Assembly (NCBI GenBank): GCA_052033955.1
Contig: JBPOJD010000003.1
Span: forward strand, 23,128-87,127
DNA length: 64,000 bases
Source of the DNA: Candidatus Hydrogenedentota bacterium
GTDB lineage: Bacteria; Hydrogenedentota; Hydrogenedentia; Hydrogenedentales; SLHB01
Reading direction: 5' to 3'
Shown: positions 1-64,000 of the stretch, in pieces
Position numbering within the stretch: position 1 is the stretch's first letter
Layout of the letters: every line of letters starts with the position of its first letter
Position numbers and translations under genes: made by a program
The notes under the pieces: generated by a model
Database searches by the model: none
Told to the model about the DNA's origin: nothing
The model's input: only the letters and a program-made list of their open reading frames with translations

Positions 1-1022
1 TGGATGCCGACAACCTGCTGTACTACAAGGAAGCCCAGGACGGGCAGATCCTCGAAGAGGGCATCAACGAGGCCGGGTCGATGTCGTCGTTCATCGCGGC
101 GGGCACGGCCTATGCCAAGCAGGGCGTGTACACGATCCCCTTCTTCACGTACTACTCGATGTTTGGTTTCCAGCGCATCGGCGACCTGATCTGGGCCGCG
201 GCGGATTCGCGTGCGAAGGGCTTCCTCGTCGGCGGTACCGCCGGGCGCACGACGCTCAACGGCGAGGGGCTCCAGCATCAGGACGGCCACAGTCACCTGT
301 TGGCCTACCCGGTGCCCAACCTGATGGCCTATGACCTGGCCTTCGCGTTCGAGATTGCCGTGGTGATTCGCGATGGCATCCGCCGCATGTACCAGGAGCA
401 GGAGGATATCTTCTACTACCTCACGGTCGAGAACGAAAACTATCCGCAGCCGCCGATGCCGGGCGACGTGCGCGAAGGCATCCTCAAGGGCATGTACAAG
501 TTCAAGGCGTCGGACAAGAAGGACGCCCCGCTGCGCGCACAACTGTTCGGGAGCGGCGCGATTCTCAACGAAGTCATCAAGGCGCAGGCGCTACTTGAAG
601 AGTACGGCGTGGCTGCGGACGTGTGGAGCATCACGAGTTTCAAGGAACTCCAGCGCGACGCCATGGACGTGGAGCACTGGAACTTCCATCACCCAGACAA
701 GCGGCCCCGGAAATCGTACATCGAGCAGGTGCTCGAGAACGAAGACGGCGTGTTCGTCGCGGCGTCCGACTACGTCAAGGCCCTGCCCGACTCGATCAGC
801 AAGTGGTTCCCGCGTCCGCTGTTCTCGCTGGGAACCGACGGCTTCGGACGCAGCGAGACGCGCGAGGCGCTGCGCGATTTCTTCGAGGTGGACGCGCGGC
901 ACGTGGCCTTTGGCGCCCTGTATTCCTTGGCGCGCGAAAAGAAGATCAAACCGGCCCAACTGGCCAAGGCCATGGACGCCTTGGGCATCAACCCGGACAA
1001 ACCGCACGCCCTCGGGCTCTGA
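1..1022 (+). CDS. aceE: Pyruvate dehydrogenase E1 component, C-terminal part (5' end lies outside the window)
   Basis: Open frame from the window edge. Translation (SSFIAAGTAYAKQGVYTIPFFTYYSMFGFQRIGDLIWAAADSRAKGFLVGGTAGRTTLNGEGLQHQDGHSHLLAYPVPN...) matches the conserved C-terminal region of homodimeric AceE-type E1. It is followed by E2 and E3 genes. Confidence 0.9.
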   Translation, partial: DADNLLYYKEAQDGQILEEGINEAGSMSSFIAAGTAYAKQGVYTIPFFTYYSMFGFQRIGDLIWAAADSRAKGFLVGGTAGRTTLNGEGLQHQDGHSHLLAYPVPNLMAYDLAFAFEIAVVIRDGIRRMYQEQEDIFYYLTVENENYPQPPMPGDVREGILKGMYKFKASDKKDAPLRAQLFGSGAILNEVIKAQALLEEYGVAADVWSITSFKELQRDAMDVEHWNFHHPDKRPRKSYIEQVLENEDGVFVAASDYVKALPDSISKWFPRPLFSLGTDGFGRSETREALRDFFEVDARHVAFGALYSLAREKKIKPAQLAKAMDALGINPDKPHALGL

Positions 1023-1051
1023 CGCAACACGCAACGACAGGACGGTTCATC

Positions 1052-2407
1052 ATGGCAACAGAATTCACGCTGCCGGTCCTCGGCGAGAACATCGAGAAGG
1101 GGACGGTCGTCAAGGTGCTGGTCGCGGTGGGCGACGTTATCGAGAAGAACCAGCCCCTGCTGGAGCTCGAGACCGACAAGGCCGTGCTGGAGGTCCCGTC
1201 GGGCGTCAGCGGGACGGTGTCGGAGATCAAGGTGGCCGAAGGCGCCACGGTTTCGGTGGGACAGGTTGTCCTTCTCGTCGACGGTGCGGGCGCGCAGGGC
1301 GGCAAGAAGGCCGCTCCCGCTCCGGCCCCGCCTGCAACGAAGGAAGCGCCCGCTCCCGAGGCCCCGGCGCCTGCGGTGACGAGCGAGCAGGCGCCTCCGC
1401 CTGAAGAAAAGAAGCACACGGCGCCGCGCACCGAACGGCCGCGCGCAGCGATGACGGCCGAGGCAGCGCCGGCCCAGGATACCGGAGCGGATCGCCGATC
1501 GGTGGCGACGCCCACGGTACGGCGGATGGCGCGGGAAATCGGTGTGGATATCCATCAGGTCGCGGGCTCCGGTCCCGGTGGACGGATCACCGTCGAGGAT
1601 GTCAAAGAGTTTGCCCGGCAGCAGAACACGCCCGCCGCAGGACGGCCCCTGCAAGCCCCCTTGCGCGCGGCCACGCCTGCGGTGTTGCCGGATTTCGAGC
1701 GTTGGGGCGAGGTGGACGTGCAGGACATGAGCAGTGTGCGGCGCCGCACGGCCGAGCATATGGCCTATGCCTGGACGAGCATTCCGCACGTGACGCAGTT
1801 CGACAAGGCCGACGTGACCGATCTCGAACGGCTGCGCAAGGAGTACGGGCCGCGAGTCGAAAAGGCCGGCGGCAAGCTCACGATGACGGCCTTCCTCATC
1901 AGGATCCTCGCGGCGGCGCTCAAGCGCTTTCCGGCGTTCAATGCCACCATCGACGTCGACAACGAGCAGATCATCTTCAAGAAGTACGTCAATATCGGGG
2001 TTGCGGTGGACACGGACCGGGGCCTGCTGGTGCCGGTGCTTCGCGATGTCGACCAGAAGACCGTGACGGAGATCGCGGTCGAGCTGGCGGCCATCGCGCA
2101 GCGCACGCGGGATCGCAAGCTGAGCCTGGAGGACATGCAAGGCGGCACCTTCACGATCACGAATCTCGGCGGCATCGGCGGCACCGCGTTTACGCCCATC
2201 GTGAACGCGCCCGAGGTGGCGATCCTGGGCGTGTCGCGCTCGCAGATCGAGCCCGTCTACATCGACGGGCAGTTCCAGCCGCGGACCATGCTGCCGCTCT
2301 CGCTCTCGTACGACCACCGCATCATCGACGGCGCGGATGCGGCGCGCTTCCTGCGCTGGGTGGCCGAAGCCGCCGAACAACCGTTCCTGCTTTTCCTCGA
2401 AGGCTGA
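1052..2407 (+). CDS. aceF: Dihydrolipoyllysine-residue acetyltransferase (pyruvate dehydrogenase E2)
   Basis: Starts MATEFTLPVLGENIEKGTVVKVLVAVGDVIEKNQPLLELETDKAVLEVPS (lipoyl domain with the ETDKA motif). Has an Ala/Pro-rich linker, a peripheral-subunit-binding domain and a C-terminal catalytic domain ending DHRIIDGA. The ATG at 1052 has an AGGACGG Shine-Dalgarno. The longer ORF from 623 overlaps aceE and is rejected. Confidence 0.9.
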   Translation: MATEFTLPVLGENIEKGTVVKVLVAVGDVIEKNQPLLELETDKAVLEVPSGVSGTVSEIKVAEGATVSVGQVVLLVDGAGAQGGKKAAPAPAPPATKEAPAPEAPAPAVTSEQAPPPEEKKHTAPRTERPRAAMTAEAAPAQDTGADRRSVATPTVRRMAREIGVDIHQVAGSGPGGRITVEDVKEFARQQNTPAAGRPLQAPLRAATPAVLPDFERWGEVDVQDMSSVRRRTAEHMAYAWTSIPHVTQFDKADVTDLERLRKEYGPRVEKAGGKLTMTAFLIRILAAALKRFPAFNATIDVDNEQIIFKKYVNIGVAVDTDRGLLVPVLRDVDQKTVTEIAVELAAIAQRTRDRKLSLEDMQGGTFTITNLGGIGGTAFTPIVNAPEVAILGVSRSQIEPVYIDGQFQPRTMLPLSLSYDHRIIDGADAARFLRWVAEAAEQPFLLFLEG

Positions 2408-2433
2408 CACTGGCCAGGAGTAACGACTGAACC

Positions 2434-3858
2434 ATGGCGAACAACGACATCAAACCACTGGTGGTATTCGGCGGCGGTCCCGGCGGCTATGCGGCGGCCT
2501 TCATGGCGGCCGACCTCGGCCTGGACGTCACGATGATCGACCTCGAGGAGAATCCCGGCGGCACCTGCCTGTACCGCGGCTGCATTCCCTCGAAGGCGCT
2601 TCTGCACGCCGCCAAGGTCATGACGGATGCGCGCGAGGCCCGGCAGTGGGGCATCACCTTCTCCGAGCCGGAGATCAACCTCGACATGCTGCGAGACAAG
2701 ACCTATTCCGTCGTTGGTGGCCTGACCGGCGGCCTGGGCCAACTCTGCAAGGCGCGCAAGATCACCTTCATCCGCGGCCGCGCGCGCTTCGAGGACTCGA
2801 ACCGTTTGGTGGTCACGCGGAACAGCGGCGAGGAGGAGGAGGTGCGCTTTGCGAAGTGCATCCTGGCCGCCGGGTCGCGTCCGGCCATGCTGGACCACCT
2901 TCTGCTGGACTCCCCGCGCGTCATGAACTCGACCGATGCGCTCGAGATCGAGAACATCCCCGCGACGCTGCTCGTGATTGGCGGCGGATACATCGGTCTC
3001 GAACTTGGATCGGTGTATGCCGCGCTCGGCACCAAGGTGACCGTGGTGGAGATGACGCCGGGGTTGCTGCCCGGTGCGGATGCGGACCTGGTGAAACCGC
3101 TCGCCGACCGGATGCAGACGATCCTGCACAAGATTCTGCTGAAGACCAAGGTCGACAGCATGAAGGAAGTGAAGAACGGCATCGAGGTGAGGATGAGCGG
3201 CGAAGGGCTCGAGCAGCCGGTGCAGGTCTTCGAGAAGGTGCTCGTGTGCATCGGCCGCCGCCCCAATTCGAGCGGCATCGGACTCCAGAGCACTGACGTC
3301 GAAGTGGACGCCAAGGGATTTGTGAAGGTGGACGAGCAACGGCGCACGACCGACCCGAACATCTTCGCCGTTGGCGACATCACCGGGCAGCCGATGCTGG
3401 CCCACAAGGCCAGTCACGAGGGCCGTGTCGCAGCCGAAGTGATCGCGGGCAAGAACGCCGCCTTCGAACCCCGTGCGATTCCCGCGGTGGTCTTCACGGA
3501 CCCCGAACTGGCCTGGTGCGGCATCACGGAGAACGAGGCCCGGGCGGAGGGACGCGAGGTCAAGGTTGCCCGCTTCGCCTGGGGCGCCAGCGGCCGCGCG
3601 GCCACCATGGGCCGACCCGAGGGCCTGACCAAGATCATCGCCGATCCGGAGACGGACGAGGTGCTCGGGGTAGGCATCTGCGGCAGCGGCGCGGGCGAGC
3701 TGATCAGCGAGGGCGCCTTGGCCATGGAGATGGGGGCGCTTGCGAGCGACATCCAGTTCACCATCCATCCGCATCCCACACTCGGCGAGACCATCATGGA
3801 GACCGCCGAGATCATCTTCGGCAGCAGCACCCACAGCTACCGGGGGAAGAAAAACTAG
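2434..3858 (+). CDS. lpdA: Dihydrolipoyl dehydrogenase (E3)
   Basis: MANNDIKPLVVFGGGPGGYAAAF (FAD-binding GxGxxG). Contains GGTCLYRGCIPSK, the redox-active disulfide CxxxxC motif. Has the pyridine-nucleotide disulfide oxidoreductase dimerisation domain. Sits directly downstream of aceF. Confidence 0.9.
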   Translation: MANNDIKPLVVFGGGPGGYAAAFMAADLGLDVTMIDLEENPGGTCLYRGCIPSKALLHAAKVMTDAREARQWGITFSEPEINLDMLRDKTYSVVGGLTGGLGQLCKARKITFIRGRARFEDSNRLVVTRNSGEEEEVRFAKCILAAGSRPAMLDHLLLDSPRVMNSTDALEIENIPATLLVIGGGYIGLELGSVYAALGTKVTVVEMTPGLLPGADADLVKPLADRMQTILHKILLKTKVDSMKEVKNGIEVRMSGEGLEQPVQVFEKVLVCIGRRPNSSGIGLQSTDVEVDAKGFVKVDEQRRTTDPNIFAVGDITGQPMLAHKASHEGRVAAEVIAGKNAAFEPRAIPAVVFTDPELAWCGITENEARAEGREVKVARFAWGASGRAATMGRPEGLTKIIADPETDEVLGVGICGSGAGELISEGALAMEMGALASDIQFTIHPHPTLGETIMETAEIIFGSSTHSYRGKKN

Positions 3859-3875
3859 CCGTCATATCCTCTCCC

Positions 3876-4058
3876 ATGGGCAGCGGGTCTTGGGCCATCG
3901 CGCGGCGGCAATGGGTGAGTCTGCAGGAGGCATCGAGCAGCGAGGCGAGCCAGCGGCGCATTCTGCGTGCCCACGAGACGCTCGCCGCGCTGAACGAGCA
4001 GAACCGTGAACAGTTTGCCAAGGTCATAGAGTACCTGAGCAAGGCCACCGCGCCGTAA
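3876..4058 (+). CDS. Hypothetical small protein (60 aa)
   Basis: First ATG after the lpdA stop within ORF 3516..4058 (MGSGSWAIARRQWVSLQEASSSEASQRRILRAHETLAALNEQNREQFAKVIEYLSKATAP). No clear Shine-Dalgarno and no recognisable family. Confidence 0.2.
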   Translation: MGSGSWAIARRQWVSLQEASSSEASQRRILRAHETLAALNEQNREQFAKVIEYLSKATAP

Positions 4059-4068
4059 CGACCCGGCA

Positions 4069-4416
4069 TCAGCCGATCACGCCGCACCAGCGCAGCGCAA
4101 GCAGCGCGAGTCCCAGCAGCATGACCCCGCCAAAGAATCGAAACGTGTGACGCGTGGCGCGTTCCGGCAGGAAGGTGTCGAAGACGTGCCCCGAGGTGGC
4201 CCCGTACCGTACCGCCAGCGCGGTGAGGGGACAGCGCAGGCCGTTGAGCGAAAAGACAAGGGTTTCGGCGCCCAGCAGGACCAGGGCGGCCCACAGCCAG
4301 GCGCCCGAGCGGCCGGTCGCCCCCGCGTAGAGCACGACAAAGGTCGATGCCGCCATGACGAGGTAGATGGCCGTGTGCACCGCCCGCACGATGGCGAGGC
4401 GTTGTGCGTCGTTCAT
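4069..4416 (-). CDS. Small integral membrane protein (DUF2784-like)
   Basis: MNDAQRLAIVRAVHTAIYLVMAASTFVVLYAG...LNGLRCPLTALAVRYGA...HVFDTFLPE has two or three transmembrane helices. The ATG at 4416 is preceded by a GGAGAAAAGGA Shine-Dalgarno. Family assignment is from memory of DUF2784 conservation. Confidence 0.5.
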   Translation of the reverse strand: MNDAQRLAIVRAVHTAIYLVMAASTFVVLYAGATGRSGAWLWAALVLLGAETLVFSLNGLRCPLTALAVRYGATSGHVFDTFLPERATRHTFRFFGGVMLLGLALLALRWCGVIG

Positions 4417-4568
4417 GTCCTTTTCTCCATTGCCTGCAGCGATGCGCGTGACCGCACCCATGCTAACACACGCTGGCCGCTTTCCGGGCCTTGGATCCTG
4501 AAATCGACGTCATGCGCGCTATCTGGCATAATGCATCCGGTCGTTCACCCGAGGGGAGAAGAAGCACC

Positions 4569-5888
4569 ATGCGCATCAGTGTATTCGGATTGGGCTATGT
4601 CGGGGCCGTTTCGGGAATCTGCTTGGCCGAAGCAGGACACGAAGTCATCGGCGTGGATGTCGACGCGTTCAAGGTGGACACCATCAATCGCGGCGAGAGC
4701 CCGATTGTCGAGGAACTCGTGAGCGATATCACGCGCGCCGCGGTGGATTCGGGCCGCTTGCGGGCCACGACCAACGTAGGCGAGGCCGTGGCGGCGACCG
4801 ACATCTCCTGGGTATGCGTGGGCACCCCCTCGACGGAGGGCGGCGGGCTCGATTCGCGCTATGTGCAGCGCGTGTGCGAACAGATCGGCGATGCCCTCAA
4901 GGACAAGCAGGACTATCATCTGGTGGTGGTTCGCAGCACCGTGCTTCCGGGCACGGTGCACGGTGTGGCCATCCCGGCGTTGGAGACCTACTCGGGCAAG
5001 AAAGCGGGCCGGGACTTCGGGGTCTGCTTTCATCCCGAGTTCCTGCGCGAAGGGACGTCGGTCCGGGATTTCCGCGAACCGCCGAAGATCGTGATCGGCG
5101 CCGATGACGCGCGCGCGGCCGACCGGCTGGCGGAGATCTACGCGGGATTCACCGCGCCCCTCTTCAAGACGTCGGTCAATGCCGCCGAGATGGTCAAATA
5201 TGCCGACAACTGCTTTCACGCGTTGAAAGTGGTCTTCGGCAACGAGATCGGGGCGGTCTGCAAGGCGCTGGGGATCGACAGCCACGAGGTGATGCGCATT
5301 TTCTGCCAGGACCGGATCCTGAACATCAGCCCGGCGTACCTGATGCCGGGGTTTGCCTACGGCGGGTCGTGCCTGCCCAAGGATCTGCGCGCGCTCAACC
5401 ATCTGGCGCGGACGCAGCACCTCGAACTGCCTGTGCTCGCGAATGTGCACCGGAGCAACGAGCTGCACCTCAAGCGCACGGTGGATCTCGTGCTGGGGCT
5501 GAAGGAGCGTGAGGTGGCCCTGCTCGGACTGAGCTTCAAACCGGGCACGGACGATCTGCGGGAGAGTCCGCTGGTGGAACTGGCCGAGCAGCTTGTCGGC
5601 AAGGGCTGTTCGCTGGCCATCTACGACGAGTACGTCTCGATTGCACGGCTGCGCGGCGGCAACAAGGCGTATATCGAGCACAAGCTGCCGCACATTGCGC
5701 AGTTGCTGGTGGGCGACCTGGACCAAGCGATCCGCGAGGCGAAGGTCGTTGTCGTGGGCGCGGCCACCCCGGCCATCCGCGACGCCCTTGCGGCGCACGG
5801 CCACGGCAAGATCGTCGTGGACTTGGTGCGGCTGGCCAAGGGCGACCTGCCGGCGCTCGGGGCGTACCACGGGGTGAGCTGGGCGTGA
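4569..5888 (+). CDS. algD: GDP-mannose 6-dehydrogenase (UDP-glucose/GDP-mannose dehydrogenase family)
   Basis: MRISVFGLGYVGAVSGICLAEAGHEVIGVDV..., YLMPGFAYGGSCLPKDLRAL and LLGLSFKPGTDDLRESPLVELAE match AlgD-type GDP-mannose dehydrogenase closely. Shine-Dalgarno GAGGGGAGAAG upstream of the ATG at 4569. Confidence 0.8.
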   Translation: MRISVFGLGYVGAVSGICLAEAGHEVIGVDVDAFKVDTINRGESPIVEELVSDITRAAVDSGRLRATTNVGEAVAATDISWVCVGTPSTEGGGLDSRYVQRVCEQIGDALKDKQDYHLVVVRSTVLPGTVHGVAIPALETYSGKKAGRDFGVCFHPEFLREGTSVRDFREPPKIVIGADDARAADRLAEIYAGFTAPLFKTSVNAAEMVKYADNCFHALKVVFGNEIGAVCKALGIDSHEVMRIFCQDRILNISPAYLMPGFAYGGSCLPKDLRALNHLARTQHLELPVLANVHRSNELHLKRTVDLVLGLKEREVALLGLSFKPGTDDLRESPLVELAEQLVGKGCSLAIYDEYVSIARLRGGNKAYIEHKLPHIAQLLVGDLDQAIREAKVVVVGAATPAIRDALAAHGHGKIVVDLVRLAKGDLPALGAYHGVSWA

Positions 5889-5914
5889 CCGCCACGGCCT
5901 GAGGCCCGCTTGCG

Positions 5915-7231
5915 CTATTTCTCCGTTCGGGGCGAAAAGCCCAACGCTTGACGCATCTCTTGCGAGAACGCCTCGGCCACGATGTAGAGCAGGGTCGCCA
6001 GGAAGGCGAGCACGGTTGCCATGCCGATGCGGGCGCGGTTGCTCATGGCGCCCGCCCGAACCGTGTAGATCTCGTCCGAAATACGGTTGAGGCCGACCGG
6101 CTGTTTGCCAATCTCCGGCGACGGGCGCGTCATCTGGGACGCCGTGTCCGCGAGCAGGCGAACTTTGTCGACCTCCGCGAAGACGCCCTTGTAGATGTCG
6201 GCCTTGGCCGTCAGCTCCTTCTGGCGGTAGGTGTGCGAGGCCAGCTTGACCTGGAGCTGCTCCTTCTCCTGCGTGAGCCGCTCGATAGCCTGAGTGATCT
6301 CCGCGATCTGGCCCTCGGCCTCCGTCATCTTCTCCAGCGCAAGACTCTCATGCGACCGGATCGATGCGTAAATGTCGTTGAGTATCTCAGTCTTCATGGC
6401 GCGCGCGGACAGATCCTGCAGCGCGTCGTCGGCCCCCTCACTCTGGCGGAGCCAGTACACGTCGTCGGACGGGGCTTTCAGGACGGTCAGGACGCGCGTT
6501 TCCTTGTCCAGTTCGGCGCGCAGCGCCGCAGCCTGTCTGGCGGCGCCTTCCCGTGCGCGCTGGTAGGTGACCAGATCCTCTTCCAGTTTGGTCAGCCGGT
6601 CGACGATCCCCGTCAACTGGGCCGTCAGGACGGCGGTATTGCCCTCGCCCTCCTCGCGTGCCAGTTCATTCCAGAGCGATTCCAGCGTTTCGCGGTAGGC
6701 GCCCGCCTGCTGGGTCACGGTGTCGGCCGCCAGCCCCACCCGCATGTGGGTCGTCCGGTTCGCGACCTCGACGGCCACCGTGCCCCAGGTGTCCGCGATC
6801 TGCTTGGCGAGGTCCTCCGGTCCGGTTACCAGCAGCGAGATGTACGGGGAATACGTCACCGGGCGGGTCGTCTCGTCCACCGTGCGGACCACGGCGCGCA
6901 GGCTGCCGCTGAATACCGTCAGCCCGGGCGGCTCGTCGTTTCCCCAGGCATTCTGCTCGATCAGGCGCCTCCGGGTCTCGCCGAGCACGGCCTGACTCTT
7001 GAGCAGGGGTTCATACGACTTGGCGGTGAGGTCCTCGGGCAGGAAGGCGCCCAGTTCAGTGCCTGCGCGGAAGTTGGTTACTGCGAGGATCACCTCGGCG
7101 GTGCGCGGCGCCGTCCGAAAGAATGACGAGACGAAGGCGGCCGCGAACACCACAAGGGTGACAGCGATGAGCAGGGTCTTCCTCGCGATTACGGCCGTCG
7201 CGCCTCGAACGAGCAACTGAGCGCGGTCCAT
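5915..7231 (-). CDS. Polysaccharide chain-length determinant (Wzz/PCP-family, no kinase domain)
   Basis: N-terminal transmembrane helix (LLIAVTLVVFAAAFVSSFF), long coiled-coil periplasmic region, C-terminal transmembrane helix (IGMATVLAFLATLLYIVAEAF). Start placed at the second ATG (MDRAQLL) because the AGGAGG Shine-Dalgarno abuts the first ATG. Confidence 0.7.
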   Translation of the reverse strand: MDRAQLLVRGATAVIARKTLLIAVTLVVFAAAFVSSFFRTAPRTAEVILAVTNFRAGTELGAFLPEDLTAKSYEPLLKSQAVLGETRRRLIEQNAWGNDEPPGLTVFSGSLRAVVRTVDETTRPVTYSPYISLLVTGPEDLAKQIADTWGTVAVEVANRTTHMRVGLAADTVTQQAGAYRETLESLWNELAREEGEGNTAVLTAQLTGIVDRLTKLEEDLVTYQRAREGAARQAAALRAELDKETRVLTVLKAPSDDVYWLRQSEGADDALQDLSARAMKTEILNDIYASIRSHESLALEKMTEAEGQIAEITQAIERLTQEKEQLQVKLASHTYRQKELTAKADIYKGVFAEVDKVRLLADTASQMTRPSPEIGKQPVGLNRISDEIYTVRAGAMSNRARIGMATVLAFLATLLYIVAEAFSQEMRQALGFSPRTEK

Positions 7232-7502
7232 GCGCATCCTCCTGTGGGCGTTTGTCTAACACCTTGCCATTCTGGATGATAGCGCGGGCCGCCGACAGGA
7301 ATCAAGGCATGGACGGGGCCCAAACGGCCGCTCGCTGCCGGTTGACTCCACCGGGCACGATGCGGTAACCTCCCTTCAATAGACGGCTTAGCTCGCTTCG
7401 GACGTGTGCCCATCCAAGAACAGGCCCCGGAATGACGATGCACACCCAATATGTGACCCTTGCTTGCGGCAACGTCCCGGCGCGGCTGCGTCCGGAGGCC
7501 CA

Positions 7503-9587
7503 GTGAAGGGCATCGGCGCCCACGCGGGCAAGGTCCTTGGGCGCCTCAACAAGGTCCGCCATGCCGGACTCCGGAACGCTGCTGCCGCCGGGGCGTCTCG
7601 TCTCCGGAAGCGGCTCGCCGCCACGGGGCCGGGTGCCCGGCTGTTTCCTCTCCCCGGCGCGGTGGATATGGCGGTGCTCCGACAGGCAATCGCCCGCTCC
7701 ACGGACCCGGGGCAGGACCTCGCGGCCTGTTTCATTCAAAGCGCGCGGGCGCGGCACTTCCTGGACGACGCCGCGGCTTCGGCTGCATGTGTGCGAGCCG
7801 CGTTTCCCGACGCCGTCCCCGCAACAATCGCCGTCGCGGATGCGATCTGTGCACACCGGTTTCATTTCCTGGGCCGTGAGGTGGAATTCGGGCCGGAAAT
7901 CGACTGGCAATGGAACCCGGATGGGGCCATCCCGTGGCCGCTTGTCGACTCCGAGCTGTTCCGCTACCGTCACAGCTACTTTCGCGACGACCGGCCCGGC
8001 GACGTCAAGCATCCGTGGGAGCTGCACCGGCACCAGTATTTCATGACCCTCGCCAAGGCCTACCTCCATACGGGCGACGAACGCTATGCCGAGGCATTTG
8101 CAGCGCTGGTCCTCTCGTGGACCGAGGCCAACCCCTACGGTAAGGGACTGGGGTGGTACGGCTCGATGGAGTTCGGCATTCGGATCATCAGTTGGGCCAA
8201 CGCCTTTGCGGTGTTCCGGGGTTCGCCGCACTTCGTGGCGCACGGCCTCGAACCGTTTCTGTGTGGACTCTATGCCATGGCGCGGCGGCTGGCCGCCTTC
8301 CTGACCACGGACTGGCTGGTACCCACCAATCACCTGATCGGCGAAACCGCCGGTCTGTTTGTCTTCAGCGTCTGTTTCCCGCAGTTCAGGGAAAGCGCAC
8401 GATGGCGGCGCAAGGCGTTGCGCATCTTCGTGCGCGAAGTCGAGCGACAGATATTCAGGGACGGCGTCAACAAGGAGCAGGCGACGGGCTACCACCGCTT
8501 TGTGGTTGACTTCATCCTGTTGGTCATGCGCTTGGGCGAGTTGAACGGCGTGGCCCTGCCTCCTGTATTGCGCGAACGCCTGGAAGCGATGCTCGAATAC
8601 GAGCAGCATGTGCTGCCGCCGGACAACCGGGTGCCCCAGGTGGGCGATTGCGACGATGGGCGCGGCGTCCTTTTGGGTGAACACGACGCCTTTTTCGACT
8701 TTCGCGGCTGGCAGGCGGTGGGAGCGGTCTGGTTTGGCCGCGACGACTTCGCCCGGGCCGCGGCTGGTGGCACCGAGGAGGCCGTATGGCTGCTGGGTCC
8801 CGATGGCTGGCGCGCCTTTCAGGCGATGCGTCCCGGCGCCGAGCCGCGTGCGTCACGGCTGTTTCCCGAGGGCGGGCAGGCCATTCTGCGTACCGGCGAC
8901 GGTCCCCGCGACAGCTATGTCCACACGCGATGCGGTCCTTTTGGACTCGGCGGCGAGGGCTCGTCGGGACACAGCCACGCGGACATGCTTGCGCTGGCCA
9001 TTCACTGGAACGGCCTGCCCTTGGCGGTGGACTCCGGAACCTACGCCTACTACTGCGCGACGGACGAACGGGACGCCTTCCGCCGCACCGCCGCGCACAA
9101 CACCATCGCTCCCGACGATGTCGAGCTGGCTGCGATGCACCGCCTCAAGAATTGGGGAGCGGTGCCGCGCACGCAGTTGCTCGAGTGGACACCAGTGGCG
9201 CGGGGCGGCACGCTGCGTGCCCGGATGGAGTCCCCAGGCGGCTATATCCACGAGCGCGCGGTGTGCCTCGAGCCCGGACGGCTCATGATACATGACCAGC
9301 TGGCCATGGCGCCCGGACGTGCGGCCGGGCCTGTTGTGTGGCGCCTGCACCTTCATCCGGACTGCGACGCACGCGCCGATGGCGGCCTGGTTCACATCGT
9401 CCGCGATGGGAGACCGTTCGCACGGCTGACCTTCGACGGATTCAACGCCTGTTCGATTGATGACACGTGGTATGCGCCATCCTACGGCGTCAAGCAGCGC
9501 AATCGCTGTGTGACGCTCACGAAAGAGGGCAGCACCGCCGAGGTTTCTGTGACCTTGATGGACGACACGAGACGCCCGGCGAGCTGA
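7503..9587 (+). CDS. Heparinase II/III-like / alginate-lyase-family protein
   Basis: Region DWQWNPDGAIPWPLVDSELFRYRHSYFRDDRPGDVKHPWELHRHQYFMTLAKAYLHTGDERYAEAFAALVLSWTEANPYGKGLGWYGSMEFGIRIISWANAF is typical of alginate_lyase plus Hepar_II_III domain proteins found in O-antigen/EPS clusters. In-frame GTG at 7503 has a GGAGG Shine-Dalgarno 5 nt upstream; the ATG at 7404 is the alternative. No signal peptide is evident. Confidence 0.6.
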   Translation: MKGIGAHAGKVLGRLNKVRHAGLRNAAAAGASRLRKRLAATGPGARLFPLPGAVDMAVLRQAIARSTDPGQDLAACFIQSARARHFLDDAAASAACVRAAFPDAVPATIAVADAICAHRFHFLGREVEFGPEIDWQWNPDGAIPWPLVDSELFRYRHSYFRDDRPGDVKHPWELHRHQYFMTLAKAYLHTGDERYAEAFAALVLSWTEANPYGKGLGWYGSMEFGIRIISWANAFAVFRGSPHFVAHGLEPFLCGLYAMARRLAAFLTTDWLVPTNHLIGETAGLFVFSVCFPQFRESARWRRKALRIFVREVERQIFRDGVNKEQATGYHRFVVDFILLVMRLGELNGVALPPVLRERLEAMLEYEQHVLPPDNRVPQVGDCDDGRGVLLGEHDAFFDFRGWQAVGAVWFGRDDFARAAAGGTEEAVWLLGPDGWRAFQAMRPGAEPRASRLFPEGGQAILRTGDGPRDSYVHTRCGPFGLGGEGSSGHSHADMLALAIHWNGLPLAVDSGTYAYYCATDERDAFRRTAAHNTIAPDDVELAAMHRLKNWGAVPRTQLLEWTPVARGGTLRARMESPGGYIHERAVCLEPGRLMIHDQLAMAPGRAAGPVVWRLHLHPDCDARADGGLVHIVRDGRPFARLTFDGFNACSIDDTWYAPSYGVKQRNRCVTLTKEGSTAEVSVTLMDDTRRPAS

Positions 9588-9627
9588 CGTACGTGCCATC
9601 CGCTTCGGTGTGAAAGGAGAGACGACC

Positions 9628-10623
9628 ATGGGTCTATTGCCGACGCGCCCCGAGCGGCGCGTCTCGCTGTCGTGGATCCGGTACACGAGCCGGGGGCCCA
9701 GCTTCGCGGCCGCGCTCTCGGCCGAACACTACTTCATCCAGCACGGCGAGCCATGGGGTTTCCTGAAATACATTGCGCGGACGCTGGCGTCCCTCGCGAT
9801 TCTGCTGCGGCGCCGGCCATCCCTGGTCATCGCGATGAATCCGCCGCTGTTCGCGCCCCTGCTGGCGTGGCTGTACTGTCGGCTGTTCGACGCCGACTAC
9901 GTCATGGATTCGCACTCCGGGGCGTTCAATAATCCGGTCTGGGCACGTTTCCGGCGGCTTCACCGCTTTCTCTCGCGCCGAGCCCTGTTCTGTGTGGTGC
10001 ACAACGAGGTGATCCACGCGCAACTGCGCGAATTCGGCGCGCGCGGGGTCGTGGTGTCGGATATCGCCTGCGACCTCGAACAGGGGCACTACCCGCTCGC
10101 CGACGGTATTCACGTCGCCGTCGTGTCCCAATACAGTTTCGACGAGCCGCTCGATGCGGTCTGGGAAGCGGCGCGCCGGATGCCGCACGTGACCTTTCAC
10201 GTGACCGGCAATGACAAGAAGGCACCGCGCGCCCTGCTCGAATCCCGCCCCGGCAACGTCGTCCTGACCGGCTTTCTGCCGGCGGCGGACTACGGCGCGC
10301 TGATGGCCCACGCCACCGTGATTCTGGCGCTCACCACTCGCGACAACACGATGCAGCGCGGCGGCAGCGAGGCAATCTCCGTCGGGCGGCCGCTGGTCAC
10401 GTCGGACTGGGCGTTGCTGCGCGAGGCCTACCGCGACGGCGCGGTGTACTGCGACAACTCGCCCGGGGGAATCCAGACCGCCATCGACGAGGTCCTGCAC
10501 AACCTGCCCCGCCACGAGCAGGGCATTGCCGCGTTGCGCGCCGCCCGGGATGCCCGCTGGCATGCCACGCTGGCGCAGATCGAGGCGCTGTTGTCCGAGG
10601 GCGGGCGCGCGTTGACGCGTTGA
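9628..10623 (+). CDS. Glycosyltransferase (GT-B fold, group 1-like)
   Basis: ATG at 9628 sits 8 nt after an AAGGAG Shine-Dalgarno. C-terminal half (HVTGNDKKAPRALLESRPGNVVLTGFLPAADYGALMAHATVILALTTRD...) resembles the GT4 C-terminal donor-binding domain. Confidence 0.55.
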   Translation: MGLLPTRPERRVSLSWIRYTSRGPSFAAALSAEHYFIQHGEPWGFLKYIARTLASLAILLRRRPSLVIAMNPPLFAPLLAWLYCRLFDADYVMDSHSGAFNNPVWARFRRLHRFLSRRALFCVVHNEVIHAQLREFGARGVVVSDIACDLEQGHYPLADGIHVAVVSQYSFDEPLDAVWEAARRMPHVTFHVTGNDKKAPRALLESRPGNVVLTGFLPAADYGALMAHATVILALTTRDNTMQRGGSEAISVGRPLVTSDWALLREAYRDGAVYCDNSPGGIQTAIDEVLHNLPRHEQGIAALRAARDARWHATLAQIEALLSEGGRALTR

Positions 10624-10698
10624 ACGTCAGGAAAAGCGCCGGTATACTCGTGGCTCACGCTCCGGGGACGCGCTGCTGCAAAGGATGGGACGGCAATC

Positions 10699-11610
10699 AT
10701 GGTGAAATCGCTGGTGAGATCCTGCGTCGCGCGCATGACGCATGCGATGCTCCGGGTCGCGCACGTGCCGCGCGTGCACGGCCGCCTCGAACAACGTGCG
10801 ACGATGCAGGGGGCGCGCGACCTGCGCCACCGGTACCTTGCCCCGCCGTCAAAAGAGGATCCCCGTCATTTGACGTGGCACGAGAACAGTGTGTACTCGC
10901 AAAATGGCGAGGACGGCATCCTGCAACACCTATTCTCCGAGATCGGGACCGGCTCGAAGCAGTTTGTCGAGTTCGGCGTTGAGGATGGCACGGAATGTAA
11001 CAGCGCCTTTCTGTCCATAGAGATGGGATGGAGCGGCCTTCTGATGGACGGCAGCGACGAGAATGCCCGCCGGGGCCGCATTTTCTATGATGCGATGATT
11101 CCGCATCGTCCTGGGGCGGTTGTCTTCAAGAGGGCCTGGATCACGCGCGAGAACATCAATGGCCTGATTGAGGAGAGTGGTTTCCGAGGCGAGATCGATC
11201 TGCTGAGTGTTGATATTGACGGTAATGACTACTGGGTGTGGCAGGCCATTGACGTAGTGCAGCCGCGGGTGGTGGTGGTGGAGTACAACGCCACCTTCGG
11301 TCCGGATCGTGCGGTCACGGTGCCCTATGAAGCGGATTTCGATCGCAGAAAGAAGTCGCCGACGCACTTTTACCACGGTGCATCGCTTGCGGCGCTTGAG
11401 AAGCTCGGCCGGGCCAAGGGCTACCGGCTGATTGGATGCGAATCGACCGGGGTCAATGCCTTCTTCGTTCGCGAGGACGTGATGGCGGATCACTTCCATG
11501 CCTTCAGCGCACGGGCCGCGTACATTCCTCAGCGGGCACGCCTCTTGAGAGGGTTCTCCACCGCCGCGCAGATGACGGCGATCCAACACCTTCCACTGGT
11601 CGAGGTATGA
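10699..11610 (+). CDS. FkbM-family SAM-dependent methyltransferase
   Basis: FVEFGVEDGTECNS (the FxDxGAnxG-like motif) and LLSVDIDGNDYWVWQAI (the lkiDvEGaE-like motif) match Methyltransf_21/FkbM. Sits inside the polysaccharide cluster. Start uncertain; later in-frame ATGs are possible. Confidence 0.5.
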   Translation: MVKSLVRSCVARMTHAMLRVAHVPRVHGRLEQRATMQGARDLRHRYLAPPSKEDPRHLTWHENSVYSQNGEDGILQHLFSEIGTGSKQFVEFGVEDGTECNSAFLSIEMGWSGLLMDGSDENARRGRIFYDAMIPHRPGAVVFKRAWITRENINGLIEESGFRGEIDLLSVDIDGNDYWVWQAIDVVQPRVVVVEYNATFGPDRAVTVPYEADFDRRKKSPTHFYHGASLAALEKLGRAKGYRLIGCESTGVNAFFVREDVMADHFHAFSARAAYIPQRARLLRGFSTAAQMTAIQHLPLVEV

Positions 11611-12902
11611 CGATATCGCGTGAGGAGATGCCTGTGCAGGCAATCGTCGCGTCTTCCAATGCCCCCATTCGTGTCTGTATGGCCGGCAGCCTCCCGCCAC
11701 CGACGGGAGGCGTACCGGAACTGTGTGTGCAGGTATCGCGTCGGCTCCCCTCCGCTGGCGTGACGGTTACCTTCGTGGACATCACGAAGCACCGGCGTAA
11801 CAAGCGTGTGCCGGACCATGCGGACCCCTATCTCCGTGGATCGATGGCGCGGCGGCTCCTTCGTGTCTCGGGTCATGTTCCGCTCCTGGTTAGGTACGCG
11901 TGGCAACTCTTCCGGGATCACCGCGCGCTGTTGGGTGGCGTGCGGCAAGTAGTCCGTGTCGCCGAGATGGCAACGGTGATTCACTTGGGATGCACGAAAT
12001 TCGGCCGGCCCGATGTGATTCACGCGCACCATGCCGCGGCCCGCGCTCTTGCCGGGATCGTCGTGGCCAGGACGCTGAAGGTGCCCTGCATCGTTACGAT
12101 CTACAGCGCGGAATTTGTGGAGACGTGGGCGAATCTCCCGCTCGCAATCTACTGCTGCAACGAGGCGGATCATGTCATCGCGATCTCGGAGTTCGCACTC
12201 CAGTTGGCCCGCGAACTGGGGGCGGACCCCGCGGCAAGCGTCGTCTACTGCGGCGTCGATCATGAGTATTTCAAGCGTTCCGCTGACGCGGCGCGTGTTC
12301 GCCCGAAATACGGCGTGGGGGCCGACGACCGGCTTGTGCTGTATGCGGGCTGGTACATCCATCGCAAGGGCCCCGATGTCCTCGTGGAGGCGCTGTGTCT
12401 ACTCAAGGAGAAAGGCCGGCTTCGTAGTGTCAAATGCGTCATGTGTGGTCCCGAGGAAGGACTCGGCCCGCGGCTGCGGCAGCTCGTGTTGGAGTATGGG
12501 CTTGAGGCGCACGTGAACGTTACGGGCGAGGTGCCTTTTGGGGACCTGGTGCAGTTGCATGCCACGGCCGATGTCTTTGTGTTCCCGACGCGGTGCCGCA
12601 CCGAAGGCTTCGGATTGGCCGCCGCCGAGGCGATGGCAAGCGGTACCCCCGTGGTCGCGTCACGCATTGGCGCCATCCCCGAGGTCGTGGAGGACGGCGT
12701 GACCGGCCTGCTGGCGACGCCGGATGACCCGGCGGATCTCGCCGACAAGCTGGAGCGACTTCTGAGCGATGAGCCCCTGCGTGCGCGGATGGCGGCGGCA
12801 GGGCCGGTGCGGATGCGGGAGAGGTTCAGTTGGCAGCGGGCCGCCGACGAGACCGCCGCCGTGTACCGGAAGGTCCTCGATTCCTTCGCCTCGGACCGGT
12901 AG
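11607..12902 (+). CDS. Glycosyltransferase family 4
   Basis: C-terminal GT4 signature region FPTRCRTEGFGLAAAEAMASGTPVVASRIGAIPEVVEDGVTGLL (EX7E-like). Its ATG overlaps the upstream stop (ATGA). Confidence 0.8.
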   Translation: MTISREEMPVQAIVASSNAPIRVCMAGSLPPPTGGVPELCVQVSRRLPSAGVTVTFVDITKHRRNKRVPDHADPYLRGSMARRLLRVSGHVPLLVRYAWQLFRDHRALLGGVRQVVRVAEMATVIHLGCTKFGRPDVIHAHHAAARALAGIVVARTLKVPCIVTIYSAEFVETWANLPLAIYCCNEADHVIAISEFALQLARELGADPAASVVYCGVDHEYFKRSADAARVRPKYGVGADDRLVLYAGWYIHRKGPDVLVEALCLLKEKGRLRSVKCVMCGPEEGLGPRLRQLVLEYGLEAHVNVTGEVPFGDLVQLHATADVFVFPTRCRTEGFGLAAAEAMASGTPVVASRIGAIPEVVEDGVTGLLATPDDPADLADKLERLLSDEPLRARMAAAGPVRMRERFSWQRAADETAAVYRKVLDSFASDR

Positions 12903-12950
12903 GGTCCGTTCTCAAGACCCTTCCTTGCGGCGCATCGTGCGGGGCCACGT

Positions 12951-14423
12951 TCAGATCTGACGGCCCCCCCGGGCCAGTTTCCCGCGAACGAAGCCGCTGA
13001 TCTGACGTCGTTCCTTCGGCGACACGATGCCAAACGCGAAGAGAACGAATACGAAGCCCATCAACGCCCCCGTCCTCACGGGCAGCGATACCAGGTAGGA
13101 CAGCGGATACGCGACGTAACAAAGTGCGCCGAGCGCGCCACCCGCGAGGAGGAGGGCGGCCAGGCGGCCGCGCTCATAGGGCACCGGATACACGCGCTGT
13201 GCCAGGACATACGCAACGCAGGCCTCCAGACTGAAGGCGAGGAACGTTGCCTGCGCGGCGCCTTCCATGCCGATGACGCGGATCAGCACCAGGGTCAGGA
13301 CCACCTTGGCCGCGGCGCCCATCACGTAGACCACCGCAACCAACGAGGTCTTCTTGGCGATGGTGATGTTGTTGCTCAACAGGAGCGTCGTCATGGACGA
13401 TACATACGAGAACGCGAACCACGGGATGTAGCGCACGGCGGCGGCGAGTGCGGGGGTGCCAAGAATCAGCACCAGTTCGGGAGCGAACGCGGTCAGACCG
13501 AGTGCCGCAAACAGCACGGCGGCAATCAGCAGGCGGTGAATGCGGCCAAGTATGGCCGGTCCATCGGGCTCGTTGGCGATCTGGAACGAGGCGGGTGGCC
13601 AGGCAGTCTGCATGGACCGTGTGACCAGCGCCATCATGATGGAGACTTTGAAGGCGAAGGAGTACGGCGCCATGGCCTCCAGGCCGAAGGCGCTCCGCAG
13701 GATGTAGCGGTCGGATACCGTTATCACGACGTAGGCCAGACCGCACAGCGTGAGCGGGACCCCGAAGGTGAGCATCTTGCGCGCCAGGACGGGGTCAAAA
13801 CGCGGGACGACCCATTTCCGGCACACCCACAGGCCGCTCAGCGCCATGGCCGACAGCCCGGCAAGATCGCCCCAGAGCACGCCGGCCGTGCCCATGTCGA
13901 AGTACACCACCAGCAGCAGGATAAGGGGCGGCCCCAGAACGACCCGTACGATAGTGAGCGTGACGTAGGTCGCGCTGCGTTCCTGGGCGCGCAGCAGCGA
14001 CAGTGGCTGGTTTCCAAGGACGGTTACGGCAGTGAGACAGACAATGAGCGGCACAAGCCCGGCGTGTTCCGGAGATCCAAAGATCGCCTGTGCCAAGGGG
14101 CGGCTGAACGCGAATCCAGCCACGATGCCAGTGCCTGCGAACAGCGCTACCAGGGCCAGGCTCGTGCTGAAGATCCGGCGACGCGACTCCTCGCCGTCAA
14201 CAAGATAATAGAAGCGCATCAGGGCGGTTGAGAGGCCTATCTCCAGAACGGGGATAGCGAACAATACCGTTGTGGTGCTCAGGTCCCAGATCGACATCTC
14301 GGCGAGTTGATCCTGCCACACGCGCGAATAGATAGGCAGAAGAATAAACGAGATGCCCCGGCTGGCAATCAATCCGGCGCTGTATATGCCCGTGTGCCAA
14401 AGCGTCCGCCGCGTTACTCCCAT
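12951..14423 (-). CDS. Oligosaccharide flippase (Wzx / polysaccharide biosynthesis protein, MOP superfamily)
   Basis: About 12-14 predicted transmembrane helices. The N-terminus MGVTRRTLWHTGIYSAGLIASRGISFILLPIYSRVW is typical of PST-family flippases. Confidence 0.75.
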   Translation of the reverse strand: MGVTRRTLWHTGIYSAGLIASRGISFILLPIYSRVWQDQLAEMSIWDLSTTTVLFAIPVLEIGLSTALMRFYYLVDGEESRRRIFSTSLALVALFAGTGIVAGFAFSRPLAQAIFGSPEHAGLVPLIVCLTAVTVLGNQPLSLLRAQERSATYVTLTIVRVVLGPPLILLLVVYFDMGTAGVLWGDLAGLSAMALSGLWVCRKWVVPRFDPVLARKMLTFGVPLTLCGLAYVVITVSDRYILRSAFGLEAMAPYSFAFKVSIMMALVTRSMQTAWPPASFQIANEPDGPAILGRIHRLLIAAVLFAALGLTAFAPELVLILGTPALAAAVRYIPWFAFSYVSSMTTLLLSNNITIAKKTSLVAVVYVMGAAAKVVLTLVLIRVIGMEGAAQATFLAFSLEACVAYVLAQRVYPVPYERGRLAALLLAGGALGALCYVAYPLSYLVSLPVRTGALMGFVFVLFAFGIVSPKERRQISGFVRGKLARGGRQI

Positions 14424-15865
14424 GAGGCGTCCGCCCCCCCTTCCACCTGAGGCTTACCGGTCGACGCAAGGAGATGAAGTGTCAGCCCCATGGACATATA
14501 GAGCGCGATGATGCTGCCAACCGCGAGCGGTTGCAGCATGGAGAATCCGAGCGCGCAGCAGTACAATGCGAGCATCGCGACCACCGGGGCGGCGTCAGCC
14601 GTGGTATCCCGGCGGAGTCCCCGGAATACGCGCCGGATCCATGCCACGTGAAACGCGCAGAAGAGCAGGAACCCCGGCACGCCCGTCTGGTACAGCACCG
14701 TCAGCAGTGTGTTGTGGGTACTGGAACGATACCAGTGAAAGAGACCATCGGATGCCCGGAAGGGATACACCAGTACCTGGCCCAGCCCGGCTCCGAGAAG
14801 TGGCCGTGCCGAAAACTGCCGCCAAGCTTCCTGCCACGCGTAGTAGCGCATGTCGTCCTTGAGCGAGAACGATGCCACGCGATCAACGAACTGCTCCCAC
14901 GCGTCGGTGAACGCGTGTGGAAACACGTAGATCGCGGCCGCGGCGCCACACGCGAGCAGAAGGGTGCCGAAGACACACACGTTGAAGAGTCCCTTCAGCC
15001 GTTCGCGCCGGATCCACGCGGCCCCCGCGAGTGCCAGCAAGGGAACGGCCAACGCAAGCACCGCCGATACGCGGTAACCGCTCATGAGCAGCAGCACCAT
15101 GGCCAGGGCGGCGCCGGGCACAGCCATCAGTTTGCCGAACCTTGATCCAGGCGTGCGCAGAATGGCGGCGAAATACGCCAGCGACATGGCCAGCGTGATG
15201 CATTCGGTGTACGAGAGCAGACGCGGCGACGGTATGTTGGCCATAATCACAAACTGGTGTTCGCGCCACGTCTGGCCGGTGGCCAGCCGGTACAGTCCCA
15301 TCGCGGCGACGAGGAGGAATGCGGTCCACAGGGCGGCGGGCACCAGGCGGAGGTGACGCCGGTCAAGCGGCATCAGCAGGACCAGGGGGAAAGCCAGGGA
15401 GTAGAAGAATATCCGCCGATAGGCCCCCAGAACGTCGTTGATGCGATGGTCCCGTAAGACAAGAGTCATCGCCAGTGCCAGGATGCCCCAACAGAAGTAG
15501 GCCGTGTAGGCCCTGGGGACACCAAGTTTGGGCGGCGCGCCGCAGGGTTCCGGGCTTCGTGTTCCTTCGGGTTTGAGCCAGCGCACCACCGGCAACGAGA
15601 GCATCAGCAACAGCACCGCATCCGCGCCGTAGAAGGAGTACCCGCCGATGGAAACCGGGTGCTCGTTCATGGCCACGGCGGCGCCGGTGAGCACGGCGAA
15701 GAATGGCAGCACCAGCCAATCGCCGACGGGCAGCAAAAAGAGTGCGACGGCCACGGCGATGAGCCCCAGAAGAACCGTCAGTTCCACCCAAACCAGCGCG
15801 AAGCCCGCGGCCGCCACCACGACGAGCGCCACTATTCTGGTTGCGGATGTGGATCGGGTCTGCAT
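14414..15865 (-). CDS. O-antigen ligase/polymerase-like membrane protein (Wzy_C domain)
   Basis: Multi-transmembrane protein with a central periplasmic loop (GYRVSAVLALAVPLLALAG...HNTLLTVLYQTGVPG) typical of the Wzy/WaaL family. The six-frame ORF extends to 16612, but its first 249 codons are Arg/Pro-rich, hydrophilic and overlap the divergent asnB-like gene. The ATG at 15865 (MQTRSTSATRIVALVVV...) is chosen as start; the alternative is 15964. Confidence 0.6.
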   Translation of the reverse strand: MQTRSTSATRIVALVVVAAAGFALVWVELTVLLGLIAVAVALFLLPVGDWLVLPFFAVLTGAAVAMNEHPVSIGGYSFYGADAVLLLMLSLPVVRWLKPEGTRSPEPCGAPPKLGVPRAYTAYFCWGILALAMTLVLRDHRINDVLGAYRRIFFYSLAFPLVLLMPLDRRHLRLVPAALWTAFLLVAAMGLYRLATGQTWREHQFVIMANIPSPRLLSYTECITLAMSLAYFAAILRTPGSRFGKLMAVPGAALAMVLLLMSGYRVSAVLALAVPLLALAGAAWIRRERLKGLFNVCVFGTLLLACGAAAAIYVFPHAFTDAWEQFVDRVASFSLKDDMRYYAWQEAWRQFSARPLLGAGLGQVLVYPFRASDGLFHWYRSSTHNTLLTVLYQTGVPGFLLFCAFHVAWIRRVFRGLRRDTTADAAPVVAMLALYCCALGFSMLQPLAVGSIIALYMSMGLTLHLLASTGKPQVEGGADASWE

Positions 15866-16165
15866 CGTGTCTGCGGAGTTTCCTGTGCCGTACCGCCCGA
15901 TAGGACCCGCTGCACGCTGCCGCACCGTGCCGGGCCAAGCCGCCGAAACTATAGCACACGCCATGAACCGTGCGGTAGCCGGCGTGGAGCCGGACAACCT
16001 GATCCTGAGCACCGTGACATCCCCCGCGCCCCGCCTCTCGTCTCTCGGAAAAGCCGTGCCGCGCGGTGGTCGTTTGCGCGGCCCGACCATGCTTGGTATC
16101 CTGCGGTGCATCAGTAGTTGTGCCGTCAATATCAAGGACGTACGCGCGTCCAGTGGAGGGATCGC

Positions 16166-18061
16166 ATGTTCTCGTTTCTCTTCGTTGCGGGCTGTGAAGA
16201 CCAGGCTGCGGGCGAACTGCTCGCGGCAGCTTGCGCGGTGATGAGCGGGCAGATGCCGGGCTGGCGAGCTGACGGCCGCATCGAGACGGCAGACCTGCCC
16301 GAGATCAGCGGTGGATTTGCTGTCATGGTGCCACGGGTCGGTTGGGAGCGTCCCCTCGTGGACGTTCATGTAGACGAGGATACCGCGGCGGTCGTCTATG
16401 GATCGCTCATCCTTGGCGAGGCGTCGATTGCCCGGGCGCTTTGTGGCGCATACCGTCGCGGCGGCGCGTCGGCCGCCCGGCGCCTCGAGGGCCACTATGG
16501 CGCCGTGGTCGTTGATCGTGCCAAGGGCGAGACCGTGGTGCTCGGCGATGTTTTGGGGGACCGGTCGTTGCGTTATGTGCATTCGGGCGGCATGTTGCTG
16601 GTCAGCCCGCATGACCTCACCCTCGTGGCGACCGGGCGCGTGGACGTGACGGACGTTGATCTGTGCAGCGCGGCCGCAGTGCTTGCCTTGGACAACTCCA
16701 CCAAGTCGAAGAGCCTGCTGAAGGGTATCGAGCCAGTGCCGCCGGAGACTTGGCTGCGCTGGCGCCCGGGCCGCCTTGACCAGATGGTGGATCAGCCTTT
16801 TTCATTCGAGAACCGCATTGCGGCGAACGATGCCACGGCCCTGCGCGACCAGAACGAGCGCATTCTAGCGCTGGCACGCCAGCAGGCGGCCGAACATCTC
16901 GCTGGCCGTGATGAGATCGCCCTTGACCTTACGGCTGGCCAGGACTCCCGCGCGATCCTGGCCCTGATCCGTTCGATTTCCGAGCCGCCCCGGATCAACG
17001 CCTATTGTGAGGGCGCACCGTGGTCGCTCGATGTCCGCGGCGCCAGAACAGTTGCACGGGCGGCGGGCATCCATTTTTCCTCGGCCAATCCTTCACCGGT
17101 CGAACCGGACACGTATCTGGACAACCTGGCTCGCAGCGCGTTCTGGATGAACGGTGCGACGGATGCCCAGCGCATGGTTACGGCCCGGCCCGTCTTCCCG
17201 CCTGCGGGCGTTCGCGTGTTTGGCGTCCCGGGGGAGTGTTTCCGGGACCCCTATCCGCTCGGCGATATCAGTGCCTGGCGCGACCAGCCGGCGGTCCGGT
17301 GTGTTTCCGATTTCATCTTCTCGAGAAGCCGGCACCGCACAAGCGGACTGGCGTTTATTCGTTTCCACACGCTTCCGTTCAGAGACGAGCTGCGCCGCTC
17401 AGTCCGCGAGCGTGTCGAGCAACGGCTCAACGACTTTGCCGCGTTCGCGGACGATCCGCACGACATCTGGAGTCTCTTCTACCTGCTTGAGCACATCATG
17501 ATCTGGGGGCAGATGGTCTATCGTGAACCCTATTGCCAGCACTACTGGATCCCGTTTGGCAGCCCGTCCCTGCTCGCGGAGACCTTCCGGTTTCCGGCGC
17601 CGATTGGCCCGCATTGCACGCTTCACCGCGACGCGATTCGGCGGTTCTTCCCGGAGGCCTACCGGATTCCGGTCAACGGCCGCCTTTTCCTGTTCTCGGA
17701 GACCCTTTCCAAGGCGTACAAATACAAGTACTACGCGGAAAAGGCGGTGATGCGGCTGCTGGGGCGCTTCGGGTCGCGCACCCGCCTCTATCAGGACAAG
17801 CTGCGGGCGCATCAGGATGAGCGTGGACGGTTTCTGGCCGAAACGCTGGGGGGCGTGGTGCGCGAGCGCCTGACCGGTTCCGGGAGCGTCGGGGGGCAAC
17901 TTTTCGGCGATGAGGGCCTTGACCGGCTCATGGCGCAGTTCATGGCCGAGCCCGGCTACCGGCACAGCCTCGCCTCCGTATCCCTGCTGCTGTCGATCGA
18001 GAGCTTCCTGCAACAGGCGAGAAATGTCGGGGCGGCCGCCGGTCTTTCTCATCGCGGGTGA
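16166..18061 (+). CDS. Asparagine synthase-family amidotransferase (AsnB/WbpS-like), EPS-associated
   Basis: The AsnB fold and synthetase domain, including a PP-loop-like LTAGQDSRAIL motif, are recognisable. The ATG at 16166 has a GGAGGG Shine-Dalgarno. The N-terminus (MFSFLF...) lacks the Cys2 nucleophile found in the MCG start of canonical AsnB. Confidence 0.75.
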   Translation: MFSFLFVAGCEDQAAGELLAAACAVMSGQMPGWRADGRIETADLPEISGGFAVMVPRVGWERPLVDVHVDEDTAAVVYGSLILGEASIARALCGAYRRGGASAARRLEGHYGAVVVDRAKGETVVLGDVLGDRSLRYVHSGGMLLVSPHDLTLVATGRVDVTDVDLCSAAAVLALDNSTKSKSLLKGIEPVPPETWLRWRPGRLDQMVDQPFSFENRIAANDATALRDQNERILALARQQAAEHLAGRDEIALDLTAGQDSRAILALIRSISEPPRINAYCEGAPWSLDVRGARTVARAAGIHFSSANPSPVEPDTYLDNLARSAFWMNGATDAQRMVTARPVFPPAGVRVFGVPGECFRDPYPLGDISAWRDQPAVRCVSDFIFSRSRHRTSGLAFIRFHTLPFRDELRRSVRERVEQRLNDFAAFADDPHDIWSLFYLLEHIMIWGQMVYREPYCQHYWIPFGSPSLLAETFRFPAPIGPHCTLHRDAIRRFFPEAYRIPVNGRLFLFSETLSKAYKYKYYAEKAVMRLLGRFGSRTRLYQDKLRAHQDERGRFLAETLGGVVRERLTGSGSVGGQLFGDEGLDRLMAQFMAEPGYRHSLASVSLLLSIESFLQQARNVGAAAGLSHRG

Positions 18062-18121
18062 TCTTTCCGGGGGTTCGTGCCATAATGAAGTGGGCAGTAC
18101 GGCCAGCAAGGAGGGGGTGGC

Positions 18122-18928
18122 ATGAAGCTCCTGCGTTGGATGGGTCTGCTATTGGCACTGCTGTTGGGACTCGGAGAGGGCGCGCCAGCGGTGGCGTCAG
18201 CGTCGGGACCCGGCGGTGTGTTGGGCGACTGCGGCTTTTTCATGGCCCGTGTCTGGTTTGACAACAACAAGCCGGATCCCAAGTCATGGAATATTTATCC
18301 GGGCGCGGACCGCAATGCTCTCGAGGAACTCCAGGCGTCGATGCGGTGCAGCGTGCACTTGCCCGGCGGCACGACCAACCTGCAACCCCGGACCGGCGAC
18401 CAGAGTCTCTTCAACGCCGTGGTCGACCTCCACTCCCTTGCCGTGTTGCGCGAGTACCCCGTCTTGTTCATGACATCGGACCGCTGTTTCGATCTGGATC
18501 CGCAACAGAAAAACAACCTGAAGGTCTATCTCGAACAGGGGGGCTTCCTTCTGTTGGATGACTGTGTGTGTTCAAGCGTTGTGGACTCCTGCACCTGCAA
18601 GGAGTGTGCGCCGGATGAGTTCTATCAGTGCGCCTACGCGATGCTCGAGGAATTGTTTGGTGCGGGCGCGGTGACACCGTTGCCGCTGGACCATGAGGTC
18701 TTCCACAACGTCTACGATCTCAGCGCCGTGGGCCTGCCGCACCTGCAAGGGATCAACCACGGCGGCCAAGGCGTCCATATCGACGGCCGCCTGGCGGTGT
18801 TTCTCAGTTCGACCGACATCCACTGCGGCTGGGGAGACCGCGAGCGCACCGAGTTCAAGGGCCGTCACGGTTACGACGAGGCGGTCCAGATGGCGGTCAA
18901 CATCTTCATGTATGCGATGACGCATTAG
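18122..18928 (+). CDS. Secreted protein, DUF4159-like (ThuA/GATase1-like fold)
   Basis: Signal peptide MKLLRWMGLLLALLLGLGEGAPAVASA. Motifs GGFLLLDDC and the C-terminal YDEAVQMAVNIFMYAMTH recall DUF4159 proteins common in Planctomycetes and Verrucomicrobia. Confidence 0.45.
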   Translation: MKLLRWMGLLLALLLGLGEGAPAVASASGPGGVLGDCGFFMARVWFDNNKPDPKSWNIYPGADRNALEELQASMRCSVHLPGGTTNLQPRTGDQSLFNAVVDLHSLAVLREYPVLFMTSDRCFDLDPQQKNNLKVYLEQGGFLLLDDCVCSSVVDSCTCKECAPDEFYQCAYAMLEELFGAGAVTPLPLDHEVFHNVYDLSAVGLPHLQGINHGGQGVHIDGRLAVFLSSTDIHCGWGDRERTEFKGRHGYDEAVQMAVNIFMYAMTH

Positions 18929-18949
18929 CGCGGCCGCGCGCGTCCCTTT

Positions 18950-19600
18950 CTACAGGTACCGTCCGCAGCCGTGCCACGTCTGGTCGTCGACCGTCAGGGT
19001 GACGCTGTGGTCAAAGCGTTCGCCGCTCATGATGTCCCGGCACGGCTCGCGGGTGATGATGACCCACACGTCGTGCTCTCCGGTCACCGCGTGGTAGACC
19101 GTGCGCGGGCCGTCAGTCGCAGGGCCGGGATCCGGCACGGTCACGTGGCGCTCGCCGTAGTCCGCCACCACCACAATGCGGTCGCCCGGGATGATCTCGA
19201 GGGTCCAGCCGGGTTCCTGACCGATCGCGCGGAAGGCTGCGCCGCGCGCGCGGGCGTCGTCCCACGGCTGGGAGGAGTAGGGTTCGGTGATCACGCAGTC
19301 GTTACAGGCGTTTCCATCCATCTCGACCATGGCGGCGTCGCCTTTCATCCAGACCATCATCCCGGCGCCCTCATATTTCACGCCGGATGCGGTCCGGACG
19401 TGGCGCAGCACCTGCCGGACGCCGTCCGGACGATCGACGACCAGGGTATCCGCGTCGACCACGGCATCGAGTGTGATGCCATCGCAGGTGATGCGGATCG
19501 CGTGCGGTTCGGGCGCGTCGAGCGACTCCGGGGGGCCGAGCGGGGCGGTGGCGCAGCCAGCGGCGGGGAGCAGCGCAGCGAGTAGGAGGAGGCATTTCAT
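18950..19600 (-). CDS. Lipoprotein with MliC-like N-terminal half and META/DUF306-like C-terminal half
   Basis: Lipobox LLPAAGC after an MKCLLLLAAL signal. Two small beta-rich modules with conserved Cys pairs. Confidence 0.45.
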   Translation of the reverse strand: MKCLLLLAALLPAAGCATAPLGPPESLDAPEPHAIRITCDGITLDAVVDADTLVVDRPDGVRQVLRHVRTASGVKYEGAGMMVWMKGDAAMVEMDGNACNDCVITEPYSSQPWDDARARGAAFRAIGQEPGWTLEIIPGDRIVVVADYGERHVTVPDPGPATDGPRTVYHAVTGEHDVWVIITREPCRDIMSGERFDHSVTLTVDDQTWHGCGRYL

Positions 19601-19910
19601 GGGCGGAACTCCTGATGATCGGCGGCCGGCAAACGCGCGGCGACAGGCCCAGCGCGTGCGCCGCTACCGCTCCTGCTTGAGGCGAGGCGTCGACCCACAG
19701 GATACCAGAAGTCCGCCCCGGACTGTCTCGTGGGCCGCGGCGTGATCACTTTGGGCGGTCGCGGCCATTGTATTCACGAATCCGGCTGCCGACTGTCGCT
19801 CCCCCTTTGCGGCAGCGGCAGCCCCAGGATGGGGCGGGCGTCCAACTCAGCGCCCGTCCCCTCCTCCCCTTGCCGGGGCGGTCTTTCGCCTCCGTTTTCC
19901 GCGGGCGGCC

Positions 19911-22900
19911 TTACGGTTCCAGAAAATCCGGGATGCCGTTGCCCGAGCTGTCGCCTTGCCCCTCGACGGCATCGGGGATGCCGTCGCCGTCGGAATCTGC
20001 CTCGGGGTCCAGGATCGGCAGGATGCCGTGGGTCACGAGCTGCCAATACTCGGTCGGCAGCACAAAGCTCGCGCCTTGCGCGAGGATGTAGTCGACGATC
20101 TGGTCGAACACGGGAAGGTTGCCGGGGAAGACCGGGGCATCCGGGTGAATCTGCAACACCAGGTACTCGGGTTCGGGCCGATAGTGCCCAACAAAGTGGT
20201 CGTAATCGAAGGTGCCAATCGTGACCGGCTCGAGCGAGAAGTCGCGGCCAAGCACCATCTTCGTCGAACCCGCGGATGGTCCGTACAGCCACACCTCGAT
20301 GTCCGGCGATTCGTTGATTACCTGCGTAGTTGCCGCGTCGATCTGGTTGAAGGGGGCGCCAAAGGCCGTGAAGGGGAACCCGAGCACATCTCGGGCCAAC
20401 GCCTCGGACATATCGACGTGCGCCTTCTGGAACGAGTAGGGCGTGTTGAAGAACTCGGTCCAGCCGACGCCGGACGAGTGGTCGTAGCCGTGCAGCCAGA
20501 ATTCGAAGCGCCCGGTCTCATGCAGCGCCACGGTGAGGTCGATGTATGCGCCCCAGGCGTTGTCGGCCGGGGGCGTGGGTACCGACGGGTAATCCGGGTC
20601 GAGTGATTGGGCGACGACACCCATGGAGGACTTGATCCCCTTGTCGAGGATGTAGTCGGCGTAGATCTGCCAATAGGGTCCGACGCCGTTGGGCTCCCAT
20701 GGGTAACGCGCCCAGTCGTCTGCCTTGAGCATCACAAATTGGTTGTACAGGACCAGTGCGGCGGATCGGGTGACCAGCGGAACGCCCTGCCGCGATACCG
20801 TCACGCTGACTACCGCGTACCCAGGTTCGACCGCGCTGGGAGCCGTCAACACCGCCGAGGAGCCCTGGGCCGTGAGCGAGCCGGCGGTCGTGGTCCACTG
20901 GTAGGACCAGTAGGGATCCAACTCGTCGCCCGGCGTCACGTGCAGCGTGACGGACTGGCCGGGACGCAGTGAGCCAGTCGCAGGCAGAACATGTAGGTCA
21001 TCCGGATCGGCAATGTGGGTCGGTTTGTCGATGTAGTTGGGCAGGCCGCCGGGTGTCAGAGCATCCGGTGTGCCGTCCCCGTCCGAATCGAGATCGAGGA
21101 AATTGGGGATGCCGTCCCCCTCGAGGTCCTCCATCCCTTCCATGTGATCGGGAATCCCGTCGCCGTCGGTGTCTCCCAAGGGGTCGAGCATCGGCAGCGT
21201 TCCAGTCCTTGCCAGCCGGGCGTATTCGGTCGGAAGGATGAAGGTGGCCTTGTTGGCGACCAGCCAATCGAGGATCAGGCCAAATTCCGGGAAGTTGTCG
21301 CGGAAGGTCTGAGCCCAAGGCTGATGCTGGAGCACCAGGACGCCCGGTGTGGCCGTGTAAGTGGAGAGGAAGCGTGCGTAGCTCGGCATCCCTGAGCTGG
21401 ATTCGACTTGGACGCTGGTCGAGGGCAGCACAAGCTTCTGTGAACCGCTTGCGGGCCCATACAGCCACGCCTCGACGTCTGGCGACTCGTTCACCACCGT
21501 GGTGGTGACGGCGTCGATGGCGTTGAACGGCGCACCAAAGGCCGTCAACGGAAACCCGAGGACATTGCGGGCCAAGGCCTGGCCGCGTTCGAGGTGATCT
21601 TTCTGATACTCATATGTGGTAGCGCGGAATTCCCACCAGCCCGATCCGCTCGACCGGTCGTAGCCGTTGTTCCAGAACTCAACATACCCACCGTCGTGGC
21701 GGTCGCGCATGTACTGCATGCTTTGCGCGTAGGTCGGGTGGTCGTTATAGGCCGGGTCCAGGAAACGGGTGAGCACCCCCGCCGACGTCTTGATGCGGCG
21801 CGCATCCACCACCTGCTCGAGATAGTACTTCCACTGATCAGGCACGACCTTCCACCCCACGAAGACGTCACCCTTGAGCACCACGAACTGCGAATAGACC
21901 AGCACAACGCAGTGGCCAGTACCCGCATGCTCGCCGTCGATATAGAGCGAGACGGACACGACGTCATAGCCGGGGTTCACGGTCGCCCCGGCGGCGTACG
22001 TGACCACGGCCCCATCGCTGGTGATGGACCCGCGCTGCGCGGCCCAGACGTACTGTCCCTGAGCGGCGGGCGAATCCACGCGGAGCGTCGTCGTCTGTCC
22101 CCGGCGGACCATGCGGGAGTCCGGCGTTACATGCAGCGTTGCTGGAGAGGCCGCAATGACGATGACGGTGCGCGAGACAGGCTCAGCGTTGTTTCCGGCG
22201 GCGTCGGCGACGTTGTAGGTGACGGTATAGGTGCCGGGTACGGCGGTATCGACGTTGCTTGTGGCGACGAGTTGTGCGGTGATGTCGCCATCGACGTCAT
22301 CGTGAGCGGTGGCGCCGGCATCGACGTAGGCGTCGCCGGTGTAGAGGTAGACGGTGGCGTCGCCGATGAGCGTGATGACGGGGGGCGCGGTGTCGGGCGG
22401 CGCGAGCACAGCGACGGTGCGCGAGACGGTCTCGGCCGCGATGCCGAGCGAATTGGAGACGTCGTAGGTGAGTACGTAGACACCCGGAGTGAACACATCC
22501 ACCGCGCCGCCCACGACGATACTCGCTGTCAGGTCGCCATCGGTTTCGTCATAGGCAGTTGCGCCAGCGTCCACATAGGGTTGGCCCGCGGCGACGGAGA
22601 CCCACGGTTCGCCCAGCAGGGTGATGGTGGGCTTGACGGCTGGGGTGGACTCGACCGTCAGCACGGCCGCGTTGGAGACGGCATTGCCAAGCCAGTCGCC
22701 TGCCCGGTTGCGGATTTCGCAGGTGTACACGCCCGCGTCATCGCTCTGAACGGCCGCGAGCGAGAGCGTTGGCGCTTCGGCGCCCGGCAGGGGCGTGCCA
22801 TCCTTCCTCCACTGGTAGAAGAGCGGTTCCGACCCATCGGCGACCACGGTGAACGTGAAGGGCTGACCGATATAGGCCGTGCTGCCCTGAGGGTGCGTGA

Positions 22901-24044
22901 GAATAGCGGGCGGATGGTCTACCTCGAGGAAATCCGGGAGCCCGTTGCCATTGCTGTCTCCCGCCCCTTCGATGGTGTCGGGAATGCCGTCGCCGTCCGT
23001 GTCCGCATCCGGTTCAAGCGGCAGGCGGCCTTCGCGAACGAGGCGGTAGTACTCGGTGGGCAGGATGAAGGTCACCTTCTGGGCAACAAGATGGTCCAGG
23101 ACCTGTTCAAACTGCGCGAAGTTGTCGCGGAAGGTCTGAACATAGGGGTGGTGTTGCAGCACGACGACGTTTGGCTGGGCCGAGTAGATTGAAGTGAAGC
23201 GGCTGTAGCTTGGTGACCCCCAACTGCTCTCGATCTCGCCGCCGCCGCGGCTGAGCGTGACGCCGTTGAACCCGGTCGTGGGGCCGAAGAGCCACACGCG
23301 CAGGTCCGGCGACTCGTTGGCCACGGTCACGGTCGTCGCGTCGTACTGATTGGCCGGCGCCCCGAACGCGGTCATCGGGAAGCCGAGAACAGTGCGCGCC
23401 AGGTTTTCGGTGAGGCTCATGTGGCTCTTCTGGAACTCGTAGGTGGTATTCATGAACTCGTACCACCCGGTGCCGCTCTGATGGTCGTATCCTTTGTTCC
23501 AGAACTCGACGCGTCCGGTTGCGTGCAGCGCCGACATGTACGCCATGTTCTGGGCATAACTTGCCAGGTTGTTGTAGGCGGGGTCGAGAAAGCGGCCCAG
23601 CACGCCGATGGATGTCTTGATCTTGCGAGTCGTGACCACGCGGTCAATGTAATAGAGGTAGTTGGCGGGGATGACCTTCCAGGTCACCCAGTCTTCGGCC
23701 TTGAGGACCACAAACTGGGCGTAGACCAACAGGGCGCAGTACCGGGTATCCAGCAGGGTGTCGCCGGAGTGAACCGACACGGACACGATGTCGTAGCCGG
23801 GCGCGAGGCCGGTCGCGGCCGAGTAGGTTGCCTGGGCGCCGTTGCCGGAGACGAGACCGCGCTGAGCCGTCCAGGTATAGGTCCACGCGGGGTCGGGAGG
23901 GGTGGCTGTCTGGGCGTGCAGGGCCGTGGACTGGCCTGTGCGCACGGCCCACTGGCCGGGGACGACGGTGAGGGATTCTAGCGCTGCCTGCGCGGCAACG
24001 GCGGGCAAAAGCAGCGCCAGGAAAACACGTATCCACGGACCCAT
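19911..24044 (-). CDS. Giant secreted multidomain protein (1377 aa): three polysaccharide-deacetylase-like modules (DUF2334-like), one Ig I-set-like domain, two DUF5011 Ig-like domains, and Ca-binding TSP3-like motifs
   Basis: Signal peptide [21 protein letters not shown]. The ATG at 24044 has an AGGAGG Shine-Dalgarno 5 nt upstream; the upstream part of the ORF to 24104 is rejected. There are three approximately 340-aa paralogous modules (...FVVLK.D.W..W...P..Y.YY.....D...IKTS.GVL.RFLDP.Y.......YAQ.M.YM...H..G.VEFW..GYD..SG.GW.EF..T.Y..QK.H......LAR.VLGFP.TAFGAP.N..D..T..V.NESPD...WL.GP..G). DxDxDGxxD-type motifs recur ([29 protein letters not shown]). Confidence 0.8.
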
Positions 24045-24259
24045 GCGGCACCTCCTTCCGAGACAGATTTCGCCTCGGAAAGATAGGTGCGCCCCGCAAC
24101 CCATTCGTCGCGTTTACACGCTCAGTATAGCACGGAACAGCCGTTGGAGGAGCAATATTTCTGCCGGAACGGGACTCAAAGCAATGCCGGCGGCCCGCTT
24201 GTCGCGGACCGCCGGCACGTTCCGTCGCGTTGCGCCCCCTTGGACGCCAAGGTGTTGTC

Positions 24260-27200
24260 TTATCTGAAGCTGCGCGTCGTGGCCACAACCCTGACCGTGC
24301 GCGTTACCGTCTTGGCCGCGTTGCCCGCCGTATCGCTCACGTTGTAGGTCAACGTATAGGTGCCGGCCACGGACGTGTTCACCGTGCCACTTACCACAAT
24401 GCGCCCGGTGATGTCGCCGTCGACGTCATCATAGGCGGTGGCGCCTGGATCCGTAGAGGCTGAGCCGACGGGAATCCGTACATTGGACGAGCCGATCAGC
24501 GTGATCACCGGCGGCGTCGTGTCGAGGACCGGGGCCGGTTCCGGCTCGGGCTGAGGGGCCGGGCTGCTGGAACTGTGGACGAACTCGAACGCGCCGATGT
24601 CCGGGGCGCCGCCCTGGGGCACCGGCGTGCCGTCGAAGTCCGCCTCGACGCCGACGTAGGCGCCCGCATCGACGAGCGGGCTGTCCGGCTTCAGGCGGAA
24701 GTCGCCCTTGGCCGGGTCCACGAACTTGTGGTCACTCACGCGCAGGTCGCCGGGGCGCAGCGTGAGGTTGCCCGGGACGGCGTTGTGGCTCACGGCCGGA
24801 CTCGAGTTGGTCCACATGTACCGGCCCGTGGCCGAGATTGCGTTGTTCCTGACGGTCGCGCTGGGACAGTCGTGCAACTCGATGTCGTAGTCGCGGACGC
24901 CGTGGAACGTGTTGTTCTCGATGCGGATACCCGGGAGCGGCACGACCTCGCGGGTCGAGTCATTGATGCCCCAGATGTTGAGGCCACGGTAGGCCGTGAT
25001 GACGTTGTTGCGGAACGTGATGTCACGGGTGGGCTGGCGCATCTGGGAAATCATCGCGGCCTGATACCCCGCGTTGCCGGTTGGCAGATTGACCGTGTTG
25101 CCTTCGATCAGGATGTCGTAGGCAGGCCCGAAGGTCTGGAAGGCATCGACATGAGGCCCGACGTTGCCGTAATCGTCCATCGTGATGCTGTGGATGTGGT
25201 TGCCGCGGATCACGTGGTTCCGGCCACCAAACTTGATGCCGTCGGCGTCGGGTCCGCCGGCCGTGCTCAGTGTGGGATACAGCGGGTGCTGCACGGTGTG
25301 GCTGATGTCGTTGTACTCGATCAACTGGGCCATGCCGTTCAGCGTGATGCCCGCGTAGGCGCCGGCATACTCAATGCGGTTGGCGCTGATCACGTTGTAG
25401 CTGCTGTCCGCGGCGTCCTCGCCGAGGGTCGAGTACACCATGACCCCTTCCCGCAACGTGTGGTGAACGTAGTTGTTCTTCACCGTGCAGTACTTGGTGT
25501 TGATCAGGGCGACGCCACTTCCCGTGCCCCAGACATCCCATGAAGCCAGCCGGGGAATCGTGATCTCGAAACCGTCGATCTGGACGTAGGAGCCGCGTAC
25601 CGTGAAGCCGTAGGTGACCACGCCCGGTGCCGCAGCCTTGAAGACAAGCGGGGCGCTGGCCGTCCCGGACCGCGTGATCGTAACCCGCTGGGCATAGGTG
25701 CCCGGGGCCACGAGACAGGTGTTCCCAGCAGGCATGGAGTTGGCGGCCTTCTGGATCGTCTTCCACGCTGCCGTGGGCGAAAGGCCGCTGTTGAGGTCGT
25801 TGCCGGTGGCCGCGTTCACGTAGTACGTGTTGGCATCGGCGATGACCTGTTCGACCTTGACGTAGCGGGTGACCGGCGTGGCGGCGTTCCCGGCGTTGTC
25901 CTTGACGTTGTAAACCACCGTATAGTTGCCCGCCACGTACGTGTTCACCGTGCTGGTCGCCACAATGCGGCTGGTGATGTCGCCGTCCACATTATCCGAG
26001 GCCGTGGCGCCGGCATCGGTGTACACCGCGCCCACCGTGAGCGTCACCTGGGCCGATCCGAGCAGGGTGATGACCGGCGGCGTCGTATCGGGAGCGGTCT
26101 GGACAACCACCGTGCGCACGACCGGTGTGGCAGCGTTCCCGGCGTTGTCCTTGACGTTGTAGGTGACCGTGTAGGTGCCGACCGCGTTCGTGTTGACGTT
26201 GCTGGTCGTCACGATCCGGCTGGTGATGGTGCCGTCGACGTTGTCCGAGGCCGTCGCGTCGGCGTCGGTGTAGGCCGTGCCCACGGTGACCGTGACGGTT
26301 GCCGACCCGAGCAGGGTGATCACCGGCGGAGTCGTGTCGACGACATTGACCGCACGCACGACGGGGGTGGCGGCGTTCCCGGCGTTGTCCTTGACGTTGT
26401 AGGTGACGGTGTAGGCGCCGACCTTGGCCGTATTGACGTTGCTGGTGGCGACGACGCGGCTGGTGATGTCGCCGTCCACGTTATCCGAGGCCGTGGCGCC
26501 CGCGTCGGTGTAGGTGGCACCAAAGGAGACCGTAACCGTCGCCGATCCGAGGAGCGTAATGACCGGAGGGGTCGTATCGGGAGCGGTCTGGACGACCACC
26601 GTGCGGACAACAGGCGTGGCGGCGTTTCCGGCGTTGTCCTTGACGTTGTAGGTGACGGTGTAGGTACCCGCCGCGTTCGTGTTGACGTTGCTGGTGGTGA
26701 CGATACGGCTGGTGATGTTTCCGTCGACGTTGTCCGAAGCCGTGGCACCCGCGTCGGTGTAGGTGGCGCCAAGAGAGACGGAGACAGTCGCCGACCCGAG
26801 CAGCGCAATGACCGGCGGCGTCGTGTCGACGACGTTGACGGTGCGCGCCACGGGCGCTGCGGAGTTTCCAGCGATGTCCTTGACGTTGTAGGTGACATTG
26901 TAGGTGCCGACCTTCGCGGTATTGACGTTGCTGGTGGCGACGATACGGCTTGTGATGTTTCCGTCGACGTTATCGGAGGCGGTAGCGCCCGCATCGGTGT
27001 AGGTCGTGCCGAAGGAGACGGTGACGGTCGCGGAGCCGAGCAGGGCGATGACCGGCGGCGTCGTGTCGACGACGTTGACGGTGCGGACGACGGGCGCAGC
27101 GGCGTTTCCGGCGCTGTCCTTGACGTTGTAGGTGACGTTGTAGGCACCTACCTTCGCGGTATTGACGTTGCTGGTGGCGACGATGCGGCTGGTGATGTTT

Positions 27201-28693
27201 CCGTCGACGTTATCGGAGGCGGTAGCGCCCGCATCGCTGTAGGTCGTGCCGAAGGAGACCGTAACGGTCGCCGACCCGAGGAGCGTGATGACCGGCGGGG
27301 TGGTGTCCGCGGGGTTGGTGCCAACCGAGGTCGAGAACTCAAAAGCGCCGATATCCGGGGCCGATCCTTGCGGAACGGAGGTTCCATCGAGATCGCTCGT
27401 AATGCCGACATGGGTTCCCGCATCGATGAGCGGGCTGGTGGCCTGCAGGCGGAAATTACGGCCCGCGGCGTCCACAAACTTCGGATCGCTGATCCGGACG
27501 TCGCCGGACCGCAACGTGATCGAACCCGGGACAGCGTTATGGCTGGTGGTGGGCCCGGAATTGGTCCACATGTACCGGCCCGTGGCCGAAATGACGTTGT
27601 TCTTGACGGTTGCACTCGGGCAGTCGTGCAGTTCGACGTCGTAGTCGCGCACGCCGTAGAACGTGTTGTTCTCGATGCGGATGCCCGGAAGCGGGACGAT
27701 CTCGCGGGTCGAGTCGTTGATACCCCAGATGTTCAGCCCGCGGTACGCCGTGATGACGTTGTTGCGGAAGGTAAGGTCGCGCGTGGGGGTGCGCATCTGG
27801 GAGATCATCGCCGCCTGATAGGTGCCGTTGGTGGTCGGCAGGTTGATGGTATTGCCTTCGATGAGGATGTTGTAGGCGGGACCGAAGGTCTGGAAGGCAT
27901 CGATATGCGGACTCACGTTGCCGGTGTCCGCCATGGTGATGCTGTGAATGTGGTTGCCGCGGAAGATGTGGTCGCGGCCGTGGAACTTGATGCCATCGGC
28001 ATCCGGGCCACCGGCAGTGCTCAGTGTGGGATAGAGCGGGTGCTGGATGGTGTGGCTGATGTCGTTGTTCTCGATGAGCTGCGCGGCGCCATTGAGCGTG
28101 ATGCCGGCGTAGGCGCCCGCGTAGGCGATCCGGTTGCCGCGAATGATGTTGTAGCTGCTGTTGGTGGAATCCGCGGCGCCGGTCGTGAAGACCATGACGC
28201 CTTCCCGCAGCGTGTGGTGAATGTAGGTGTTCTGCACCGTGCAGTACTGCGTGTTGACGAGCGCGACCCCGCTGCCCTTGCCCCAGACGTCCCAGGAGGT
28301 CTGGCGAGGCATCGTGATCTCGAAGCCGTCGATGACGACGTAGCGCACGGTCGAGGAACCCTGGACCGTGAATCCCTGGGTGACCACGGCGCCGTCAGCC
28401 TTGAAGATGAGGGGGGCCGAGGCCGTGCCCGAACGCGAGATGGTCACGCGTTCATTGTAGGTGCCCGGCGCGACGAGACAGGTATTGCCCGCGGGCATGC
28501 TGTTGGCGGCCTTCTGGATCGTGCGCCACGCGGAGGCCGACGAGGTGCCGGTGTTGGCGTCGTTGCCACTTGAACCGTTTACATAGTAGGTGGCGGCGTG
28601 GGCCATAGCGCCCGTGGCCAGCAGGGCCAGCACCACCACGGTGGTGAAAGCGCGGAAGGGCGGAATGCTTCTTCCTGTGCGAATTGTTCCCAT
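24260..28693 (-). CDS. Giant secreted protein (1477 aa): two right-handed parallel beta-helix (pectin-lyase-fold) modules separated by six tandem DUF5011 Ig-like repeats, with a seventh at the C-terminus
   Basis: Signal peptide MGTIRTGRSIPPFRAFTTVVVLALLATGAMAHAATYY. Shine-Dalgarno AAAGGAG upstream of the ATG at 28693. The beta-helix module (ATYYVNGSSGNDANTG...[34 protein letters not shown]...[29 protein letters not shown]...) occurs twice. The approximately 80-aa repeats begin DTTPPVITLLGSATVTVSFGTTY.DAGATASDNVDG.ITSRIV.TSNVNT...Y.VTYNVKD.AGNAA.PV.RTV.V. Confidence 0.8.
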   Translation of the reverse strand: MGTIRTGRSIPPFRAFTTVVVLALLATGAMAHAATYYVNGSSGNDANTGTSSASAWRTIQKAANSMPAGNTCLVAPGTYNERVTISRSGTASAPLIFKADGAVVTQGFTVQGSSTVRYVVIDGFEITMPRQTSWDVWGKGSGVALVNTQYCTVQNTYIHHTLREGVMVFTTGAADSTNSSYNIIRGNRIAYAGAYAGITLNGAAQLIENNDISHTIQHPLYPTLSTAGGPDADGIKFHGRDHIFRGNHIHSITMADTGNVSPHIDAFQTFGPAYNILIEGNTINLPTTNGTYQAAMISQMRTPTRDLTFRNNVITAYRGLNIWGINDSTREIVPLPGIRIENNTFYGVRDYDVELHDCPSATVKNNVISATGRYMWTNSGPTTSHNAVPGSITLRSGDVRISDPKFVDAAGRNFRLQATSPLIDAGTHVGITSDLDGTSVPQGSAPDIGAFEFSTSVGTNPADTTPPVITLLGSATVTVSFGTTYSDAGATASDNVDGNITSRIVATSNVNTAKVGAYNVTYNVKDSAGNAAAPVVRTVNVVDTTPPVIALLGSATVTVSFGTTYTDAGATASDNVDGNITSRIVATSNVNTAKVGTYNVTYNVKDIAGNSAAPVARTVNVVDTTPPVIALLGSATVSVSLGATYTDAGATASDNVDGNITSRIVTTSNVNTNAAGTYTVTYNVKDNAGNAATPVVRTVVVQTAPDTTPPVITLLGSATVTVSFGATYTDAGATASDNVDGDITSRVVATSNVNTAKVGAYTVTYNVKDNAGNAATPVVRAVNVVDTTPPVITLLGSATVTVTVGTAYTDADATASDNVDGTITSRIVTTSNVNTNAVGTYTVTYNVKDNAGNAATPVVRTVVVQTAPDTTPPVITLLGSAQVTLTVGAVYTDAGATASDNVDGDITSRIVATSTVNTYVAGNYTVVYNVKDNAGNAATPVTRYVKVEQVIADANTYYVNAATGNDLNSGLSPTAAWKTIQKAANSMPAGNTCLVAPGTYAQRVTITRSGTASAPLVFKAAAPGVVTYGFTVRGSYVQIDGFEITIPRLASWDVWGTGSGVALINTKYCTVKNNYVHHTLREGVMVYSTLGEDAADSSYNVISANRIEYAGAYAGITLNGMAQLIEYNDISHTVQHPLYPTLSTAGGPDADGIKFGGRNHVIRGNHIHSITMDDYGNVGPHVDAFQTFGPAYDILIEGNTVNLPTGNAGYQAAMISQMRQPTRDITFRNNVITAYRGLNIWGINDSTREVVPLPGIRIENNTFHGVRDYDIELHDCPSATVRNNAISATGRYMWTNSSPAVSHNAVPGNLTLRPGDLRVSDHKFVDPAKGDFRLKPDSPLVDAGAYVGVEADFDGTPVPQGGAPDIGAFEFVHSSSSPAPQPEPEPAPVLDTTPPVITLIGSSNVRIPVGSASTDPGATAYDDVDGDITGRIVVSGTVNTSVAGTYTLTYNVSDTAGNAAKTVTRTVRVVATTRSFR
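25873..27328. repeat. Six tandem, near-identical coding repeats of about 240 bp (DUF5011 Ig-like units) inside the giant beta-helix gene
   Basis: The unit ggcggcgttcccggcgttgtccttgacgttgtaggtgac recurs at about 25876, 26131, 26371, 26611, 26851 and 27091, i.e. a period of 240 bp (255 bp once), with only a few substitutions per unit. Confidence 0.85.
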
Positions 28694-29068
28694 CTGTGAG
28701 ACTCCTTTGTAACGTACCGCTGCATGTGCAATCCAAAGAGTCTCAACTCGAGAGGCGCGGGCGAGGGCCAGTCCCCATGCGCCTCCCGGGACCGAGGGGC
28801 GCCCTTAGAGGGAACTCTGGGGGCGCCTGACGACGTCACGGAGGCGGGTGCGGATGTCGCGCCACGCCGTGAGCGTTGGTGTCAGACCGGTAGAGGAGGC
28901 GAACGCGCCAGCGGGTGTCTGCGCTGCAATAGCGACGCTCTCAGGGGACAGACGTGTCATCAGAGATTGAGGCTCCTTTTGCGTGCATCCTCGGAACAGC
29001 GTGCTGGCGAATCGAGTCTCAAAGCGGCGAGACGGAAGCCGTCGAAAGCCACACCGTCTTGCGACCTT

Positions 29069-29120
29069 CACTCAGTGTTTCTGGACTACCGATCCAGGGA
29101 CACTGAGTGTCGTTTTTCGG
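29069..29120 (+). terminator. Rho-independent-terminator-like hairpin oriented on the plus strand
   Basis: A 9-bp perfect stem CACTCAGTG ... CACTGAGTG encloses an inner 5-bp stem (CTGGA/TCCAG), followed by TCGTTTTTCGG. Immediately after comes a second small hairpin TTTCGG-CCTG-CCGAAA. The U-run occurs only in plus orientation, although no convincing plus-strand gene lies upstream. Confidence 0.35.
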
Positions 29121-29479
29121 CCTGCCGAAACGTCGCGCCGTGGGGCACGACTCACCGCACACAGAACGAGTGCACATGACCTGGGACAGATGACTGACAC
29201 GATGCGGCAGGTCCCAAAAAACGATGGAGGGGGTGGCGTGTGCGCCGGGAGGGAATTTATCAGTAAGCGCACATTGATGTCGCCGAACCCTCAAATCTCG
29301 CGCCGTAGTCCGCAGACCCGGCATGAACTCCACAGAGAGTATGCCTTTTCGCAGCCAGAATGTCAAGTGTTTCTGGGAAATAATCGTTCTCGGTTGACAA
29401 ACATTGACCGGAAGGAAGGCGTAAATCACGCCGTGTTGGGGGGATGCGGATGCAGCGGCAAGGCCGGTGACCGGCCGGG

Positions 29480-30625
29480 TTACCGCGGCGCGGGAGGCCG
29501 CGGGATCGGGCGGGGCCGGTGGCGCCAGTTCTGGAAGGTGCGCCAGGTGTGCCGGGCCTGCATGGCCGCGCCGATGATGACCCGGCTCGCGGGGCTCTCG
29601 CAGATCTGGTACTCGCCGATGTACTGGATGTCCCGGCCGCCGACGCCCTTCTTGAAGGTGTAGCCGCCCGGGTACGCCACGGGATCGATGCCGCCCATGT
29701 CCAGGTGCCGGAAGCCCATTTCCTTGGCGGCGCAGATCTGATCCCAGACGAGCCGGTTCGCGGCTTGGCACGTGAGCGCGCGGTCGCTCGTGGCGAACAG
29801 GATTCCCATGGCCCGGCCCCCGACGGCCGAAAGCGTGGATGCGGCCACCGGCTCGCCCTCGGAGTACAGCACGGTGATGCGCATCTTGTGGTGATCCGGC
29901 AGGCGCCGCTGGATCTCGCGGAATTCGTTTACGTCCACGTAGCGCACGAAGCCCTTGCGCGCATGCATTACCTCGTAGAGGTCCGCCAAGTGCCCGTAGA
30001 GGTCGTCGCCGACGCCGTGGACGAGGGTGATGTCGCGGTCGTAGCTTTTCCGGAGCCGGTTTCGCCAGTCAGAGGCCAGCCCCTTGTGCAGGCCGTCGAT
30101 GGACGGGGTGAGGTCCAGCAGGAAGGTGCGGTAGGGCTTCGTCGCGGCCACAAGGCGGAAGCCTTCCTGTTCCAGGATGTCCCGGGCGGGACACGGCTCT
30201 TCGGCGACCTCGCGGGGGATGATCCGGAGCTGGAGCCCGCGCCGGGCGACAAATTCGTCCCGGAGCGCGCGCAGAACGGCCCGCAGGGCCTCGGGGTCGG
30301 CCTCGTGGCCGCGGGGCCGCCACATCGGGCCGAGGTACAGATACGCGACGCCCGCCCTGAGGACCGGGAGGACGAGCGCGCGCACCTGCGCGGCCGCCAC
30401 GACGCGTCCGCCACGGCGTATGACGACATGGTGCATGCGATGCGCGCCCCACCGGACCTCCTCATAGGCCCAAGTCTGGTAGATGGTCGCATCCTCGAAC
30501 TCGTCGACGATGGCGGTCCACTCGGAGGCGGTGACCTGGTCGATTTCCGCGGTGAACGCGTTGTCTGCGGCCACGCGGCGCCACGCCGCCGGGGGGGCGG
30601 CTTCACGGACGGGTGAAATGGACAC
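29480..30625 (-). CDS. FemAB-family (Acetyltransf_6/GNAT-fold) protein, EPS-locus associated
   Basis: Start is a GTG with an AAGGAG Shine-Dalgarno 6 nt upstream. Similar in length and sequence to the exosortase-system-associated FemAB family (...IYQTWAYEEV...LHKGLASDWRNRLRKSY...GGIDPVAYPGGYTFKKG...). Confidence 0.7.
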   Translation of the reverse strand: MSISPVREAAPPAAWRRVAADNAFTAEIDQVTASEWTAIVDEFEDATIYQTWAYEEVRWGAHRMHHVVIRRGGRVVAAAQVRALVLPVLRAGVAYLYLGPMWRPRGHEADPEALRAVLRALRDEFVARRGLQLRIIPREVAEEPCPARDILEQEGFRLVAATKPYRTFLLDLTPSIDGLHKGLASDWRNRLRKSYDRDITLVHGVGDDLYGHLADLYEVMHARKGFVRYVDVNEFREIQRRLPDHHKMRITVLYSEGEPVAASTLSAVGGRAMGILFATSDRALTCQAANRLVWDQICAAKEMGFRHLDMGGIDPVAYPGGYTFKKGVGGRDIQYIGEYQICESPASRVIIGAAMQARHTWRTFQNWRHRPRPIPRPPAPR

Positions 30626-31496
30626 TGGCCTCTCCTTTCGCCTCGATGCGTTCCGGGGAACGGCGCATCAGCCGGCGCATCAGCTGTCCCTTGATGGCCG
30701 ACATGACAGGCATCCAGCAATACGCGCCCTTGACCTTGAGCCGGAACTCCCACAGGAGGTCCGAGGGGTCCACGCGGACGCGTCCAATGACGAACTCGTC
30801 CTGGGTCATGCGGGCCGGCCGGGCATTGCCGGTGAACACCCGCCGGTAACCGGCGTTCCGCACCATGTCGACCAGGGATGCATTGTGGCGGCCGTAGGGG
30901 AACACAAAGGTGTCGATCTCGCGCCCCAGCGCCTGCTCGAGGCATTCCCGGGAGGCCTCGAGCTCCAGACGGGCCTCCTGTTCGTTGAGCAGACACATGT
31001 TCCGGTGGGAGACGCCGTGGGACCCGATGGCGACCAGGCCGGCGGGCAGTTGCCGCAGGTCGCTCGCCGAGGCCACGGTCTCCGAGGTGTCGCGCGAGTG
31101 GAGCGCCTGGCGCCAGTTGGCCGGTCCGCCCATCTTGCCCGAGGGCACAAAGACCGAACAGGGAAGGCCTCGCGAGACAATTTCGGGTATGGCCCCGGTG
31201 ACGGCGCAGGTGAACGCGTCGTCGAAGGTGAGAGCGGCGTAGCGGCTTCCAGGCGCGAGTCCGTGCCGTTCACCGGCCGGGACCACGCGGGCCATGCGCT
31301 GCAACTCGTCCAACTGGCGGCGGAACGCGGGCATCTCATCGGCGCGGACCGAGTGATAACACACCACCATGCAGGTGGGAGGCGTTTCCTGTCCGGCGGC
31401 GCGCCGGATCCGCTGCCAGGCCTGATGCAGGATCCAGTACACCTGGCTGACGGCGAGTGTGAGGATGCGGTGGAGGATGGCGGTTACCGTGTGCAT
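30603..31496 (-). CDS. Polysaccharide deacetylase (NodB homology domain, CE4)
   Basis: ALTFDDAFTCAVTGAIPEIVSRGLPCSVFVPSG (the TFDD motif) ... IGSHGVSHRNM (His motif) ... FVFPYGRHNASLV. The ATG at 31496 is chosen; the upstream 150 codons of the ORF are Arg-rich, overlap the next gene and are rejected. Confidence 0.75.
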   Translation of the reverse strand: MHTVTAILHRILTLAVSQVYWILHQAWQRIRRAAGQETPPTCMVVCYHSVRADEMPAFRRQLDELQRMARVVPAGERHGLAPGSRYAALTFDDAFTCAVTGAIPEIVSRGLPCSVFVPSGKMGGPANWRQALHSRDTSETVASASDLRQLPAGLVAIGSHGVSHRNMCLLNEQEARLELEASRECLEQALGREIDTFVFPYGRHNASLVDMVRNAGYRRVFTGNARPARMTQDEFVIGRVRVDPSDLLWEFRLKVKGAYCWMPVMSAIKGQLMRRLMRRSPERIEAKGEASVHFTRP

Positions 31497-31954
31497 TGCG
31501 CGGCCTCTGCGCCGTGCCGGCGCGTGTCGTCGGGAAAGGCGGTGACGGTGTGCGTAAGGGTGCCGCGCAGCGCAGCGCCACGCGCCTGAAACGCGGCCTC
31601 GATGGCGCGCACCACGTGACGCGCATGCTCCGTGGGGGTGCCGGTCAGGATGACCCCGATGGCGGATCCGCTGTTCTGCCATCCGGCCACGTCGCTCAGG
31701 CGCACGCGGGTGCGCACCGCGCCGGCGAGCAGGCCGAGGAGCCGGTCCGGATCCGCGCCGTCCCAGGCATCGACGGTAAACGACACGAGCACACACGGCG
31801 TGCCGGTGCGGTCCGCGAGGGCACGTTGGCGCAGCAACGCGTCGCGAAAGGCACGTTCGTCGAGCAGCGCAGGCGTGTCCAAGGGCGGCGGGGATTCCGC
31901 GCGGGTCCCACTGGGCCACCTTTCCGGTGTCTTCTGCTGTCGCCACCTTGTCAT
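31484..31954 (-). CDS. Small protein with a degenerate GGDEF-like (diguanylate-cyclase-fold) domain
   Basis: CVLVSFTVDAWDGADPDRLLGLLAGAVRTRVRLSDVAGWQNSGSAIGVILTGTPTEHARHVVRAIEAAF aligns to the GGDEF-domain core, with GWQNS in place of GGDEF. Start at ATG 31954; upstream ORF part rejected. Confidence 0.45.
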   Translation of the reverse strand: MTRWRQQKTPERWPSGTRAESPPPLDTPALLDERAFRDALLRQRALADRTGTPCVLVSFTVDAWDGADPDRLLGLLAGAVRTRVRLSDVAGWQNSGSAIGVILTGTPTEHARHVVRAIEAAFQARGAALRGTLTHTVTAFPDDTRRHGAEAAQCTR

Positions 31955-31994
31955 GTCGTGTCGCCTGGCCGCCGCTGGCGCCGGTTCTGCCCTG

Positions 31995-32390
31995 TCAGTG
32001 ATTGACCACTGACGGCCGGTCCTGGTTCTGATTGCCGCCTTCGTCGAGGCGTCTGCGTGCAACATCCAGCAGCGTGGAGATGTCCCGGCCGTCGCTCGGG
32101 TACGAGGCCGCGCCGAAACGCACCGACACCGCCCCGCCATAGGCGTGCTGGAGCCGGTGTATTGCCGCGCGCGCCCCGTCGCTGTCGGTCTCGCCCATGA
32201 GCACCGTTACGTGGGGCTTCGACTCGATCACCGCGTCGCTCACGCGCAGGAACCCCGAGAAGAGCTGGCGGAACTTGTCGCGGGGTTTCCCGACACTGCA
32301 CACGAGCACCGTGAAAAACCGCTGATAGCGTTCGGAGTTGCGCAGCTCGTGTTCGGCGAGCAACTCGAAAAGCTCAGGCTTGTTCTCCAC
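31995..32390 (-). CDS. Second small protein with a degenerate GGDEF-like domain
   Basis: FTVLVCSVGKPRDKFRQLFSGFLRVSDAVIESKPHVTVLMGETDSDGARAAIHRLQ...PSDGRDISTLLDVARRRLDEG follows the GGDEF-domain pattern but lacks the GGDEF/GGEEF residues. The GTG at 32390 avoids overlap with the upstream GT4; the alternative ATG at 32519 would overlap it by about 57 nt. Confidence 0.4.
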   Translation of the reverse strand: MENKPELFELLAEHELRNSERYQRFFTVLVCSVGKPRDKFRQLFSGFLRVSDAVIESKPHVTVLMGETDSDGARAAIHRLQHAYGGAVSVRFGAASYPSDGRDISTLLDVARRRLDEGGNQNQDRPSVVNH

Positions 32391-32461
32391 TCGTGAGACC
32401 CTTGTCGTTCCGGGTGCGCGGCGCCGGTGCGCGGGGTGTCCCGGGCGGCGCCGCGGCGCCG

Positions 32462-33637
32462 CTATGCCGCCAGAAGCCGTTCTACCAGATTCGTGTACAC
32501 CCTCTTGTGTTCGTTCCATCTGTATTTCGCTCCAAATCCCATCCAGGCCGCCTGGCCGAGTTCCAAACGCTTGTCCGGGTGAGCGTAGAGATCCTCCACG
32601 GCCCCGGCGAACGACGTGGGGTCGTCTGCGTCGAAGAACTGAACCATGGCGGCATCGAAATAGCGCATGATGGTCTGTGTCCTGGGTACCACACAGGGAA
32701 TCCCCATCTGCACGTACTCGAGCAGCTTGGTGGGAAGCATCAATTCGGTCGCGCTCGAGATGCGCATCGGGATGACGCCGACATCGACGTCCGCCAGGCG
32801 ATACGGAATCTCTTCGACGGGCACGAACCCGTCGCTGAACGCGACCCGGGACGCAACGCCGAGGTCCGCGGCCCGCCGCGCCAGCTCCTCGCGGGCTTCC
32901 CCGTCCCCGATGATGCGCAGCTCGATGTCCGGAATGCGTTCGCACAGCACCGGCATGGCCTCGACGGCGATGTCCAGGCCAAGACGGTGCGCGAGCGTGC
33001 CGTGATAGGCCAGGACAAAGGGCGCGCCCGGACGCCGGGTTCGCGGTTCGCGCGGCGGCGCGAAGATCCGCTCGTCCGGAAGATTGAACAATACCGAGAT
33101 CTTGTTGCGCGGGATGCCGCGTTGGGACAGCACGTCCTTGAGGCGCTCCTCGACGGTGAGCACCTGTGTGGCAAAGCGCCCGGCCATCCACTCTTGGGAC
33201 GCAAGCAGCCGGATCACCCAGTGGCGCGCGCCGACATGAAACTTCTCCATGTAAAGCTCGGGCATCGGGTCATGGACGTCGTGGATAACGGGAACACCCA
33301 GGGCGCGGGGAAGCCACGCGGCGAGGACGAGGAAATCGGGCATGTTGCTGACGTGAATCAGGCGGTACCGGAGCGGGTGGGCCGTCATGTGCGCGCAGAT
33401 CTGAAGGAAGAAGAGGAGATAGTCCGCCAGATAGGCCGCGACCGAATCCGGTTTGTGCGACCGCGCCCGGGTCCGGCGCACGTCCACCCCCATGATCGTC
33501 TCGCGCCGGGGTTGGCCCGGCTGGCCGCGGGCGATGAAGACCACGCGGTGGCCTTCCTCGACCAGCGCCTCGGCCTCGCGCCGGACGCGGGGATCGCGGC
33601 TGTAGTTCGTGTATGCGGCCATGAGCACGGTTGCCAT
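32462..33637 (-). CDS. Glycosyltransferase family 4
   Basis: MATVLMAAYTNYSRDPRVRREAEALVEEGHRVVFI ... C-terminal GT4 signature MLPTKLLEYVQMGIPCVVPRTQTI (EX7E). ATG at 33637. Confidence 0.8.
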   Translation of the reverse strand: MATVLMAAYTNYSRDPRVRREAEALVEEGHRVVFIARGQPGQPRRETIMGVDVRRTRARSHKPDSVAAYLADYLLFFLQICAHMTAHPLRYRLIHVSNMPDFLVLAAWLPRALGVPVIHDVHDPMPELYMEKFHVGARHWVIRLLASQEWMAGRFATQVLTVEERLKDVLSQRGIPRNKISVLFNLPDERIFAPPREPRTRRPGAPFVLAYHGTLAHRLGLDIAVEAMPVLCERIPDIELRIIGDGEAREELARRAADLGVASRVAFSDGFVPVEEIPYRLADVDVGVIPMRISSATELMLPTKLLEYVQMGIPCVVPRTQTIMRYFDAAMVQFFDADDPTSFAGAVEDLYAHPDKRLELGQAAWMGFGAKYRWNEHKRVYTNLVERLLAA

Positions 33638-33641
33638 TGCC

Positions 33642-35012
33642 TTACCCGTCCAGGTCGCGCGGCGCGACCGAGGCGTGCGCGTCGCATCCCCCCGCCATCG
33701 CGGCGGACCAGTCCTTGGGGATGCCGAGCGTCCTGCGGCCGGTGCCCAAGTACAAGAGGCCCGCGCGTGCCGCAGCGAGGGGGTCCCAGAAGTCCCTTCC
33801 ATCAACGACTACGCTGATCCCACCGGCCGCCCACGCAGCGAAGTCCGGCGAGGCAAATTCCTCGTGCGCGGTGTTCAGAAACACGACGTCCGCGCGGTCC
33901 CGGTCCACGTCCGCCGGACGGAACCCCGCGCAGAGAATCTCGTGACTGCTGTAATGCGGATCCTGGAGCGTGACGATGGCGCCGTGCCGGATCAGTTCAT
34001 CGCGAAGCGCGTAGGCGCTGCTGAAGATGTCGACCTTGACGCCGGGGCGGAAGGCGAGTCCGAGGATATGCGCCCGTTTGTTCGCGAGCGGCTGCCACGC
34101 CTGGGCCACACGCGCCACGTGCCGCGCAGGCTGGGCGTCGTTGACCGCCCGCGCGGTCTCCGCGAGCCGCTGTCCGACCCCGAGGCGCCGCGCGGCCCGG
34201 GTCAGAAAGTAGGGGTACACCGGAGTGCAGTGACCGCCGACGCCGATTCCCGGCGCGAGCAGATGGGCCTCGCCGCTGGTGTTGGCGGCGCGCCGGACTA
34301 CCTCGAAATCCACGCCAACGGCCTCGGCGAACTCGGCCAGTTCGTTGGCGAGCGCGATGCTGACGTCGCGGTAGAGCATGTCGGCAAGCTTCGCCATCTC
34401 AGCGGCCTCGAGGGTCCGCACGTCGTGCACGGGCGCGCCCAGATACAGACTGTAGAAGGCGACGGCCTTGGCGCAGGAGGCCTGATCATAGCCCCCGACG
34501 ACCTTGGGCGTCTTCCGCAGGCGTTCCAGCACGAGGTTGGCCTTGACCCGTTCGGGGCTGAATGCCACGTGAAAATCGCGTCCGGCCTTGAGGCCACTGT
34601 GGTCTTCAAGCACCGGGACCAGTTCGTGACGGGTGCCGCCGACCGATACCGTCGTTTCGAAAATGACGAGGGCGCCCGGCTGGAGCCCCTCGCCGACCCG
34701 TGCCGCCGCGTCCTTGAGAATGGCGTAGTCGATGTCGCGCTCATTCGTGAGGTGGGCCGGGACGATGACAATGATGACGTCCGCATCCCGCGCGGCCTGC
34801 GTCGTGTCGAGGGTCGCCCGGAGCCGGCCTTCCTGGTGGACTTCATCGAGGAGGGCGGCGAGGCCGGGCTCCTCGTACGGGCACAAGCCCTCGTTGATCT
34901 GGCGGACGAGGGCGGGGTTGATGTCGCAGACCGTGGCTGCGGCGCCGTTTCCAGCGAGCACACACGCCAGCGGCAACCCCATGCGGCCGGCGCCCACGAC
35001 CATCGCGTTCAT
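33642..35012 (-). CDS. Nucleotide-sugar 6-dehydrogenase (WbpA/WecC-like UDP-N-acetylhexosamine dehydrogenase)
   Basis: MNAMVVGAGRMGLPLACVLA (Rossmann GxGxxG) ... GGHCTPVYPYFL (catalytic Cys region of the UDPG/MGDP dehydrogenase family). Its ATG overlaps the upstream aminotransferase stop (ATGA). Confidence 0.75.
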   Translation of the reverse strand: MNAMVVGAGRMGLPLACVLAGNGAAATVCDINPALVRQINEGLCPYEEPGLAALLDEVHQEGRLRATLDTTQAARDADVIIVIVPAHLTNERDIDYAILKDAAARVGEGLQPGALVIFETTVSVGGTRHELVPVLEDHSGLKAGRDFHVAFSPERVKANLVLERLRKTPKVVGGYDQASCAKAVAFYSLYLGAPVHDVRTLEAAEMAKLADMLYRDVSIALANELAEFAEAVGVDFEVVRRAANTSGEAHLLAPGIGVGGHCTPVYPYFLTRAARRLGVGQRLAETARAVNDAQPARHVARVAQAWQPLANKRAHILGLAFRPGVKVDIFSSAYALRDELIRHGAIVTLQDPHYSSHEILCAGFRPADVDRDRADVVFLNTAHEEFASPDFAAWAAGGISVVVDGRDFWDPLAAARAGLLYLGTGRRTLGIPKDWSAAMAGGCDAHASVAPRDLDG

Positions 35013-36139
35013 GCGCAGCGCTCCTTCAGGGTTGATACCGCCGCCCGAAGCCCGTCGCAGACGAAGCCGATCTGTTCATCGGTGATCTCGGCGAACATCG
35101 GCAGCGACAGCAGGTGCAGGGCCTGCTGTTCGGCCACGGGGAAATCGCCTTCGCCATGGCCGCGCGCGGCGTAGGCCTTCTGCAGGTGCAGCGGGATGGG
35201 GTAATGCAGGCCGGTGGCGATGCCCTGCCCGGCGAGCGCGGCCTGGACCTCGTCCCGGTTGGGCACCTGCACCACGAAGAGATGCCAGACGGGCCGGCAG
35301 TGCGCCGGCACCGTCGGCAAGACCACCCCATCCACATGCGCCAGCAGCTCCATGTAGCGCCGGGCGGCCCTGCGCCGGGCCTCCGTCCAATCCGGCAGGC
35401 AGCGGAGCTTCACGCGCAGTGCCGCCGCCTGAAGGGCGTCACAGCGGCCATTGTGTCCTTCGATGTCGTGATAGTACTTCTTGACCTGGCCGTGGTCGCG
35501 CAGCATGCGCACCCGGTCGGCGAGGTCGGTGTCGTTGGTGACGACGGCCCCGGCCTCCCCGCAGGCGCCGAGGTTCTTGCCCGGATAGAACGAGAATCCG
35601 GCCGCGACGCCCATCGTTCCGGTGCGACGGCCTTTGTACTCGGCGAGATGGGCCTGTGCGGCATCTTCGACGACCCACAGCCCATGCTCGGCGGCTACGG
35701 CGCCGATGGCGTCCATGTCGGCGGGCTGTCCATAGAGGTGGACCGGAACGATGCCCTTGGTGCGGGGCGTGATGACTTGTTCGATCTGCTGCACGTCCAG
35801 GTTGTACGTGTCCGGGCGGACATCGATGAAGACGGGTGTTCCGCCGGCCAGGCTCACGGCCTCGCTCGTGGCGATGAAGGTGTTGGCCGGTACGATGACC
35901 TCGTCGCCGGGGCGGAGTCCCAGGGCCTTGAAGATGAAGAGGAGCGCGTCCGTCCCATTGCTGACCGTCACGCAGTGACGCGCGTCGCATGCCGCGGCGA
36001 ACTCTTCTTCGAAGGCAGCAACGTGCGCCCCGCCGATGAACCCCGCCGTGTCAAGAATGTCGCTCCACAGGGTCAAGATCTCTTGCTTGACGAGCCGGTG
36101 CTGCGCTCTCAGATCCAGGAAGGGGACGTTCGTCTGCAT
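35009..36139 (-). CDS. DegT/DnrJ/EryC1/StrS-family PLP-dependent sugar aminotransferase (WbpE/PglE-like)
   Basis: MQTNVPFLDLRAQHRLVKQEILTLWSDILDTAGFIGGAHVAAFEEEFAAACDARHCVTVSNGTDAL ... SFYPGKNLGACGEAGAVVTND is the classic DegT family signature. Confidence 0.85.
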   Translation of the reverse strand: MQTNVPFLDLRAQHRLVKQEILTLWSDILDTAGFIGGAHVAAFEEEFAAACDARHCVTVSNGTDALLFIFKALGLRPGDEVIVPANTFIATSEAVSLAGGTPVFIDVRPDTYNLDVQQIEQVITPRTKGIVPVHLYGQPADMDAIGAVAAEHGLWVVEDAAQAHLAEYKGRRTGTMGVAAGFSFYPGKNLGACGEAGAVVTNDTDLADRVRMLRDHGQVKKYYHDIEGHNGRCDALQAAALRVKLRCLPDWTEARRRAARRYMELLAHVDGVVLPTVPAHCRPVWHLFVVQVPNRDEVQAALAGQGIATGLHYPIPLHLQKAYAARGHGEGDFPVAEQQALHLLSLPMFAEITDEQIGFVCDGLRAAVSTLKERCA

Positions 36140-36620
36140 GGGATGCCGCCTTTCTCATGAAGCGGGCGGGATTGCCCGCCCAGATCTCGCCATCAGGGAT
36201 GGACTTGGTCACGACACTGCCCGCGCCGACGACGGCGCCCGCACCGATGCGTACGCCACAGAGAACCGTGACGCTCGAACCGAGTGAGGCCCCGTCGCCG
36301 ACATGCGTTGGGATAACAGCCCAATCCGCCTCGGTCTGAAGGGAACCGCCGGGGTTGGTCGCCCGGGGGTACCGGTCATTGATGAAGGTGACGTTGTGGC
36401 CGACAAACACCCCGTCGCCAATGGTCACGCCCTCGCAGATAAAGGTGTGACTGGATACCTTGCAGTCCTTGCCGATAACGGCGTTTTTCTGGATCTCGAC
36501 GAAGCAGCCGATCCGCGAGCGGTCGCCGATCCGGCAGCCGTAGAGGTTGACGAATCCAAAGATCCGCACGTCTTCTCCCATCACCACGTCCGGCGCGATG
36601 CGCGAATAGGATTCCATCAT
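36051..36620 (-). CDS. Hexapeptide-repeat (left-handed beta-helix) sugar N-acetyltransferase (WbpD/PglD-like)
   Basis: MMESYSRIAPDVVMGEDVRIFGFVNLYGCRIGDRSRIGCFVEIQKNAVIGKDCKVSSHTFICEGVTIGDGVFVGHNVTFIND is made of hexapeptide repeats. Shine-Dalgarno AAAGGA 6 nt upstream of the ATG at 36620. The C-terminal 30 aa overlap the aminotransferase start by 88 nt. Confidence 0.7.
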   Translation of the reverse strand: MMESYSRIAPDVVMGEDVRIFGFVNLYGCRIGDRSRIGCFVEIQKNAVIGKDCKVSSHTFICEGVTIGDGVFVGHNVTFINDRYPRATNPGGSLQTEADWAVIPTHVGDGASLGSSVTVLCGVRIGAGAVVGAGSVVTKSIPDGEIWAGNPARFMRKAASHADERPLPGSESAAPARQARDLDPVERHS

Positions 36621-36858
36621 GCGTTGTCCTTTCGAATGGATGGGGCTCCGAACCGCCGGCGCCCATGCCGCGATGCGAGCAACGCATGTGCCAACGCGTC
36701 GCCGCCCCGCAAGACTGCCGCGGATATGCGGAAATCTGCGGGCGCGCCGGTGATCAACGGGAACACCAGCGCTGTGATGTGGCGATTGCATGCGCGATCT
36801 GGCGCGCAACCCTTGGCTGGATTCGGCATGTCCGCAGTGGGCCGCGGCATGGGTGAGG

Positions 36859-37752
36859 TCACTGGACGCGCCATGGCCGCCACCCCCCCGACACCGAGCC
36901 CCAGAGCTTGCGGTGCTGTTCCTCGCGGATAAACCGCGCCAGATCCGGCGGCACGCGGTAGTCGCCATGGCCCGCGACGCCCCAGAGATACCCGAGCGTC
37001 CGCACGAGCGCGCCGACAACGTAGGGGCGCTCGATGCTGCGGTACGCCGCGCGCGCCAGCACGAACCACGGGCTCCATCCGAAGACGCCCTGCGTGACAC
37101 CTTGGCGGAAACGCGCGCGCAGCAGGCTGCCCGCGGCCTGGCCGGTTACGCCGTGATGCAGCACGGGCAATTCGGGAAACGAGCGTGACTCCCATCCCTT
37201 CCACCGGGCGACATGGAGTGCCAGCGCATCTTCGGAGCCCAGCCGCAACGGCACGTAGCCGCCGATGTCCTCGTAGCACGCCCGTCGGAACATCTGGACC
37301 GCGCCCCCGACGCTGTCGAGGCTCGCATGCTTGGGATGGGCCATGCCGTCGTAGAAGTCGAAGGTGACGCCGCCGCCGATGCCGAGGCGGGGGTTGGCGT
37401 CGAAGCGCGCAAGCAGCCGCTCGAAGTAGTCGGGGCCAAACGTAATGTCCGCGTCGAGATTGCCCACGTACGCGTAGTCCTCGCCGGCCAACAGTTCCAG
37501 GCCGGCGTTGATGGCATGCACCTTCGAACCGAAGTCCCGGGTCCCTTGACCATCGCGGCGGAGGTAGCGTACGAACGGATAGTGTTCCGCGCAGGCCTTT
37601 GCGATTTCGTCGGTGCCGTCCGTGGACCCGTCGCTGACGATTACCCATCCAAGCGGGCGGCGGGTCTGCGAGACGACCGCGTCGATCGTGAGTTCGAGGG
37701 TTGCTGCGGCGTCGCGCGCGGGGGTGATCAATACGTAGTCCTGCCCGTTCAT
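36859..37752 (-). CDS. Glycosyltransferase family 2
   Basis: MNGQDYVLITPARDAAATLELTIDAVVSQTRRPLGWVIVSDGSTDGTDEIA is a GT-A fold N-terminus with a DxD-type region. The ATG at 37752 overlaps the upstream gene's stop. The long Arg-rich N-terminal ORF extension is rejected. Confidence 0.75.
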   Translation of the reverse strand: MNGQDYVLITPARDAAATLELTIDAVVSQTRRPLGWVIVSDGSTDGTDEIAKACAEHYPFVRYLRRDGQGTRDFGSKVHAINAGLELLAGEDYAYVGNLDADITFGPDYFERLLARFDANPRLGIGGGVTFDFYDGMAHPKHASLDSVGGAVQMFRRACYEDIGGYVPLRLGSEDALALHVARWKGWESRSFPELPVLHHGVTGQAAGSLLRARFRQGVTQGVFGWSPWFVLARAAYRSIERPYVVGALVRTLGYLWGVAGHGDYRVPPDLARFIREEQHRKLWGSVSGGWRPWRVQ

Positions 37753-39155
37753 GCCAGTGCCTCCCCTTCTGAGACGCCACGTCCGAGGTGAACTGGCGTC
37801 TGCCGGGGCACGGGCGCCTGTTCTGGTTGCGCCAAGACCGCCGGAAGCGCGCAACAGAGCGCCCAGAAGCACCAGAAGGCGACGGAGGTGAAGCCGCGGC
37901 TGCTGGTGATCGCCGTCTCGACGAAGTTCGACAGCAGGCACTGCACCATCACAATGACCACGACCGCCTTCAGGTCGCCGGGCGGAAGGTGCAGAGCTCT
38001 TATCAAGGGCAGCACGAGGATGATCATCCAGACCAGTCCACCCACGAGCCCCATGCCGATCACGGCATTCAGGTAGCCATTGTGGAGCGATGTGCGCGCG
38101 CTGCCCCAGGTCGACTCCATCTGCTTGGTCGAAAAACGTGGGTCGGTCCATACCTCGCCGCCTACCTCGTAGCCGTAGCCGCGAAGCGGGCGCTGCCCGA
38201 TGAGGGCCAGGCTGGGCCCCCAGAACTGTTCGCGCCCGGTGAGATCGGTGATCGTGCGTGTGGCGGCCTGATCGCGCTCGAGACTGGGCACCACCGCCGC
38301 GGACAGAAGCACCAGCGGTACCCCGACGACAACGGCCGTCAGGCTGAAACGAAGGCCCTGTCCCAAGAGGACGTGCCAGAGCAGGACCGCGGCCACGGCA
38401 CACCCGATGGATGACCGGGAGCCTGACAGGAGGAGCAGCCCCCATGCGAGCCCGAACATGGCGCCGAAGAAGGTCTTGCCGAAACCGGCCGAGCGCCGGT
38501 ACCGCCACATGAGCAGCGATATGGCGATCATGCACAGTCCGCCAAGCATGTTGGGGTGGCCCGTGATGCCCTGATACCGGTTCGGAGACTGCCACCACCA
38601 CACCTGGGACGGCGCGAACACCAGTGCCGCCGCGTTGATCACCAGCCCGGCGCATGACAGCACGGTAAGCAGCGCTAAGATGCGCTCGACACCGGACCGC
38701 TCCTGGGCCATCGCATACAAGCCAAGGAGGAAGGCCAGGAAGACGATGGCCTCGGACGCCCGAATGAAAGTAAAAGCGGGATTGATGCTGTACCACGTGG
38801 TGACCAACGCCGCACCAAAGAATGCGCCGGCCATCGTGAAGACCGGCGGCACGGGGAGTTCCTGCCGCGAGCGGACGCGCAGGCAGGCGGCGGCTCCTGC
38901 GAGCCCGGCGACAAGAATGATCGCCATGCGGACGTAGGTGCTGATCTCAGTGGATTCGGCGAACTCGAGAAACTCGTTGAAGCGCAGTTCCTCATTTGAT
39001 GAGGTCAACCAGTGGGCCCACGGGGATATCCACACGAGCCCGGCCATGATCTCGAAGCGGCGCAGCGAGTGCGCGAAGACGACCGCGACAGTCAGCGCGC
39101 CGCACAGTGCCAAAAGGGCGCTCACCACGAGGCCATGTTGCACCAGGAACGTCAT
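37749..39155 (-). CDS. O-antigen ligase/polymerase-like membrane protein (Wzy_C domain)
   Basis: Multi-transmembrane protein whose periplasmic loop carries GSRSSIGCAVAAVLLWHVLL ... HNGYLNAVIGMGLVG, typical of O-antigen ligase/Wzy. ATG at 39155 (MTFLVQHGLVVSALLAL). Confidence 0.7.
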   Translation of the reverse strand: MTFLVQHGLVVSALLALCGALTVAVVFAHSLRRFEIMAGLVWISPWAHWLTSSNEELRFNEFLEFAESTEISTYVRMAIILVAGLAGAAACLRVRSRQELPVPPVFTMAGAFFGAALVTTWYSINPAFTFIRASEAIVFLAFLLGLYAMAQERSGVERILALLTVLSCAGLVINAAALVFAPSQVWWWQSPNRYQGITGHPNMLGGLCMIAISLLMWRYRRSAGFGKTFFGAMFGLAWGLLLLSGSRSSIGCAVAAVLLWHVLLGQGLRFSLTAVVVGVPLVLLSAAVVPSLERDQAATRTITDLTGREQFWGPSLALIGQRPLRGYGYEVGGEVWTDPRFSTKQMESTWGSARTSLHNGYLNAVIGMGLVGGLVWMIILVLPLIRALHLPPGDLKAVVVIVMVQCLLSNFVETAITSSRGFTSVAFWCFWALCCALPAVLAQPEQAPVPRQTPVHLGRGVSEGEALA

Positions 39156-39174
39156 GGCGTGTCCCCGTGTACTG

Positions 39175-40629
39175 TCAGCGATCGGCCCATGCCAACGCTC
39201 CCCGGAGCGCGGTGCGCTCCTGTGCGGTCCAAAAAGGTCCCAGCCAGACCACGGCCGTGCAGGCCGCGAAGAAGGCGCCGATGCCGCCGAGGAACAGGGG
39301 GACGGTGGCGTGGCGCAGCGCGAAGGCCGCCATGAGCAGGGCGCCAAACACGCAGCACAGCAGAAAGAGTCGTCCCCACTCGACATGCTCGACAAGGTTC
39401 AGCCGGCGCATGCCCAGCGCCAGCTCAACGGAGTCAGCGAATAAGGCCGCCGATGTCGAGGCGATGACCGCGCCGTGCCATCCGAAGCGGGGAATCAGCA
39501 CGAGGCTCAGGACCACACAGGCCGCACCGCACGAGGAGTTGAGCGCGGCGAGCACGCTGGTGCGACGCGCGGCGCCCAGCAGCGTCTCGCCGAAGTAATG
39601 AAGGCCCATGAGCGCCTGTCCCGGCAGGAGCCACAGCATCACGATGAAGGCATCGGAGTAGGTTGGGGGCGCGACGAGCGGCAGCAGCAGCCGCGTCCCG
39701 ACTATGATGGCGAAGGAGAAGGTCGTGGTGACCAGCACGAGATAGGTCAGCAGGCGTGCCACATTGCGTTCAATCCCCGGGTTGCCCAGATTACCGTACA
39801 CGTAGGGCTGGAACGCCAGCTGGAACGGCAGAAAGACGCCTATCGCGGTCAGGGTGGCGAACTTGTAGCCGAGCGAGAACACGGCGACCGTGGTCAGGCC
39901 TGCGGAATAGCTGAGGACGTACAGACTTACGCCGTAAATCGTCGATTGCCCCGCGGACGAAATAACGAGCGGGCCGCCAAAACGCAGGAAGACGGGCAGC
40001 AGCGTTCGGGACACGCGGACGCCACGCCGGGGAAAGATGTCCAGCGCGACGATGATGTAGACCATGCAGTACGTCGCGATGTACGCGTACAGCGCGCCGC
40101 GAACGCCGAGGCGGAGCACATACAGCGCGATGATGGTGTTCACGAGGAGGATCAGGCCGCTGCCCAGACCGACGCCGATGAAGCGGCGGGAGAGGTTATG
40201 GGCGCGGTAATACGACATGATCTGGAGGGTGAGCGTCTGGGCGAGCGCCGCGACACAGGTCAGTCCGATCAGGGCGAGCACCGTGTCGGTGTGCAGGATG
40301 ACCCGGAAGAGGTTGGGCAACAGCAGGACGGCGACGCCGGTCACGACGGCGCCGCCCATCAGCACAATGACCGTGCAGGTGCCCAGCAGGTGGCTGATGC
40401 GGCCGGCTTCCTCGCATTCCTTGGTGAATCGCAGCGCGGTCTCGCCCATTCCGACGTTCATCAGAAACAGCATGAAGTGGATGGTGATCTGGAGCGTCGC
40501 CCACATGCCGAAGTCGTCCATGGACAGGCAGTAGGTGTAGACCGGCGTCAACAGCAGCGAGGCGGTCCGCATTCCGATGTTGCCGAGCCCGTACAGCGCG
40601 GCATCTTTGAAGAAACCCGACAGTTTCAT
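39175..40629 (-). CDS. Oligosaccharide flippase (Wzx / polysaccharide biosynthesis protein)
   Basis: MKLSGFFKDAALYGLGNIGMRTASLLLTPVYTYCLSMDDFGMW is a typical PST-family start. About 12-14 transmembrane helices. Its ATG at 40629 overlaps the stop of the upstream oxidoreductase. Confidence 0.75.
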   Translation of the reverse strand: MKLSGFFKDAALYGLGNIGMRTASLLLTPVYTYCLSMDDFGMWATLQITIHFMLFLMNVGMGETALRFTKECEEAGRISHLLGTCTVIVLMGGAVVTGVAVLLLPNLFRVILHTDTVLALIGLTCVAALAQTLTLQIMSYYRAHNLSRRFIGVGLGSGLILLVNTIIALYVLRLGVRGALYAYIATYCMVYIIVALDIFPRRGVRVSRTLLPVFLRFGGPLVISSAGQSTIYGVSLYVLSYSAGLTTVAVFSLGYKFATLTAIGVFLPFQLAFQPYVYGNLGNPGIERNVARLLTYLVLVTTTFSFAIIVGTRLLLPLVAPPTYSDAFIVMLWLLPGQALMGLHYFGETLLGAARRTSVLAALNSSCGAACVVLSLVLIPRFGWHGAVIASTSAALFADSVELALGMRRLNLVEHVEWGRLFLLCCVFGALLMAAFALRHATVPLFLGGIGAFFAACTAVVWLGPFWTAQERTALRGALAWADR

Positions 40630-41807
40630 GCGATATGCCGTCCGGTGTCGCTCGCAACCGGCGCGGCGGCCGGCGCTCCCTTGGACTGAAGGGCCGCATG
40701 GGCGACGTGCGCGATGGAGGAACCATTTACCGGTTCGGGCCTCATGGGGACCGCTGCCGCCGGTTTCATCGCCCAGACGGCGCGGCGCCCATTGGTCGCC
40801 ACCTTGCCGCCGCCGTTCCGGAGGGAGGCGGTCGAGGCCTCGAGCACCCGCACGACGGCCAGCCCGTTGGCGCCGTCGCTCAGGGGGGTCTTGCCTTCGC
40901 GCAGGCACTCGACGAAGTGCTGGCACTCGATCTTGAGCGGTTCCTGCTCGCGGATGTAGGGACAATGCATGTCGCCGTAGTGATACGAGTACTGAAAGTC
41001 GGCGTAGGTATCGTAGTGCGGCGGCACCTCGACGTGTTTGTCGTAGATCTTGATCTTCTCGACGGGTGCGATGTCGTCGTAGACAAGCATCTTACGGGTG
41101 CCGACAAAGGTCATCTCGCGGGTCTTGTTCGGGTCGAGCCAACTGCTCTGGACCATGGCGAGGACGCCCGAGGGGAAGCTCAGCGTCATGTTGGTGACAT
41201 CCTCGATGCCGCGCGCGATACCGGCCTTGCCCTGGCAGGCGACGAACTCGGGGTCTTCGCCGACGACATGGATGATGATGGAGATGTCGTGGGGGGCAAG
41301 ATCCCAGGTGACGTTGATGTCCTTCTGGAAGAGCCCGAGGTTCAACCGGCGCGAGGTGACGTAGAGCAGCGTGCCCAGTTCGCCGGAGTCCACGATTTCC
41401 TTGATGGCGCGGACCGGACTCGAGTACAGGAAGGTGTGGCCGACCATCAGGGTCAGGCCCTTCTTCTGGGCCAGCCCGATCAGGGTGCGGCATTCGGCCG
41501 AGGACGCGGCCATCGGTTTCTCGATGAAGGTGTGTTTCCCGGCGCTCAGTGCCTTCTTTGCCAAGGCGAAGTGGGCCTGCACGGGGGTGACGATGGCCAC
41601 GGCATGGATGTCCGGGTTGCCCGTGACGTCATTGAAGTCCGAGGTGGTGGTGACCTGGGGCCAGAGGCCCTTCATGTGGGCAAGCCGGCTGGGGTTTGCG
41701 TCGCACAGCATCGTCACTTGGCAGTCCGGTGCGGAATTGAAGTTCCGCACCAGGTTTGGGCCCCAGTACCCGCACCCCACGACGGCGACATTGCATGTGG
41801 CGTTCAT
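40626..41807 (-). CDS. Gfo/Idh/MocA-family NAD-dependent oxidoreductase (WbpB-like UDP-sugar 3-dehydrogenase)
   Basis: MNATCNVAVVGCGYWGPNLVRNFNSAPDCQVTMLCDANPSRLAHMKG ... EKPMAASSAECRTLIGLAQKKGLTLMVGHTF is the Gfo/Idh/MocA N-terminal Rossmann fold plus its C-terminal domain. Start at ATG 41807. Confidence 0.8.
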   Translation of the reverse strand: MNATCNVAVVGCGYWGPNLVRNFNSAPDCQVTMLCDANPSRLAHMKGLWPQVTTTSDFNDVTGNPDIHAVAIVTPVQAHFALAKKALSAGKHTFIEKPMAASSAECRTLIGLAQKKGLTLMVGHTFLYSSPVRAIKEIVDSGELGTLLYVTSRRLNLGLFQKDINVTWDLAPHDISIIIHVVGEDPEFVACQGKAGIARGIEDVTNMTLSFPSGVLAMVQSSWLDPNKTREMTFVGTRKMLVYDDIAPVEKIKIYDKHVEVPPHYDTYADFQYSYHYGDMHCPYIREQEPLKIECQHFVECLREGKTPLSDGANGLAVVRVLEASTASLRNGGGKVATNGRRAVWAMKPAAAVPMRPEPVNGSSIAHVAHAALQSKGAPAAAPVASDTGRHIA

Positions 41808-41812
41808 TACAG

Positions 41813-42892
41813 TCACTCCTTTCCGAAGAGAAGATCGTTGAATTGGCTGCCGACCGTCGGCAGCGTCTTGAGCAGTATCCAAAGGTCCGACCACAGCGAA
41901 AACGTGCGGGCGTACCGGATATCCAGCCGGACCATTTCGTGAAAGGTGAGCCGGTTCTTGCCGCTGACCTGCCACAGGCCTGTCATGCCCGGGACGCAGT
42001 CAAAACGCGCGGCGTGCCACGCGGCGTAGGCCTCGACCTCGTAGGGGATGGCGGGCCGCGGGCCGATCAGGCTCATTTCCCCGCAGAGGACATTGAAGAG
42101 CTGCGGGAGTTCATCCAGACAGAGCGAACGCAGCAGGCGCGCGAAGGGGATAAGCTGCGGATCGTACTCGAGCTTGACCATCGGGCGTTGGACGTCGCCG
42201 CGGCACACGCCATTGCCCTGGATGAGTTCGGTGACGTGACGGCGGTGGATTGCCGTGTCGGCGTGCACCCGCATGGTGCGGAATTTCCACATGCGGAACG
42301 GGAATCCGCGGAACCCGACGCGCTCCTGCGAGAATAATACCGGCCCCGGCGACGCGATCTTGACGTAGAGAGCCAGTGCCGCAAAAAGGGGCGCCAGCAG
42401 AATCAGTCCGATCAGCGCGCCGGTGACGTCCATCGCCCGTTTCCAGCGCGGCAGTGGGCGCCCGAAGAGCGCTTCGGCCGGCATGCACGGCGGGGAGTTC
42501 ACTGCGGCGTCCGGCGCCGTCTCGCGGCCCGTTGTCGTGGGATACACGAACATCGAGCACAGGATCCGCGGGACGGGCGTTCCGGCAGGCAGCCGTGTGG
42601 CGGCCGCTTCCGCGAAGGCCGCCTCGATCGATGCCATCACGCTTTGCGCGCCCGCCTGCCGGGCATTGGGGAGCAGGAGGCCGATGGCGTGGTGGCGCGG
42701 GTCCTCCCAGCCGGCGATGTCGCTCTTGCGGTGGCGTGCGGCAACGGTCTCGGCGAGAAGGGTGAGCCACGTCCGTTTGCCGGGACGGGATCCCTCGATG
42801 CGGAACCGCAGGAACGCGAACGGCCGTTCCGATCGGTCGGCGTAGGCGCGATGCTGCACCAGTGCCCGGGCCAGGGCCTCGCTGGACAACAT
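41813..42892 (-). CDS. Polyprenyl-phosphate sugar transferase (bacterial sugar transferase, WbaP/EpsB-like) with an N-terminal degenerate GGDEF-like domain
   Basis: C-terminal LIGLILLAPLFAALALYVKIASPGPVLFSQERVGFRGFPFRMWKFRTM...DELPQLFNVLCGEMSLIGPRP is the Bac_transf domain. The N-terminal region ERPFAFLRFRIEG...KSDIAGWEDPRHHAIGLLLPNARQAGAQSVMASIEAAF resembles GGDEF, with GWEDP in place of GGDEF. Start at ATG 42892 (MLSSEALARAL...). Confidence 0.75.
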   Translation of the reverse strand: MLSSEALARALVQHRAYADRSERPFAFLRFRIEGSRPGKRTWLTLLAETVAARHRKSDIAGWEDPRHHAIGLLLPNARQAGAQSVMASIEAAFAEAAATRLPAGTPVPRILCSMFVYPTTTGRETAPDAAVNSPPCMPAEALFGRPLPRWKRAMDVTGALIGLILLAPLFAALALYVKIASPGPVLFSQERVGFRGFPFRMWKFRTMRVHADTAIHRRHVTELIQGNGVCRGDVQRPMVKLEYDPQLIPFARLLRSLCLDELPQLFNVLCGEMSLIGPRPAIPYEVEAYAAWHAARFDCVPGMTGLWQVSGKNRLTFHEMVRLDIRYARTFSLWSDLWILLKTLPTVGSQFNDLLFGKE

Positions 42893-42958
42893 CCCGGCGC
42901 TGGGGGGCGGGTCAGACGCGCGCTGTGTTCCCCCTGTGCGTGCGTGCGTACCGTTGCC

Positions 42959-43648
42959 GTGTCCTTGCATGGCGTGTTCCTGGCGCTACAGGCGCTGGTA
43001 GAGGAACTCGGGGATGTACTGCCGTTGATTGCTCAGGATGGCCCCGAGAATCCGGCCGTTGTTCGCGACGATCTGTTCCGCCTGGTGTTTGACGGCCTGC
43101 CACCGGGCCCTCTCGGCTTCGACGACCAGCACGACGCCGTCCGCCGCGCCGCACAGAAGCTGAGTGCGCGCGGGCAGCCCGCCGAGGGCCGCATCCACCA
43201 GCACCCAGTCGAACGTTTCGCGCCACTGGGCGCAGAGCCGGTCCACATCGGCGGGGTCGCCCGCCGCGGCGGTCGCCGCATCCACGGCATCCGGGCGTGA
43301 GCCGTTGTTTCCGTTAACAGGCGCTTCCGGCCATGCCGGGTCGTTCTTGTGAAGCCCGTTGCCCATGACGCGCCCACCCACGACGAGCACTCGCTTCTTG
43401 AGGCAGCACTCCGCCGTCCTGGCGACCAAGGTCAGCACAGGCGTCCCGTTCGGCTGCGCGGGCACGGAGACGAAGGCCAGCACGGCGCCGCGTGAACGGT
43501 CGAGCTGTGCATCGATGCGCTTGCATGCCCCAAGGAGGCTCTCGTCAATCTCCGCCAAGGGAAGCGGGGGGACGGCGGCAACCGGGGCGGTCTCGACGGG
43601 TTGTGCGCGGTCTTTACTGGCCTGTTGCAGGGCTTCGTAGATCTTCGT
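42959..43648 (-). CDS. BY-kinase-like (ParA/MinD-fold) protein with a degenerate Walker A motif
   Basis: MTKIYEALQQASKDR ... VLAFVSVPAQPNGTPVLTLVARTAE ... DWVLVDAALGGLPARTQLLCGAADGVVLVVEAERARWQAVKHQAEQIVANNGRILGAILSNQ has the architecture of an EPS tyrosine autokinase C-terminal domain. The Walker A GK(S/T) is replaced by PNGT. Confidence 0.5.
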
Positions 43649-45126
43649 CATGGCTGGCGGGACTCCCATTCCGGCACGCCGGGTTCTTCCGCTGCGAGCA
43701 AACTGTCCGCTGCGTTGTCCGGCATGGACGCCGGGAAGACGATCTCCTGTCCGACGTGGATCACATCCACGTTCTGTATTCCGGGGTTGTGACGCTGCAC
43801 GAATTCGATCATCGTGCCGTTGCAGTACCCATAGATCTCCGTGATCAGGCGTGTGAGGCAGTCTCCTTGGCCCGCGACGCGGCGCAGCTCCGCCGGAGCC
43901 TGAGCCGGAGCCGGAGCGGGCGCGGAGGCGAGGGTAGCCTGTTGGACCGGGGCCTCGACCGGCGGCAGGTCGACGCGCTCCACCGCCGGGGCAATCGCTG
44001 GCGGCCCGGGCGAAACCGGTGCGGCCGCGGGCTCGGGCGCCGTCGTAGCGGCTTGGGTGTCGCCAACATGGGGAACAGAAAGGGGAATCGGGCTGGGGAC
44101 CGCGGCCAGGTGAGTGCTGTCCGGAGCGATCTCGGCGTCCGCCGCATAGGTGCGGGGCAGCACATTTCCGTCATTCGACGACTCGGCGGTCGTGACGAGG
44201 GGGCTTCCAGCCGCATCCAGGCCGGACCGGATCCCCAGGCCCGATAGCAGACCAACAACCAGCACCACGAGGGCGAGGGCCGCGACACTCCGCGTGCGCC
44301 GCGCCGCCGGAACCGGAGCGGCCCCGGAGAGTTCGCGGGCGACCCGTGCGGCGATGCGCGCCGGCACCGGGCGGCGCTGGCTTCCGTACCCGGCGATGAG
44401 GGCGTTGTCGCAGAGGATGTTCAGGGTGCGCGGGATGCCCTTGGCGCGAAGGGTGATCGCGGACAGGGCCCGCAGCGAGAAGACGGGTCCCAGCGCGCCC
44501 GCCTTATCGAGGCGAAAGCGGATGTACTCGGTGCTCTCCCTCGGGGACAGCGGCTGGATCGCCGCCCGCACGGCGATGCGCTGTTTGAGCTGGCGGAGGG
44601 CGTAGAGGTCCAGCTTGTGGTCCAGCTCCGGCTGTCCCACAAGCACGATTTGTAGGAGTTTCTCCTGTTCGGTTTCGAGGTTTGACAGGAGCCGGAGCTT
44701 TTCCAGCGTCTCGACGGGCATGTTCTGTGCCTCGTCGATAAGCAGGACCACATTGCGTCCCTGGGTGAACTCTGCGATGAGCTGCATCTGAAGCCGTTCG
44801 AGCGGACTCGCCAGGCCGTCATCACCGGCAGGGGCCCCCAGTTCGCGAAGCAGCAGGGCCAGGAGGGCGTCGTAGGTGATATCCGGGTCGAAGAGGTAGA
44901 TCGGATGGACGCCGCTGCCTTGGGCCATGCTCAGATAGGCCCGCAGTACCGTCGTCTTGCCCGTGCCGACCTCGCCGGTCACGACGACGAATCCCTTGCG
45001 GGCGTTCACGCCGTATACGACCGAGGCGAAGGCCTCGCGGTGGCTCGGGCTCAGGTAGAGGAACTTCGGATCCGGTGTGATCCGGAACGCCTCCTCGGAG
45101 AGTTGATAGAAGTCCAGGTACATCAC
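43648..45126 (-). CDS. ExeA/GspA-like AAA ATPase (EPS/exosortase-locus secretion ATPase family)
   Basis: MMYLDFYQLSEEAFRITPDPKFLYLSPSHREAFASVVYGVNARKGFVVVTGEVGTGKTTVLRAYL (Walker A) ... LLIDEAQNMPVETLEKLRLLSN (Walker B). Ala/Pro-rich linker, then a C-terminal probable peptidoglycan-binding module. Confidence 0.75.
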   Translation of the reverse strand: MMYLDFYQLSEEAFRITPDPKFLYLSPSHREAFASVVYGVNARKGFVVVTGEVGTGKTTVLRAYLSMAQGSGVHPIYLFDPDITYDALLALLLRELGAPAGDDGLASPLERLQMQLIAEFTQGRNVVLLIDEAQNMPVETLEKLRLLSNLETEQEKLLQIVLVGQPELDHKLDLYALRQLKQRIAVRAAIQPLSPRESTEYIRFRLDKAGALGPVFSLRALSAITLRAKGIPRTLNILCDNALIAGYGSQRRPVPARIAARVARELSGAAPVPAARRTRSVAALALVVLVVGLLSGLGIRSGLDAAGSPLVTTAESSNDGNVLPRTYAADAEIAPDSTHLAAVPSPIPLSVPHVGDTQAATTAPEPAAAPVSPGPPAIAPAVERVDLPPVEAPVQQATLASAPAPAPAQAPAELRRVAGQGDCLTRLITEIYGYCNGTMIEFVQRHNPGIQNVDVIHVGQEIVFPASMPDNAADSLLAAEEPGVPEWESRQP

Positions 45127-46664
45127 GTGTAACTCTTCTCCCGCAGGACGGCGAGCACCGGAATCCCGAGCGATTTCTCGAGTTGCTCGCGCGACCGGAC
45201 GGAGCTGTCGAAGTGGTCACGCACAAAGGCCAGGGTAACCGCCAGAAAGAGGGCGGCGATCATGCCGAGGACGATATCGACCGGCTTGTTGGGGCGAACC
45301 GGTGCGGGAAACACCGTGGCCGCCTGCACTACGCTGATGTTCGAGACGCGATCCATATCCATCGCGGTCGAGATGCGCGCCCGCTGAAGGCTGTCGTGAT
45401 AGTCGCGGTAGGCCTTTTCGGCCAGTTGCGCTTCGCGGGCCAGGCCGTCCAGCTCGACTTCGCGCGCCACCAGGGTGGCCAGCATATCCTCGTGCCGCGC
45501 AAGCTGGGCCAGCAACACCTCGTGCCGGGCCTTCTCCGCCTGGGCACGGGTCACCTCGCTGTCGAGTTCGAACTGGAGAGCCTCGCGCCGTTCGTCCAGC
45601 CCGGTCGTGACTTCGGTCAACGTGGCGTTCTCGGCCGCGAGCGAGGCCTCGAGCTGTGCTATCTGTTCACGGACCTGTACCAAGGGGCGATGGCTGTCGG
45701 GGTAGCGGGCCGAAAGGTCGGTTTCCTGGAGGCGCAGATCAGACAGGCGCTCCTTGAGCGAGTCGGCCGCGACGTTGGTCTTGCCGGTTGTGCGCACGAT
45801 TTCGCGGGTCGTGGGGCGGCCCGCCAACGTGTTGCGGAGGGCCGCGGCGCGGGCCTCGTGGGCGGAAGCGGCGGCCGCGGCCAGGTCCGCTTCGGACCGC
45901 GCCGAACTGATGCGCTCGATGAGCGTCGATTTCTCCTGGGCCAGGTCCGCGATGCGGTGCTGAGTGCGGAAGGCCTCGAGCGCGCGTTGCCGGTCGGTGA
46001 GTTCGGCGCCCAGAGCGCCTACCTGCGCCTCGAAGAAGTCCGGCGTGGCCTGGGTCGCATAGACCTCGATATGACGTTTCAGATAGCCCGTCACGATGTA
46101 GTCGAGCGCCTGCCGGGCGATCTCGGGATCGTGCGCCTCATAGGTGGCGCTGATAATGTTGTCGCGCTTGCCGACCTCGGCGGAGAAGCTCCGCATGACC
46201 CGCCGCACGGCCTTGTTCCGCGTCGTGACCGGCGGCAGGATGTTCAGCGCGGCGAGGGTGCCGGCGACCGCACTCTTTGCGTTTCGGACCGCAGCGCCCA
46301 CAGCGCCGGGTTCTTCGGACGACGGGCGACGCCCCAGGATCGTCTCGGGGCCAAGGGAATCGACGAGTCCTTCGGCGAGGTCACGGCTCTGGAGAATGGC
46401 GAGCTCGGAATGAACCTCATTGTCGCGGTTCACGTAGGGGTTGACCGTGGGTCCTGACACGGACGGGTCCATCGCCAGGTTCTCGCGCCCGAGCCGGATG
46501 AGCATATGGGCCTCGGCCTGGTATACCGGCGCGCGCAGACAGGTGACGACGACGACCAGCGCGGTGACGGTCGCGAAGACCACCAGGATCATCCGGCGCC
46601 GGCGAAACAGCACGGCGAGGATGTCCCGGGGAGAAGTGGTTACCGTCCCATTATTTCCAGCCAT
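45123..46664 (-). CDS. Polysaccharide chain-length determinant protein (Wzc N-terminal-type / GumC-EpsF-like, no kinase domain)
   Basis: N-terminal transmembrane helix (ILVVFATVTALVVVVTCL), Wzz domain, long coiled-coil, C-terminal transmembrane helix (IVLGMIAALFLAVTLAFV). The ATG overlaps the stop of the upstream ATPase gene. Confidence 0.75.
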   Translation of the reverse strand: MAGNNGTVTTSPRDILAVLFRRRRMILVVFATVTALVVVVTCLRAPVYQAEAHMLIRLGRENLAMDPSVSGPTVNPYVNRDNEVHSELAILQSRDLAEGLVDSLGPETILGRRPSSEEPGAVGAAVRNAKSAVAGTLAALNILPPVTTRNKAVRRVMRSFSAEVGKRDNIISATYEAHDPEIARQALDYIVTGYLKRHIEVYATQATPDFFEAQVGALGAELTDRQRALEAFRTQHRIADLAQEKSTLIERISSARSEADLAAAAASAHEARAAALRNTLAGRPTTREIVRTTGKTNVAADSLKERLSDLRLQETDLSARYPDSHRPLVQVREQIAQLEASLAAENATLTEVTTGLDERREALQFELDSEVTRAQAEKARHEVLLAQLARHEDMLATLVAREVELDGLAREAQLAEKAYRDYHDSLQRARISTAMDMDRVSNISVVQAATVFPAPVRPNKPVDIVLGMIAALFLAVTLAFVRDHFDSSVRSREQLEKSLGIPVLAVLREKSYT

Positions 46665-46677
46665 GGCAAACGTCCTC

Positions 46678-47487
46678 TTAAGGCACGGTTATGGGCCACT
46701 GTGTGTCAATGGTTACGTTGCGGGACTCGGACCGCGACTCGTTGGCGACCTCGCTGAAGGTGTAGTGAAGATTGCGCGGGACGATGCGGTTGATGTACTG
46801 CTCGACCCACTGGTTGACCCGGTCGATGCCGGTGCGCGGCACGTACACAATGTCATAGGGTTCGAGAAAGAATGCCTCGCTCTGCGGCGATCGCATTGGC
46901 TTGGCGAGATCGATGGCCATCGCGTATTGCTGGTCGCCCTCGCGCCGCAGGACCACGACGTTGGACATCTGGGCGCTTTCCTTGAGATGACCGCCAGCCT
47001 GCATGATCGCCTGGAGCGGGGTCATGCGGCCTGTCAGCGCGATGACGCCCGGCGCCTGCACCTCGCCGCCGACGTAGACGCGGTGGCTCTCCAGGCCACT
47101 CACGACCACGTTGATCTCCGGATCCTTGAGCTTGTCCCGGTAGGCTTCCAGAAGCTGGTCGCGGAACTGCGCGGGCGTGCGTCCCTCGGCATGTTGCTCG
47201 CCCACCAGCGGCAGCGACAGCTTGCCGTCCGGGCGGATGGCCTGATTCTGATTGAGTTCTGGCCAGTGGATGAACTGGATCTCGAGCACGTCGCCGGCGC
47301 GCAGCAGCAGCGCGTCCTGGGTCGCCGGACCGTCCGTGTGGGCACTCTCGATGGTGCGCGGCAACGACGTGCTGGCGCATCCACCGGCGAGTGCCGCCAC
47401 GGCCATCAGAAGACCCAGGACCGCAGTGCACACCGGGGCGTACCGCCGCCCTGAGCAGCCCAAGGATGAAGCAGTAATTGGATTCAT
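46678..47487 (-). CDS. Polysaccharide export outer-membrane lipoprotein (Wza-like; Poly_export + SLBB)
   Basis: Lipobox LAGGC after the signal peptide. DVLEIQFIHWPELNQNQAIRPDGKLSLPLVGEQHAEGRTPAQFRDQLLEAYRDKLKDPEINVVVSG is the Poly_export domain. The ATG at 47487 has a GGAGGAA Shine-Dalgarno; the GTG at 47505 is the alternative. Confidence 0.8.
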   Translation of the reverse strand: MNPITASSLGCSGRRYAPVCTAVLGLLMAVAALAGGCASTSLPRTIESAHTDGPATQDALLLRAGDVLEIQFIHWPELNQNQAIRPDGKLSLPLVGEQHAEGRTPAQFRDQLLEAYRDKLKDPEINVVVSGLESHRVYVGGEVQAPGVIALTGRMTPLQAIMQAGGHLKESAQMSNVVVLRREGDQQYAMAIDLAKPMRSPQSEAFFLEPYDIVYVPRTGIDRVNQWVEQYINRIVPRNLHYTFSEVANESRSESRNVTIDTQWPITVP

Positions 47488-47586
47488 GTCCAGCGATTCC
47501 TCCACGCTTGCCGTCTGCCGGTTGCGTTGCCGGGTGGGGGGGCTTCCGATTCACCGTCCCGCCCGCGTCGACGCGCGCCGGGCTGT

Positions 47587-47608
47587 GCAAGAGCAAGCGG
47601 TGTGCCGG
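47587..47608 (-). promoter_or_regulatory. Candidate sigma-54 (-24/-12) promoter for the wza-led EPS operon
   Basis: The minus-strand sequence cCGGCACaccgcTTGCtcttgca has GG at -24 and GC at -12 with the canonical 5-nt spacing between GGCAC and TTGC. It lies about 95-115 nt upstream of the wza start codon and immediately downstream of a sigma-54-dependent activator gene. Confidence 0.45.
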
Positions 47609-47908
47609 TTTCCGAAGATAGGGGAACGCCCGGGGGGGCGCGTTCCGGGTATGCGGGGACAGCAGGATGATCGCTCCGGGCGTTGCGCACCGATTCAATG
47701 AAGCCCGTATGGTTGGGCGGACGCGGGGGCCGGTTCAGGAGCAGCGCTTCGGAAGACCCAGCGGTTTCATGCGCAATGTGTCGGGCGGCAGGTGTCGAAA
47801 ACGATTAAGGGAATGCCCGATGGCGTGTGAAGCGAACAGAGCGGGGGCGGGGGAACAGGGCCGGGCCAGCCATCGCGCGAGCGCGGCTGCGGCGGGGCGA
47901 GATGCGCG

Positions 47909-49300
47909 CTACGCGCAACGGAAGGGCACGGTCTCGTCAAGGTGATGTTTGGCGATGCGGCGCCGGAGGGCGCTGTAGCTGATGCCGAGGTTCGAGGCGG
48001 CCTGGCGCTGGTTCCACCGGCACTCGACGAGGGCGGCGAGAATGGTGCTGCGTTCGATGGCCTCGAGCTTGTCGTCGTGGGGGCCGGTCTCCGGAGCGGC
48101 CACGGCGGGAGCAACGGTTTGCAGGACCGGCTCGATGTCGCCCGTGAGGGCGTAGCGTGCCACGAGTGCTTCCAGCTCGCGGACATTCCCCGGCCATTGG
48201 TAGCGGATGAAGTGCGGGACGACCTCGGGCGGCAGCCCGGTGTGCGTGAACCCGCGCTTGGCCGCGCAGGTCTGTAGAAAATGCTCACACAGCAGCGGGA
48301 TGTCGTCGACGCGGTCGCGCAGCGCGGGCAGGGTGATGCTGAACTGGCGCAAGCGGTAGAACAGGTCCGGCCGGAAGGCGCCGGTCTCGATCATGTGCTC
48401 GAGGGGCGAGCTGGTCGCGGCGATGATGCGGCCGTCAAACAGCGTGGTTCCCTTTCCTCCGACCCGCACGAACTGCTTGTGCTCGATCACCTCAAGGAGC
48501 TTCGACTGCATCGAGGGGGACATGAGCCCGATCTCGTCGAGAAAGATGGTGCCGCCCTCGGCCAGCTCGAAGCGGCCCGGCTTCTGCGACACCGCGCCGG
48601 TGAAGGCGCCCTTCTCGTAGCCGAACAACTCGGACTCGAGCAAGGTGTCGGGGATGGTGGGGCAGTTGATCTTCACGAAGTTGCCCGTTGCGGCCCGGGG
48701 AGACAGCGCGTGGATCAGGCGGGCGACCACGTCCTTGCCGGTGCCGCTCTCGCCCCGGATCAGGACCGTCATGTCCGACGGGGCGACCTGGGCGACGAGG
48801 TCCAGCACCCGCTTGACGCACGGTGTGGCCCCGACGAAGGCAGGCAACACCTGATCCCAGTCAGTCGAGGGGGCCTGTACGGGCACGGTTCTCCTCTGGT
48901 GTCCGTTCAGATGCACAGCGGCCGTCTGACACTCGATGGCGCGGGTCGTGGACGCCGGGAGCCGGCCGAGGTCGTCCGGGCGAATGAGAAATTCGTAGAC
49001 GGCAGCGCCCAGGCGCTCGCGGAGAGTGGTGATGCCGGGTTCGGGTGCAGTGACAATCAGTTTCGCGCGGCACGGCGGACAGGTCAGTCGTTCAACCAGT
49101 TGGATGCTGGACTCGTCGATGTGCTCAATGTCGATCACCGCCACGTCAAAGCCGTCGCGGGATACGAGGGCCATAACGTCATACTCGGACTCGCCAGGGG
49201 TGATTGCGCATCCGGTCTCGTGCAGGCACCACACGAGGGCCTTGCGCCACCCCTCGGTTTCAGACCAGACCAGCACGTTCCCCTTCCGCCTGGTGTTCAT
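47909..49300 (-). CDS. Sigma-54-dependent response regulator (NtrC family; resembles PEP-CTERM-locus regulator PrsR)
   Basis: N-terminal receiver-like domain (NVLVWSETEGWRKAL...DVAVIDIEH). Central AAA+ sigma-54 activator domain (GESGTGKDVVARLIH...ESELFGYEKGAFTGA with the GAFTGA motif...GGTIFLDEIG). C-terminal Fis-type HTH (AASNLGISYSALRRRIAKH). ATG at 49300. Confidence 0.85.
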   Translation of the reverse strand: MNTRRKGNVLVWSETEGWRKALVWCLHETGCAITPGESEYDVMALVSRDGFDVAVIDIEHIDESSIQLVERLTCPPCRAKLIVTAPEPGITTLRERLGAAVYEFLIRPDDLGRLPASTTRAIECQTAAVHLNGHQRRTVPVQAPSTDWDQVLPAFVGATPCVKRVLDLVAQVAPSDMTVLIRGESGTGKDVVARLIHALSPRAATGNFVKINCPTIPDTLLESELFGYEKGAFTGAVSQKPGRFELAEGGTIFLDEIGLMSPSMQSKLLEVIEHKQFVRVGGKGTTLFDGRIIAATSSPLEHMIETGAFRPDLFYRLRQFSITLPALRDRVDDIPLLCEHFLQTCAAKRGFTHTGLPPEVVPHFIRYQWPGNVRELEALVARYALTGDIEPVLQTVAPAVAAPETGPHDDKLEAIERSTILAALVECRWNQRQAASNLGISYSALRRRIAKHHLDETVPFRCA

Positions 49301-49582
49301 CTCGACCTCCCCTTCTTTCTCACATGCAGGGTCTTTTTCACTTTTCGCTCCTATATCAAAATACCCGCAACCATCGCCATCGCCTATCGGGACGCGGCGC
49401 ATTATCGGGTCAGGGGAACCCGGATAACGCGAAAGCGGCCGATCAGGTACACTGTGGTGGGGCTCAGACCGCTCGAGCCGTCCAACCACCTTCACGCGCC
49501 GCTCTGAGCCCCCCGAGATGCGGCGCGTTTCCGGCTACAGGCCGGGTGGGAGACCTCCACCGTGTTTCCCGGAGTGAGGCCA

Positions 49583-51250
49583 ATGCGTCGTAGCGCGTCG
49601 CGCGCCGTCGGCCCGGTATCCCTGTTTCCCCTCGCGGCGGCGCTGGCGGCGGTGTTGGCGGGTCTCGGGATTGCCTTGGCCGCAGACGCCGCCACGTACT
49701 ACGTCGACGGGGCCACGGGGCGCAACACCAACAACGGCCTGAGCGCCGGTACCGCCTGGCGGACGATCCAGAAGGCGGCCACCACGGTGACCAGCGGGAG
49801 CACGGTGCTGGTGGCGCCGGGCCAGTATCCCGAGCGCGTGACCATGTCCCGGTCGGGCGCGGCCGGTGCGCCGATCGTCTTTCAGGCCATGGGACCCGGG
49901 ACACAGTGCTACGGCTTCACAGTCGAGGGGTCGGTCATCGTGCGCTACGTCATCGTGGACGGATTCGAGATCACGATGCCACGAAGCAGCACGTGGGATG
50001 TATGGGGCGCCGGAAGCGGGGTGGCGCTCGTCCATACCCAGTACTGCGAGGTGCGAAACAACTGGATCCACCACACCTTGCGCGAAGGCGTCCTGGTGCA
50101 CACCCGCGGGGCGGCGGACGGATACAACAGCAGCTTCAATGTGGTCCGCGGGAACCGCATCGAGTACGCGGGGACCTATGCGGGCATCACGGTCAACGGC
50201 GCGTCGCAGCTCATCGAGAACAACGACATCAGTCACACCATCCAGCACCCGCTCTATCCCATCCTCAGCAGCGCGGGCGGCCCGGATGCCGACGGCATCA
50301 AGTTTTCGGGGCGGGACCACGTGTTTCGCGGCAACCGGATTCACAGCCTGAGCGCCAACGACCCGGGGAATGTGGATGCGCACATCGACGCCTTCCAGAC
50401 CCTGGGCCCGGCGTACAACATCCTCATCGAGGCCAACGTCATTGACCTGCCGCCGAGCGATTCCCATGGTCAGGCGGCCATGATCAGCCAGATGGTGCAG
50501 CCTACGCGCGACCTGACCTTCCGTTACAACGTGATCTGCGCCTACACGGGCTTGAACATCTGGGGCATCCACGACCAGACGCGCGAGGTGGTTCCGATCA
50601 GCGGGATACGCATCTTCAACAATACCTTCTACGGCATGCAGGCCTACGAGATCGAGCTGCACGACTGTCCGTCGGCCGTGGTGAAGAACAACATGATGTC
50701 GGCGACCGGACGCTACATCTGGTTCAACTACCCGACGGATATTGGCTACAACGGCGTCCGCCGCCGCAGCATGGCACGTCCCAACGACGTCGTTGTCACC
50801 GATGCGCGGTTTGTGGATGCATCCGCACGCAACTTCCGGCTGCTCGCCGACAGCCCGCTGATCGACGCGGGCGTCAACGTGGGATTGGCCGAGGACTTCG
50901 ACGGCACGCCGGTTCCGCAGGGAAATGGGGTCGACATTGGAGCTTTCGAGTTTGACCTGCGGAGCACCAATGGAGGTGGTGACGACGGCGGGGGCGAGGC
51001 AGATCCCGACGACGACGGGGACGGCCTGTCCAACGCGCGGGAACTCGAGCTCGGCACCGACCCGAACAACCCCGATACCGATGGTGACGGGATCCCGGAC
51101 GGCGTCGAGGTGGCGCTCGGGCTCGATCCGCTCGACCCGGGCGACCCCGCGCTTCTGATTGTGCGCGGATGGCCGTTCTTCTTGATAGCGGGTCTGTTGG
51201 CGCTGGTGTCCCGGCGCGCGTGGCGGCCCGTCGCGCGGCGGCAACCCTGA
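49583..51250 (+). CDS. Secreted right-handed beta-helix protein (paralog of the modules in 24260..28693) with TSP3-like motifs and a C-terminal transmembrane helix plus Arg-rich tail
   Basis: ATG at 49583 after a GGAGTGAGG Shine-Dalgarno. Signal peptide [36 protein letters not shown]. The beta-helix module ([56 protein letters not shown]...) is about 60 percent identical to the modules in the giant protein. The C-terminus reads ...[82 protein letters not shown]. Confidence 0.8.
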
Positions 51251-51333
51251 ATCAGGGGACGGCTTGGTTTTTGTGCTTGTCTTTGTGGCGGCGGGTCCCC
51301 GATACTCTGTGGAACTACCGGAAAGGGAATGCC

Positions 51334-53916
51334 ATGCCGCGCACGCCTCTCAATGACGGTCCCCGGTCGCCGCTGTTCAGCCCCATACCCCTTGCCGGCA
51401 CGACTTCGCTGAAGGCGCTGTCCCGCCAAGGCACGTCGGAGGCGATGCGCGCCAACGCATGCCACGCGCCCGAGGGACCATGCACGGCGTGGGGCATCCC
51501 CTTCGACGTGGGGCGGGTCATCCTGGCGTCGGACCGGCCCGTGGTGGAGACGTGGCGAGGCTTCAAGGCGCCGTGGCTGGTCTTCATGCACACGACCGAC
51601 TTTGTGCCACCGGACCGCAACGAGGACGGACTCATTTCGCCGATGCGTGGTGCGGGCCGCTTGGGCGAGTGCGTTGCGGATTACGTCTTCGTGTACGCGG
51701 ACGGCACCGAGGTGCGGGAGAAGATCCTGCGGCGGCGGCAGATCGGCATGCTGATGCGGACGCACTGGGGCGAGGTCTGTTTCGAGGCCGTCGGTCCGCA
51801 GAAGCCGCATCCCGTGCCGTCCCTCACGGACCAGCCGCAGTTCGGGGGAGCGTGGGGCTGGTCGCAGCAGCACATTGCCAATCCGGACTGGAAACCGTGG
51901 ATGAACTGGCTCTGGGCGTGGGAGAACCCGCACCCGCGCAAGCCGATCACCGGGCTCCGTATCGAGCCCAAGGCGCCGCTCGTCATTTCGGCGGTGACAC
52001 TTGGCCGGGTGTCGTCGATGCCGTTGCGCTGGGGATCGCGTCAGAAGGCCCTGTGGCGCCTGCCCAAAGGTGAGCGCTTCGACCCGGCGTATGCCGCGAA
52101 CGGCACCGTGAAGCAACTACAGATCGACCTGGGACAGGTGATCTCCGTGATGCCGAAGTTCGAGTACCCGAATGACACGTGGAAGGATTCCTACAACAAC
52201 CAGGTGCCGGCCGTTCGCGAGGATACGTTCATCGTCGAGTACACCGCCCACCCTGAGGCACGGTTCCACTTCGCCGATGGAACGGCGGTGCCCGTCGAGG
52301 CACTGGGCAGCCGCAAGGCGTTGACACCGGTTGCGCCTGCGACGCGCCGTGTGCGGCTTCGGGTTGTCGAGAAGGGCAGCACCACGCCCGTAGCCGTCAA
52401 GCTGCACGTGCACGGCGAGGCGGGCGAGTACCTGGCGCCCGTTGACCGGCACCGCATCCCGAATCCGAACTGGTTTGAGGACTACGGCGCGGACTTCCTC
52501 AACGAGCGCAACCACTTCTGCACCTATATCCCCGGCGAGACGGTCATCGACCTGCCGCTGGGAACGGTGTACATCGAAGTGAGCAAGGGGTTCGAGATCG
52601 CGCCTATCCGCCGGGTGGTCAAGGTTGGCCCGAACACGAGGAAAATCACGTTCACACTGAAACGGGTGCTGCCGTGGCGGGCGCGCGGCTGGGTGACGGC
52701 GGACACGCATGTGCACTTCCTGTCGCCGCCGACCGCGGGGCTCGAGGGGGCGGGTGAAGACGTCAACGTCGTCAACCTGCTGGCGAGCCAGTGGGGCGAG
52801 CTCATGACGAATGTCGGCGACTTTGACGGCAGGACGACGTTCGGCGCCCGGGAGGCAGGCGGCACGGGCGAGTACCTCGTCCGGGTGAGCACGGAGAACC
52901 GCCAGCATACCCTCGGGCACATTTCGCTGCTAGGCTATAGCGGCCCGATCATCGCGCCGATGTGCGCGGGCGGGGCCGATGAATCCGCGCTGGGCGATCC
53001 AGTCGCGATCCTGCTGACCGAGTGGGCGCAGCAGTGCCGTAAACAGGGGGGTATGGTGGTCATTCCACATTTCCCCAATCCCCGGGCCGAACACGCGGCG
53101 ACAATCGTCACCGGCAACGCCGACGCGATTGAGATGACCTCGTGGGGCTGGCACTACGGCGGTATTGACCCGTATTCGCTGTCGGACTGGTACCGCTATC
53201 TCAACTGCGGCCACTTTATCCCCGCGGTCGGCGGCACGGACAAGATGAGCGCGGACACAAGCGTCGGGACCATCCGCACCTATGCGCGGCTTCCCGAGGG
53301 CCGGGAGTTTACGTACGACGCGTGGATGGACGCGGTGCGTTCGGGCAACACCTTTGTTTCCTATGGACCGCTGGTCGAATTTACCGTAGACGGCCGGTCG
53401 GCGGGGTCACGCATTTCGATGGGCCGCAGCGGGGGCACGGTGGACGTCGAGTGGACGGTTGCGAGCGTGACGGTGCCCCTGTCCCGCGTCGATCTGGTCG
53501 TCAACGGGGAGATCGTCGAAAGCCGGGCCCTCGACCCGCGCGAGGATACGGGGCGCTGCCGGGTGAAGGTCGGGAAGAGTTCGTGGATGGCACTCCTCGT
53601 GCGGGGCCACTATCCAGACAAGCCGGAGATGATTGCCGCGCACACCTCGCCGGTCGTGGTGCCGGTGGAGGGCTCACCGTTCTTTGCGGCGGCCGACGCC
53701 TTGACCATCCTCGAACAGATCGAGGGCGCGATCGCCTTCTTTGACACGATGGCCACGCGGGCGGACGAGACGGCCCGCAAGCGCATGCGGCTCGTGCTCA
53801 CCGGCGCGTACCGCGCCCTGCATAACCGCCTGCACCAGCAGGGCTACGACCACCCGCACACGCACGTCACCGACCACCCCGGCCACCATCGGGCGCGCGG
53901 CCCGCGGCGACGTTGA
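51334..53916 (+). CDS. Large cytoplasmic protein with a C-terminal PHP-type (CehA/McbA-like) metallohydrolase domain
   Basis: WVTADTHVHFLSPP (HxH motif I), GHISLLG, MVVIPHFPNP and GGTDKMS resemble PHP-domain metal ligands. The N-terminal 450 aa or so are of unknown function. ATG at 51334 follows an AAAGGGA Shine-Dalgarno. Assignment is tentative. Confidence 0.5.
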   Translation: MPRTPLNDGPRSPLFSPIPLAGTTSLKALSRQGTSEAMRANACHAPEGPCTAWGIPFDVGRVILASDRPVVETWRGFKAPWLVFMHTTDFVPPDRNEDGLISPMRGAGRLGECVADYVFVYADGTEVREKILRRRQIGMLMRTHWGEVCFEAVGPQKPHPVPSLTDQPQFGGAWGWSQQHIANPDWKPWMNWLWAWENPHPRKPITGLRIEPKAPLVISAVTLGRVSSMPLRWGSRQKALWRLPKGERFDPAYAANGTVKQLQIDLGQVISVMPKFEYPNDTWKDSYNNQVPAVREDTFIVEYTAHPEARFHFADGTAVPVEALGSRKALTPVAPATRRVRLRVVEKGSTTPVAVKLHVHGEAGEYLAPVDRHRIPNPNWFEDYGADFLNERNHFCTYIPGETVIDLPLGTVYIEVSKGFEIAPIRRVVKVGPNTRKITFTLKRVLPWRARGWVTADTHVHFLSPPTAGLEGAGEDVNVVNLLASQWGELMTNVGDFDGRTTFGAREAGGTGEYLVRVSTENRQHTLGHISLLGYSGPIIAPMCAGGADESALGDPVAILLTEWAQQCRKQGGMVVIPHFPNPRAEHAATIVTGNADAIEMTSWGWHYGGIDPYSLSDWYRYLNCGHFIPAVGGTDKMSADTSVGTIRTYARLPEGREFTYDAWMDAVRSGNTFVSYGPLVEFTVDGRSAGSRISMGRSGGTVDVEWTVASVTVPLSRVDLVVNGEIVESRALDPREDTGRCRVKVGKSSWMALLVRGHYPDKPEMIAAHTSPVVVPVEGSPFFAAADALTILEQIEGAIAFFDTMATRADETARKRMRLVLTGAYRALHNRLHQQGYDHPHTHVTDHPGHHRARGPRRR

Positions 53917-54061
53917 CTCCGCGGGCCGCTCACGAGGCACGGCTGGACTGACAAGACTCTCGAAAACGAGGGATGGCTTGTGTATAGTGCTTCGTGGCAG
54001 AGGCTGCCGCGGGGGTGGCTGGGAGTTACTGGGCCGTTGGTTATACTGTGTGGGAACGGGC

Positions 54062-55888
54062 ATGTCCTTAGAGGTAAATGAAACCGTACCAGTGAGGCGC
54101 AAGGGATTCAGCGCCTTTTTCCACGTCGTCGCGTATTTCTTGCCTTCTCTTTATCCTGTCTGGGACAAGATCCTTCTCAAGTTTCTCATCGGCAATTGTA
54201 TGACGTTTCTCGGGGTGTCCGGGGCCATGGTGGCCGGGAAGGTGGTGGACGAAGGCCTTGCCCCGCTCGACATGGACCGCTTTATGTTCTGGATTGGTCT
54301 CGGCGGCCTGATCTCCCTGATAGTAGCCTCGCTGGGCCTCTGCAATACCATCATCGGCGCCTACATCAACGCGGTGCTCGAGGCCCGCTTTCGCTTCTCG
54401 GTATTCGATCACCTCCAGAAGCACTCACTGCGTTTTTTCCAGTCGCGCCCCGTGGGCGAGCACATGTATCGCACCAACGACGACACGATGATGACGGTAC
54501 AGTTCGTTGGCGTGGCGTTTCTCCAGTTGCTTGAACGGCTTCAGACGGTGACCATCGCGCTGGGCGTGATCTTTACGGTAAACGTCTCGGTCGGGCTGAT
54601 TGTGCTGGTCTACATGGTCTTCTATGCCCCGGTCAGTCACATTGCCGCTTCGTTTGTGCGCAACATGCATTTCACCTCGCGCTGGCGCATTCAGCGGTCC
54701 TTCGCCACACTCCAGGAGAACCTTGCGGGCTATCCCGTCGACAAGATGTTCGCTACCGAACGCCGCAATCTGCGCACCTACTACGCCATCCTGTCCGATG
54801 CCACGCGGTACGCGATTCGCTACATGAACTTCAGTTCCATCCTCAACCATTTCATATCGGGTATTGGCGGCAATCTCCTGCGCTCGGTGTTCCTGCATGT
54901 GTCCGGGGTGATGTTCTTCGGGTACCTGGTCATGTCGGATCGCCTGAGCACCGGCGAATACATTTTCATGGGCGGCGTGCTGGTGACCCTGATTGGCCCC
55001 TTCGAGGAACTGATTGCCTCGGTCGCGGGCATGCGTATCTGGGCGGTGCCCGCGGAACGCATGCTCGAAACCCTTGAGGTCAAGCCGGAGATCGAGAATG
55101 TTCCGGCGCCCAAGCGCATCACGGCACCTCAGGGCGTCGTCGAGTTCGAGAACGTCTCGTTCCGCTACGGGCCCGGCATGCCGGACGTGGTGAAGGGACT
55201 GTCCTTCCGCGCAACACCGGGCACGATGACCGCCTTCGTCGGGTTGTCGGGGGCCGGAAAGACGTCGGTGTTCAACCTGCTCATGCGGTTCTATGATCCC
55301 ACCGGCGGGTGCGTGCGCATCGATGGCGAAGATCTTCGCGCGTACGACCTGAAGTCCTATCGCGACCATGTGGGCCTGGTGTTGCAGGAGAGCTACCTGT
55401 TCTCCGCGACGCTGCGCGACAACATTCTCGTCGGTAACCCCCATGCCACGGAAGAGGCCGTGACGGCCGCCCTGCGCCGCGTCGACATGGAGGAATTCGT
55501 GCGGCGGCTGCCGTACGGACTGGATGCGGTCATGTCCGAAGCGGGCAATGTGTCGGTGGGCGACCGTCAGCGCATCAGCATTGCCCGCGCCTTGCTGCGG
55601 GATCCGCAGTTCCTGTACCTGGACGAGCCGACGGCATCGCTCGACCCCGAGACGACCCGCGAAATTGCCAGGCATCTGGATGTGGTGATGGCGGGGCGGA
55701 CGAGCATCGTCATTGCCCACAGCCTGCAACTCATCACCGGCGCGGATCAGATCATCGTGATGGACAAGGGCGTGGCGATTCAGCGCGGCAAACACGCCGA
55801 CTTGCTCGAGCAACCGGGATTCTACCGTGAGATGTGGTACGCCGAACTGGAGAAGAACCGGCGTGACGTTCAGGCGAGGGGAAACTAG
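54062..55888 (+). CDS. ABC transporter permease/ATP-binding protein (exporter type; MsbA/HlyB-like half transporter)
   Basis: Six-transmembrane domain, then an NBD with GLSGAGKTSVFNLLMRFYDP (Walker A), LSVGDRQRISIARALL (ABC signature variant) and FLYLDEPTASLD (Walker B). ATG at 54062. No N-terminal C39 peptidase domain. Confidence 0.85.
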   Translation: MSLEVNETVPVRRKGFSAFFHVVAYFLPSLYPVWDKILLKFLIGNCMTFLGVSGAMVAGKVVDEGLAPLDMDRFMFWIGLGGLISLIVASLGLCNTIIGAYINAVLEARFRFSVFDHLQKHSLRFFQSRPVGEHMYRTNDDTMMTVQFVGVAFLQLLERLQTVTIALGVIFTVNVSVGLIVLVYMVFYAPVSHIAASFVRNMHFTSRWRIQRSFATLQENLAGYPVDKMFATERRNLRTYYAILSDATRYAIRYMNFSSILNHFISGIGGNLLRSVFLHVSGVMFFGYLVMSDRLSTGEYIFMGGVLVTLIGPFEELIASVAGMRIWAVPAERMLETLEVKPEIENVPAPKRITAPQGVVEFENVSFRYGPGMPDVVKGLSFRATPGTMTAFVGLSGAGKTSVFNLLMRFYDPTGGCVRIDGEDLRAYDLKSYRDHVGLVLQESYLFSATLRDNILVGNPHATEEAVTAALRRVDMEEFVRRLPYGLDAVMSEAGNVSVGDRQRISIARALLRDPQFLYLDEPTASLDPETTREIARHLDVVMAGRTSIVIAHSLQLITGADQIIVMDKGVAIQRGKHADLLEQPGFYREMWYAELEKNRRDVQARGN

Positions 55889-55891
55889 ACG

Positions 55892-57724
55892 ATGATCCAG
55901 CCGGTCATTCTGGATTCAGTCGCACGGCCCGACGAGAGCCGTTTCACAGGCTGGCAGCAGCTCATCCTGATCCTGCGCGTGCTGCGCTATGCCCGGCTGG
56001 TGTGGGATAAAGTCCTGCTGCGACTGGTCATCTCGCAGATCAACGCGTTCGTTGCCGCGGCGCCGGCGGTGCTGGGCATCCGCATCATCGACGAGGCCTT
56101 CGCGCAACGCGACATGGGCTTGTTTCTTGAACTGGCGCTCATCGCGGGCGCGGCGCTCATCATGGTCAAACTGCTCGATTTCACCGCCGACGTGATGGCC
56201 ATCTACGGGATTGGCCGCGTGGGCCTGCAATTGCGCACGGATGTCGTCGAGCACATTCTGCACCTGCCGCCGAGCTTCTACGAGTCCCGGCCGGTAGGTG
56301 AGCACATGTACCGTTGTGTATATGACACAAGCGACGTGCAGATGGTCGTCAATGATCTGCTGCCGCGCGCCATCATGAATCTCCAGAAGATGGTGGCCCT
56401 GACCATTGTGCTGGCGTCGATCAAGCTGTGGCTGCTTCCGATCTGCGCCGTGTACCTGGTGCTTTTCTTCCTTGTGAAACACACCATCGCCACGAGGTTG
56501 CGTGTTGTGCTGCGCCGCGAGCGCCGCGCCGCGCAGCGTGTCGACGCGCTCAGCCGGGAGCTGTTCACGGCCTTCAAGCTCGTCAAGGGGTACAACCTCG
56601 AGCGCATGGCGCGCCGCTGGTACTGGGCCCAGATGTCGATCTACGTCCGTCAGGTGTTCCGCCGCAACGCCTGGACGGCGCTGGACATCACCCTCGGTCA
56701 TCCCAGCTTGGGGTTCGGGTTTCCGTTGCTGATCTTTCTGTTGAATCTCATTGCGGGCAGAATGCTCATAGCCGGCGAGATGGGGCTGACCATCGGCGAG
56801 TACACCGCCATCGCGTTGGTGGTCGGTCAGTTGGCCCTGCCCATCCAGGACGCGATCGCGCTGTTCCAGGAAACGCGCCAGCGCCTGGTCCCGGTGGAAC
56901 GTCTCATGGACACGATGGAGATACAGTCGGACATCGTCGATGCGCCGGGCGCCGTGGAACTGAATGCCCCCGCCGGCCACATCGAGGTGCGCAACGTGAC
57001 CTTCGCCTACGGCGACGAGCCGGTGCTGCGCAACGTATCCATCGAAGCGAAGCCGGGCGAGAAGGTCGCCATCGTTGGTCCCATCGGCGCGGGGAAGAGC
57101 ACGCTGCTGCGGCTGCTGTTGCGGCTGGCGGATCCGCAGGACGGCGCCATCTGCATCGACGGCATCGACATTCGCGCGATCGGGCAGCGCAGCCTGCGCC
57201 GGGCCTTCGGCACGGTGCCGCAAGGGGCGATCCTGTTTTCCGAGACGCTCGAGGACAACATTCGGCGCGCGGTCCCGGGAGCGCGGCGCGCGCGGGTCGA
57301 GGATGCCGCGCGCATGGCGCGAGTGGATGAGTTTGTGGACGAGCTGCCCGAGGGGTATGACACCCAGATTCAGGCCGGGACGAATCTTTCCGGCGGCCAG
57401 CGGCAGCGCGTGTGTCTGGCGAGGGCGCTCATCAAGGACGCACCCATGCTGCTGCTTGACGAGGCGACTTCGGCCCTCGACCCTGTTTCCGAGCAGGAGG
57501 TGGTCGCCGCGGTGGATGCCCGGTATGCCGGGCGCACGCGTGTGATTGTTGCCCACAACCTGCTCAACGCGCGCACCGCGGACCGGGTGTATGTGCTCGA
57601 TCAGGGCGAAGTGGTCGAGTCGGGCACGCACGCCGAACTCATGGCCCGGGGGGGCAAGTACTGCGAGTTGTGGGAAAGCGAGCCGCGGCGCGAACCGGAT
57701 GCCGAGCAGGCCAAGACTGTCTAG
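55892..57724 (+). CDS. ABC transporter permease/ATP-binding protein (second half-transporter, probable heterodimer partner)
   Basis: Transmembrane domain, then an NBD with GPIGAGKSTLLRLLLRL (Walker A), LSGGQRQRVCLARAL (signature) and LLLDEATSALD (Walker B). Begins 4 nt after the upstream ABC gene. Confidence 0.85.
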   Translation: MIQPVILDSVARPDESRFTGWQQLILILRVLRYARLVWDKVLLRLVISQINAFVAAAPAVLGIRIIDEAFAQRDMGLFLELALIAGAALIMVKLLDFTADVMAIYGIGRVGLQLRTDVVEHILHLPPSFYESRPVGEHMYRCVYDTSDVQMVVNDLLPRAIMNLQKMVALTIVLASIKLWLLPICAVYLVLFFLVKHTIATRLRVVLRRERRAAQRVDALSRELFTAFKLVKGYNLERMARRWYWAQMSIYVRQVFRRNAWTALDITLGHPSLGFGFPLLIFLLNLIAGRMLIAGEMGLTIGEYTAIALVVGQLALPIQDAIALFQETRQRLVPVERLMDTMEIQSDIVDAPGAVELNAPAGHIEVRNVTFAYGDEPVLRNVSIEAKPGEKVAIVGPIGAGKSTLLRLLLRLADPQDGAICIDGIDIRAIGQRSLRRAFGTVPQGAILFSETLEDNIRRAVPGARRARVEDAARMARVDEFVDELPEGYDTQIQAGTNLSGGQRQRVCLARALIKDAPMLLLDEATSALDPVSEQEVVAAVDARYAGRTRVIVAHNLLNARTADRVYVLDQGEVVESGTHAELMARGGKYCELWESEPRREPDAEQAKTV

Positions 57725-57741
57725 AGGAGACGACGTCCGCC

Positions 57742-58587
57742 ATGACAAGACGTACCGACGAAGAGATGGCCGTGCGGCCCATGGGTTTCCGGCGGTTCTT
57801 CAACCAGCGCTTTGTGCAGGCTGTGGAAGTCTTTGGCTATCTCGTGTGCGCCATGATCGCCCTTGGGCTGGCCTACGCGGTCTGGGCGAAGGTGGATATT
57901 GAGGTGCAGCTTGAGGGCGTTCTCATCGCGCCATCCGCGGCGATCCACGCGCCCGGCGACCTCGCGGTCACGGGGTGGGCCGTGGAGGCGGGCCAGCCGA
58001 CCGAAGCGGGTGCATTGGTGTACGCCTATGTCTCCGACCCTGCGCAGCGCGACACCGCGCGAGCCCGCACGTTGATCGCCGGCGCGATGGAGGCGCTGAA
58101 AGGCAACCATTCGGCCACGCAGGCCGCGGCCGAACACTGTGCGCGGGCGCTGGAAGCACTGCCTGCCGTCGAGGGGGAAGTGCGGGTGACATCGCCCACG
58201 GCGGGGATCGCCGTGCCGTCGCCGTTGGCGGCCCTGGGCGCGACCGTGCCGCAAGACACGGTTGTTGCGCGGGTAGTCGACGTGACGCGGCTCCAACTCG
58301 AGGGCTCGCTGACCGGCAATGCGGCGGCGCAGGTGAAAGAGGGAAATCCGGTCCGTGTCACGGATCCGTTGTCCGGGCAGGATCTGGTGGGCGAGGTGGC
58401 GCGCGTGGAGCGTGAGAACGTGACCGCAAACCTCGTGCTGGCCTTTGCGCAGGTCCCCAAGGAGACGGCCGAGGCCTATGAGCACGACGTGCTGAACCCC
58501 GATCCCGCCTCACCGTCCGCGCGCGTCCGGGCCCGTATCGTGGTGGGCCAGCAGTCGCTGTTCAAGAGTGTGTTTGGCCGCCGCTGA
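57742..58587 (+). CDS. HlyD-family periplasmic adaptor / membrane fusion protein (short form)
   Basis: ATG at 57742 after an AGGAGA Shine-Dalgarno. N-terminal transmembrane anchor (FGYLVCAMIALGLAYAVWA), then a beta-rich region with biotinyl/lipoyl-like hairpin motifs (VEGEVRVTSPTAGIAV...GNPVRVTDPLSGQDLVGEV). Confidence 0.55.
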   Translation: MTRRTDEEMAVRPMGFRRFFNQRFVQAVEVFGYLVCAMIALGLAYAVWAKVDIEVQLEGVLIAPSAAIHAPGDLAVTGWAVEAGQPTEAGALVYAYVSDPAQRDTARARTLIAGAMEALKGNHSATQAAAEHCARALEALPAVEGEVRVTSPTAGIAVPSPLAALGATVPQDTVVARVVDVTRLQLEGSLTGNAAAQVKEGNPVRVTDPLSGQDLVGEVARVERENVTANLVLAFAQVPKETAEAYEHDVLNPDPASPSARVRARIVVGQQSLFKSVFGRR

Positions 58588-58667
58588 CGCCTTCCCGCGC
58601 GTTTGGCGGGGTAGAACACCCCCCCGGACACTCATGGTGACCGGGGGAGCGATGCAGGGCAGGTCCT

Positions 58668-58820
58668 ATGAGACGGGTACCTGCTTGAGGAGGCCCGCAA
58701 GCAGACTGTCAGCGTCCACACACTTCGTGTTGGAGCGGACGATGAGCCAGCCGCAGACCGTATCCTCTTGTGCCTTGGCGGGCATCTTCTCAGACGACAA
58801 CGTGTTCAGATGCTTCATCA
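58668..58820 (-). CDS. Unlisted small ORF (50 aa) with a strong Shine-Dalgarno: MKHLNTLSSEKMPAKAQEDTVCGWLIVRSNTKCVDADSLLAGLLKQVPVS
   Basis: Found by reading the minus strand. GGGAGG lies 6 nt upstream of the ATG at 58820. The ORF lies between the end of the ABC/HlyD operon and the terminator of the downstream beta-helix gene. Two Cys in a CxW...KC context. Absent from the supplied ORF track, presumably because it is under the length cut-off. Confidence 0.3.
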
Positions 58821-58887
58821 CTTGCCTCCCTCTATCGTTGCGGTTTCGACTACCTGTGGGGTTAACCCGCCGCCAGCAGCGGGTATT

Positions 58888-58931
58888 CCCAGAATAAGGA
58901 AGGGGCTGTCCCTCGTGTGAAGGACAGCCCC
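58888..58931 (-). terminator. Intrinsic (Rho-independent) terminator after the 939-aa beta-helix protein gene
   Basis: On the minus strand a perfect 10-bp stem GGGGCTGTCC / GGACAGCCCC with a 10-nt loop is followed by TTCCTTATTCT, about 25 nt downstream of the stop codon at 58957-58959. Confidence 0.55.
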
Positions 58932-58956
58932 GAACGCGCCGTTTCAGGCGGTTTGC

Positions 58957-61620
58957 TCAGTTGGAGCGCAGCTTTCGCGATCGCCTGCTGAACACGGCGA
59001 GGGCCGCGAGCACGAGCGCCACCACGCTCAGGTCGGTCCACGGCGCGCCGTGGCTGCTCCCGGCATGGCAGCCGACCGCAGTGTTGCCATCGCCGCCGCC
59101 GCGGATGAAGGGCGTCACGTTGACCGGTCCGATGATTTTCTTGTTGATCATTCCTCTGGTGTAGACGCCCCAGTCATTGTTCTGGGCCAGCATCTCAATG
59201 CCGGTATTGTTGATGATGAAATTGCCGCCAATATTGCGGAACACATTGTTGCCGCTCTCACCGACCCTCGTGCTTCCCAGGAAAGGCACGGCTGCGGCGG
59301 TACTTTTTTCGAGTGGCGGCTGCACAAAGATCGCATCGCTCCGAATAGCCTCAAAGGTGTTGTCGCGCAGTTCGACTTCCGTGTCAATGGCATGTACGCC
59401 AAAGTGAAGCCGCCGGATCTGGCAGTCTTCAATGAGCGTGTCGAAGGACCCCTCGCCGTCAATCAGCAGACCTATCGAAAACAGATTGTCGTTGCCCACA
59501 AAGTCGACACCGGCGACGTGCATGTTTACATTGTGGATGCGCAAGAGCGTCGTAACGAAGCCGTGGACGCCGGGAAGGCGCACGGTGCAGTCATAGAGAC
59601 CGCCGTTGTCGGCGCCGTACAAGACGAAGCTCTCCGCCCCCATCTGCCCGACGCCACTGATGACCGTGGCGCCCTGTCCGGCGCCCGCCAGCGTCACATC
59701 AGCGCCGAAGACGACGCTTTCCGGGTAGATGCCGGCGCCCACGCTGACGTTCACGGGGCGGGCGCCCAGTCCGTAGATGCCCCCGGCGGTATAGATGCGG
59801 GCGGCCGTCATGGCGCGCGTGATGGTTCTCCATGGACTGTCGGCGGCCCCGAGGTTCTGGTAATCGTCGCCTTGCAGTTTCACAAACCGTTCCTGCGGCG
59901 GATCCGCCGGGTCGGTGGGATCGATATCATAAATCACCTCGTATCCATTGGGCAGTCCGTCGCCATCGGCGTCATCCAAGGCATCATGCATGGTCGGATC
60001 CAGGCCGTAGGCCACCTCGACGCCATCGCGCATGCCGTCGCGGTCCGTGTCCCAACTCAGGGGATCGGTGCCGTACACCATGATCTCGTCGTGATTCGTC
60101 AGTCCGTCGCCATCGTCATCGCGATCGGCATCCTCCGCGTCATAGGGGTTCAGCCCGGCGGCCACCTCCAACAGGTCCGGAATGCCGTCGCCGTCCGTGT
60201 CGTCCTCACCGGTAATGCCGTCGCCGTTTTCGCCCTGCAAGAACTCATAGGCACCCATGTCCGGTGCGGCGCCGCTGGGCTGCCAGATCCCGTTCAACGA
60301 CGGACCCGGTACCCACAGCGCCTCGGCGGCGTCGATGCTCGGCGAGTCTGCGGTCAGGTTGTAGTCGCCGTTGGCGGGGTCCGCGAAGAGCGGGTCGGCG
60401 GTGATGTTGCCCAAGCCGGGCAGGGACGACAGGAGCGCGGAATAGGTGACGGTCCGGGAGGTGGCCGTGATCGGTTCGCGCACAATGCTGTTCTGAACAG
60501 TGACGTTTTTCGCGAGAATGCCGCCGTTCACATTATCCGCCACCGTGCAATGCAGCAACTGCACGGCGCCCGAGTCGGTGGCATGGACGGTCCGTCCTGT
60601 GTTGCCGGTTACCTGACAGTTGGCCATGATCAACGAACCTACATGCAATCCGGTGAGCGTGCCGCTTGCCGTGGACGTGTTGCCAGAAATGATCGTTCGC
60701 TCGATGACGACGGCACTGTTGTACGCCACGGCCCGCGTCGTGTTGTCGAGAAAGACACAGTCCGTGATGCGCAGCGGCGCGAAATTTGTCCTGACCGTCC
60801 CGTTGGTGGACGACGTGCGCTCGAACCGGCTGCCCTGTATCTGGCCACGGCTATGCAATAAATAGACGGCTGTTCCGGTCAGGTCCTCGAACACGCAGTC
60901 GTCGACCAAGAGGTACGCCACCGCGGATGCCTCTATGCCGGCCACTGCGTCTGCGTTAGAACCGTTCCCCCGGAAGGAACATCCACGGAACGTGGCAACC
61001 CGGCTTCTGTCCAGTTGCACCGGCGCACGCCCCGTGAAGTGGTGGAACTCGCAGTTGATGAAGACAGGGGCACAGTTGGCCGAGGCGTCTACAGCCTCGC
61101 TCTCCGGACCACTGCCGCGGAAGCGGCAGTTGCGCACATGCGGGGAGGCTTCACGGATGTAAAGTGCAACATTCCAGCTGTTGCTCGTCGGCCCCGCCCC
61201 CTGGATCGTGAACCCGTCCAGTACGTTGCTTGCGGCCCTGATCACAACCGAGGCAGGGTAGCCCTTGCGGGCCGTGGAACCGTCGATGATGGTCACGTTG
61301 GCGTCCCAGTCGCGTTCTTCGCGCAGCGTCTCGGTCCCCGAGAATCCGCCGTAGAGGTCGACGTTGCTGCGCATGATGAGCGCCCCATCCGGGTCGGTAC
61401 GCAGTTCGTCATAGGTGCCCGCGGCCACCCAGACCTCACTGAACGTGGCCGGGTCGGCCGCGTCGATGGCATCCTGGACCGCGCGGAACGCCGTGGCCCA
61501 CGAGGCCCCGTCCTGCACGCCGGACGTGTTGGCGCGGTCAACGTAGATGACGGCGGCCGGAGCGGACAGGGCGGTCAGTATGGCTGCGCAGACAACACCT
61601 GATAGTACGAGTACACGCAT
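58957..61620 (-). CDS. Secreted right-handed parallel beta-helix repeat protein (887 aa) with TSP3-like Ca-binding motifs and a C-terminal transmembrane helix plus Arg/Lys-rich tail
   Basis: ATG at 61620 after a GGAAAGGA Shine-Dalgarno. Signal peptide MRVLVLSGVVCAAILTALSAPAA. Many NxT/NxS-rich beta-helix rungs. Asp-rich DxDxDGxxD motifs occur mid-protein. The C-terminus reads ...GGGDGNTAVGCHAGSSHGAPWTDLSVVALVLAALAVFSRRSRKLRSN. Confidence 0.8.
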   Translation of the reverse strand: MRVLVLSGVVCAAILTALSAPAAVIYVDRANTSGVQDGASWATAFRAVQDAIDAADPATFSEVWVAAGTYDELRTDPDGALIMRSNVDLYGGFSGTETLREERDWDANVTIIDGSTARKGYPASVVIRAASNVLDGFTIQGAGPTSNSWNVALYIREASPHVRNCRFRGSGPESEAVDASANCAPVFINCEFHHFTGRAPVQLDRSRVATFRGCSFRGNGSNADAVAGIEASAVAYLLVDDCVFEDLTGTAVYLLHSRGQIQGSRFERTSSTNGTVRTNFAPLRITDCVFLDNTTRAVAYNSAVVIERTIISGNTSTASGTLTGLHVGSLIMANCQVTGNTGRTVHATDSGAVQLLHCTVADNVNGGILAKNVTVQNSIVREPITATSRTVTYSALLSSLPGLGNITADPLFADPANGDYNLTADSPSIDAAEALWVPGPSLNGIWQPSGAAPDMGAYEFLQGENGDGITGEDDTDGDGIPDLLEVAAGLNPYDAEDADRDDDGDGLTNHDEIMVYGTDPLSWDTDRDGMRDGVEVAYGLDPTMHDALDDADGDGLPNGYEVIYDIDPTDPADPPQERFVKLQGDDYQNLGAADSPWRTITRAMTAARIYTAGGIYGLGARPVNVSVGAGIYPESVVFGADVTLAGAGQGATVISGVGQMGAESFVLYGADNGGLYDCTVRLPGVHGFVTTLLRIHNVNMHVAGVDFVGNDNLFSIGLLIDGEGSFDTLIEDCQIRRLHFGVHAIDTEVELRDNTFEAIRSDAIFVQPPLEKSTAAAVPFLGSTRVGESGNNVFRNIGGNFIINNTGIEMLAQNNDWGVYTRGMINKKIIGPVNVTPFIRGGGDGNTAVGCHAGSSHGAPWTDLSVVALVLAALAVFSRRSRKLRSN

Positions 61621-61845
61621 TGGGTGGTTTCCTTTCCCCCGTAGAGACCTGCCGTTCCCCGCCCCCATGGCGCTGACGGCAAAGCCGGCACATGAACCTG
61701 CGCCGATTGGACCAGATGGTATCACGCGGGGTTTCAGCCAAGAAAGTTTCGCCGCCGCGGGATGGCCAACGAGCAATAGTCTCGCCGCGGCGGGTTGTTC
61801 ACTACAAGGCCTGACGCCGTCTACCCGTCAGGCTGGGAGGGACAT

Positions 61846-62742
61846 ATGGAACGGCGCCGCTTTGGGGGGACGGACATGGAGGTTTCGGTGCTGGGGTTTG
61901 GCGGGGCGGAGATTGGCTTCGAGGGGGCCGGGCAGTGGGATGTGGACTGTCTGCTTGGAGAGGCACTGGACGCAGGGCTCAACGTGATTGACACGGCCCC
62001 CTGCTACGCCAACAGCGAGGAGCTGATCGGCGAGGCGATTGGCGCCCGTCGCGACAGCTATTACCTTTTCACCAAGTGCGGCCACGTCGGCGAACTGGGC
62101 AAGGAGGATTGGAGCCGCGAATGGATCCTTCAGAGCATCCAGAACAGTCTGCGACGGCTCAAGACGGACCACGTTGACGTGTTGCTGCTGCATAGTTGCA
62201 CGGAGGAGATCTTGCGGCGCGGCGAGGCCATCGAGGCGTTGCAGACGGCCCGCGACAAGGGGTACACCCGGTACATCGGCTATAGCGGCGACCACGCGGC
62301 GGCCGCTTTCGCCATCGAGTGCCGCGCGTTCGATGCCCTGGAGACCTCGGTCAACATCGCTGACCAGATGTGCCTGACCGACACCCTGCCTCAGGCGCGT
62401 GAAAACGGTTTGGGGGTGATCGCCAAGCGGCCGGTCGCCAACGTGGCGTGGAGAACGAAGCACAAGCCCGAAAATCCCTACCACGAGGTCTATTGGGAGC
62501 GCCTGAAGGCGCTGGACTACGATTTCCTCGGGTACGACCTGCAGCAGGCGGTCGCGATCGCCCTGCGCTTTGTTCTGGCCGTTGCGGGGGTTCACACCCT
62601 GATCGTGGGCACGAAGAAGCCGGGCCGGTGGCTGGAGAACGCGTCGTTGGCGGCCGAAGGCCGGCTGTCCGCCGCGGACGTGGCGGCCATTCGGGCGCGG
62701 TGGGATACCGTGGCGGACCCGTCGTGGACTGGCCAGGTCTAG
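61846..62742 (+). CDS. Aldo/keto reductase family oxidoreductase
   Basis: MERRRFGGTDMEVSVLGFGGAEIG...LNVIDTAPCYANSEELIGEAIG ... LLLHSC are AKR signature regions. GGAGGG Shine-Dalgarno before the ATG at 61846. Confidence 0.85.
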   Translation: MERRRFGGTDMEVSVLGFGGAEIGFEGAGQWDVDCLLGEALDAGLNVIDTAPCYANSEELIGEAIGARRDSYYLFTKCGHVGELGKEDWSREWILQSIQNSLRRLKTDHVDVLLLHSCTEEILRRGEAIEALQTARDKGYTRYIGYSGDHAAAAFAIECRAFDALETSVNIADQMCLTDTLPQARENGLGVIAKRPVANVAWRTKHKPENPYHEVYWERLKALDYDFLGYDLQQAVAIALRFVLAVAGVHTLIVGTKKPGRWLENASLAAEGRLSAADVAAIRARWDTVADPSWTGQV

Positions 62743-62818
62743 GGCTTGCCGTCTGGGTCCGTATTCTGTAGAGTAATAAGACATGTTACCGATTGCCTTC
62801 AACATGGGAGAAGCGACG

Positions 62819-63466
62819 ATGAGCGGGTTCAAGAAGTCAGTCCTGGTCTCCTTGCCGTGTGTTCCGGCGGTTGCGGTCCTTCTTGTGTTTGTTGCGAGCG
62901 CGCTGGCACAGCAGCAGCCGGTGGCGGGCGCGGAATATGTCGGCCACCAACAGTGTAAGGTGTGTCACAACAAGCCCTCGACCGGCGCGCAGTGGAGCAA
63001 ATGGAGCGAGATGGGCCATTCCAAGGCCATCGAGGTGCTGAAGACCGACGAGGCCAAACAGGTGGCCGCCGATCTCGGGTTGGAGGTGCCCCCTCATGAG
63101 GCGCCGGACTGCCTGCGGTGCCATGTGACGGCCTACGATGTGGAGACGAAAGCGTTGCCGGCGGCGTTGAAGATGGCCGACAGTGTCCAGTGTGAATCGT
63201 GTCACGGCCCGGCGTCGGTCCATGTCGAGGCCGCCAAGAAGGTCATGTTCAGCAAGGACGCGGGCGATATCGATCTGACGTCGTTTGTGCGCCATGCGGA
63301 CGATGCGACGTGCAGGACCTGTCACAACGAGGAGAGTCCGACCTGGAAGGCCGACCGGTACACCCTCGAGGACGGCACGAAGGCTGGTTTCGATTTCGAA
63401 CAGGCGTGGAAGAAGATTGCCCATCCCAACCCCGAAAAGGCGGCTGGTGCAGCGCCCGGCGCGTAA
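62819..63466 (+). CDS. Tetraheme c-type cytochrome (secreted or periplasmic)
   Basis: Signal peptide, then four CxxCH haem-binding motifs (CKVCH, CLRCH, CESCH, CRTCH). GGGAGAAG Shine-Dalgarno before the ATG at 62819. Confidence 0.75.
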   Translation: MSGFKKSVLVSLPCVPAVAVLLVFVASALAQQQPVAGAEYVGHQQCKVCHNKPSTGAQWSKWSEMGHSKAIEVLKTDEAKQVAADLGLEVPPHEAPDCLRCHVTAYDVETKALPAALKMADSVQCESCHGPASVHVEAAKKVMFSKDAGDIDLTSFVRHADDATCRTCHNEESPTWKADRYTLEDGTKAGFDFEQAWKKIAHPNPEKAAGAAPGA

Positions 63467-63621
63467 CCCGCGCGTCGCGGAGTGGCAGTTGTCTCTGGAG
63501 ATCCGATGATGCGAGGTTCCCTGCTGTGTGAGGTGGGGAACCTTTCTGTTTACCGTGCCGTGACCACACCTGGTCATGTGACCGAATCCGCGCGGATACC
63601 CGCAGGAGGCTGGCTGTCGCG

Positions 63622-64000
63622 ATGGGTCACGATGCGGCCCAATCCGGAACTACCGACAAGGAAGACGTTGTGCCAAGTCCAGTAACCCGTGTTGCAGTGG
63701 GATTGTACCGCTTCTTCAGCTCGTACAGCCTGGCGTCTGTGCTCTTCCTGTTCCTGTTGCTGCTCACGTACCTGGGCACCGTGGAGCAGGTCAACCACGG
63801 CCTGTACCTGACCCAGAAGAAGTACTTCGAATCGCTCTTCGTCGTGCATCCGTTGTTCAACGCCATCCCGATCGTGCTTCCGGGGGTCTACCTCCTGTTG
63901 ATTCTGCTCAGCATCAACATCTTTCTCGGCGGCATCGTGCGGTTGCGCAAGAGCTGGACGCAGGTGGGCGTGTTCATTTCGCACGGCGGCATTCTGCTGC
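63622..64000 (+). CDS. ResB/Ccs1-like cytochrome c biogenesis membrane protein, N-terminal part (continues past the window)
   Basis: Open frame to the window end. Hydrophobic start ...SLASVLFLFLLLLTYLGTVEQ... resembles the ResB N-terminus. It directly follows a multihaem cytochrome gene. Start codon uncertain (ATG 63622, or GTG 63670 or 63697). Confidence 0.45.
   Translation, partial: MGHDAAQSGTTDKEDVVPSPVTRVAVGLYRFFSSYSLASVLFLFLLLLTYLGTVEQVNHGLYLTQKKYFESLFVVHPLFNAIPIVLPGVYLLLILLSINIFLGGIVRLRKSWTQVGVFISHGGILL

Follow-up and report, generated by a model that had tools for sequence, protein, structure and literature searches.

Degenerate GGDEF-like domains, free and fused to a priming phosphoglycosyl transferase, in a Wzx/Wzy-type exopolysaccharide locus: candidate c-di-GMP receptors

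Introduction

Control by c-di-GMP is well understood for synthase-dependent polysaccharide systems, including those for cellulose, alginate, Pel, PNAG and Listeria Pss. Wzx/Wzy-dependent pathways are far commoner, and their initiating transferase is a logical control point, since it draws on the scarce undecaprenyl-phosphate pool; the only controls known to us for this pathway class are phosphorylation and, very recently, a response-regulator partner. Among the closest described systems is PelD, the c-di-GMP receptor for Pel polysaccharide in Pseudomonas aeruginosa, a membrane protein with transmembrane (TM) helices and a GAF domain that serves a synthase-dependent pathway (PelF). The GIL/degenerate GGDEF protein BcsE of cellulose secretion is multi-domain, carries an RxGD motif and is also synthase-dependent. 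PssE of Listeria monocytogenes and YdaK of Bacillus subtilis, degenerate GGDEF I-site proteins encoded in exopolysaccharide (EPS) operons, activate polysaccharide synthesis post-translationally as I-site receptors (PMC4125290, PMC5422440). Both are membrane-anchored, their partners are the processive synthase-type glycosyltransferases PssC and YdaM, and neither carries a fused phosphoglycosyl transferase (PGT) or is known to target one.

In Myxococcus xanthus, the small stand-alone signalling protein EpsW of a Wzx/Wzy cluster activates the initiating PGT EpsZ by contact, and post-translational regulation of Wzx/Wzy pathways is called "incompletely understood" in the same November 2025 paper (PMC12802240). 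EpsW consists of a phosphorylated receiver domain, and its target EpsZ is a large monotopic PGT (monoPGT). The regulatory DUF of WbaP is an accessory domain for which a role in regulation through nucleotide sensing has been proposed (PMC10312794); it corresponds to PF13727 (Rossmann-like) and follows a four-helix TM bundle.

The locus described here lies in a window of 64 kb (the whole stretch of DNA analysed) and encodes three degenerate GGDEF-like domains, designated A, B and C (Table 1). They resemble PssE and YdaK in being degenerate GGDEF I-site proteins of an EPS locus, for which we predict a receptor role; however, A and B are short and apparently soluble proteins and the partner of C is a PGT, which separates them from membrane-anchored receptors with synthase-type partners. 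In contrast to PelD, they are either free proteins of 130 to 156 amino acids (aa) or fused to a monotopic PGT, they belong to a Wzx/Wzy system, and their substrate loop is deleted. BcsE differs from all three. Functionally, A and B are best compared with EpsW-EpsZ, although the domains here are GGDEF-like, the PGT has a small core and one copy lies in cis. WbaP and fused monotopic PGTs likewise carry an extra cytoplasmic domain N-terminal to the monotopic PGT core, but here that domain is GGDEF-like and there is no TM bundle.

Results

The locus is of the Wzx/Wzy type, with a flippase, a Wzy_C polymerase, Wza and Wzz. All three segments lie on the minus strand where the first-pass annotation had placed them; for A and B, codon-position composition and orthologues in L001, a fully syntenic metagenomic locus, back the reading as genes.

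Table 1. Coordinates of the domains, motifs and neighbouring genes within the window
Feature	Position	Strand	Description
Segment A	31484..31954	-	Stand-alone 156-aa paralogue of the transferase C domain (C/A type); ATG start
A RxxD	31691..31702	-	R85-L-S-D88
Segment B	31995..32390	-	Free-standing degenerate GGDEF-like protein of 131 aa (B-type family); GTG start
B I-site residues	32154..32246	-	R49-V-S-D52 and R79
GFO/IDH/MocA oxidoreductase	40626..41975	-	UDP-GlcNAc 3-dehydrogenase-like; next gene after the fused transferase
Priming PGT	41813..42970	-	385 aa; small monotopic PGT core preceded by a linker and, N-terminally, a degenerate GGDEF-like domain
PGT catalytic core	41816..42445	-	Re-entrant helix (…LILLAPLFAALALYVKIASPGPV…) and D286-E287
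Segment C	42521..42892	-	Degenerate GGDEF-like domain, transferase residues ~27-150
C I-site motif	42719..42730	-	R81-K-S-D84, then G87-W88
Degenerate tyrosine-kinase/ParA-like protein	42986..43669	-	Adjoins the transferase on its upstream side; TIGR01007 match limited to the C-terminal part (E=3.7e-7)
Sigma-54 enhancer-binding protein	47909..49495	-	Receiver-like N-terminus; cluster head

The priming transferase, identical to database protein P0001, matched Bac_transf PF02397 with 195 bits (cutoff 27) over residues 177-373 and TIGR03025 with 245 bits. Its sequence shows a hydrophobic helix broken by S-P-G-P and the motif L-D286-E287-L-P, and we take D286-E287 to be the equivalent of the PglC Asp-Glu dyad. 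Judged from its sequence, the protein thus combines the profile, re-entrant helix and Asp-Glu dyad of a monotopic PGT. No Pfam match to the large monoPGT features (four-helix TM bundle and PF13727) was found in it. Its N-terminal 175 aa form the GGDEF-like domain instead of a WbaP/EpsZ-type N-terminus, and the TIGR03022 and TIGR03023 matches are confined to the C-terminal core. The proposed fusion of a GGDEF-like domain to the priming sugar transferase holds. In a word-indexed search, the N-terminus of C alone retrieved no matches and the full-length transferase did.

Short open reading frames are plentiful in 65% GC DNA, and single-sequence Pfam matches of A and B were below threshold, as they might be for chance open reading frames or decaying pseudogene fragments. 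This reading is refuted by several observations, and we consider it to have practically no chance of being correct. Third-position GC reached its maximum (0.8-0.95) precisely in the reading frames of A and B. L001 carries orthologues of both genes in the corresponding place, with 55% identity for B (122 aa aligned, E=5e-48) and 44% for A, of which 41 aa were available, in agreement with the expectation that true domains would be conserved in an orthologous locus. Exhaustive HMMER searching yielded 246 representatives of B-type relatives with a median length of 134 aa and invariant residues, the AF2 models are confident, and the operon is tightly packed, with the stop end of A running 13 nt into the start of the deacetylase gene downstream of it. 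The identical 156-aa product of A is present in a public protein collection. For B, the sole match in the word-indexed search was a near-identical 131-aa relative, P0123 (93% identity), and a metagenome scan gave one marginal locus. A matched C in BLASTP (36% identity, E=1e-12) and the CAdom HMM (E=2e-32), and among the related loci examined, free A-type copies occur only in the source locus and L001. In our proposal, A is a free, lineage-specific copy of the domain that the transferase itself carries.

The GGDEF homology claimed for all three segments was suggested, but not established, by single-sequence Pfam searches (GGDEF_2, E=0.03; GGDEF, E=0.08-0.16; none for C). These matches scored 12-15 bits against gathering scores of 23.8/24.5, and PF00990 and PF17853 would therefore not annotate A, B or C. 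Family profiles and structure models were decisive and place all three in the GGDEF superfamily by fold and homology. Against PDB sequences, the C/A-type alignment (A1) gave E=1.3e-13 and the B-type alignment (A2) E=1.3e-10 (6D9M). The AF2 model of B (pLDDT 86.7) retrieved only GGDEF domains among the top Foldseek matches (TM 0.7-0.8), and the palm-like alpha/beta fold of GGDEF type was closer to solved GGDEF domains than to receivers or other nucleotidyl cyclases, the alternatives that the first-pass annotation had wanted checked; a PleD structure with bound c-di-GMP and ppGpp (9G85) was among the structural matches. The search for homologous N-terminal extensions, also proposed there, recovered fused PGTs in related loci; 108 C/A-type domains entered the residue counts. 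The C/A and B families share only ~16% identity.

Although the fold is that of GGDEF domains, the alignments leave it extremely improbable that A, B and C work as diguanylate cyclases by means of an unusual active site. GG[D/E]EF was found in 0/108 C/A-type and 0/150 B-type domains (0/258 in total), and the beta-1 metal-binding Asp is not conserved, C having F-R-I-E. The FKxxNDxxGHxxGD loop that binds the guanine base carries a deletion of ~9 residues in HMMER alignments to 3IGN, 5EUH, WspR and 6D9M, and the helix-strand at the C-terminal end of the catalytic domain is missing as well from the C/A type. In terms of sequence, then, all catalytic determinants are lost, as had been supposed. The motif replacements originally given (GWQNS, an unrelated sequence and GWEDP) were right as to loss of the motif and off by a few residues in register: the HMMER alignments pair the conserved G-W with the (G/A)-R ahead of Y-GGDEF, and GG(D/E)EF corresponds approximately to R92-H-H-A-I96 in C, to S-G-S-A-I in A and to K58-P59-(gap)-H60-V61 in B.

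In both families, the allosteric inhibitory site (I-site) retains an intact RxxD motif, which lies five residues ahead of where GGDEF used to be. The first-pass annotation had called it not obvious, which was wrong: it is present in C (R81-D84), A (R85-D88) and B (R49-D52). R81 and D84 are the sole invariant columns of alignment A1, R..D..G occurs in 108/108 C/A-type domains, and the adjoining W88 in 101/108. Among B-type proteins, the counts are 147/148 for R49, 148/148 for D52 and 150/150 for R79. The RKSD of C aligns with RQSD of 3IGN, five residues ahead of GGEEF; the RxxD register of B matches REVD of 6D9M, and R79 aligns with the "aeR" Arg of that sequence. This second primary I-site Arg is presumably equivalent to PleD R390 and PelD R402, and B appears to have the primary I-site in full, RxxD as well as the second Arg. 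C/A-type domains have no conserved Arg at the second position, mostly Asp or Ser, as read against an approximate PleD ruler sequence, and hence only half of a canonical primary I-site; the C/A-type site also has Trp in place of Arg. The PleD sequence served as a ruler only; the register claims rest on HMMER alignments to PDB sequences.

The GFO/IDH/MocA gene is the next gene in 11/11 related loci examined. The kinase/ParA-like gene, a possible co-regulator, has equivalents in L001, L029, L031, L032, L035 and L039, and the sigma-54 enhancer-binding protein gene has one in L001 and L035. No diguanylate cyclase or phosphodiesterase genes were found in the 64-kb window, and a B-type gene within 10 kb is absent from half of the fused-PGT loci. 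A GT4-anchored genome scan returned orthologues at ~60% identity, mostly in other locus types, the best from Thioalkalicoccus limnaeus (63%). Culturable carriers include this species (L002) and Desulfonema ishimotonii (L032). XrtA/PEP-CTERM models were best or near-best matches, all under cutoff (bits versus cutoff: ATPase, 242 and 324.5; chain-length, 133 and 279; export, 90 and 180; regulator, 277 and 503; FemAB, 26 and 260). With the export, chain-length, ATPase, kinase and regulator models below their equivalog-level cutoffs, we did not assign the locus to the XrtA/PEP-CTERM EPS type.

Discussion

The profiles, the fold and the invariant RxxD support the reading of the three segments as dead GGDEF domains with a receptor-type I-site, at the level of sequence. 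We give even chances to the proposal that A, B and C are trimmed I-site domains acting as cytoplasmic c-di-GMP receptors on the first committed step of EPS synthesis. Having lost the active site and kept the I-site, the domain fused to the small monotopic PGT would sense the nucleotide in cis, and binding may alter transferase activity or dimerisation. The free B-type protein would be a partner or adaptor of the transferase. GGDEF domains are cross-linked by intercalated c-di-GMP in PleD and WspR, and B might be linked to the transferase domain in the same way. What we infer here is the ligand, which way regulation runs, and any contact of B or A with C. More tentatively, there may be a large and phylogenetically broad class of small monotopic PGTs with a built-in, I-site-only mini-GGDEF domain, often accompanied by a free one whose I-site is complete, in which an intercalated c-di-GMP dimer bridges the two, or a pair of transferase domains, and switches the transferase on or off.

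Against a receptor role stand the half-canonical primary I-site of the C/A type, the lack of diguanylate cyclase and phosphodiesterase genes in the window, the fused-PGT loci with no B-type gene nearby, the restricted distribution of free A-type copies, and the possibility that RxxD is kept invariant for a different ligand or for contact with a protein. The domains could instead be ligand-free interaction or dimerisation modules that keep the small PGT as an active dimer or dock it to the Wzz, kinase-like or ATPase machinery, with A and B as competing or bridging subunits and RxxD as an interface or structural motif. Large PGTs require dimerisation, and EpsW has been proposed to promote the EpsZ dimer (PMC12802240). 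The missing second Arg in the C/A type, the near-invariant W88 beside RxxD, which could be an interface residue, and the lack of c-di-GMP enzyme genes nearby all fit such modules. However, RxxD is the one invariant element common to two families of such low identity, and the B-type triad is conserved at close to 100% at each position, an exact coincidence not expected of a pure interface. To our knowledge, RxxD is dispensable for the GGDEF fold, and many active cyclases lack it, so its invariance weighs against a pure scaffold, which we regard as rather doubtful.

We think it unlikely that the I-site pocket binds a different nucleotide (cGAMP, c-di-AMP, (p)ppGpp, or a metabolite of the pathway, for example UMP or a UDP-sugar) in feedback control like that suggested for the WbaP DUF. 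The WbaP accessory domain is a proposed UMP sensor (PMC10312794), 9G85 holds ppGpp as well as c-di-GMP, and the C/A-type site is non-canonical. The B-type triad is nevertheless canonical, and every characterised RxxD I-site that we know of binds c-di-GMP.

In the literature covered, to which the 2021 PNAS survey of monoPGT fusions did not belong, we found no description of a GGDEF domain fused to a phosphoglycosyl, priming or sugar transferase, and GGDEF goes unmentioned in a 2024 preprint on monoPGT annotation. The proteins containing A, B and C at present carry no annotation beyond "sugar transferase" or "hypothetical protein"; both domain families fall below Pfam/NCBIfam thresholds and are thus invisible to c-di-GMP effector censuses. 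The receptor hypothesis is easily testable, since B and A are small and apparently soluble and RxxD mutants are obvious controls. The fused transferase is conserved across phyla within a recognisable gene module, and a sensor domain fused to it would show how a second messenger is coupled to EPS initiation. Should the tentative bridging switch prove real, a cyclic dinucleotide would for the first time be seen to gate directly the initiation of polysaccharide synthesis in a Wzx/Wzy-dependent pathway.

Three GGDEF-like domains in an EPS locus

Every gene of this region is on the minus strand, and in a window of 65% GC, third-position GC picks out the reading frames of the small proteins A and B and of the priming phosphoglycosyl transferase (PGT) that carries the N-terminal domain C (residues ~27-150), which places the three segments where the first-pass annotation had put them. 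A public protein collection already contains the A product and the transferase as called proteins of the same lengths, and B has a 131-aa relative that is 93% identical. A runs 13 nt into the polysaccharide deacetylase gene that follows it, and the spacer between B and A is just 40 nt, so the genes are packed as an operon.

Coordinates of features named in the text (in the window unless another contig is named)
Feature	Positions	Strand	Size and start
A	31484..31954	-	156 aa, ATG
B	31995..32390	-	131 aa, GTG
Fused transferase	41813..42970	-	385 aa
GFO/IDH/MocA oxidoreductase	40626..41975	-	
Kinase-like protein	42986..43669	-	227 aa
Sigma-54 enhancer-binding protein	47909..49495	-	
Large secreted-type protein	19911..24104	-	
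Large secreted-type protein	24260..28693	-	
Large secreted-type protein	49562..51250	+	
Large secreted-type protein	58957..61776	-	
Second polysaccharide gene set	4491..14423		
ORF, no Pfam match	5915..7237		440 aa
ORF, no Pfam match	51169..53916		915 aa
Multihaem cytochrome (window edge)	62783..63466	+	
Weak B-type match, contig L036	2121..4232		within 704-aa ORF
Split fused transferase, contig L023	12946..13987	-	

As single sequences, A and B matched Pfam weakly (GGDEF_2, E=0.03; GGDEF, E=0.08-0.16), and C had no Pfam match. A and C are clear paralogues by sequence (36% identity, E=1e-12); B showed no BLAST similarity to either. Profile and structure searches had been set beforehand as a check that could deny the GGDEF fold, and the homology held. 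A search with the whole transferase yielded 7,580 relatives; when the N-terminal extensions of the best 119 were examined, 106 carried a homologous extension of 150-225 aa. Alignment A1, comprising 44 of these domains with C and A (the C/A type), gave a profile that matched solved diguanylate cyclase domains (3IGN, E=1.3e-13; 5EUH, 2.8e-11; WspR, 4e-9). An exhaustive search with B returned 246 representative relatives, nearly all stand-alone (median, 134 aa), and the profile of the B-type alignment, A2, matched 6D9M (E=1.3e-10) and 4URG and 3IGN (~1e-7). The two profiles also matched each other (97% probability, E=5.4e-11). AlphaFold models were confident, with pLDDT 83 for C overall (>90 over residues 27-145) and 86.7 for B. 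The evidence from whole families is decisive: by fold and profile, A, B and C are members of the GGDEF superfamily. Pfam and NCBIfam thresholds fail to capture either domain family.

Longer B-type relatives of 257-301 aa (P0129, P0184, P0191 and P0220), together with the L036 ORF, indicate that the mini-domain is not exclusively stand-alone. Two stretches of P0129 align with the B query, suggesting a tandem duplication.

Loss of the active site and retention of the I-site

The catalytic death proposed initially was borne out: GG[DE]EF occurred in 0/108 C/A-type and 0/150 B-type sequences. HMMER alignments of both families showed a gap of ~9 residues at the site of the canonical FK..ND..GH..GD substrate loop and an unconserved beta-1 metal-binding Asp. 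Judged by these losses, cyclase activity is ruled out for both types, and the domains cannot be diguanylate cyclases. The initial equation of GWQNS and GWEDP with GGDEF, however, was shifted in register, because their G-W aligns with the G/A-R preceding Y-GGDEF. C/A-type domains stop after beta-4 (...vytYPs) and lack the last helix-strand, which the B type retains.

In contrast to the earlier impression that an I-site, the allosteric c-di-GMP-binding site, was not obvious, an RxxD motif is present in both families. Across the 46 sequences of A1, where column identity averages 21%, only R81 and D84 never vary; R..D..G occurred in 108/108 C/A-type domains, and 101/108 have R..D..GW. Essentially invariant B-type positions are R49 (147/148), D52 (148/148), R79 (150/150), R21, P98 and D100. 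In the alignments the motif faces RQSD in 3IGN and REVD in 6D9M, which precede GGEEF/GGDEF by five residues; this places it at the I-site. R79 of B aligned opposite the "aeR" arginine, which we take to correspond to PleD R390 and PelD R402. The B type would therefore have a complete primary I-site, and the C/A type has RxxD and a conserved Trp without the second Arg.

Conservation and gene neighborhood

Conservation in orthologous loci, a further check, was confirmed on metagenomic contig L001, which repeats the whole order from the sigma-54 activator through GT4, followed by a B orthologue (141 aa, 55% identity) and an A orthologue (166 aa). We sampled nine more fused-transferase loci: L029/L030, L031, L032 (Desulfonema ishimotonii), L033, L034, L035 (Sumerlaeota), L037, L038 and L039. 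In all nine, the fused gene lay within a Wza-Wzz(-kinase)-[ATPase]-[kinase-like]-PGT module with a GFO/MocA gene immediately 3', usually overlapping. Counting the window and L001, the oxidoreductase (UDP-GlcNAc 3-dehydrogenase-like) directly followed the fused transferase in 11/11 loci, usually with overlapping stop and start codons; so tight a pairing may be a clue to the sugar substrate, from the 2,3-diacetamido sugar pathway, or to a physical complex.

HMM scans of all ORFs detected a B-type gene (E=1e-36 to 1e-48) just 5' of Wza in L029/L030, L031 and L035, in the last between the sigma-54 activator and Wza, and none within 10 kb in L032, L033, L034, L038 and L039. Thus 5/10 loci with adequate flank, window and L001 included, have one; the window and L001 are the only loci in which free A-type copies were seen. 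Thioalkalicoccus limnaeus and several Pseudomonadota MAGs also carry fused transferases. In a betaproteobacterial MAG (L023), the GGDEF-like and catalytic parts are two overlapping ORFs, which may reflect frameshift, assembly error or natural fission.

The EPS locus

In order of transcription, the cluster encodes a sigma-54 activator with a receiver-like N-terminus, Wza, a Wzz/GNVR co-polymerase, an AAA_22 ATPase (best match, a PEP-CTERM-associated ATPase), a degenerate tyrosine-kinase-like protein, the priming transferase, the GFO/MocA enzyme, Wzx flippase, Wzy polymerase, GT2, hexapeptide acetyltransferase, DegT aminotransferase, nucleotide-sugar dehydrogenase, GT4 (best relative in T. limnaeus, 63%), B, A, polysaccharide deacetylase and a FemAB-like protein. 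The pathway is Wzx/Wzy dependent, and its product is probably a di-N-acetylated amino-uronic sugar. We do not assign the locus to the XrtA/PEP-CTERM class, because every match to those models fell below cutoff. The 64-kb window contains no canonical GGDEF, EAL or HD-GYP gene.

Over residues 75-519, the sigma-54 protein matches the PEP-CTERM-box response regulator model from end to end, at 277 bits against a cutoff of 503, and a similar activator heads L001 and L035; FleQ and VpsR are c-di-GMP-sensing activators. The kinase-like protein encoded immediately before the transferase aligns with bacterial tyrosine-kinase/ParA-like models in their C-terminal part alone (TIGR01007, E=3.7e-7), and by eye its Walker A loop seems absent. 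A small kinase-like gene likewise lies 5' of the fused PGT in most related loci. By analogy with CapB-CapM phosphorylation, the kinase-like protein may serve the PGT as a pseudokinase partner.

Four very large secreted-type proteins flank the cluster, with Ig-like/HYR repeats, beta-helix, TSP3 repeats, DUF1565 and polysaccharide-deacetylase/DUF2334 among their domains. They may modify the EPS enzymatically or form part of the matrix; the corresponding site in L001 encodes a Pel9A-like beta-helix protein. Given the second polysaccharide set (UDP-glucose dehydrogenase, heparinase II/III-like protein, GT4 and a second flippase), the window is largely one surface-glycan island. The multihaem cytochrome (c554 / MtrC-like domains) hints at a metal-respiring or sulfur/iron-cycling host.

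A putative c-di-GMP input to EPS initiation

The best-supported reading is that A, B and C are I-site-only c-di-GMP receptors that would control the first committed step of EPS assembly. It is favored by the decay of the catalytic machinery under selection that spared the nucleotide-binding triad, by fusion of the domain at the cytoplasmic N-terminal end of the enzyme committing undecaprenyl phosphate, and by a related free domain accompanying the fused PGT at a position varying by lineage. Homology, fold, catalytic death, I-site invariance, the fusion and the synteny are shown by the data, whereas we infer which ligand binds, in which direction regulation runs and which partners touch. Speculatively, an intercalated c-di-GMP dimer might link the transferase domain, through its RxxD, to the full I-site of B, on the model of product inhibition in PleD and WspR. 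The main rival readings are a ligand-free scaffold or dimerization role, which we consider unlikely, and a different nucleotide ligand, which we consider less likely still. A precedent for the proposed control is the EpsW-EpsZ system, in which a small signaling protein activates a PGT by contact, possibly through dimerization (PMC12802240).

In their working, these putative c-di-GMP receptors are likest PelD, PssE and YdaK, from which they differ as trimmed, free mini-domains or monotopic PGT fusions without a membrane anchor, and in serving Wzx/Wzy rather than synthase pathways. PelD is one precedent for a degenerate-GGDEF receptor in an EPS operon; PssE (PMC4125290) and YdaK (PMC5422440) are others. 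The transferase combines a small monoPGT core with an N-terminal fusion, which sets it apart from both the large WbaP-type PGTs and the plain PglC type (classes as in PMC10312794). Pipelines had already noticed the GGDEF resemblance: JGI automatic names call a few relatives "GGDEF domain-containing," and a PF00990 match is precomputed for one relative. Our literature search, outside which a 2021 survey of PGT fusions lay, found no paper discussing this resemblance. According to a 2025 paper, c-di-GMP control is typical of synthase pathways, whereas how Wzx/Wzy pathways are controlled post-translationally is incompletely understood (PMC12802240). The GGDEF-PGT finding is readily testable and matters to both the c-di-GMP and the polysaccharide fields.

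Follow-up and report, generated by a model that had tools for sequence, protein, structure and literature searches.

2,3-Diacetamido-hexuronic acids are common in glycans. In the pgl-type di-N-acetylbacillosamine cassette (PglC-PglD-PglE-PglF), a small phosphoglycosyl transferase (PGT) lies beside the enzymes building a di-N-acetylated priming UDP-sugar. The Wbp/Wlb pathway leads to UDP-GlcNAc3NAcA/UDP-ManNAc3NAcA (Pseudomonas aeruginosa WbpA/B/E/D/I; Bordetella WlbA-D; PMC10622841). It relies on four superfamilies: a UDPG/GDP-Man-type dehydrogenase, a Gfo/Idh/MocA oxidoreductase, a DegT aminotransferase and a left-handed beta-helix (LbH) acetyltransferase. The archaeal UDP-GlcNAc 3-dehydrogenase MMP0352 (M. 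maripaludis; model NF040723) acts directly on UDP-GlcNAc (bioRxiv 10.1101/2023.03.18.533286), and the M. maripaludis glycan contains GlcNAc3NAcA (PMC2952790). GnnA/GnnB (UDP-GlcNAc 3-dehydrogenase and transaminase; PDB 7BVJ/7BVK) serve the GlcN3N of lipid A. QdtB/QdtC and FdtD belong to dTDP-3-acetamido-3,6-dideoxyhexose pathways, which need a 4,6-dehydratase and a 3,4-ketoisomerase.

The window (the whole stretch of DNA analysed, 64,000 nt, from an uncultured bacterium) encodes the same four superfamilies as the Wbp/Wlb pathway, and the chemistry follows the same plan of oxidation at C-3, amination and acetylation. An earlier note had read them as a complete WbpA/B/E/D-like set making a 2,3-diacetamido-hexuronic acid. 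The aminotransferase and the acetyltransferase fit this description; the oxidoreductase (GFO) and the dehydrogenase (DH) are not textbook Wbp enzymes. For the product, a 3-acetamido and probably 2,3-diacetamido sugar is supported and the uronic acid part is not; GlcNAc3NAcA as the end product is possible, if somewhat less likely than not.

Organization of the locus

The features of the locus (locus B) are listed in Table 1. All four enzyme ORFs are intact, and their third-position GC is high, as in real genes of this 65% GC window; ORFs, third-position GC and Pfam thus agree with the genes as originally placed. Pfam likewise bears out their interleaving with Wzx, Wzy, GT2 and GT4 genes, and adds a PGT of the Bac_transf family. 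The DH and aminotransferase genes overlap at 35009-35012 and are translationally coupled (ATGA type). At its 3' end the acetyltransferase gene runs 89 nt into the start of the aminotransferase gene; the acetyltransferase is nevertheless full length, and its tail is also found in the relative L089 (orthologue alignment).

Table 1. Features of the polysaccharide locus (locus B) in the window.
Feature	Coordinates	Strand	Remarks
FemAB-like acyltransferase	29480..30667	-	Pfam; distal end of locus
Polysaccharide deacetylase	30603..31946	-	Pfam; distal end of locus (with the preceding gene, 29480..31946)
GT4 glycosyltransferase	32462..33637	-	391 aa; Pfam
DH, nucleotide-sugar dehydrogenase, uncharacterised 'C-x-P-V-Y' clade	33642..35012	-	456 aa
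DegT/DnrJ/EryC1 PLP-dependent sugar aminotransferase, predicted C-3	35009..36139	-	376 aa
LbH N-acetyltransferase, 3-amino-sugar class	36051..36620	-	189 aa; internal start of ORF 36051-37100
GT2 glycosyltransferase	36859..37752	-	297 aa; Pfam Glycos_transf_2, 2.9e-19
Wzy-type polymerase	37749..39155	-	468 aa; Pfam Wzy_C, 5.6e-12
Wzx-type flippase	39175..40629	-	484 aa; Pfam Polysacc_synt 4.8e-06, under gathering score; gene order kept in L004 and L089
GFO, Gfo/Idh/MocA NAD-dependent oxidoreductase, predicted UDP-sugar 3-dehydrogenase	40626..41807	-	393 aa; internal start of ORF 40626-41975
PGT, polyprenyl-phosphate phosphoglycosyl transferase	41813..42970	-	Pfam Bac_transf 8.9e-58, residues 177-373
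Chain-length and export genes, distant XrtA/PEP-CTERM type	42986..47505	-	NCBIfam and Pfam
BY-kinase-like protein	42986..43651	-	
ATPase	43648..45126	-	
Chain-length determinant	45123..46664	-	
Export protein	46678..47505	-	

The chain-length and export genes match TIGR03015 (242 bits), TIGR03007 (133) and TIGR03027 (90), all under the equivalog cutoffs. Two further metagenome contigs, L004 and L089, show the same gene order (63-75% protein identity). The FemAB-like acyltransferase and polysaccharide deacetylase genes are also found in L089 and L001. The PGT has an N-terminal extension of ~175 aa. The locus is tentatively read, at a little under even confidence, as a Wzx/Wzy-dependent exopolysaccharide locus combining two separable sugar-supply modules.

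The C-3 trio

GFO matches GFO_IDH_MocA (4.7e-26) and C-terminal domains (1.1e-15) in Pfam. It carries GxGxxG at 11-16, Lys97 in an EKP motif and Asp169-x3-His173, and ends in a disordered, Ala/Pro-rich tail (residues ~342 to 393). The top-scoring characterised family is the archaeal one (NF040723, 160.7 bits, far under its equivalog cutoff of 450; next, IolG, 98.5); unlike its members, GFO is bacterial and lies in a PGT-linked cassette. In the PDB, 3c1a (101.8 bits) precedes GnnA (7bvj; 65.7 bits, a partial match at only 22% identity). With the predicted model (pLDDT 79), GnnA gives the best target-normalised Foldseek TM among characterised structures (0.84-0.87; rmsd 2.8-3.5 A), tied by the uncharacterised 3c1a (0.86). 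GFO would share with GnnA its reaction on UDP-GlcNAc; GnnA, however, works for lipid A acylation; it serves neither an N-acetyltransferase nor the repeat unit of a polysaccharide.

An assignment of GFO as a WbpB orthologue, as the earlier note implied, was rejected: BLASTP against authentic WbpB gives just 20 bits (E = 0.089), and WlbA/WbpB are absent from the PDB matches at E <= 1e-10 and from the Foldseek top 50. Judged by these comparisons, GFO is not WbpB/WlbA-like beyond the superfamily level; among characterised enzymes it lies closest to the UDP-GlcNAc 3-dehydrogenases (archaeal MMP0352 family, GnnA).

The aminotransferase (Pfam DegT_DnrJ_EryC1, 1.6e-117) carries the PLP lysine, Lys188, in YPGKN and Asp159 in EDAAQA. 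Its closest PDB relatives are solved C-3 aminotransferases: QdtB (348 bits), DesV (346) and WbpE (286). The acetyltransferase (Pfam Hexapep, 1.1e-23; FINDRYPR at 79-86) matches FdtD-like 4mzu (79 bits), 7s3u (71), WlbB 3mqg (70.6) and QdtC (47). QdtB and the FdtD-like structure are thus the top PDB relatives of the two enzymes, but neither enzyme that the Qdt/Fdt pathways need was found: tblastn with RffG detects no RffG-type 4,6-dehydratase in the window, and Pfam scans no isomerase-type family (3,4-ketoisomerase) in the ORFs scanned. A QdtA/RmlB-type 4,6-dehydratase or 3,4-ketoisomerase route is therefore not apparent at the locus, where the keto group would come from GFO.

GFO has its catalytic Lys, Asp and His, the aminotransferase has its PLP lysine, and a trio for C-3 oxidation, transamination and N-acetylation of a nucleotide sugar is supported. 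That its product is a 3-acetamido sugar is well supported; it is probably 2,3-diacetamido. UDP-glucose, another conceivable substrate, would give a 3-acetamido but not a 2,3-diacetamido sugar.

The dehydrogenase

DH matches the N, central and C domains of UDPG_MGDP_dh (1.6e-34, 5e-25 and 8.4e-11). TIGR03026 scores 309 bits and no NCBIfam equivalog is reached. Structures of CalS8, 3g79, 4r16 and Cap5O score 145-179 bits, versus <=125 bits for UDP-glucose dehydrogenases (UGDs). The WecC and archaeal ManNAc-DH models outscore TuaD and TviB; TviB, the one UDP-GlcNAc 6-dehydrogenase model with a score, gives only a partial match of 110 bits. The placement near UDP-N-acetylhexosamine dehydrogenases rather than UGDs, as first proposed, is thus supported at the sequence level. 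The nearest named clade is that of the UDP-ManNAc dehydrogenases (E. coli WecC, S. aureus Cap5O, P. horikoshii 4R16), with 172-190 bits to two ManNAc-DH models, 145-165 bits to structures and 35% identity to WecC over 337 aa. DH falls under both equivalog cutoffs, and no WecB-type epimerase was found near DH in eight neighbourhoods with called genes.

Like the UDP-ManNAc dehydrogenases, DH keeps the nucleophile Cys262 and Lys208, together with GxGxxG. Unlike them, and at odds with the conserved catalytic residues that the earlier note's reading called for, it has Arg10, Met212 and Tyr266 where Tyr, Asn and Asp are canonical, as aligned with E. coli WecC. The replacements are coupled and clade-wide (Tyr10 to Arg/Lys, Asn208 to Met/Thr/Gly, Asp264 to Tyr, Lys320 to Arg, with an altered TDDxR motif): they occur in 120/120 close homologues and ~105 of the best 150 50%-identity representatives, and are essentially monophyletic (NJ tree). 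DH belongs to a large, unnamed and unstudied sister clade of the UDP-ManNAc dehydrogenases, covered by no NCBIfam equivalog. This clade departs from catalytic residues thought universal in the family: a survey of 229 members reported the Tyr10, Asn208 and Asp264 positions, among others, as invariant and catalytic (PMC4794789).

It is accordingly conceivable, though improbable, that the clade does not make a uronic acid by the usual four-electron oxidation, a question orthogonal to that of modules. The reaction may stop at the aldehyde; the Cys-thioester may be resolved by a nucleophile other than water, e.g. an amine giving a uronamide; or another position or substrate may be used. The concerted loss of the water-activating Asp, of Asn and of Tyr10, and the clade's position outside every equivalog, point this way. 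Against it, Cys262, Lys208, the NAD-binding motif and 13/18 'invariant' residues are kept, a Tyr-Lys/Arg pair could assume the base function, and the clade's setting is that of an ordinary sugar-nucleotide supplier. Its genes always lie beside a GT4 gene within a polysaccharide locus.

Gene neighbourhoods

The neighbourhoods of the closest GFO orthologues were compared in 80 species genomes (10 kb each side). They show a PGT-GFO-acetyltransferase(-aminotransferase) cassette: the PGT is directly upstream in 68/75 informative genomes and the acetyltransferase directly downstream in 54/69. An orthologue of the window DH is found in 0/40 GFO loci with full flanks (>=9 kb). Any DH-family member is present in 8 of these 40; judged by motifs and known AlgD features, these eight appear to be AlgD-like GDP-mannose dehydrogenases. 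Because the view spans 10 kb each side, a DH elsewhere in these genomes is possible.

A GT4 orthologue (56-69% identity) adjoins the DH orthologue in L004, L085, L086, L089, L090, L093 and L094. Within 10 kb, the trio is found only in the loci of the window type and in L086, L090 and L091. L085, L093 and L094 (three lineages) have the DH-GT4 pair but no trio within 10 kb, the GT4 being 56-61% identical. Four independent architectures place DH next to the trio, among them that of L090, in which GFO-LbH-DegT-DH-GT4 are five contiguous genes on one strand. The supposed set thus splits into two modules that travel independently, PGT-GFO-LbH-DegT and DH-GT4, unlike the single operon block of the Wbp/Wlb genes. 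Given this independence, DH need not act on the sugar of the trio.

Proposed mechanism and alternatives

Beside the observed family assignments, conserved motifs and two neighbourhood patterns, we infer substrates, step order and transferase-sugar pairing as follows, with somewhat less than even confidence. In the first module (PGT, GFO, DegT, LbH), GFO would oxidise a UDP-sugar at C-3 (UDP-GlcNAc itself being the likeliest substrate), the aminotransferase would turn the 3-keto group into an amine, and the acetyltransferase would acetylate this amine to give UDP-2,3-diacetamido-2,3-dideoxy-glucose (UDP-GlcNAc3NAc). The PGT would load this sugar onto undecaprenyl phosphate, probably as the first of the repeat. 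The logic is that of the pgl cassette, except that GFO places the keto group at C-3, whereas the pgl cassette has an SDR 4,6-dehydratase place it at C-4; the product would therefore keep its C-6 hydroxyl. In the second module (DH, GT4), the atypical DH would convert a common UDP-sugar into a C6-oxidised sugar, probably added to the growing repeat by the GT4. The GT2 would contribute one more sugar, after which assembly would fall to Wzx, Wzy and the export proteins.

To our knowledge, non-uronic GlcNAc3NAc is rare in described glycans; this counts against two modules, and the commonness of 2,3-diacetamido-hexuronic acids gives a prior in favour of the product first proposed. The contiguity in L090 and the DH/aminotransferase coupling fit one pathway as well as two. 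DH may then oxidise C-6 of the UDP-GlcNAc3NAc made by the trio, to UDP-GlcNAc3NAcA, for transfer by the GT4 or the PGT. This archaeal step order is rather unlikely; if true, the earlier note's end product would be right, with a step order and enzyme lineages differing from Wbp. It agrees with the kinship of GFO to UDP-GlcNAc-acting enzymes, the four architectures placing DH beside the trio, and the gene overlap in the window. In M. maripaludis, whose glycan contains GlcNAc3NAcA, MMP0352 is clustered with acetyltransferase, aminotransferase and dehydrogenase genes (MMP0350/0351/0353), and MMP0350-0353 comprise the same four families. Against it speak the trio-free DH-GT4 pairs, whose conserved GT4 suggests that the donor sugar stays the same whether the trio is there or not; so do the replaced residues of DH.

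The canonical Wbp order, with DH acting first like WbpA (UDP-GlcNAc to UDP-GlcNAcA) and GFO, the aminotransferase and the acetyltransferase following like WbpB, WbpE and WbpD, is improbable. All four classes are present and intact, WbpE and WlbB structures are matched, and direct use of UDP-GlcNAcA would also explain the trio-free loci. However, GFO lacks specific similarity to WbpB or WlbA, its orthologues are almost never near a UDP-HexNAc dehydrogenase (0/40), and DH has only its partial TviB match and lacks the canonical catalytic residues. No WbpI/WecB-type 2-epimerase was found in the window.

Locus A

Two genes of locus A had been linked to the same polysaccharide chemistry; these claims are weaker. 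For the supposed GDP-mannose dehydrogenase (4467-5888), the top-scoring models are those of UDP-glucose dehydrogenases (AglM, 329 bits; TuaD, 260), which does not mark it as an obvious GDP-mannose dehydrogenase. The 'AsnB-like' ORF (16118-18061) has no Pfam match; it scores only 30-35 bits with asparagine-synthase-type models.

Gene content and organization of locus B

The features considered here are sorted by position in the table. The four ORFs in which the earlier note saw a complete WbpA/WbpB/WbpE/WbpD-like set all lie on the minus strand, exactly where it placed them, and show a strong third-position GC bias, as in genuine genes (GC content of the window, about 65%). Each of the four enzyme families is confirmed by Pfam, and the interleaving with Wzx, Wzy, GT2 and GT4 genes is seen in locus B, the Wzx/Wzy exopolysaccharide (EPS) locus. 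The PGT and GFO genes are adjacent, and the Wzx, Wzy and GT2 genes are inserted ahead of the acetyltransferase and aminotransferase genes.

Features of the window, sorted by position
Feature	Coordinates	Strand	Characteristics
Pyruvate dehydrogenase E3 subunit	2431-3858	+	66-72% identity to closest proteins
Locus A dehydrogenase	4467-5888	+	Canonical N/D residues
Heparinase II/III-like lyase	7392-9587	+	Locus A
AsnB-like ORF	16118-18061	+	PP-loop-like TAGQDS motif
Giant repeat protein	19911-24113	-	
Giant repeat protein	24260-28804	-	
GT4	32462-33637		
DH	33642-35012	-	Three UDPG_MGDP_dh domains (Pfam)
Aminotransferase	35009-36139	-	DegT_DnrJ_EryC1, PF01041, 1.6e-117
Acetyltransferase	36051-36620	-	Hexapeptide repeats, Pfam 1.1e-23
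GT2	36859-37752		
Wzy	37749-39155		
Wzx	39175-40629		
GFO	40626-41807	-	Gfo/Idh/MocA and C-terminal domains (Pfam)
C-terminal tail of GFO	40626-40790	-	Residues ~342-393
PGT	41813-42970	-	Bac_transf
Giant repeat protein	49508-51250	+	
Giant repeat protein	58957-61827	-	
Multihaem c-type cytochrome	62780-63466	+	c554/MtrC-like
DH, nucleotide-sugar dehydrogenase; GFO, Gfo/Idh/MocA oxidoreductase; GT4, glycosyltransferase; PGT, phosphoglycosyl transferase. Trio (in the text): GFO, aminotransferase and acetyltransferase. L001-L095 (in the text): fetched contigs or genome loci carrying relatives.

Locus B is identical in three Logan assemblies, reached via an identical cluster representative (P0001), and its gene order recurs in two JGI contigs (L004 and L089) at 63-75% identity. 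The acetyltransferase gene overlaps the start of the aminotransferase gene (36051-36139) by 89 nt in the window, 38 nt in L004 and 32 nt in L089. A pseudogene or a frameshift behind the 89-nt overlap was rejected, since the acetyltransferase has its full length and L089 shares its tail. Gene calling on the identical Logan contig L001 overlooked the acetyltransferase gene and placed a 168-aa ORF on the other strand (9286-9792).

The N-terminal region of the PGT (residues 1-175, about 175 aa) has no Pfam match. In L089, its counterpart is encoded separately, by a 127-aa ORF that precedes a 202-aa PGT, and most GFO-linked PGTs elsewhere align only with the C-terminal ~200 residues of the window PGT (Bac_transf domain). 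The chain-length and export genes, located farther out, have XrtA/PEP-CTERM-associated models as top matches, all under the cutoffs (bits/cutoff: ATPase, 242/324; chain-length determinant, 133/279; export protein, 90/180; FemAB, 26/260). No exosortase turned up in the window, and a literature search on diacetamido sugars in PEP-CTERM loci returned nothing specific.

Identity of the oxidoreductase

The GFO carries PF01408, PF22725 and PF02894, and its predicted model has the fold of this superfamily. The Rossmann GxGxxG motif (G11-G16), the lysine of an EKP motif (K97) and Asp169-x3-His173 are conserved in its homologues. The family is very large and well conserved, with at least 8000 matches; the best share about 60-75% identity and have lengths of about 340 aa. 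At its C-terminus, the GFO is extended by about 50 residues rich in Ala and Pro, a tail that is predicted to be disordered (pLDDT below 50) and is missing from most homologues.

The GFO is neither WbpB nor WlbA. The reference WbpB, a P. aeruginosa sequence identical to PDB 3OA2 (728 bits), matches it in the Rossmann region only (BLASTP, 20 bits, E = 0.089), and a tblastn search of all 95 fetched sequences with WbpB yielded no more than marginal superfamily-level matches. None of 3oa2, 3o9z, 3q2i and 3q2k is found among the 39 PDB sequence matches of the GFO at E <= 1e-10, nor in the Foldseek top 50 for its model (pLDDT 79). The WbpB-like 3-dehydrogenase of the earlier note is thus orthologous neither to WbpB nor to WlbA (T. 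thermophilus; B. pertussis/C. violaceum subfamily). The top characterised family (NCBIfam) is the archaeal UDP-GlcNAc 3-dehydrogenase NF040723 (160.7 bits; next family, 98.5); this score is well under the equivalog cutoff of 450, so that the GFO is not a member, but the family is nonetheless the nearest characterised relative. The archaeal enzyme MMP0352 uses UDP-GlcNAc directly (bioRxiv 10.1101/2023.03.18.533286). In structure, the highest target-normalised TM scores are those of the uncharacterised 3c1a (0.86) and of GnnA, the Acidithiobacillus UDP-GlcNAc 3-dehydrogenase, which the model resembles with a TM score of 0.84-0.87 and an rmsd of 2.8-3.5 A. A literature search on GnnA/MMP0352 returned nothing specific.

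Aminotransferase and acetyltransferase

The aminotransferase has the DegT fold, keeps the PLP lysine (K188) and D159, and is nearest to characterised C-3 rather than C-4 enzymes. Its PDB scores are 348 bits for QdtB, 346 for DesV and 286 for WbpE, all solved C-3 aminotransferases, versus at most 213 bits for C-4 enzymes (perosamine synthase, ArnB). The acetyltransferase is a short LbH protein nearest to WlbB, QdtC and FdtD (FdtD-like 4mzu, 79 bits; Helicobacter 7s3u, 71; Bordetella WlbB 3mqg, 70.6, E = 1.6e-18; QdtC, 47). Its F-x-N-D-x-Y-P-R loop (residues 79-86) is kept in orthologues. The nearest class by sequence comparison, and therefore its predicted one, is that of N-acetylation of 3-amino sugars. 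At the level of class, the assignment to WbpE- and WbpD-like enzymes made in the earlier note holds.

Gene neighbourhood of the oxidoreductase

The neighbourhoods of the GFO were sampled in the 80 species-representative genomes carrying its closest orthologues (53-64% identity), mainly from Verrucomicrobiota, Planctomycetota and Desulfobacterota, which were queried with the window proteins. A PGT gene lies directly upstream of the GFO orthologue in 68 of the 75 informative loci, an acetyltransferase gene directly downstream in 54/69, and an aminotransferase gene within 2.5 kb in 24/63. No orthologue of the window DH is present in the 40 GFO loci whose flanks reach 9 kb or more each way, and no UDP-HexNAc dehydrogenase was found within 9-10 kb in any of these 40 orthologous loci. 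What recurs is thus PGT-GFO-acetyltransferase(-aminotransferase) with no UDP-HexNAc 6-dehydrogenase in its vicinity, which suggests that the GFO family acts on UDP-GlcNAc and makes the priming sugar.

Eight of the 40 full-flank loci carry some member of the dehydrogenase family, with the motifs NPEFxRE and GGSCLPKD and a C-terminal YEGICW; judging by features of AlgD, these proteins appear to be GDP-mannose dehydrogenases. AlgD-like GDP-mannose dehydrogenases ending in YEGICW are found among L006, L027, L037, L038, L041, L062, L078, L082 and L084, a few kb from the PGT-GFO-acetyltransferase cassette, which suggests mannuronic acid in the polymers of those genomes.

Affiliation and active site of the dehydrogenase

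The DH has the domain architecture of its superfamily (PF03721, PF00984, PF03720) and the catalytic Lys (K208) and Cys (C262). It passes only the generic TIGR03026 (309 bits, cutoff 189.8) and belongs to no named equivalog: the two UDP-ManNAc dehydrogenase models (190.6 bits, cutoff 750; 172.3 bits, cutoff 459) score above the UDP-glucose dehydrogenase models and TviB (110 bits, partial, cutoff 592). The earlier note gave two grounds on which its assignment of this enzyme should be abandoned. Clustering with UDP-glucose dehydrogenases is not observed, as the best PDB matches are CalS8 (178.6 bits), 3g79 (166), 4r16 (165.5) and Cap5O (145), and no UDP-glucose or GDP-mannose dehydrogenase exceeds 125 bits. 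The other, a lack of conserved catalytic residues, is observed: Asn208, Asp264 and Tyr10 (S. pyogenes numbering, as for all canonical residues below) are substituted, and this throughout the clade.

Motif matches to E. coli WecC, other canonical members and solved structures served to assign the positions. The DH has Met212 in place of Asn208 (four residues past the catalytic Lys), Tyr266 in place of Asp264 (four residues past the catalytic Cys) and Arg10 in place of Tyr10 (the Tyr of GxGYxG). Thr83 is replaced by Ala86 and Lys320 by Arg322, and the TDDxR motif that follows Lys320 is altered. In a survey of 229 members, Asn208, Asp264, Thr83 and Lys320 are among 18 invariant residues and Tyr10 is near-invariant in canonical NDP-sugar dehydrogenases; Asp264 is assigned the role of general base, Lys204 and Asn208 that of substrate stabilisation, and Tyr10 that of thioester hydrolysis (PMC4794789).

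The element of greatest interest in the locus, which the earlier note missed, is a large uncharacterised clade that includes the DH and shows a coupled loss of these "invariant" residues. Among the closest 120 homologues, C-x-P-[VI]-Y is found in all 120 and K-x3-M in 119. In the best 150 representatives at 50% identity, the states at positions 208 and 264 are (T,Y) in 33, (M,Y) in 30 and (G,Y) in 23, versus (N,D) in 20, and about 105 of the 150 clusters are of the Tyr type. Proteins with the Tyr state form an essentially monophyletic group by neighbour joining, outside which WecC and the N/D proteins fall. Clade-wide, in the DH and its homologues (P0121-P0399), the replacement is coupled: Tyr10 by Arg/Lys, Asn208 by Met/Thr/Gly and Asp264 by Tyr, together with Lys320 by Arg. 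No solved structure and no NCBIfam equivalog falls inside the clade, and none of ten diverse members reaches an equivalog. Conservation as strong as that of the clade argues that the enzyme is active, with its site rewired, and not dead. The clade contradicts the published invariance of Asn208 and Asp264 (PMC4794789) and lets active-site rewiring be tested directly in a four-electron oxidoreductase that has been well studied. It is conceivable, if rather unlikely, that the DH represents a large unrecognised catalytic class in the UDP-glucose/GDP-mannose dehydrogenase superfamily, which would keep Cys and Lys but, with the water-activating Asp, the Asn and Tyr10 replaced, use a different mechanism. 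Its product might then differ from a plain uronic acid (an aldehyde, say, or an amide-resolved thioester) and would pass to a GT4 that is dedicated to it and co-evolves.

Gene neighbourhood of the dehydrogenase

DH orthologues (63-70% identity) were inspected in nine further contigs. A GT4 orthologue (56-69% identity to that of the window) adjoins the DH gene in L004, L085, L086, L089, L090, L093 and L094, and a divergent GT4 is found in L091. The transposon-riddled L095 has only a GT4 remnant and was excluded from the tally, its context being broken by transposases. The C-3 trio lies within 10 kb of the DH gene in the window-type loci L004 and L089 and in three independent architectures, L086, L090 and L091; in L090, GFO, acetyltransferase, aminotransferase, dehydrogenase and GT4 genes form a contiguous run. 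The trio was not found within 10 kb of the DH gene in Rhizobacter sp. Root404 (L085), a Rhodospirillales MAG (L093) or a Burkholderiales MAG (L094). DH and GT4 are therefore a tight pair, frequently but not obligatorily joined with the trio. A metagenome scan with the DH protein returned only two distant loci (34% identity).

Among the trio-less DH-GT4 loci, which are proteobacterial, a genuine AsnB-type amidotransferase gene is located nearby in L093 (17835-19694) and L094 (17624-19450), the latter also having a FemAB-like gene (16424-17497). The DH clade may be linked to amidation or peptide decoration.

Predicted sugar

No 4,6-dehydratase plus ketoisomerase (QdtA-type) route is encoded in the window, which leaves the GFO as the evident supplier of the 3-keto group. 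As the product, a sugar with a 3-acetamido group is well supported, most plausibly with 2,3-diacetamido substitution. The dTDP-Qui3NAc/Fuc3NAc pathway, considered because of the QdtB and FdtD-like top matches, was rejected: there is no 4,6-dehydratase, the scanned ORFs hold no ketoisomerase-type family, and a GFO is present instead. The manno configuration is not predicted, as no WbpI/WlbD-type 2-epimerase was found in the window (no Epimerase_2 domain in the scanned ORFs; tblastn with E. coli WecB, best E 0.5). UDP-ManNAc is likewise disfavoured as substrate of the DH, no WecB-type epimerase being found in the window and no Epimerase_2 gene in any of the eight DH neighbourhoods with called genes.

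The supposedly complete Wbp set is more aptly seen as a pair of modules joined in one Wzx/Wzy locus. The first (PGT, GFO, aminotransferase and acetyltransferase) would most likely convert UDP-GlcNAc into UDP-GlcNAc3NAc and prime the repeat unit with it, and the second (DH and GT4) would supply and transfer a C6-modified sugar. To this reading, in which the DH works on another UDP-sugar, we give a little less than an even chance. The DH could instead take the product of the trio and yield GlcNAc3NAcA, as in the archaeal order, in which the trio comes first and the dehydrogenase last. In known glycans, a 2,3-diacetamido sugar is almost without exception a uronic acid, which, with the tight linkage seen in L090 and the window, speaks for GlcNAc3NAcA as end product; but the trio is also found without a nearby dehydrogenase, and the DH-GT4 pair without a nearby trio, the GT4 being then hardly altered, and we hold the archaeal order to be unlikely. 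The DH might also act first, in the WbpA-like order. UDP-GlcNAcA is the substrate of WbpB/WlbA (EC 1.1.1.335), the WbpB type recycling NAD with alpha-ketoglutarate; the gene context, with no UDP-HexNAc dehydrogenase within 9-10 kb in 40 loci, argues against UDP-GlcNAcA as substrate of the GFO. This order appears quite improbable. A low probability is also attached to a DH chemistry other than plain four-electron oxidation; this question is orthogonal to that of the modules.

Of the diacetamido-hexuronic acid deduced in the earlier note, the four genes and the C-3 trio stand; the deduction itself is weakened by a GFO that is neither WbpB nor WlbA, a DH without the canonical residues and the division into two modules. 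If the two-module reading is true, it is unsafe to annotate any GFO, DegT, hexapeptide transferase and UDPG-type dehydrogenase found together as a Wbp 2,3-diacetamido-uronic acid pathway, and the PGT-GFO-acetyltransferase(-aminotransferase) cassette would define UDP-GlcNAc3NAc, of which glycan chemistry has scarcely any record, as a priming sugar. This cassette is widespread (Verrucomicrobiota, Planctomycetota, Desulfobacterota and others). Both the cassette and the DH clade bear on the prediction of exopolysaccharide composition from metagenomes.

Locus A and other features of the window

The dehydrogenase of locus A, the second polysaccharide locus, was previously labelled a GDP-mannose dehydrogenase; UDP-glucose dehydrogenase models give its best scores, so this label is unsupported. 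The "AsnB-like" ORF has no Pfam match and only weak partial matches (30-35 bits) to asparagine-synthase-type models, which makes amidation speculative. The heparinase II/III-like lyase gene, located beside the UDP-glucose-dehydrogenase-like gene, may point to a polymer of uronic acid that comes with a lyase of its own.

The four giant proteins are of secreted type, with Ig-like, HYR, beta-helix or TSP3 repeats. Their genes sit between and beside the two polysaccharide loci, and similar genes flank the loci of L004 and L089; these proteins could serve the EPS system as cargo or as partners. The closest proteins to the pyruvate dehydrogenase E3 subunit are from Candidatus Hydrogenedentota MAGs, and the multihaem cytochrome gene is located near the right end of the window.

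Follow-up and report, generated by a model that had tools for sequence, protein, structure and literature searches.

Putative sigma-54 promoters and an NtrC-family activator with a degenerate receiver at an exopolysaccharide cluster of a Hydrogenedentes-like bacterium

The window, by which we mean the whole 64-kb stretch of DNA that was analysed, carries on its minus strand a gene for a sigma-54-dependent activator, or bacterial enhancer-binding protein (47909..49300), whose ATG at 49300 is preceded by the sequence GGGGAGG. The encoded protein of 463 aa consists of a degenerate receiver, an AAA+ domain and a Fis-type helix-turn-helix (HTH). The AAA+ domain matches the Pfam family Sigma54_activat (PF00158) with 211 bits against a cutoff of 20.2, and matches to the Pfam domains AAA_lid_14 and HTH_8 were also obtained, the latter (PF02954, E = 4e-10) covering the DNA-binding residues 412-451 (47948..48067, minus strand). 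The codons of the GAFTGA loop, the sigma-54 contact motif, were located at 48593..48610 on the minus strand (residues 231-236) by reading the sequence and by regular expression. Both this loop and the Walker A motif GESGTGK are intact in the activator and in its 11 nearest homologues, the DE of Walker B is seen within FLDEIG in the alignment to NtrC1, and the HTH recognition helix LGISYSALRRR shows almost no variation across the activator clade. With Walker A and B, GAFTGA and a Fis-type HTH all present, the protein is an NtrC-family sigma-54 activator. A search of PDB with the full-length sequence returned Aquifex NtrC1 (4l4u) as the top match, with 229 bits over residues 8-452. No rpoN-like gene was found among the ORFs scanned within the 64-kb window.

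Downstream of the activator gene lies a gene for a short OPX (Wza-like) polysaccharide export lipoprotein (46678..47487, minus strand; Pfam Poly_export, SLBB_2 and SLBB), which also has sub-threshold NCBIfam matches to TIGR03027 and to Myxococcus EpsY. It would be the first gene of an operon whose presumed remainder (36859..46664, minus strand) encodes a Wzz/GNVR co-polymerase, an AAA_22 ATPase, a 227-aa protein, a priming sugar transferase, a GFO oxidoreductase, a flippase, a Wzy-type polymerase and a GT2 glycosyltransferase; the gene order is repeated in related loci L001-L007 and L018-L021, and these genes are presumably co-transcribed. A second presumed operon (29480..36620, minus strand) encodes a hexapeptide N-acetyltransferase, a DegT aminotransferase, a nucleotide-sugar dehydrogenase, a GT4 glycosyltransferase, a small GGDEF-like protein, a deacetylase and a FemAB-like protein, and its order is repeated in L018, L019 and L021. 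The GGDEF-like gene (31995..32390, minus strand; about 131 aa) is degenerate, with a tblastn E value of 1e-28 and sub-threshold matches to GGDEF and GGDEF_2, and its homologue stands directly behind a strong sigma-54 site in L005, L006 and L008. The related loci are metagenomic clusters; the relatives that a genome scan returned have at most 45% identity. L001, L002, L003/4, L005, L006, L007 and L008 all have the order regulator, gap, Poly_export, Wzz/GNVR, AAA_22, the gap of L008 being just about 100 nt long.

The 421-nt gap between the activator stop codon and the ATG of the Poly_export/SLBB gene contains a -24/-12 element, P1 (CGGCACACCGCTTGCT, 47592..47607, minus strand). The initial annotation had placed a near-consensus element of this kind at 47587..47608 of the minus strand, between an NtrC-family gene and wza, and the element that we recovered lies within that range and in front of the export operon. 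Its GG is at 47606-47605 and its GC at 47594-47593 on the minus strand, and it deviates from the consensus by a C in place of T at -26. A distance of 104 nt separates P1 from the Poly_export ATG, which is preceded by GGAGGA; from the position of the element, transcription would start near 47581 and produce a leader of about 94 nt. The fold of the leader (101 nt) is no better than that of shuffled sequences (z = +1.1), and there is no Rfam match in the window. L005 and L006 have a small gene in this gap. A hidden counterpart at P1 was considered and discarded: tblastn places the homologue at 32360..32013 and finds nothing in the gap.

We scored the window with a sigma-54 position weight matrix, which is our own approximation of the published consensus and not a curated model. 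Among 128,000 window positions the two highest scores were 18.2 and 15.3, the second of which belongs to P1, followed by a third of 12.6. Sites scoring at least 15.3 are expected 0.32 times in the whole window and 0.001 times in the P1 gap on its strand. Taken as a bare pattern, GGCAC-N5-TTGC has two copies in the window, compared with 1.0 expected, a count that is not significant by itself. Both copies, however, fall in intergenic gaps of one polysaccharide cluster, on the coding strand.

The top-scoring site, P2 (TGGCACATGCGTTGCT, 36678..36693, minus strand), separates the GT2 and N-acetyltransferase genes, in a gap of 238 nt, and ends 57 nt before the ATG at 36620; transcription from it is predicted to start near 36667. 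P1 and P2 thus both lie between genes, on the coding strand, and stand 57-104 nt away from start codons preceded by a Shine-Dalgarno sequence. The junction was compared in four relatives, three of which have a sigma-54 site at the same place (L018, 17.1; L019, 18.1; L021, 18.3). The fourth, L020, has a sigma-70-like TTGATA-N17-TAAGAT in place of the sigma-54 site, which indicates that promoter type is exchangeable in this cluster. P2, which is stronger and better conserved than P1, was absent from the initial annotation.

The gap between regulator and wza was compared in seven relatives. A strong sigma-54 site is found there in two (L005, 17.1; L006, 15.0) and a weaker GG-N10-GC site in another two (L001, 10.0; L002, 8.8-10.3), while no credible site is present in the remaining three (L003, L007 and L008). 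The three gaps that lack a site are consistent with P1 being a chance match, in which case read-through from the regulator gene, or a sigma-70-type promoter that escaped recognition, would account for transcription of the export operon, and P2 would be the only real sigma-54 promoter. The bare pattern that is not over-represented in the window, the absence of a terminator after the regulator gene and the sigma-70-like site at the L020 junction would also fit such an arrangement. We nevertheless consider it improbable, given that a score such as that of P1 has an expectation of 0.001 in this gap and orientation, that the same gap has strong sites in L005 and L006 and, in L001 and L002, weaker sites whose GG/GC spacing is correct, and that CGACAC hexamers stand at an enhancer-like distance from P1. 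Neither a sigma-70-like site nor a terminator was found in the region 47300..49700.

The CGACAC hexamers (47778..47797, minus strand; a candidate enhancer part) read GTGTCG on the plus strand, where the two copies occupy 47778..47783 and 47792..47797, 14 nt apart, and they are 176 and 190 nt upstream of P1. By our own estimate about two 6-mers repeated within 20 nt are expected by chance per 420-nt region, so this repeat is not significant alone. In three related loci (L001, L018 and L005) the same hexamer precedes sigma-54 sites by 110-155 nt and ends, on the 3' side, a conserved module some 40 nt long. Upstream of P1 nothing else of that module can be recognised; only the hexamers are present. 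The earlier suggestion that the repeat contains upstream activator sites is thus partly supported: it gains from the recurrence of the hexamer in relatives and is weakened by its chance-level frequency and by the missing rest of the module. A further feature of the P1 gap is a palindrome, TTCATTGAA (47694..47702), 95 nt upstream of P1; the 11-mer CTTCATTGAAT is common to this gap and the orthologous gap of L001 (there at -81). The significance of this feature is marginal.

Upstream of P2 the sequence contains a more complete candidate, an enhancer-like module AAGGGTTGCGCG...AATCGCCACATC (36775..36814, minus strand), whose CGCCAC hexamer is 91 nt upstream of the -24 element and whose spacing equals that of L001 (TTGCGCG-N17-AATCGACACATC). 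When a matrix was built solely from six copies outside the window, the P2 module ranked first (tied) among 128,000 window positions. A copy of GTTGCGC upstream of P2 is part of the left element of the relatives' module; we discarded this heptamer as a half-site, its 26 occurrences in the window not being an over-representation against 21 expected. Within one contig (L003/L019), the P1-type and the P2-type gap share a 24-nt block with 22 identical positions, where the maximum for shuffled sequences is 19, and the palindrome CAA-N3-TTG occurs 7 times in 5.7 kb of such gaps against 0.42 expected. The best ungapped matches between the window's own P1 and P2 upstream regions were within shuffled controls, and no k-mers shared across five upstream regions rose above them.

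We think it probable that sigma-54 RNA polymerase transcribes this Wzx/Wzy-type exopolysaccharide cluster and that the region described here controls it, with a non-standard receiver input to the activator. The activator (49300..47909) would bind DNA upstream of at least two -24/-12 promoters of the cluster, of which P1 (47607..47592) would drive the export, polymerisation and priming genes and P2 (36693..36678) the sugar-modification and glycosyltransferase genes. ATP hydrolysis and the GAFTGA loop would then open the closed sigma-54 complexes. We infer that the activator encoded at this locus is the one that serves both promoters; where transcription starts, which sequence acts as the enhancer and how the signal enters are likewise predictions.

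The N-terminal part of the activator (residues 8-130; 48911..49279, minus strand) is receiver-like, with a (beta-alpha)5 fold. In the AlphaFold2 model the receiver has pLDDT values above 90 and a CheY-like order of strands and helices, five helices alternating with strands 8-13, 32-36, 53-57, 80-86 and 103-107. Searched by itself, the receiver matches that of NtrC1 best, over residues 8-124 with E = 0.0047. The phospho-acceptor, Asp57, is present where beta-3 ends, and its conservation in an alignment of 40 sequences is at least 90%. The other positions of the phosphorylation site are changed. In place of the acidic pocket after beta-1 the MAFFT alignment shows Ser13-Glu14-Thr15, against E-D-D in NtrC1 (chain 1zy2) and D-D-D in Escherichia coli NtrC. 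The Thr/Ser column after beta-4 is occupied by Ala85, with Thr84 one position before, and the conserved Lys after beta-5 is replaced by Arg107, before the invariant Pro108. The receiver alone scores 15.5 bits with Pfam Response_reg (PF00072), against a gathering score of 30.2, and the whole protein gives no Pfam match to this family at E <= 0.001. The receiver therefore appears structurally intact in the model and, judged by its residues, chemically degenerate. A possibly atypical receiver with Glu and Thr in the pocket (WSETEGW) had already been annotated here, and the substitutions Ala85 and Arg107 extend that description. The accompanying statement that no cognate kinase lies in the window also stands, as Pfam and NCBIfam scans of about 45 ORFs across the 64 kb revealed no histidine kinase and the activator is an orphan within the window; nor was one found in the retrieved flanks of eight related loci.

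These observations bear on a possibility that concerns only the signal, namely that the sigma-54 switch operates as described above and the regulator is an ordinary response regulator, phosphorylated at Asp57 by a histidine kinase encoded elsewhere, with the substitutions merely tuning its activity. Retention of the highly conserved Asp57 at the end of beta-3, together with the conservative nature of two replacements, Glu14 preserving one acidic side chain and Arg107 the positive charge, speaks for phosphorylation by an unlinked kinase, and orphan response regulators with unlinked kinases are common. On the other hand, the pocket has Thr15 as its second residue, Ala85 stands at the Thr/Ser switch, no kinase adjoins the gene in any of the eight loci, and in the alignment with homologues none of P0001-P0011 and P0015 has the Lys, which has given way to Arg, Leu or Trp throughout the clade. 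Two of these proteins, P0008 and P0011, have lost the acceptor Asp but are otherwise preserved, as is the neighbourhood of their genes. An ordinary response regulator is for these reasons a minority option that we would still give some weight. Most likely, to judge from these residues, the receiver is not a normal Mg2+-dependent phospho-acceptor of a partner kinase.

The activator's signal would more likely be phosphorylation-independent, and could be a protein partner, a ligand such as c-di-GMP or the amount of the regulator itself. Comparable cases are Caulobacter FlbD and Pseudomonas FleQ, whose CheY-like N-terminal domains lack residues needed for phosphorylation and whose activity is set by a partner protein (FliX for FlbD, FleN for FleQ) or by c-di-GMP. 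The domain described here also lacks phosphorylation residues. It differs from them in that its acceptor Asp is retained, and the NCBIfam FlbD model matches the AAA+ part of the activator only. FleQ-type c-di-GMP motifs may not be conserved in the activator. Aquifex aeolicus NtrC1 (1ny5, 1zy2, 4l4u) is the best match both for the full-length protein and for the receiver. In NtrC1 a long helical linker holds the AAA+ domain as an inactive dimer; here, in contrast, linker residues 130-145 are disordered in the AlphaFold2 model and the phosphorylation residues are degenerate, and a coiled-coil linker of the NtrC1/DctD type was dropped from consideration. As a speculation to which we attach little confidence, the activator and its nearest relatives (P0001-P0011 and P0015, apparently from Hydrogenedentota) may constitute a pseudo-receiver clade that is read out without phosphorylation, with an input possibly tied to the GGDEF-like protein, a conserved member of the presumed regulon, so that a feedback loop linked to c-di-GMP or to a partner protein would set polysaccharide production via the conserved bipartite enhancer of about 40 nt.

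The initial annotation also assumed PrsR-type control of an exosortase-associated locus, which we reject. The regulator does align over its full length (residues 10-454) with the PrsR model TIGR02915, and the export, chain-length and ATPase genes have their best matches among NCBIfam models associated with XrtA/PEP-CTERM. However, the TIGR02915 score of 277.7 bits falls short of the curated equivalog cutoff of 502.6, the associated models are also below their cutoffs (90 vs 180, 133 vs 279 and 242 vs 324.5), and the NifA and NtrC models outscore the PrsR model on this protein. PrsK, PrsT (TPR), exosortase and PEP-CTERM domains are all absent from the 64 kb, and a regular expression search found no PEP-CTERM-like C-terminus among the window proteins. 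PrsR is found in Proteobacteria in tandem with PrsK, which is in tandem or nearby in 12 of 13 genomes, and its proposed targets are single-gene PEP-CTERM operons, not export operons, preceded by motif-1 and a sigma-54 site (PMC1569441). The relatives of the present regulator are Hydrogenedentes-like and not Proteobacteria. With the family cutoffs missed and the partners and targets missing, it is very unlikely indeed that the regulator is the PrsR of a PEP-CTERM/exosortase system. What is shared with PrsK/PrsR/PrsT (Haft et al. 2006) is an activator of receiver-AAA+-Fis composition near polysaccharide genes, and an upstream motif followed at a distance by a -24/-12 promoter; the promoters here stand before operons for biosynthesis and export instead of PEP-CTERM protein genes, and there is neither a tandem kinase nor a TPR partner.

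Closer analogues than PrsR appear to be EpsI/Nla24 and SypG. EpsI/Nla24 of Myxococcus xanthus is an NtrC-like activator that is encoded in the Wzx/Wzy-dependent eps locus and needed for its expression, and it is an experimentally shown c-di-GMP receptor (PMC4877007). Compared by description only, it resembles the present activator in combining a receiver, an AAA+ domain and an HTH within a Wzx/Wzy exopolysaccharide locus, and the export and priming genes of the window match the EpsY and EpsZ models below threshold. The Myxococcus protein differs in being a c-di-GMP receptor, and the present activator comes from a Hydrogenedentes-like organism. SypG of Vibrio fischeri, also encoded in its locus, activates the sigma-54 promoters of four operons, each with an upstream activator site, and has a canonical receiver phosphorylated at D53 via the RscS/SypF phosphorelay (PMC10162802). 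The present locus resembles it in its sigma-54 promoters, of which there are at least two (P1 and P2), and in a common upstream module. It is unlike syp in that the receiver lacks the acidic pocket, the Thr/Ser and the Lys, no kinase is nearby, and the sequences of the upstream motifs are not related.

Sigma-54 control of surface polysaccharides by an activator encoded in the locus is already well documented (SypG, EpsI/Nla24 and PrsR), and the present case therefore mainly extends a known pattern to an uncultured Hydrogenedentes-like lineage. The switch is of a familiar bacterial type, unusual only in a receiver that is missing most phosphorylation residues. What it adds is a map of a putative two-promoter regulon and, for a clade whose recognition helix is invariant, a candidate enhancer module. 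The drift of enhancer-binding proteins from phosphorylation control to other inputs could be followed in this natural series of receivers, from which the Lys and the acidic pocket are gone and two members of which lack the acceptor Asp as well.

A genome-wide survey ties sigma-54 to the cell exterior (PMC3162934). About four sites scoring 12.2 or so are expected by chance in the window, and consequently we treat as a lead a weak third sigma-54-like site with this matrix score, CGGCAGAAATATTGCT (24151..24166, minus strand), which is located in the gap upstream of the gene for a 1400-aa DUF2334/Ig surface protein.

The 463-aa NtrC-family sigma-54 activator gene (the regulator; 49300..47909, minus strand, with GGGGAGG before its ATG) is separated by 421 nt from wza, the next minus-strand gene. 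The initial annotation had placed a sigma-54 promoter in this gap, and a sigma-54-type element is indeed present there: P1, CGGCACACCGCTTGCT (47607..47592, minus strand), has canonical GG/GC spacing and ends 104 nt 5' of the wza ATG. That account was nevertheless incomplete, because a better promoter had been missed. This second element, P2, TGGCACATGCGTTGCT (36693..36678, minus strand), lies on the coding strand within a 238-nt gap of the same cluster, its end 57 nt short of an acetyltransferase gene's ATG. The bare pattern GGCAC-N5-TTGC occurs twice in the window, whose G+C content is 65%, against 1.0 expected, and the number of copies by itself proves nothing. We used an approximate position weight matrix, derived from the published consensus with weights that we assigned ourselves, in which P2 (18.2) and P1 (15.3) rank first and second among 128,000 window positions, followed by a score of 12.6. 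With an independent-base background, the expected number of sites scoring at least 15.3 is 0.32 for the whole window and 0.001 for the P1 strand of the regulator-wza gap. Neither a sigma-70-like site nor a terminator was found in a simple scan of 47300..49700, no Rfam families were found in the window, and the structure of the putative 5' leader is not out of the ordinary. We consider P2 very likely to be a functional promoter, and P1 likely to be one.

A weak sigma-54-like site, CGGCAGAAATATTGCT (24151..24166, minus strand; score 12.2, with about four this strong expected in the window by chance), occupies the gap upstream of a gene for a DUF2334/Ig-like surface protein of 1400 aa, the orthologue of which adjoins the regulator in the related metagenomic locus L003/L004. 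A second polysaccharide-type cluster at 4467..16801, encoding a UDP-glucose dehydrogenase, a Wzz-like protein, a heparinase II/III-like protein, glycosyltransferases, a flippase and a Wzy_C protein, has no sigma-54-like sites of score 12.6 or more.

The wza gene (47487..46678, minus strand) encodes a short Wza-like export protein, a lipoprotein of 269 aa that carries Poly_export and SLBB domains; TIGR03027 and Myxococcus EpsY, the best NCBIfam matches of this protein, are both under cutoff. It is followed on the same strand, in order, by genes for a Wzz/GNVR co-polymerase, an AAA_22 ATPase, a 227-aa protein, a Bac_transf priming transferase, a GFO oxidoreductase, a flippase, a Wzy_C polymerase and GT2, and past the 238-nt gap by a hexapeptide N-acetyltransferase, a DegT aminotransferase, a nucleotide-sugar dehydrogenase, GT4, a polysaccharide deacetylase and a FemAB-like protein. 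Since the nucleotide-sugar dehydrogenase, GFO 3-dehydrogenase, DegT aminotransferase and hexapeptide N-acetyltransferase form a WbpA/B/E/D-like set (33642..36620 and 40626..41975, minus strand), and homologues of the last are named UDP-2-acetamido-3-amino-2,3-dideoxy-glucuronate N-acetyltransferase by JGI, a 2,3-diacetamido uronic acid is a probable constituent of the polymer.

The exact regulator protein is on record from one NCBI contig, and its nearest homologues are metagenomic (47-57% identity); its best match in a named genome (45% identity) is from a Candidatus Hydrogenedentes chromosome, and the acetyltransferase homologues likewise carry the name Hydrogenedentes. The order regulator-gap-Poly_export-Wzz/GNVR is kept in every relative with DNA (L001, L002, L003/4, L005, L006, L007 and L008), and the later half, GFO through GT4, is collinear too in L018-L021, which lie on the contigs of L001, L003 and L005 and on a sister-sample contig nearly identical to that of L006. 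Three of these four relatives carry a near-perfect sigma-54 site in the same place at the GT2/acetyltransferase junction: TGGCATATGCATTGCT in L018 (score 17.1), TGGCACATGGGTTGCT in L019 (18.1) and TGGCACGCCCATTGCT in L021 (18.3). The junction of L020 lacks a sigma-54 site and has instead a sigma-70-like TTGATA-N17-TAAGAT (about 4900..4940), in what looks like a promoter-type swap. Conservation is only partial in the orthologous regulator-wza gaps. Strong sites occur in L005 (17.1) and L006 (15.0), both preceding a small extra gene inserted before wza, and the GG/GC spacing is kept with weaker matches in L001 (CGGTACGCGCCTTGCG, score 10.0, 73 nt from wza) and L002 (8.8-10.3), but L003, L007 and L008 have no credible site in this gap. 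Promoter conservation across relatives therefore clearly marks the polysaccharide cluster as a predicted sigma-54 target. P2 would be its conserved promoter, and P1 looks real in the window's genome, yet evolutionarily labile. The regulator-wza gaps of L002 (1816..2300) and L003 (7440..8040) are expanded to ~800 nt by long imperfect inverted repeats, which resemble inserted MITE-like elements and one of which is annotated as a small ORF.

The Pfam domains of the regulator are Sigma54_activat (211 bits, residues 156-322), AAA_lid_14 and HTH_8 (residues 412-451). It had been read as a PrsR-type regulator of an exosortase-associated EPS locus, and this reading was wrong: the PrsR model TIGR02915 scores 277.7 bits against a cutoff of 502.6, the NifA and NtrC models score higher, and the window has no PrsK, PrsT, exosortase or PEP-CTERM domain. 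PrsR as described by Haft et al. is paired with PrsK and targets PEP-CTERM protein genes in Proteobacteria (PMC1569441). EpsI/Nla24 and SypG appear to be functionally closer systems. The former, from Myxococcus xanthus, is an NtrC-like c-di-GMP binder encoded in a Wzx/Wzy eps locus (PMC4877007), and the latter uses upstream sites to activate all four sigma-54 operons of the Vibrio fischeri syp locus (PMC10162802); the cell exterior under sigma-54 is a general theme (PMC3162934).

In the whole regulator, Pfam Response_reg is not detected at E <= 0.001. The N-terminal 135 residues alone match the Aquifex NtrC1 receiver over its full length (E = 0.0047), and match Response_reg weakly (15.5 bits, gathering score 30.2). 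The AlphaFold2 model (40 homologues; mean pLDDT 89.5) folds residues 8-130 into a textbook (beta-alpha)5 domain, with a disordered linker following at residues 130-145. The suggestion that this receiver is atypical was borne out at the signature positions: the acidic Asp-Asp pocket after beta-1 is replaced by Ser13-Glu14-Thr15, the Thr/Ser after beta-4 by Ala85 (with Thr84 adjacent) and the Lys after beta-5 by Arg107, which precedes the invariant Pro108, while the acceptor Asp at the end of beta-3 is retained as Asp57 (at least 90% conserved in the alignment). In a separate alignment with homologues, Escherichia coli NtrC and CheY reference rows that we supplied ourselves agree with the computed NtrC1 alignment. 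The Lys position is Arg, Leu or Trp in all 12 closest homologues, and in two of these, P0008 and P0011, the acceptor Asp is missing as well. This residue pattern fits relaxed selection on phosphotransfer chemistry with the fold retained, which is the definition of a pseudo-receiver. FlbD and FleQ are enhancer-binding proteins with non-canonical receiver-like domains. The regulator was also correctly described as an orphan, as no histidine kinase was found in the 64-kb window or in the relatives' flanks.

The P2 operon includes a gene for a degenerate GGDEF-like protein of 131 aa (32390..31995, minus strand; tblastn E 1e-28, GGDEF matches sub-threshold). Across the loci that have it, the protein is about 131-148 aa long, with GETD in place of GGDEF. 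In the window, L018 and L019 this gene comes after the GT4 gene, and in L005 (7177..7596), L006 (about 4893..5321) and L008 (about 13139..13366) a strong sigma-54 site is followed directly by its homologue, beside regulator or export genes. Because of this position directly behind sigma-54 sites, the GGDEF-like protein appears to be a conserved regulon member; we speculate that it might link the switch to c-di-GMP or act directly on the regulator.

Within the regulator clade the HTH recognition helix, LGISYSALRRR, hardly varies, and a shared binding site is therefore expected. Within one contig (L003/L019), a 24-nt block matches at 22 of 24 positions between the P1-type and P2-type gaps (shuffled maximum 19). 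With the hexamer CG[A/C/T]CAC as anchor, an indel-free alignment of six gaps, drawn from four relatives, reveals a putative module of ~40 nt, AAC-NN-TTGC ... CAACAGTTG-N8-CGACAC, which in every gap that has a sigma-54 site precedes the -24 element by 99-155 nt. CAA-N3-TTG has 19 copies in 169 kb (window and loci), seven of them in regulatory gaps (5.7 kb) against 0.42 expected, for a pattern picked after seeing the data; all four copies of the N8-spaced composite fall within regulatory gaps. As an unbiased check, a matrix built from the six non-window copies only was run on the window, where the top score of 5.7, low relative to the leave-one-out scores of the training copies, was shared by 36814..36775, upstream of P2, and 60661 (plus strand). 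The region upstream of P2 has TTGCGCG-N17-AATCG.CACATC with spacing identical to that of L001. The GTGTCG repeats proposed earlier as enhancer sites correspond to CGACAC at -190 and -176 from P1, the 3' hexamer of the module, but the rest of the module is unrecognisable there. Taken as given, this hexamer occurs three times in seven other -220..-40 windows (~0.48 expected; P ~0.013). A palindrome, TTCATTGAA, lies at -95 from P1, and its enclosing 11-mer, CTTCATTGAAT, is common to L001 (at -81), with marginal significance. The module, the CGACAC hexamers and the palindrome are candidate regulator-binding sites. The overall mechanism, in which the regulator would drive the cluster from P1 and P2, we regard as reasonably probable. 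The window has just five CAA-N3-TTG palindromes, one of which, TTGACAAACATTGACC (29398..29406), is in the gap upstream of a gene for a 1514-aa Ig-like/beta-helix protein, with no sigma-54 site nearby.

Beta-helix/DUF1565/TSP3 'choice-of-anchor Q' proteins are encoded at 49562..51250 (plus strand), divergently from the regulator and with the same neighbour in L001, and at 58957..61827 (minus strand); their C-termini, a hydrophobic helix and an Arg-rich tail, are sorting-signal-like without a PEP motif. A gene for a multihaem cytochrome c with Cytochrome_C554 / MtrC-like domains (62780..63466, plus strand) adjoins an aldo-keto reductase gene at the window's right end.
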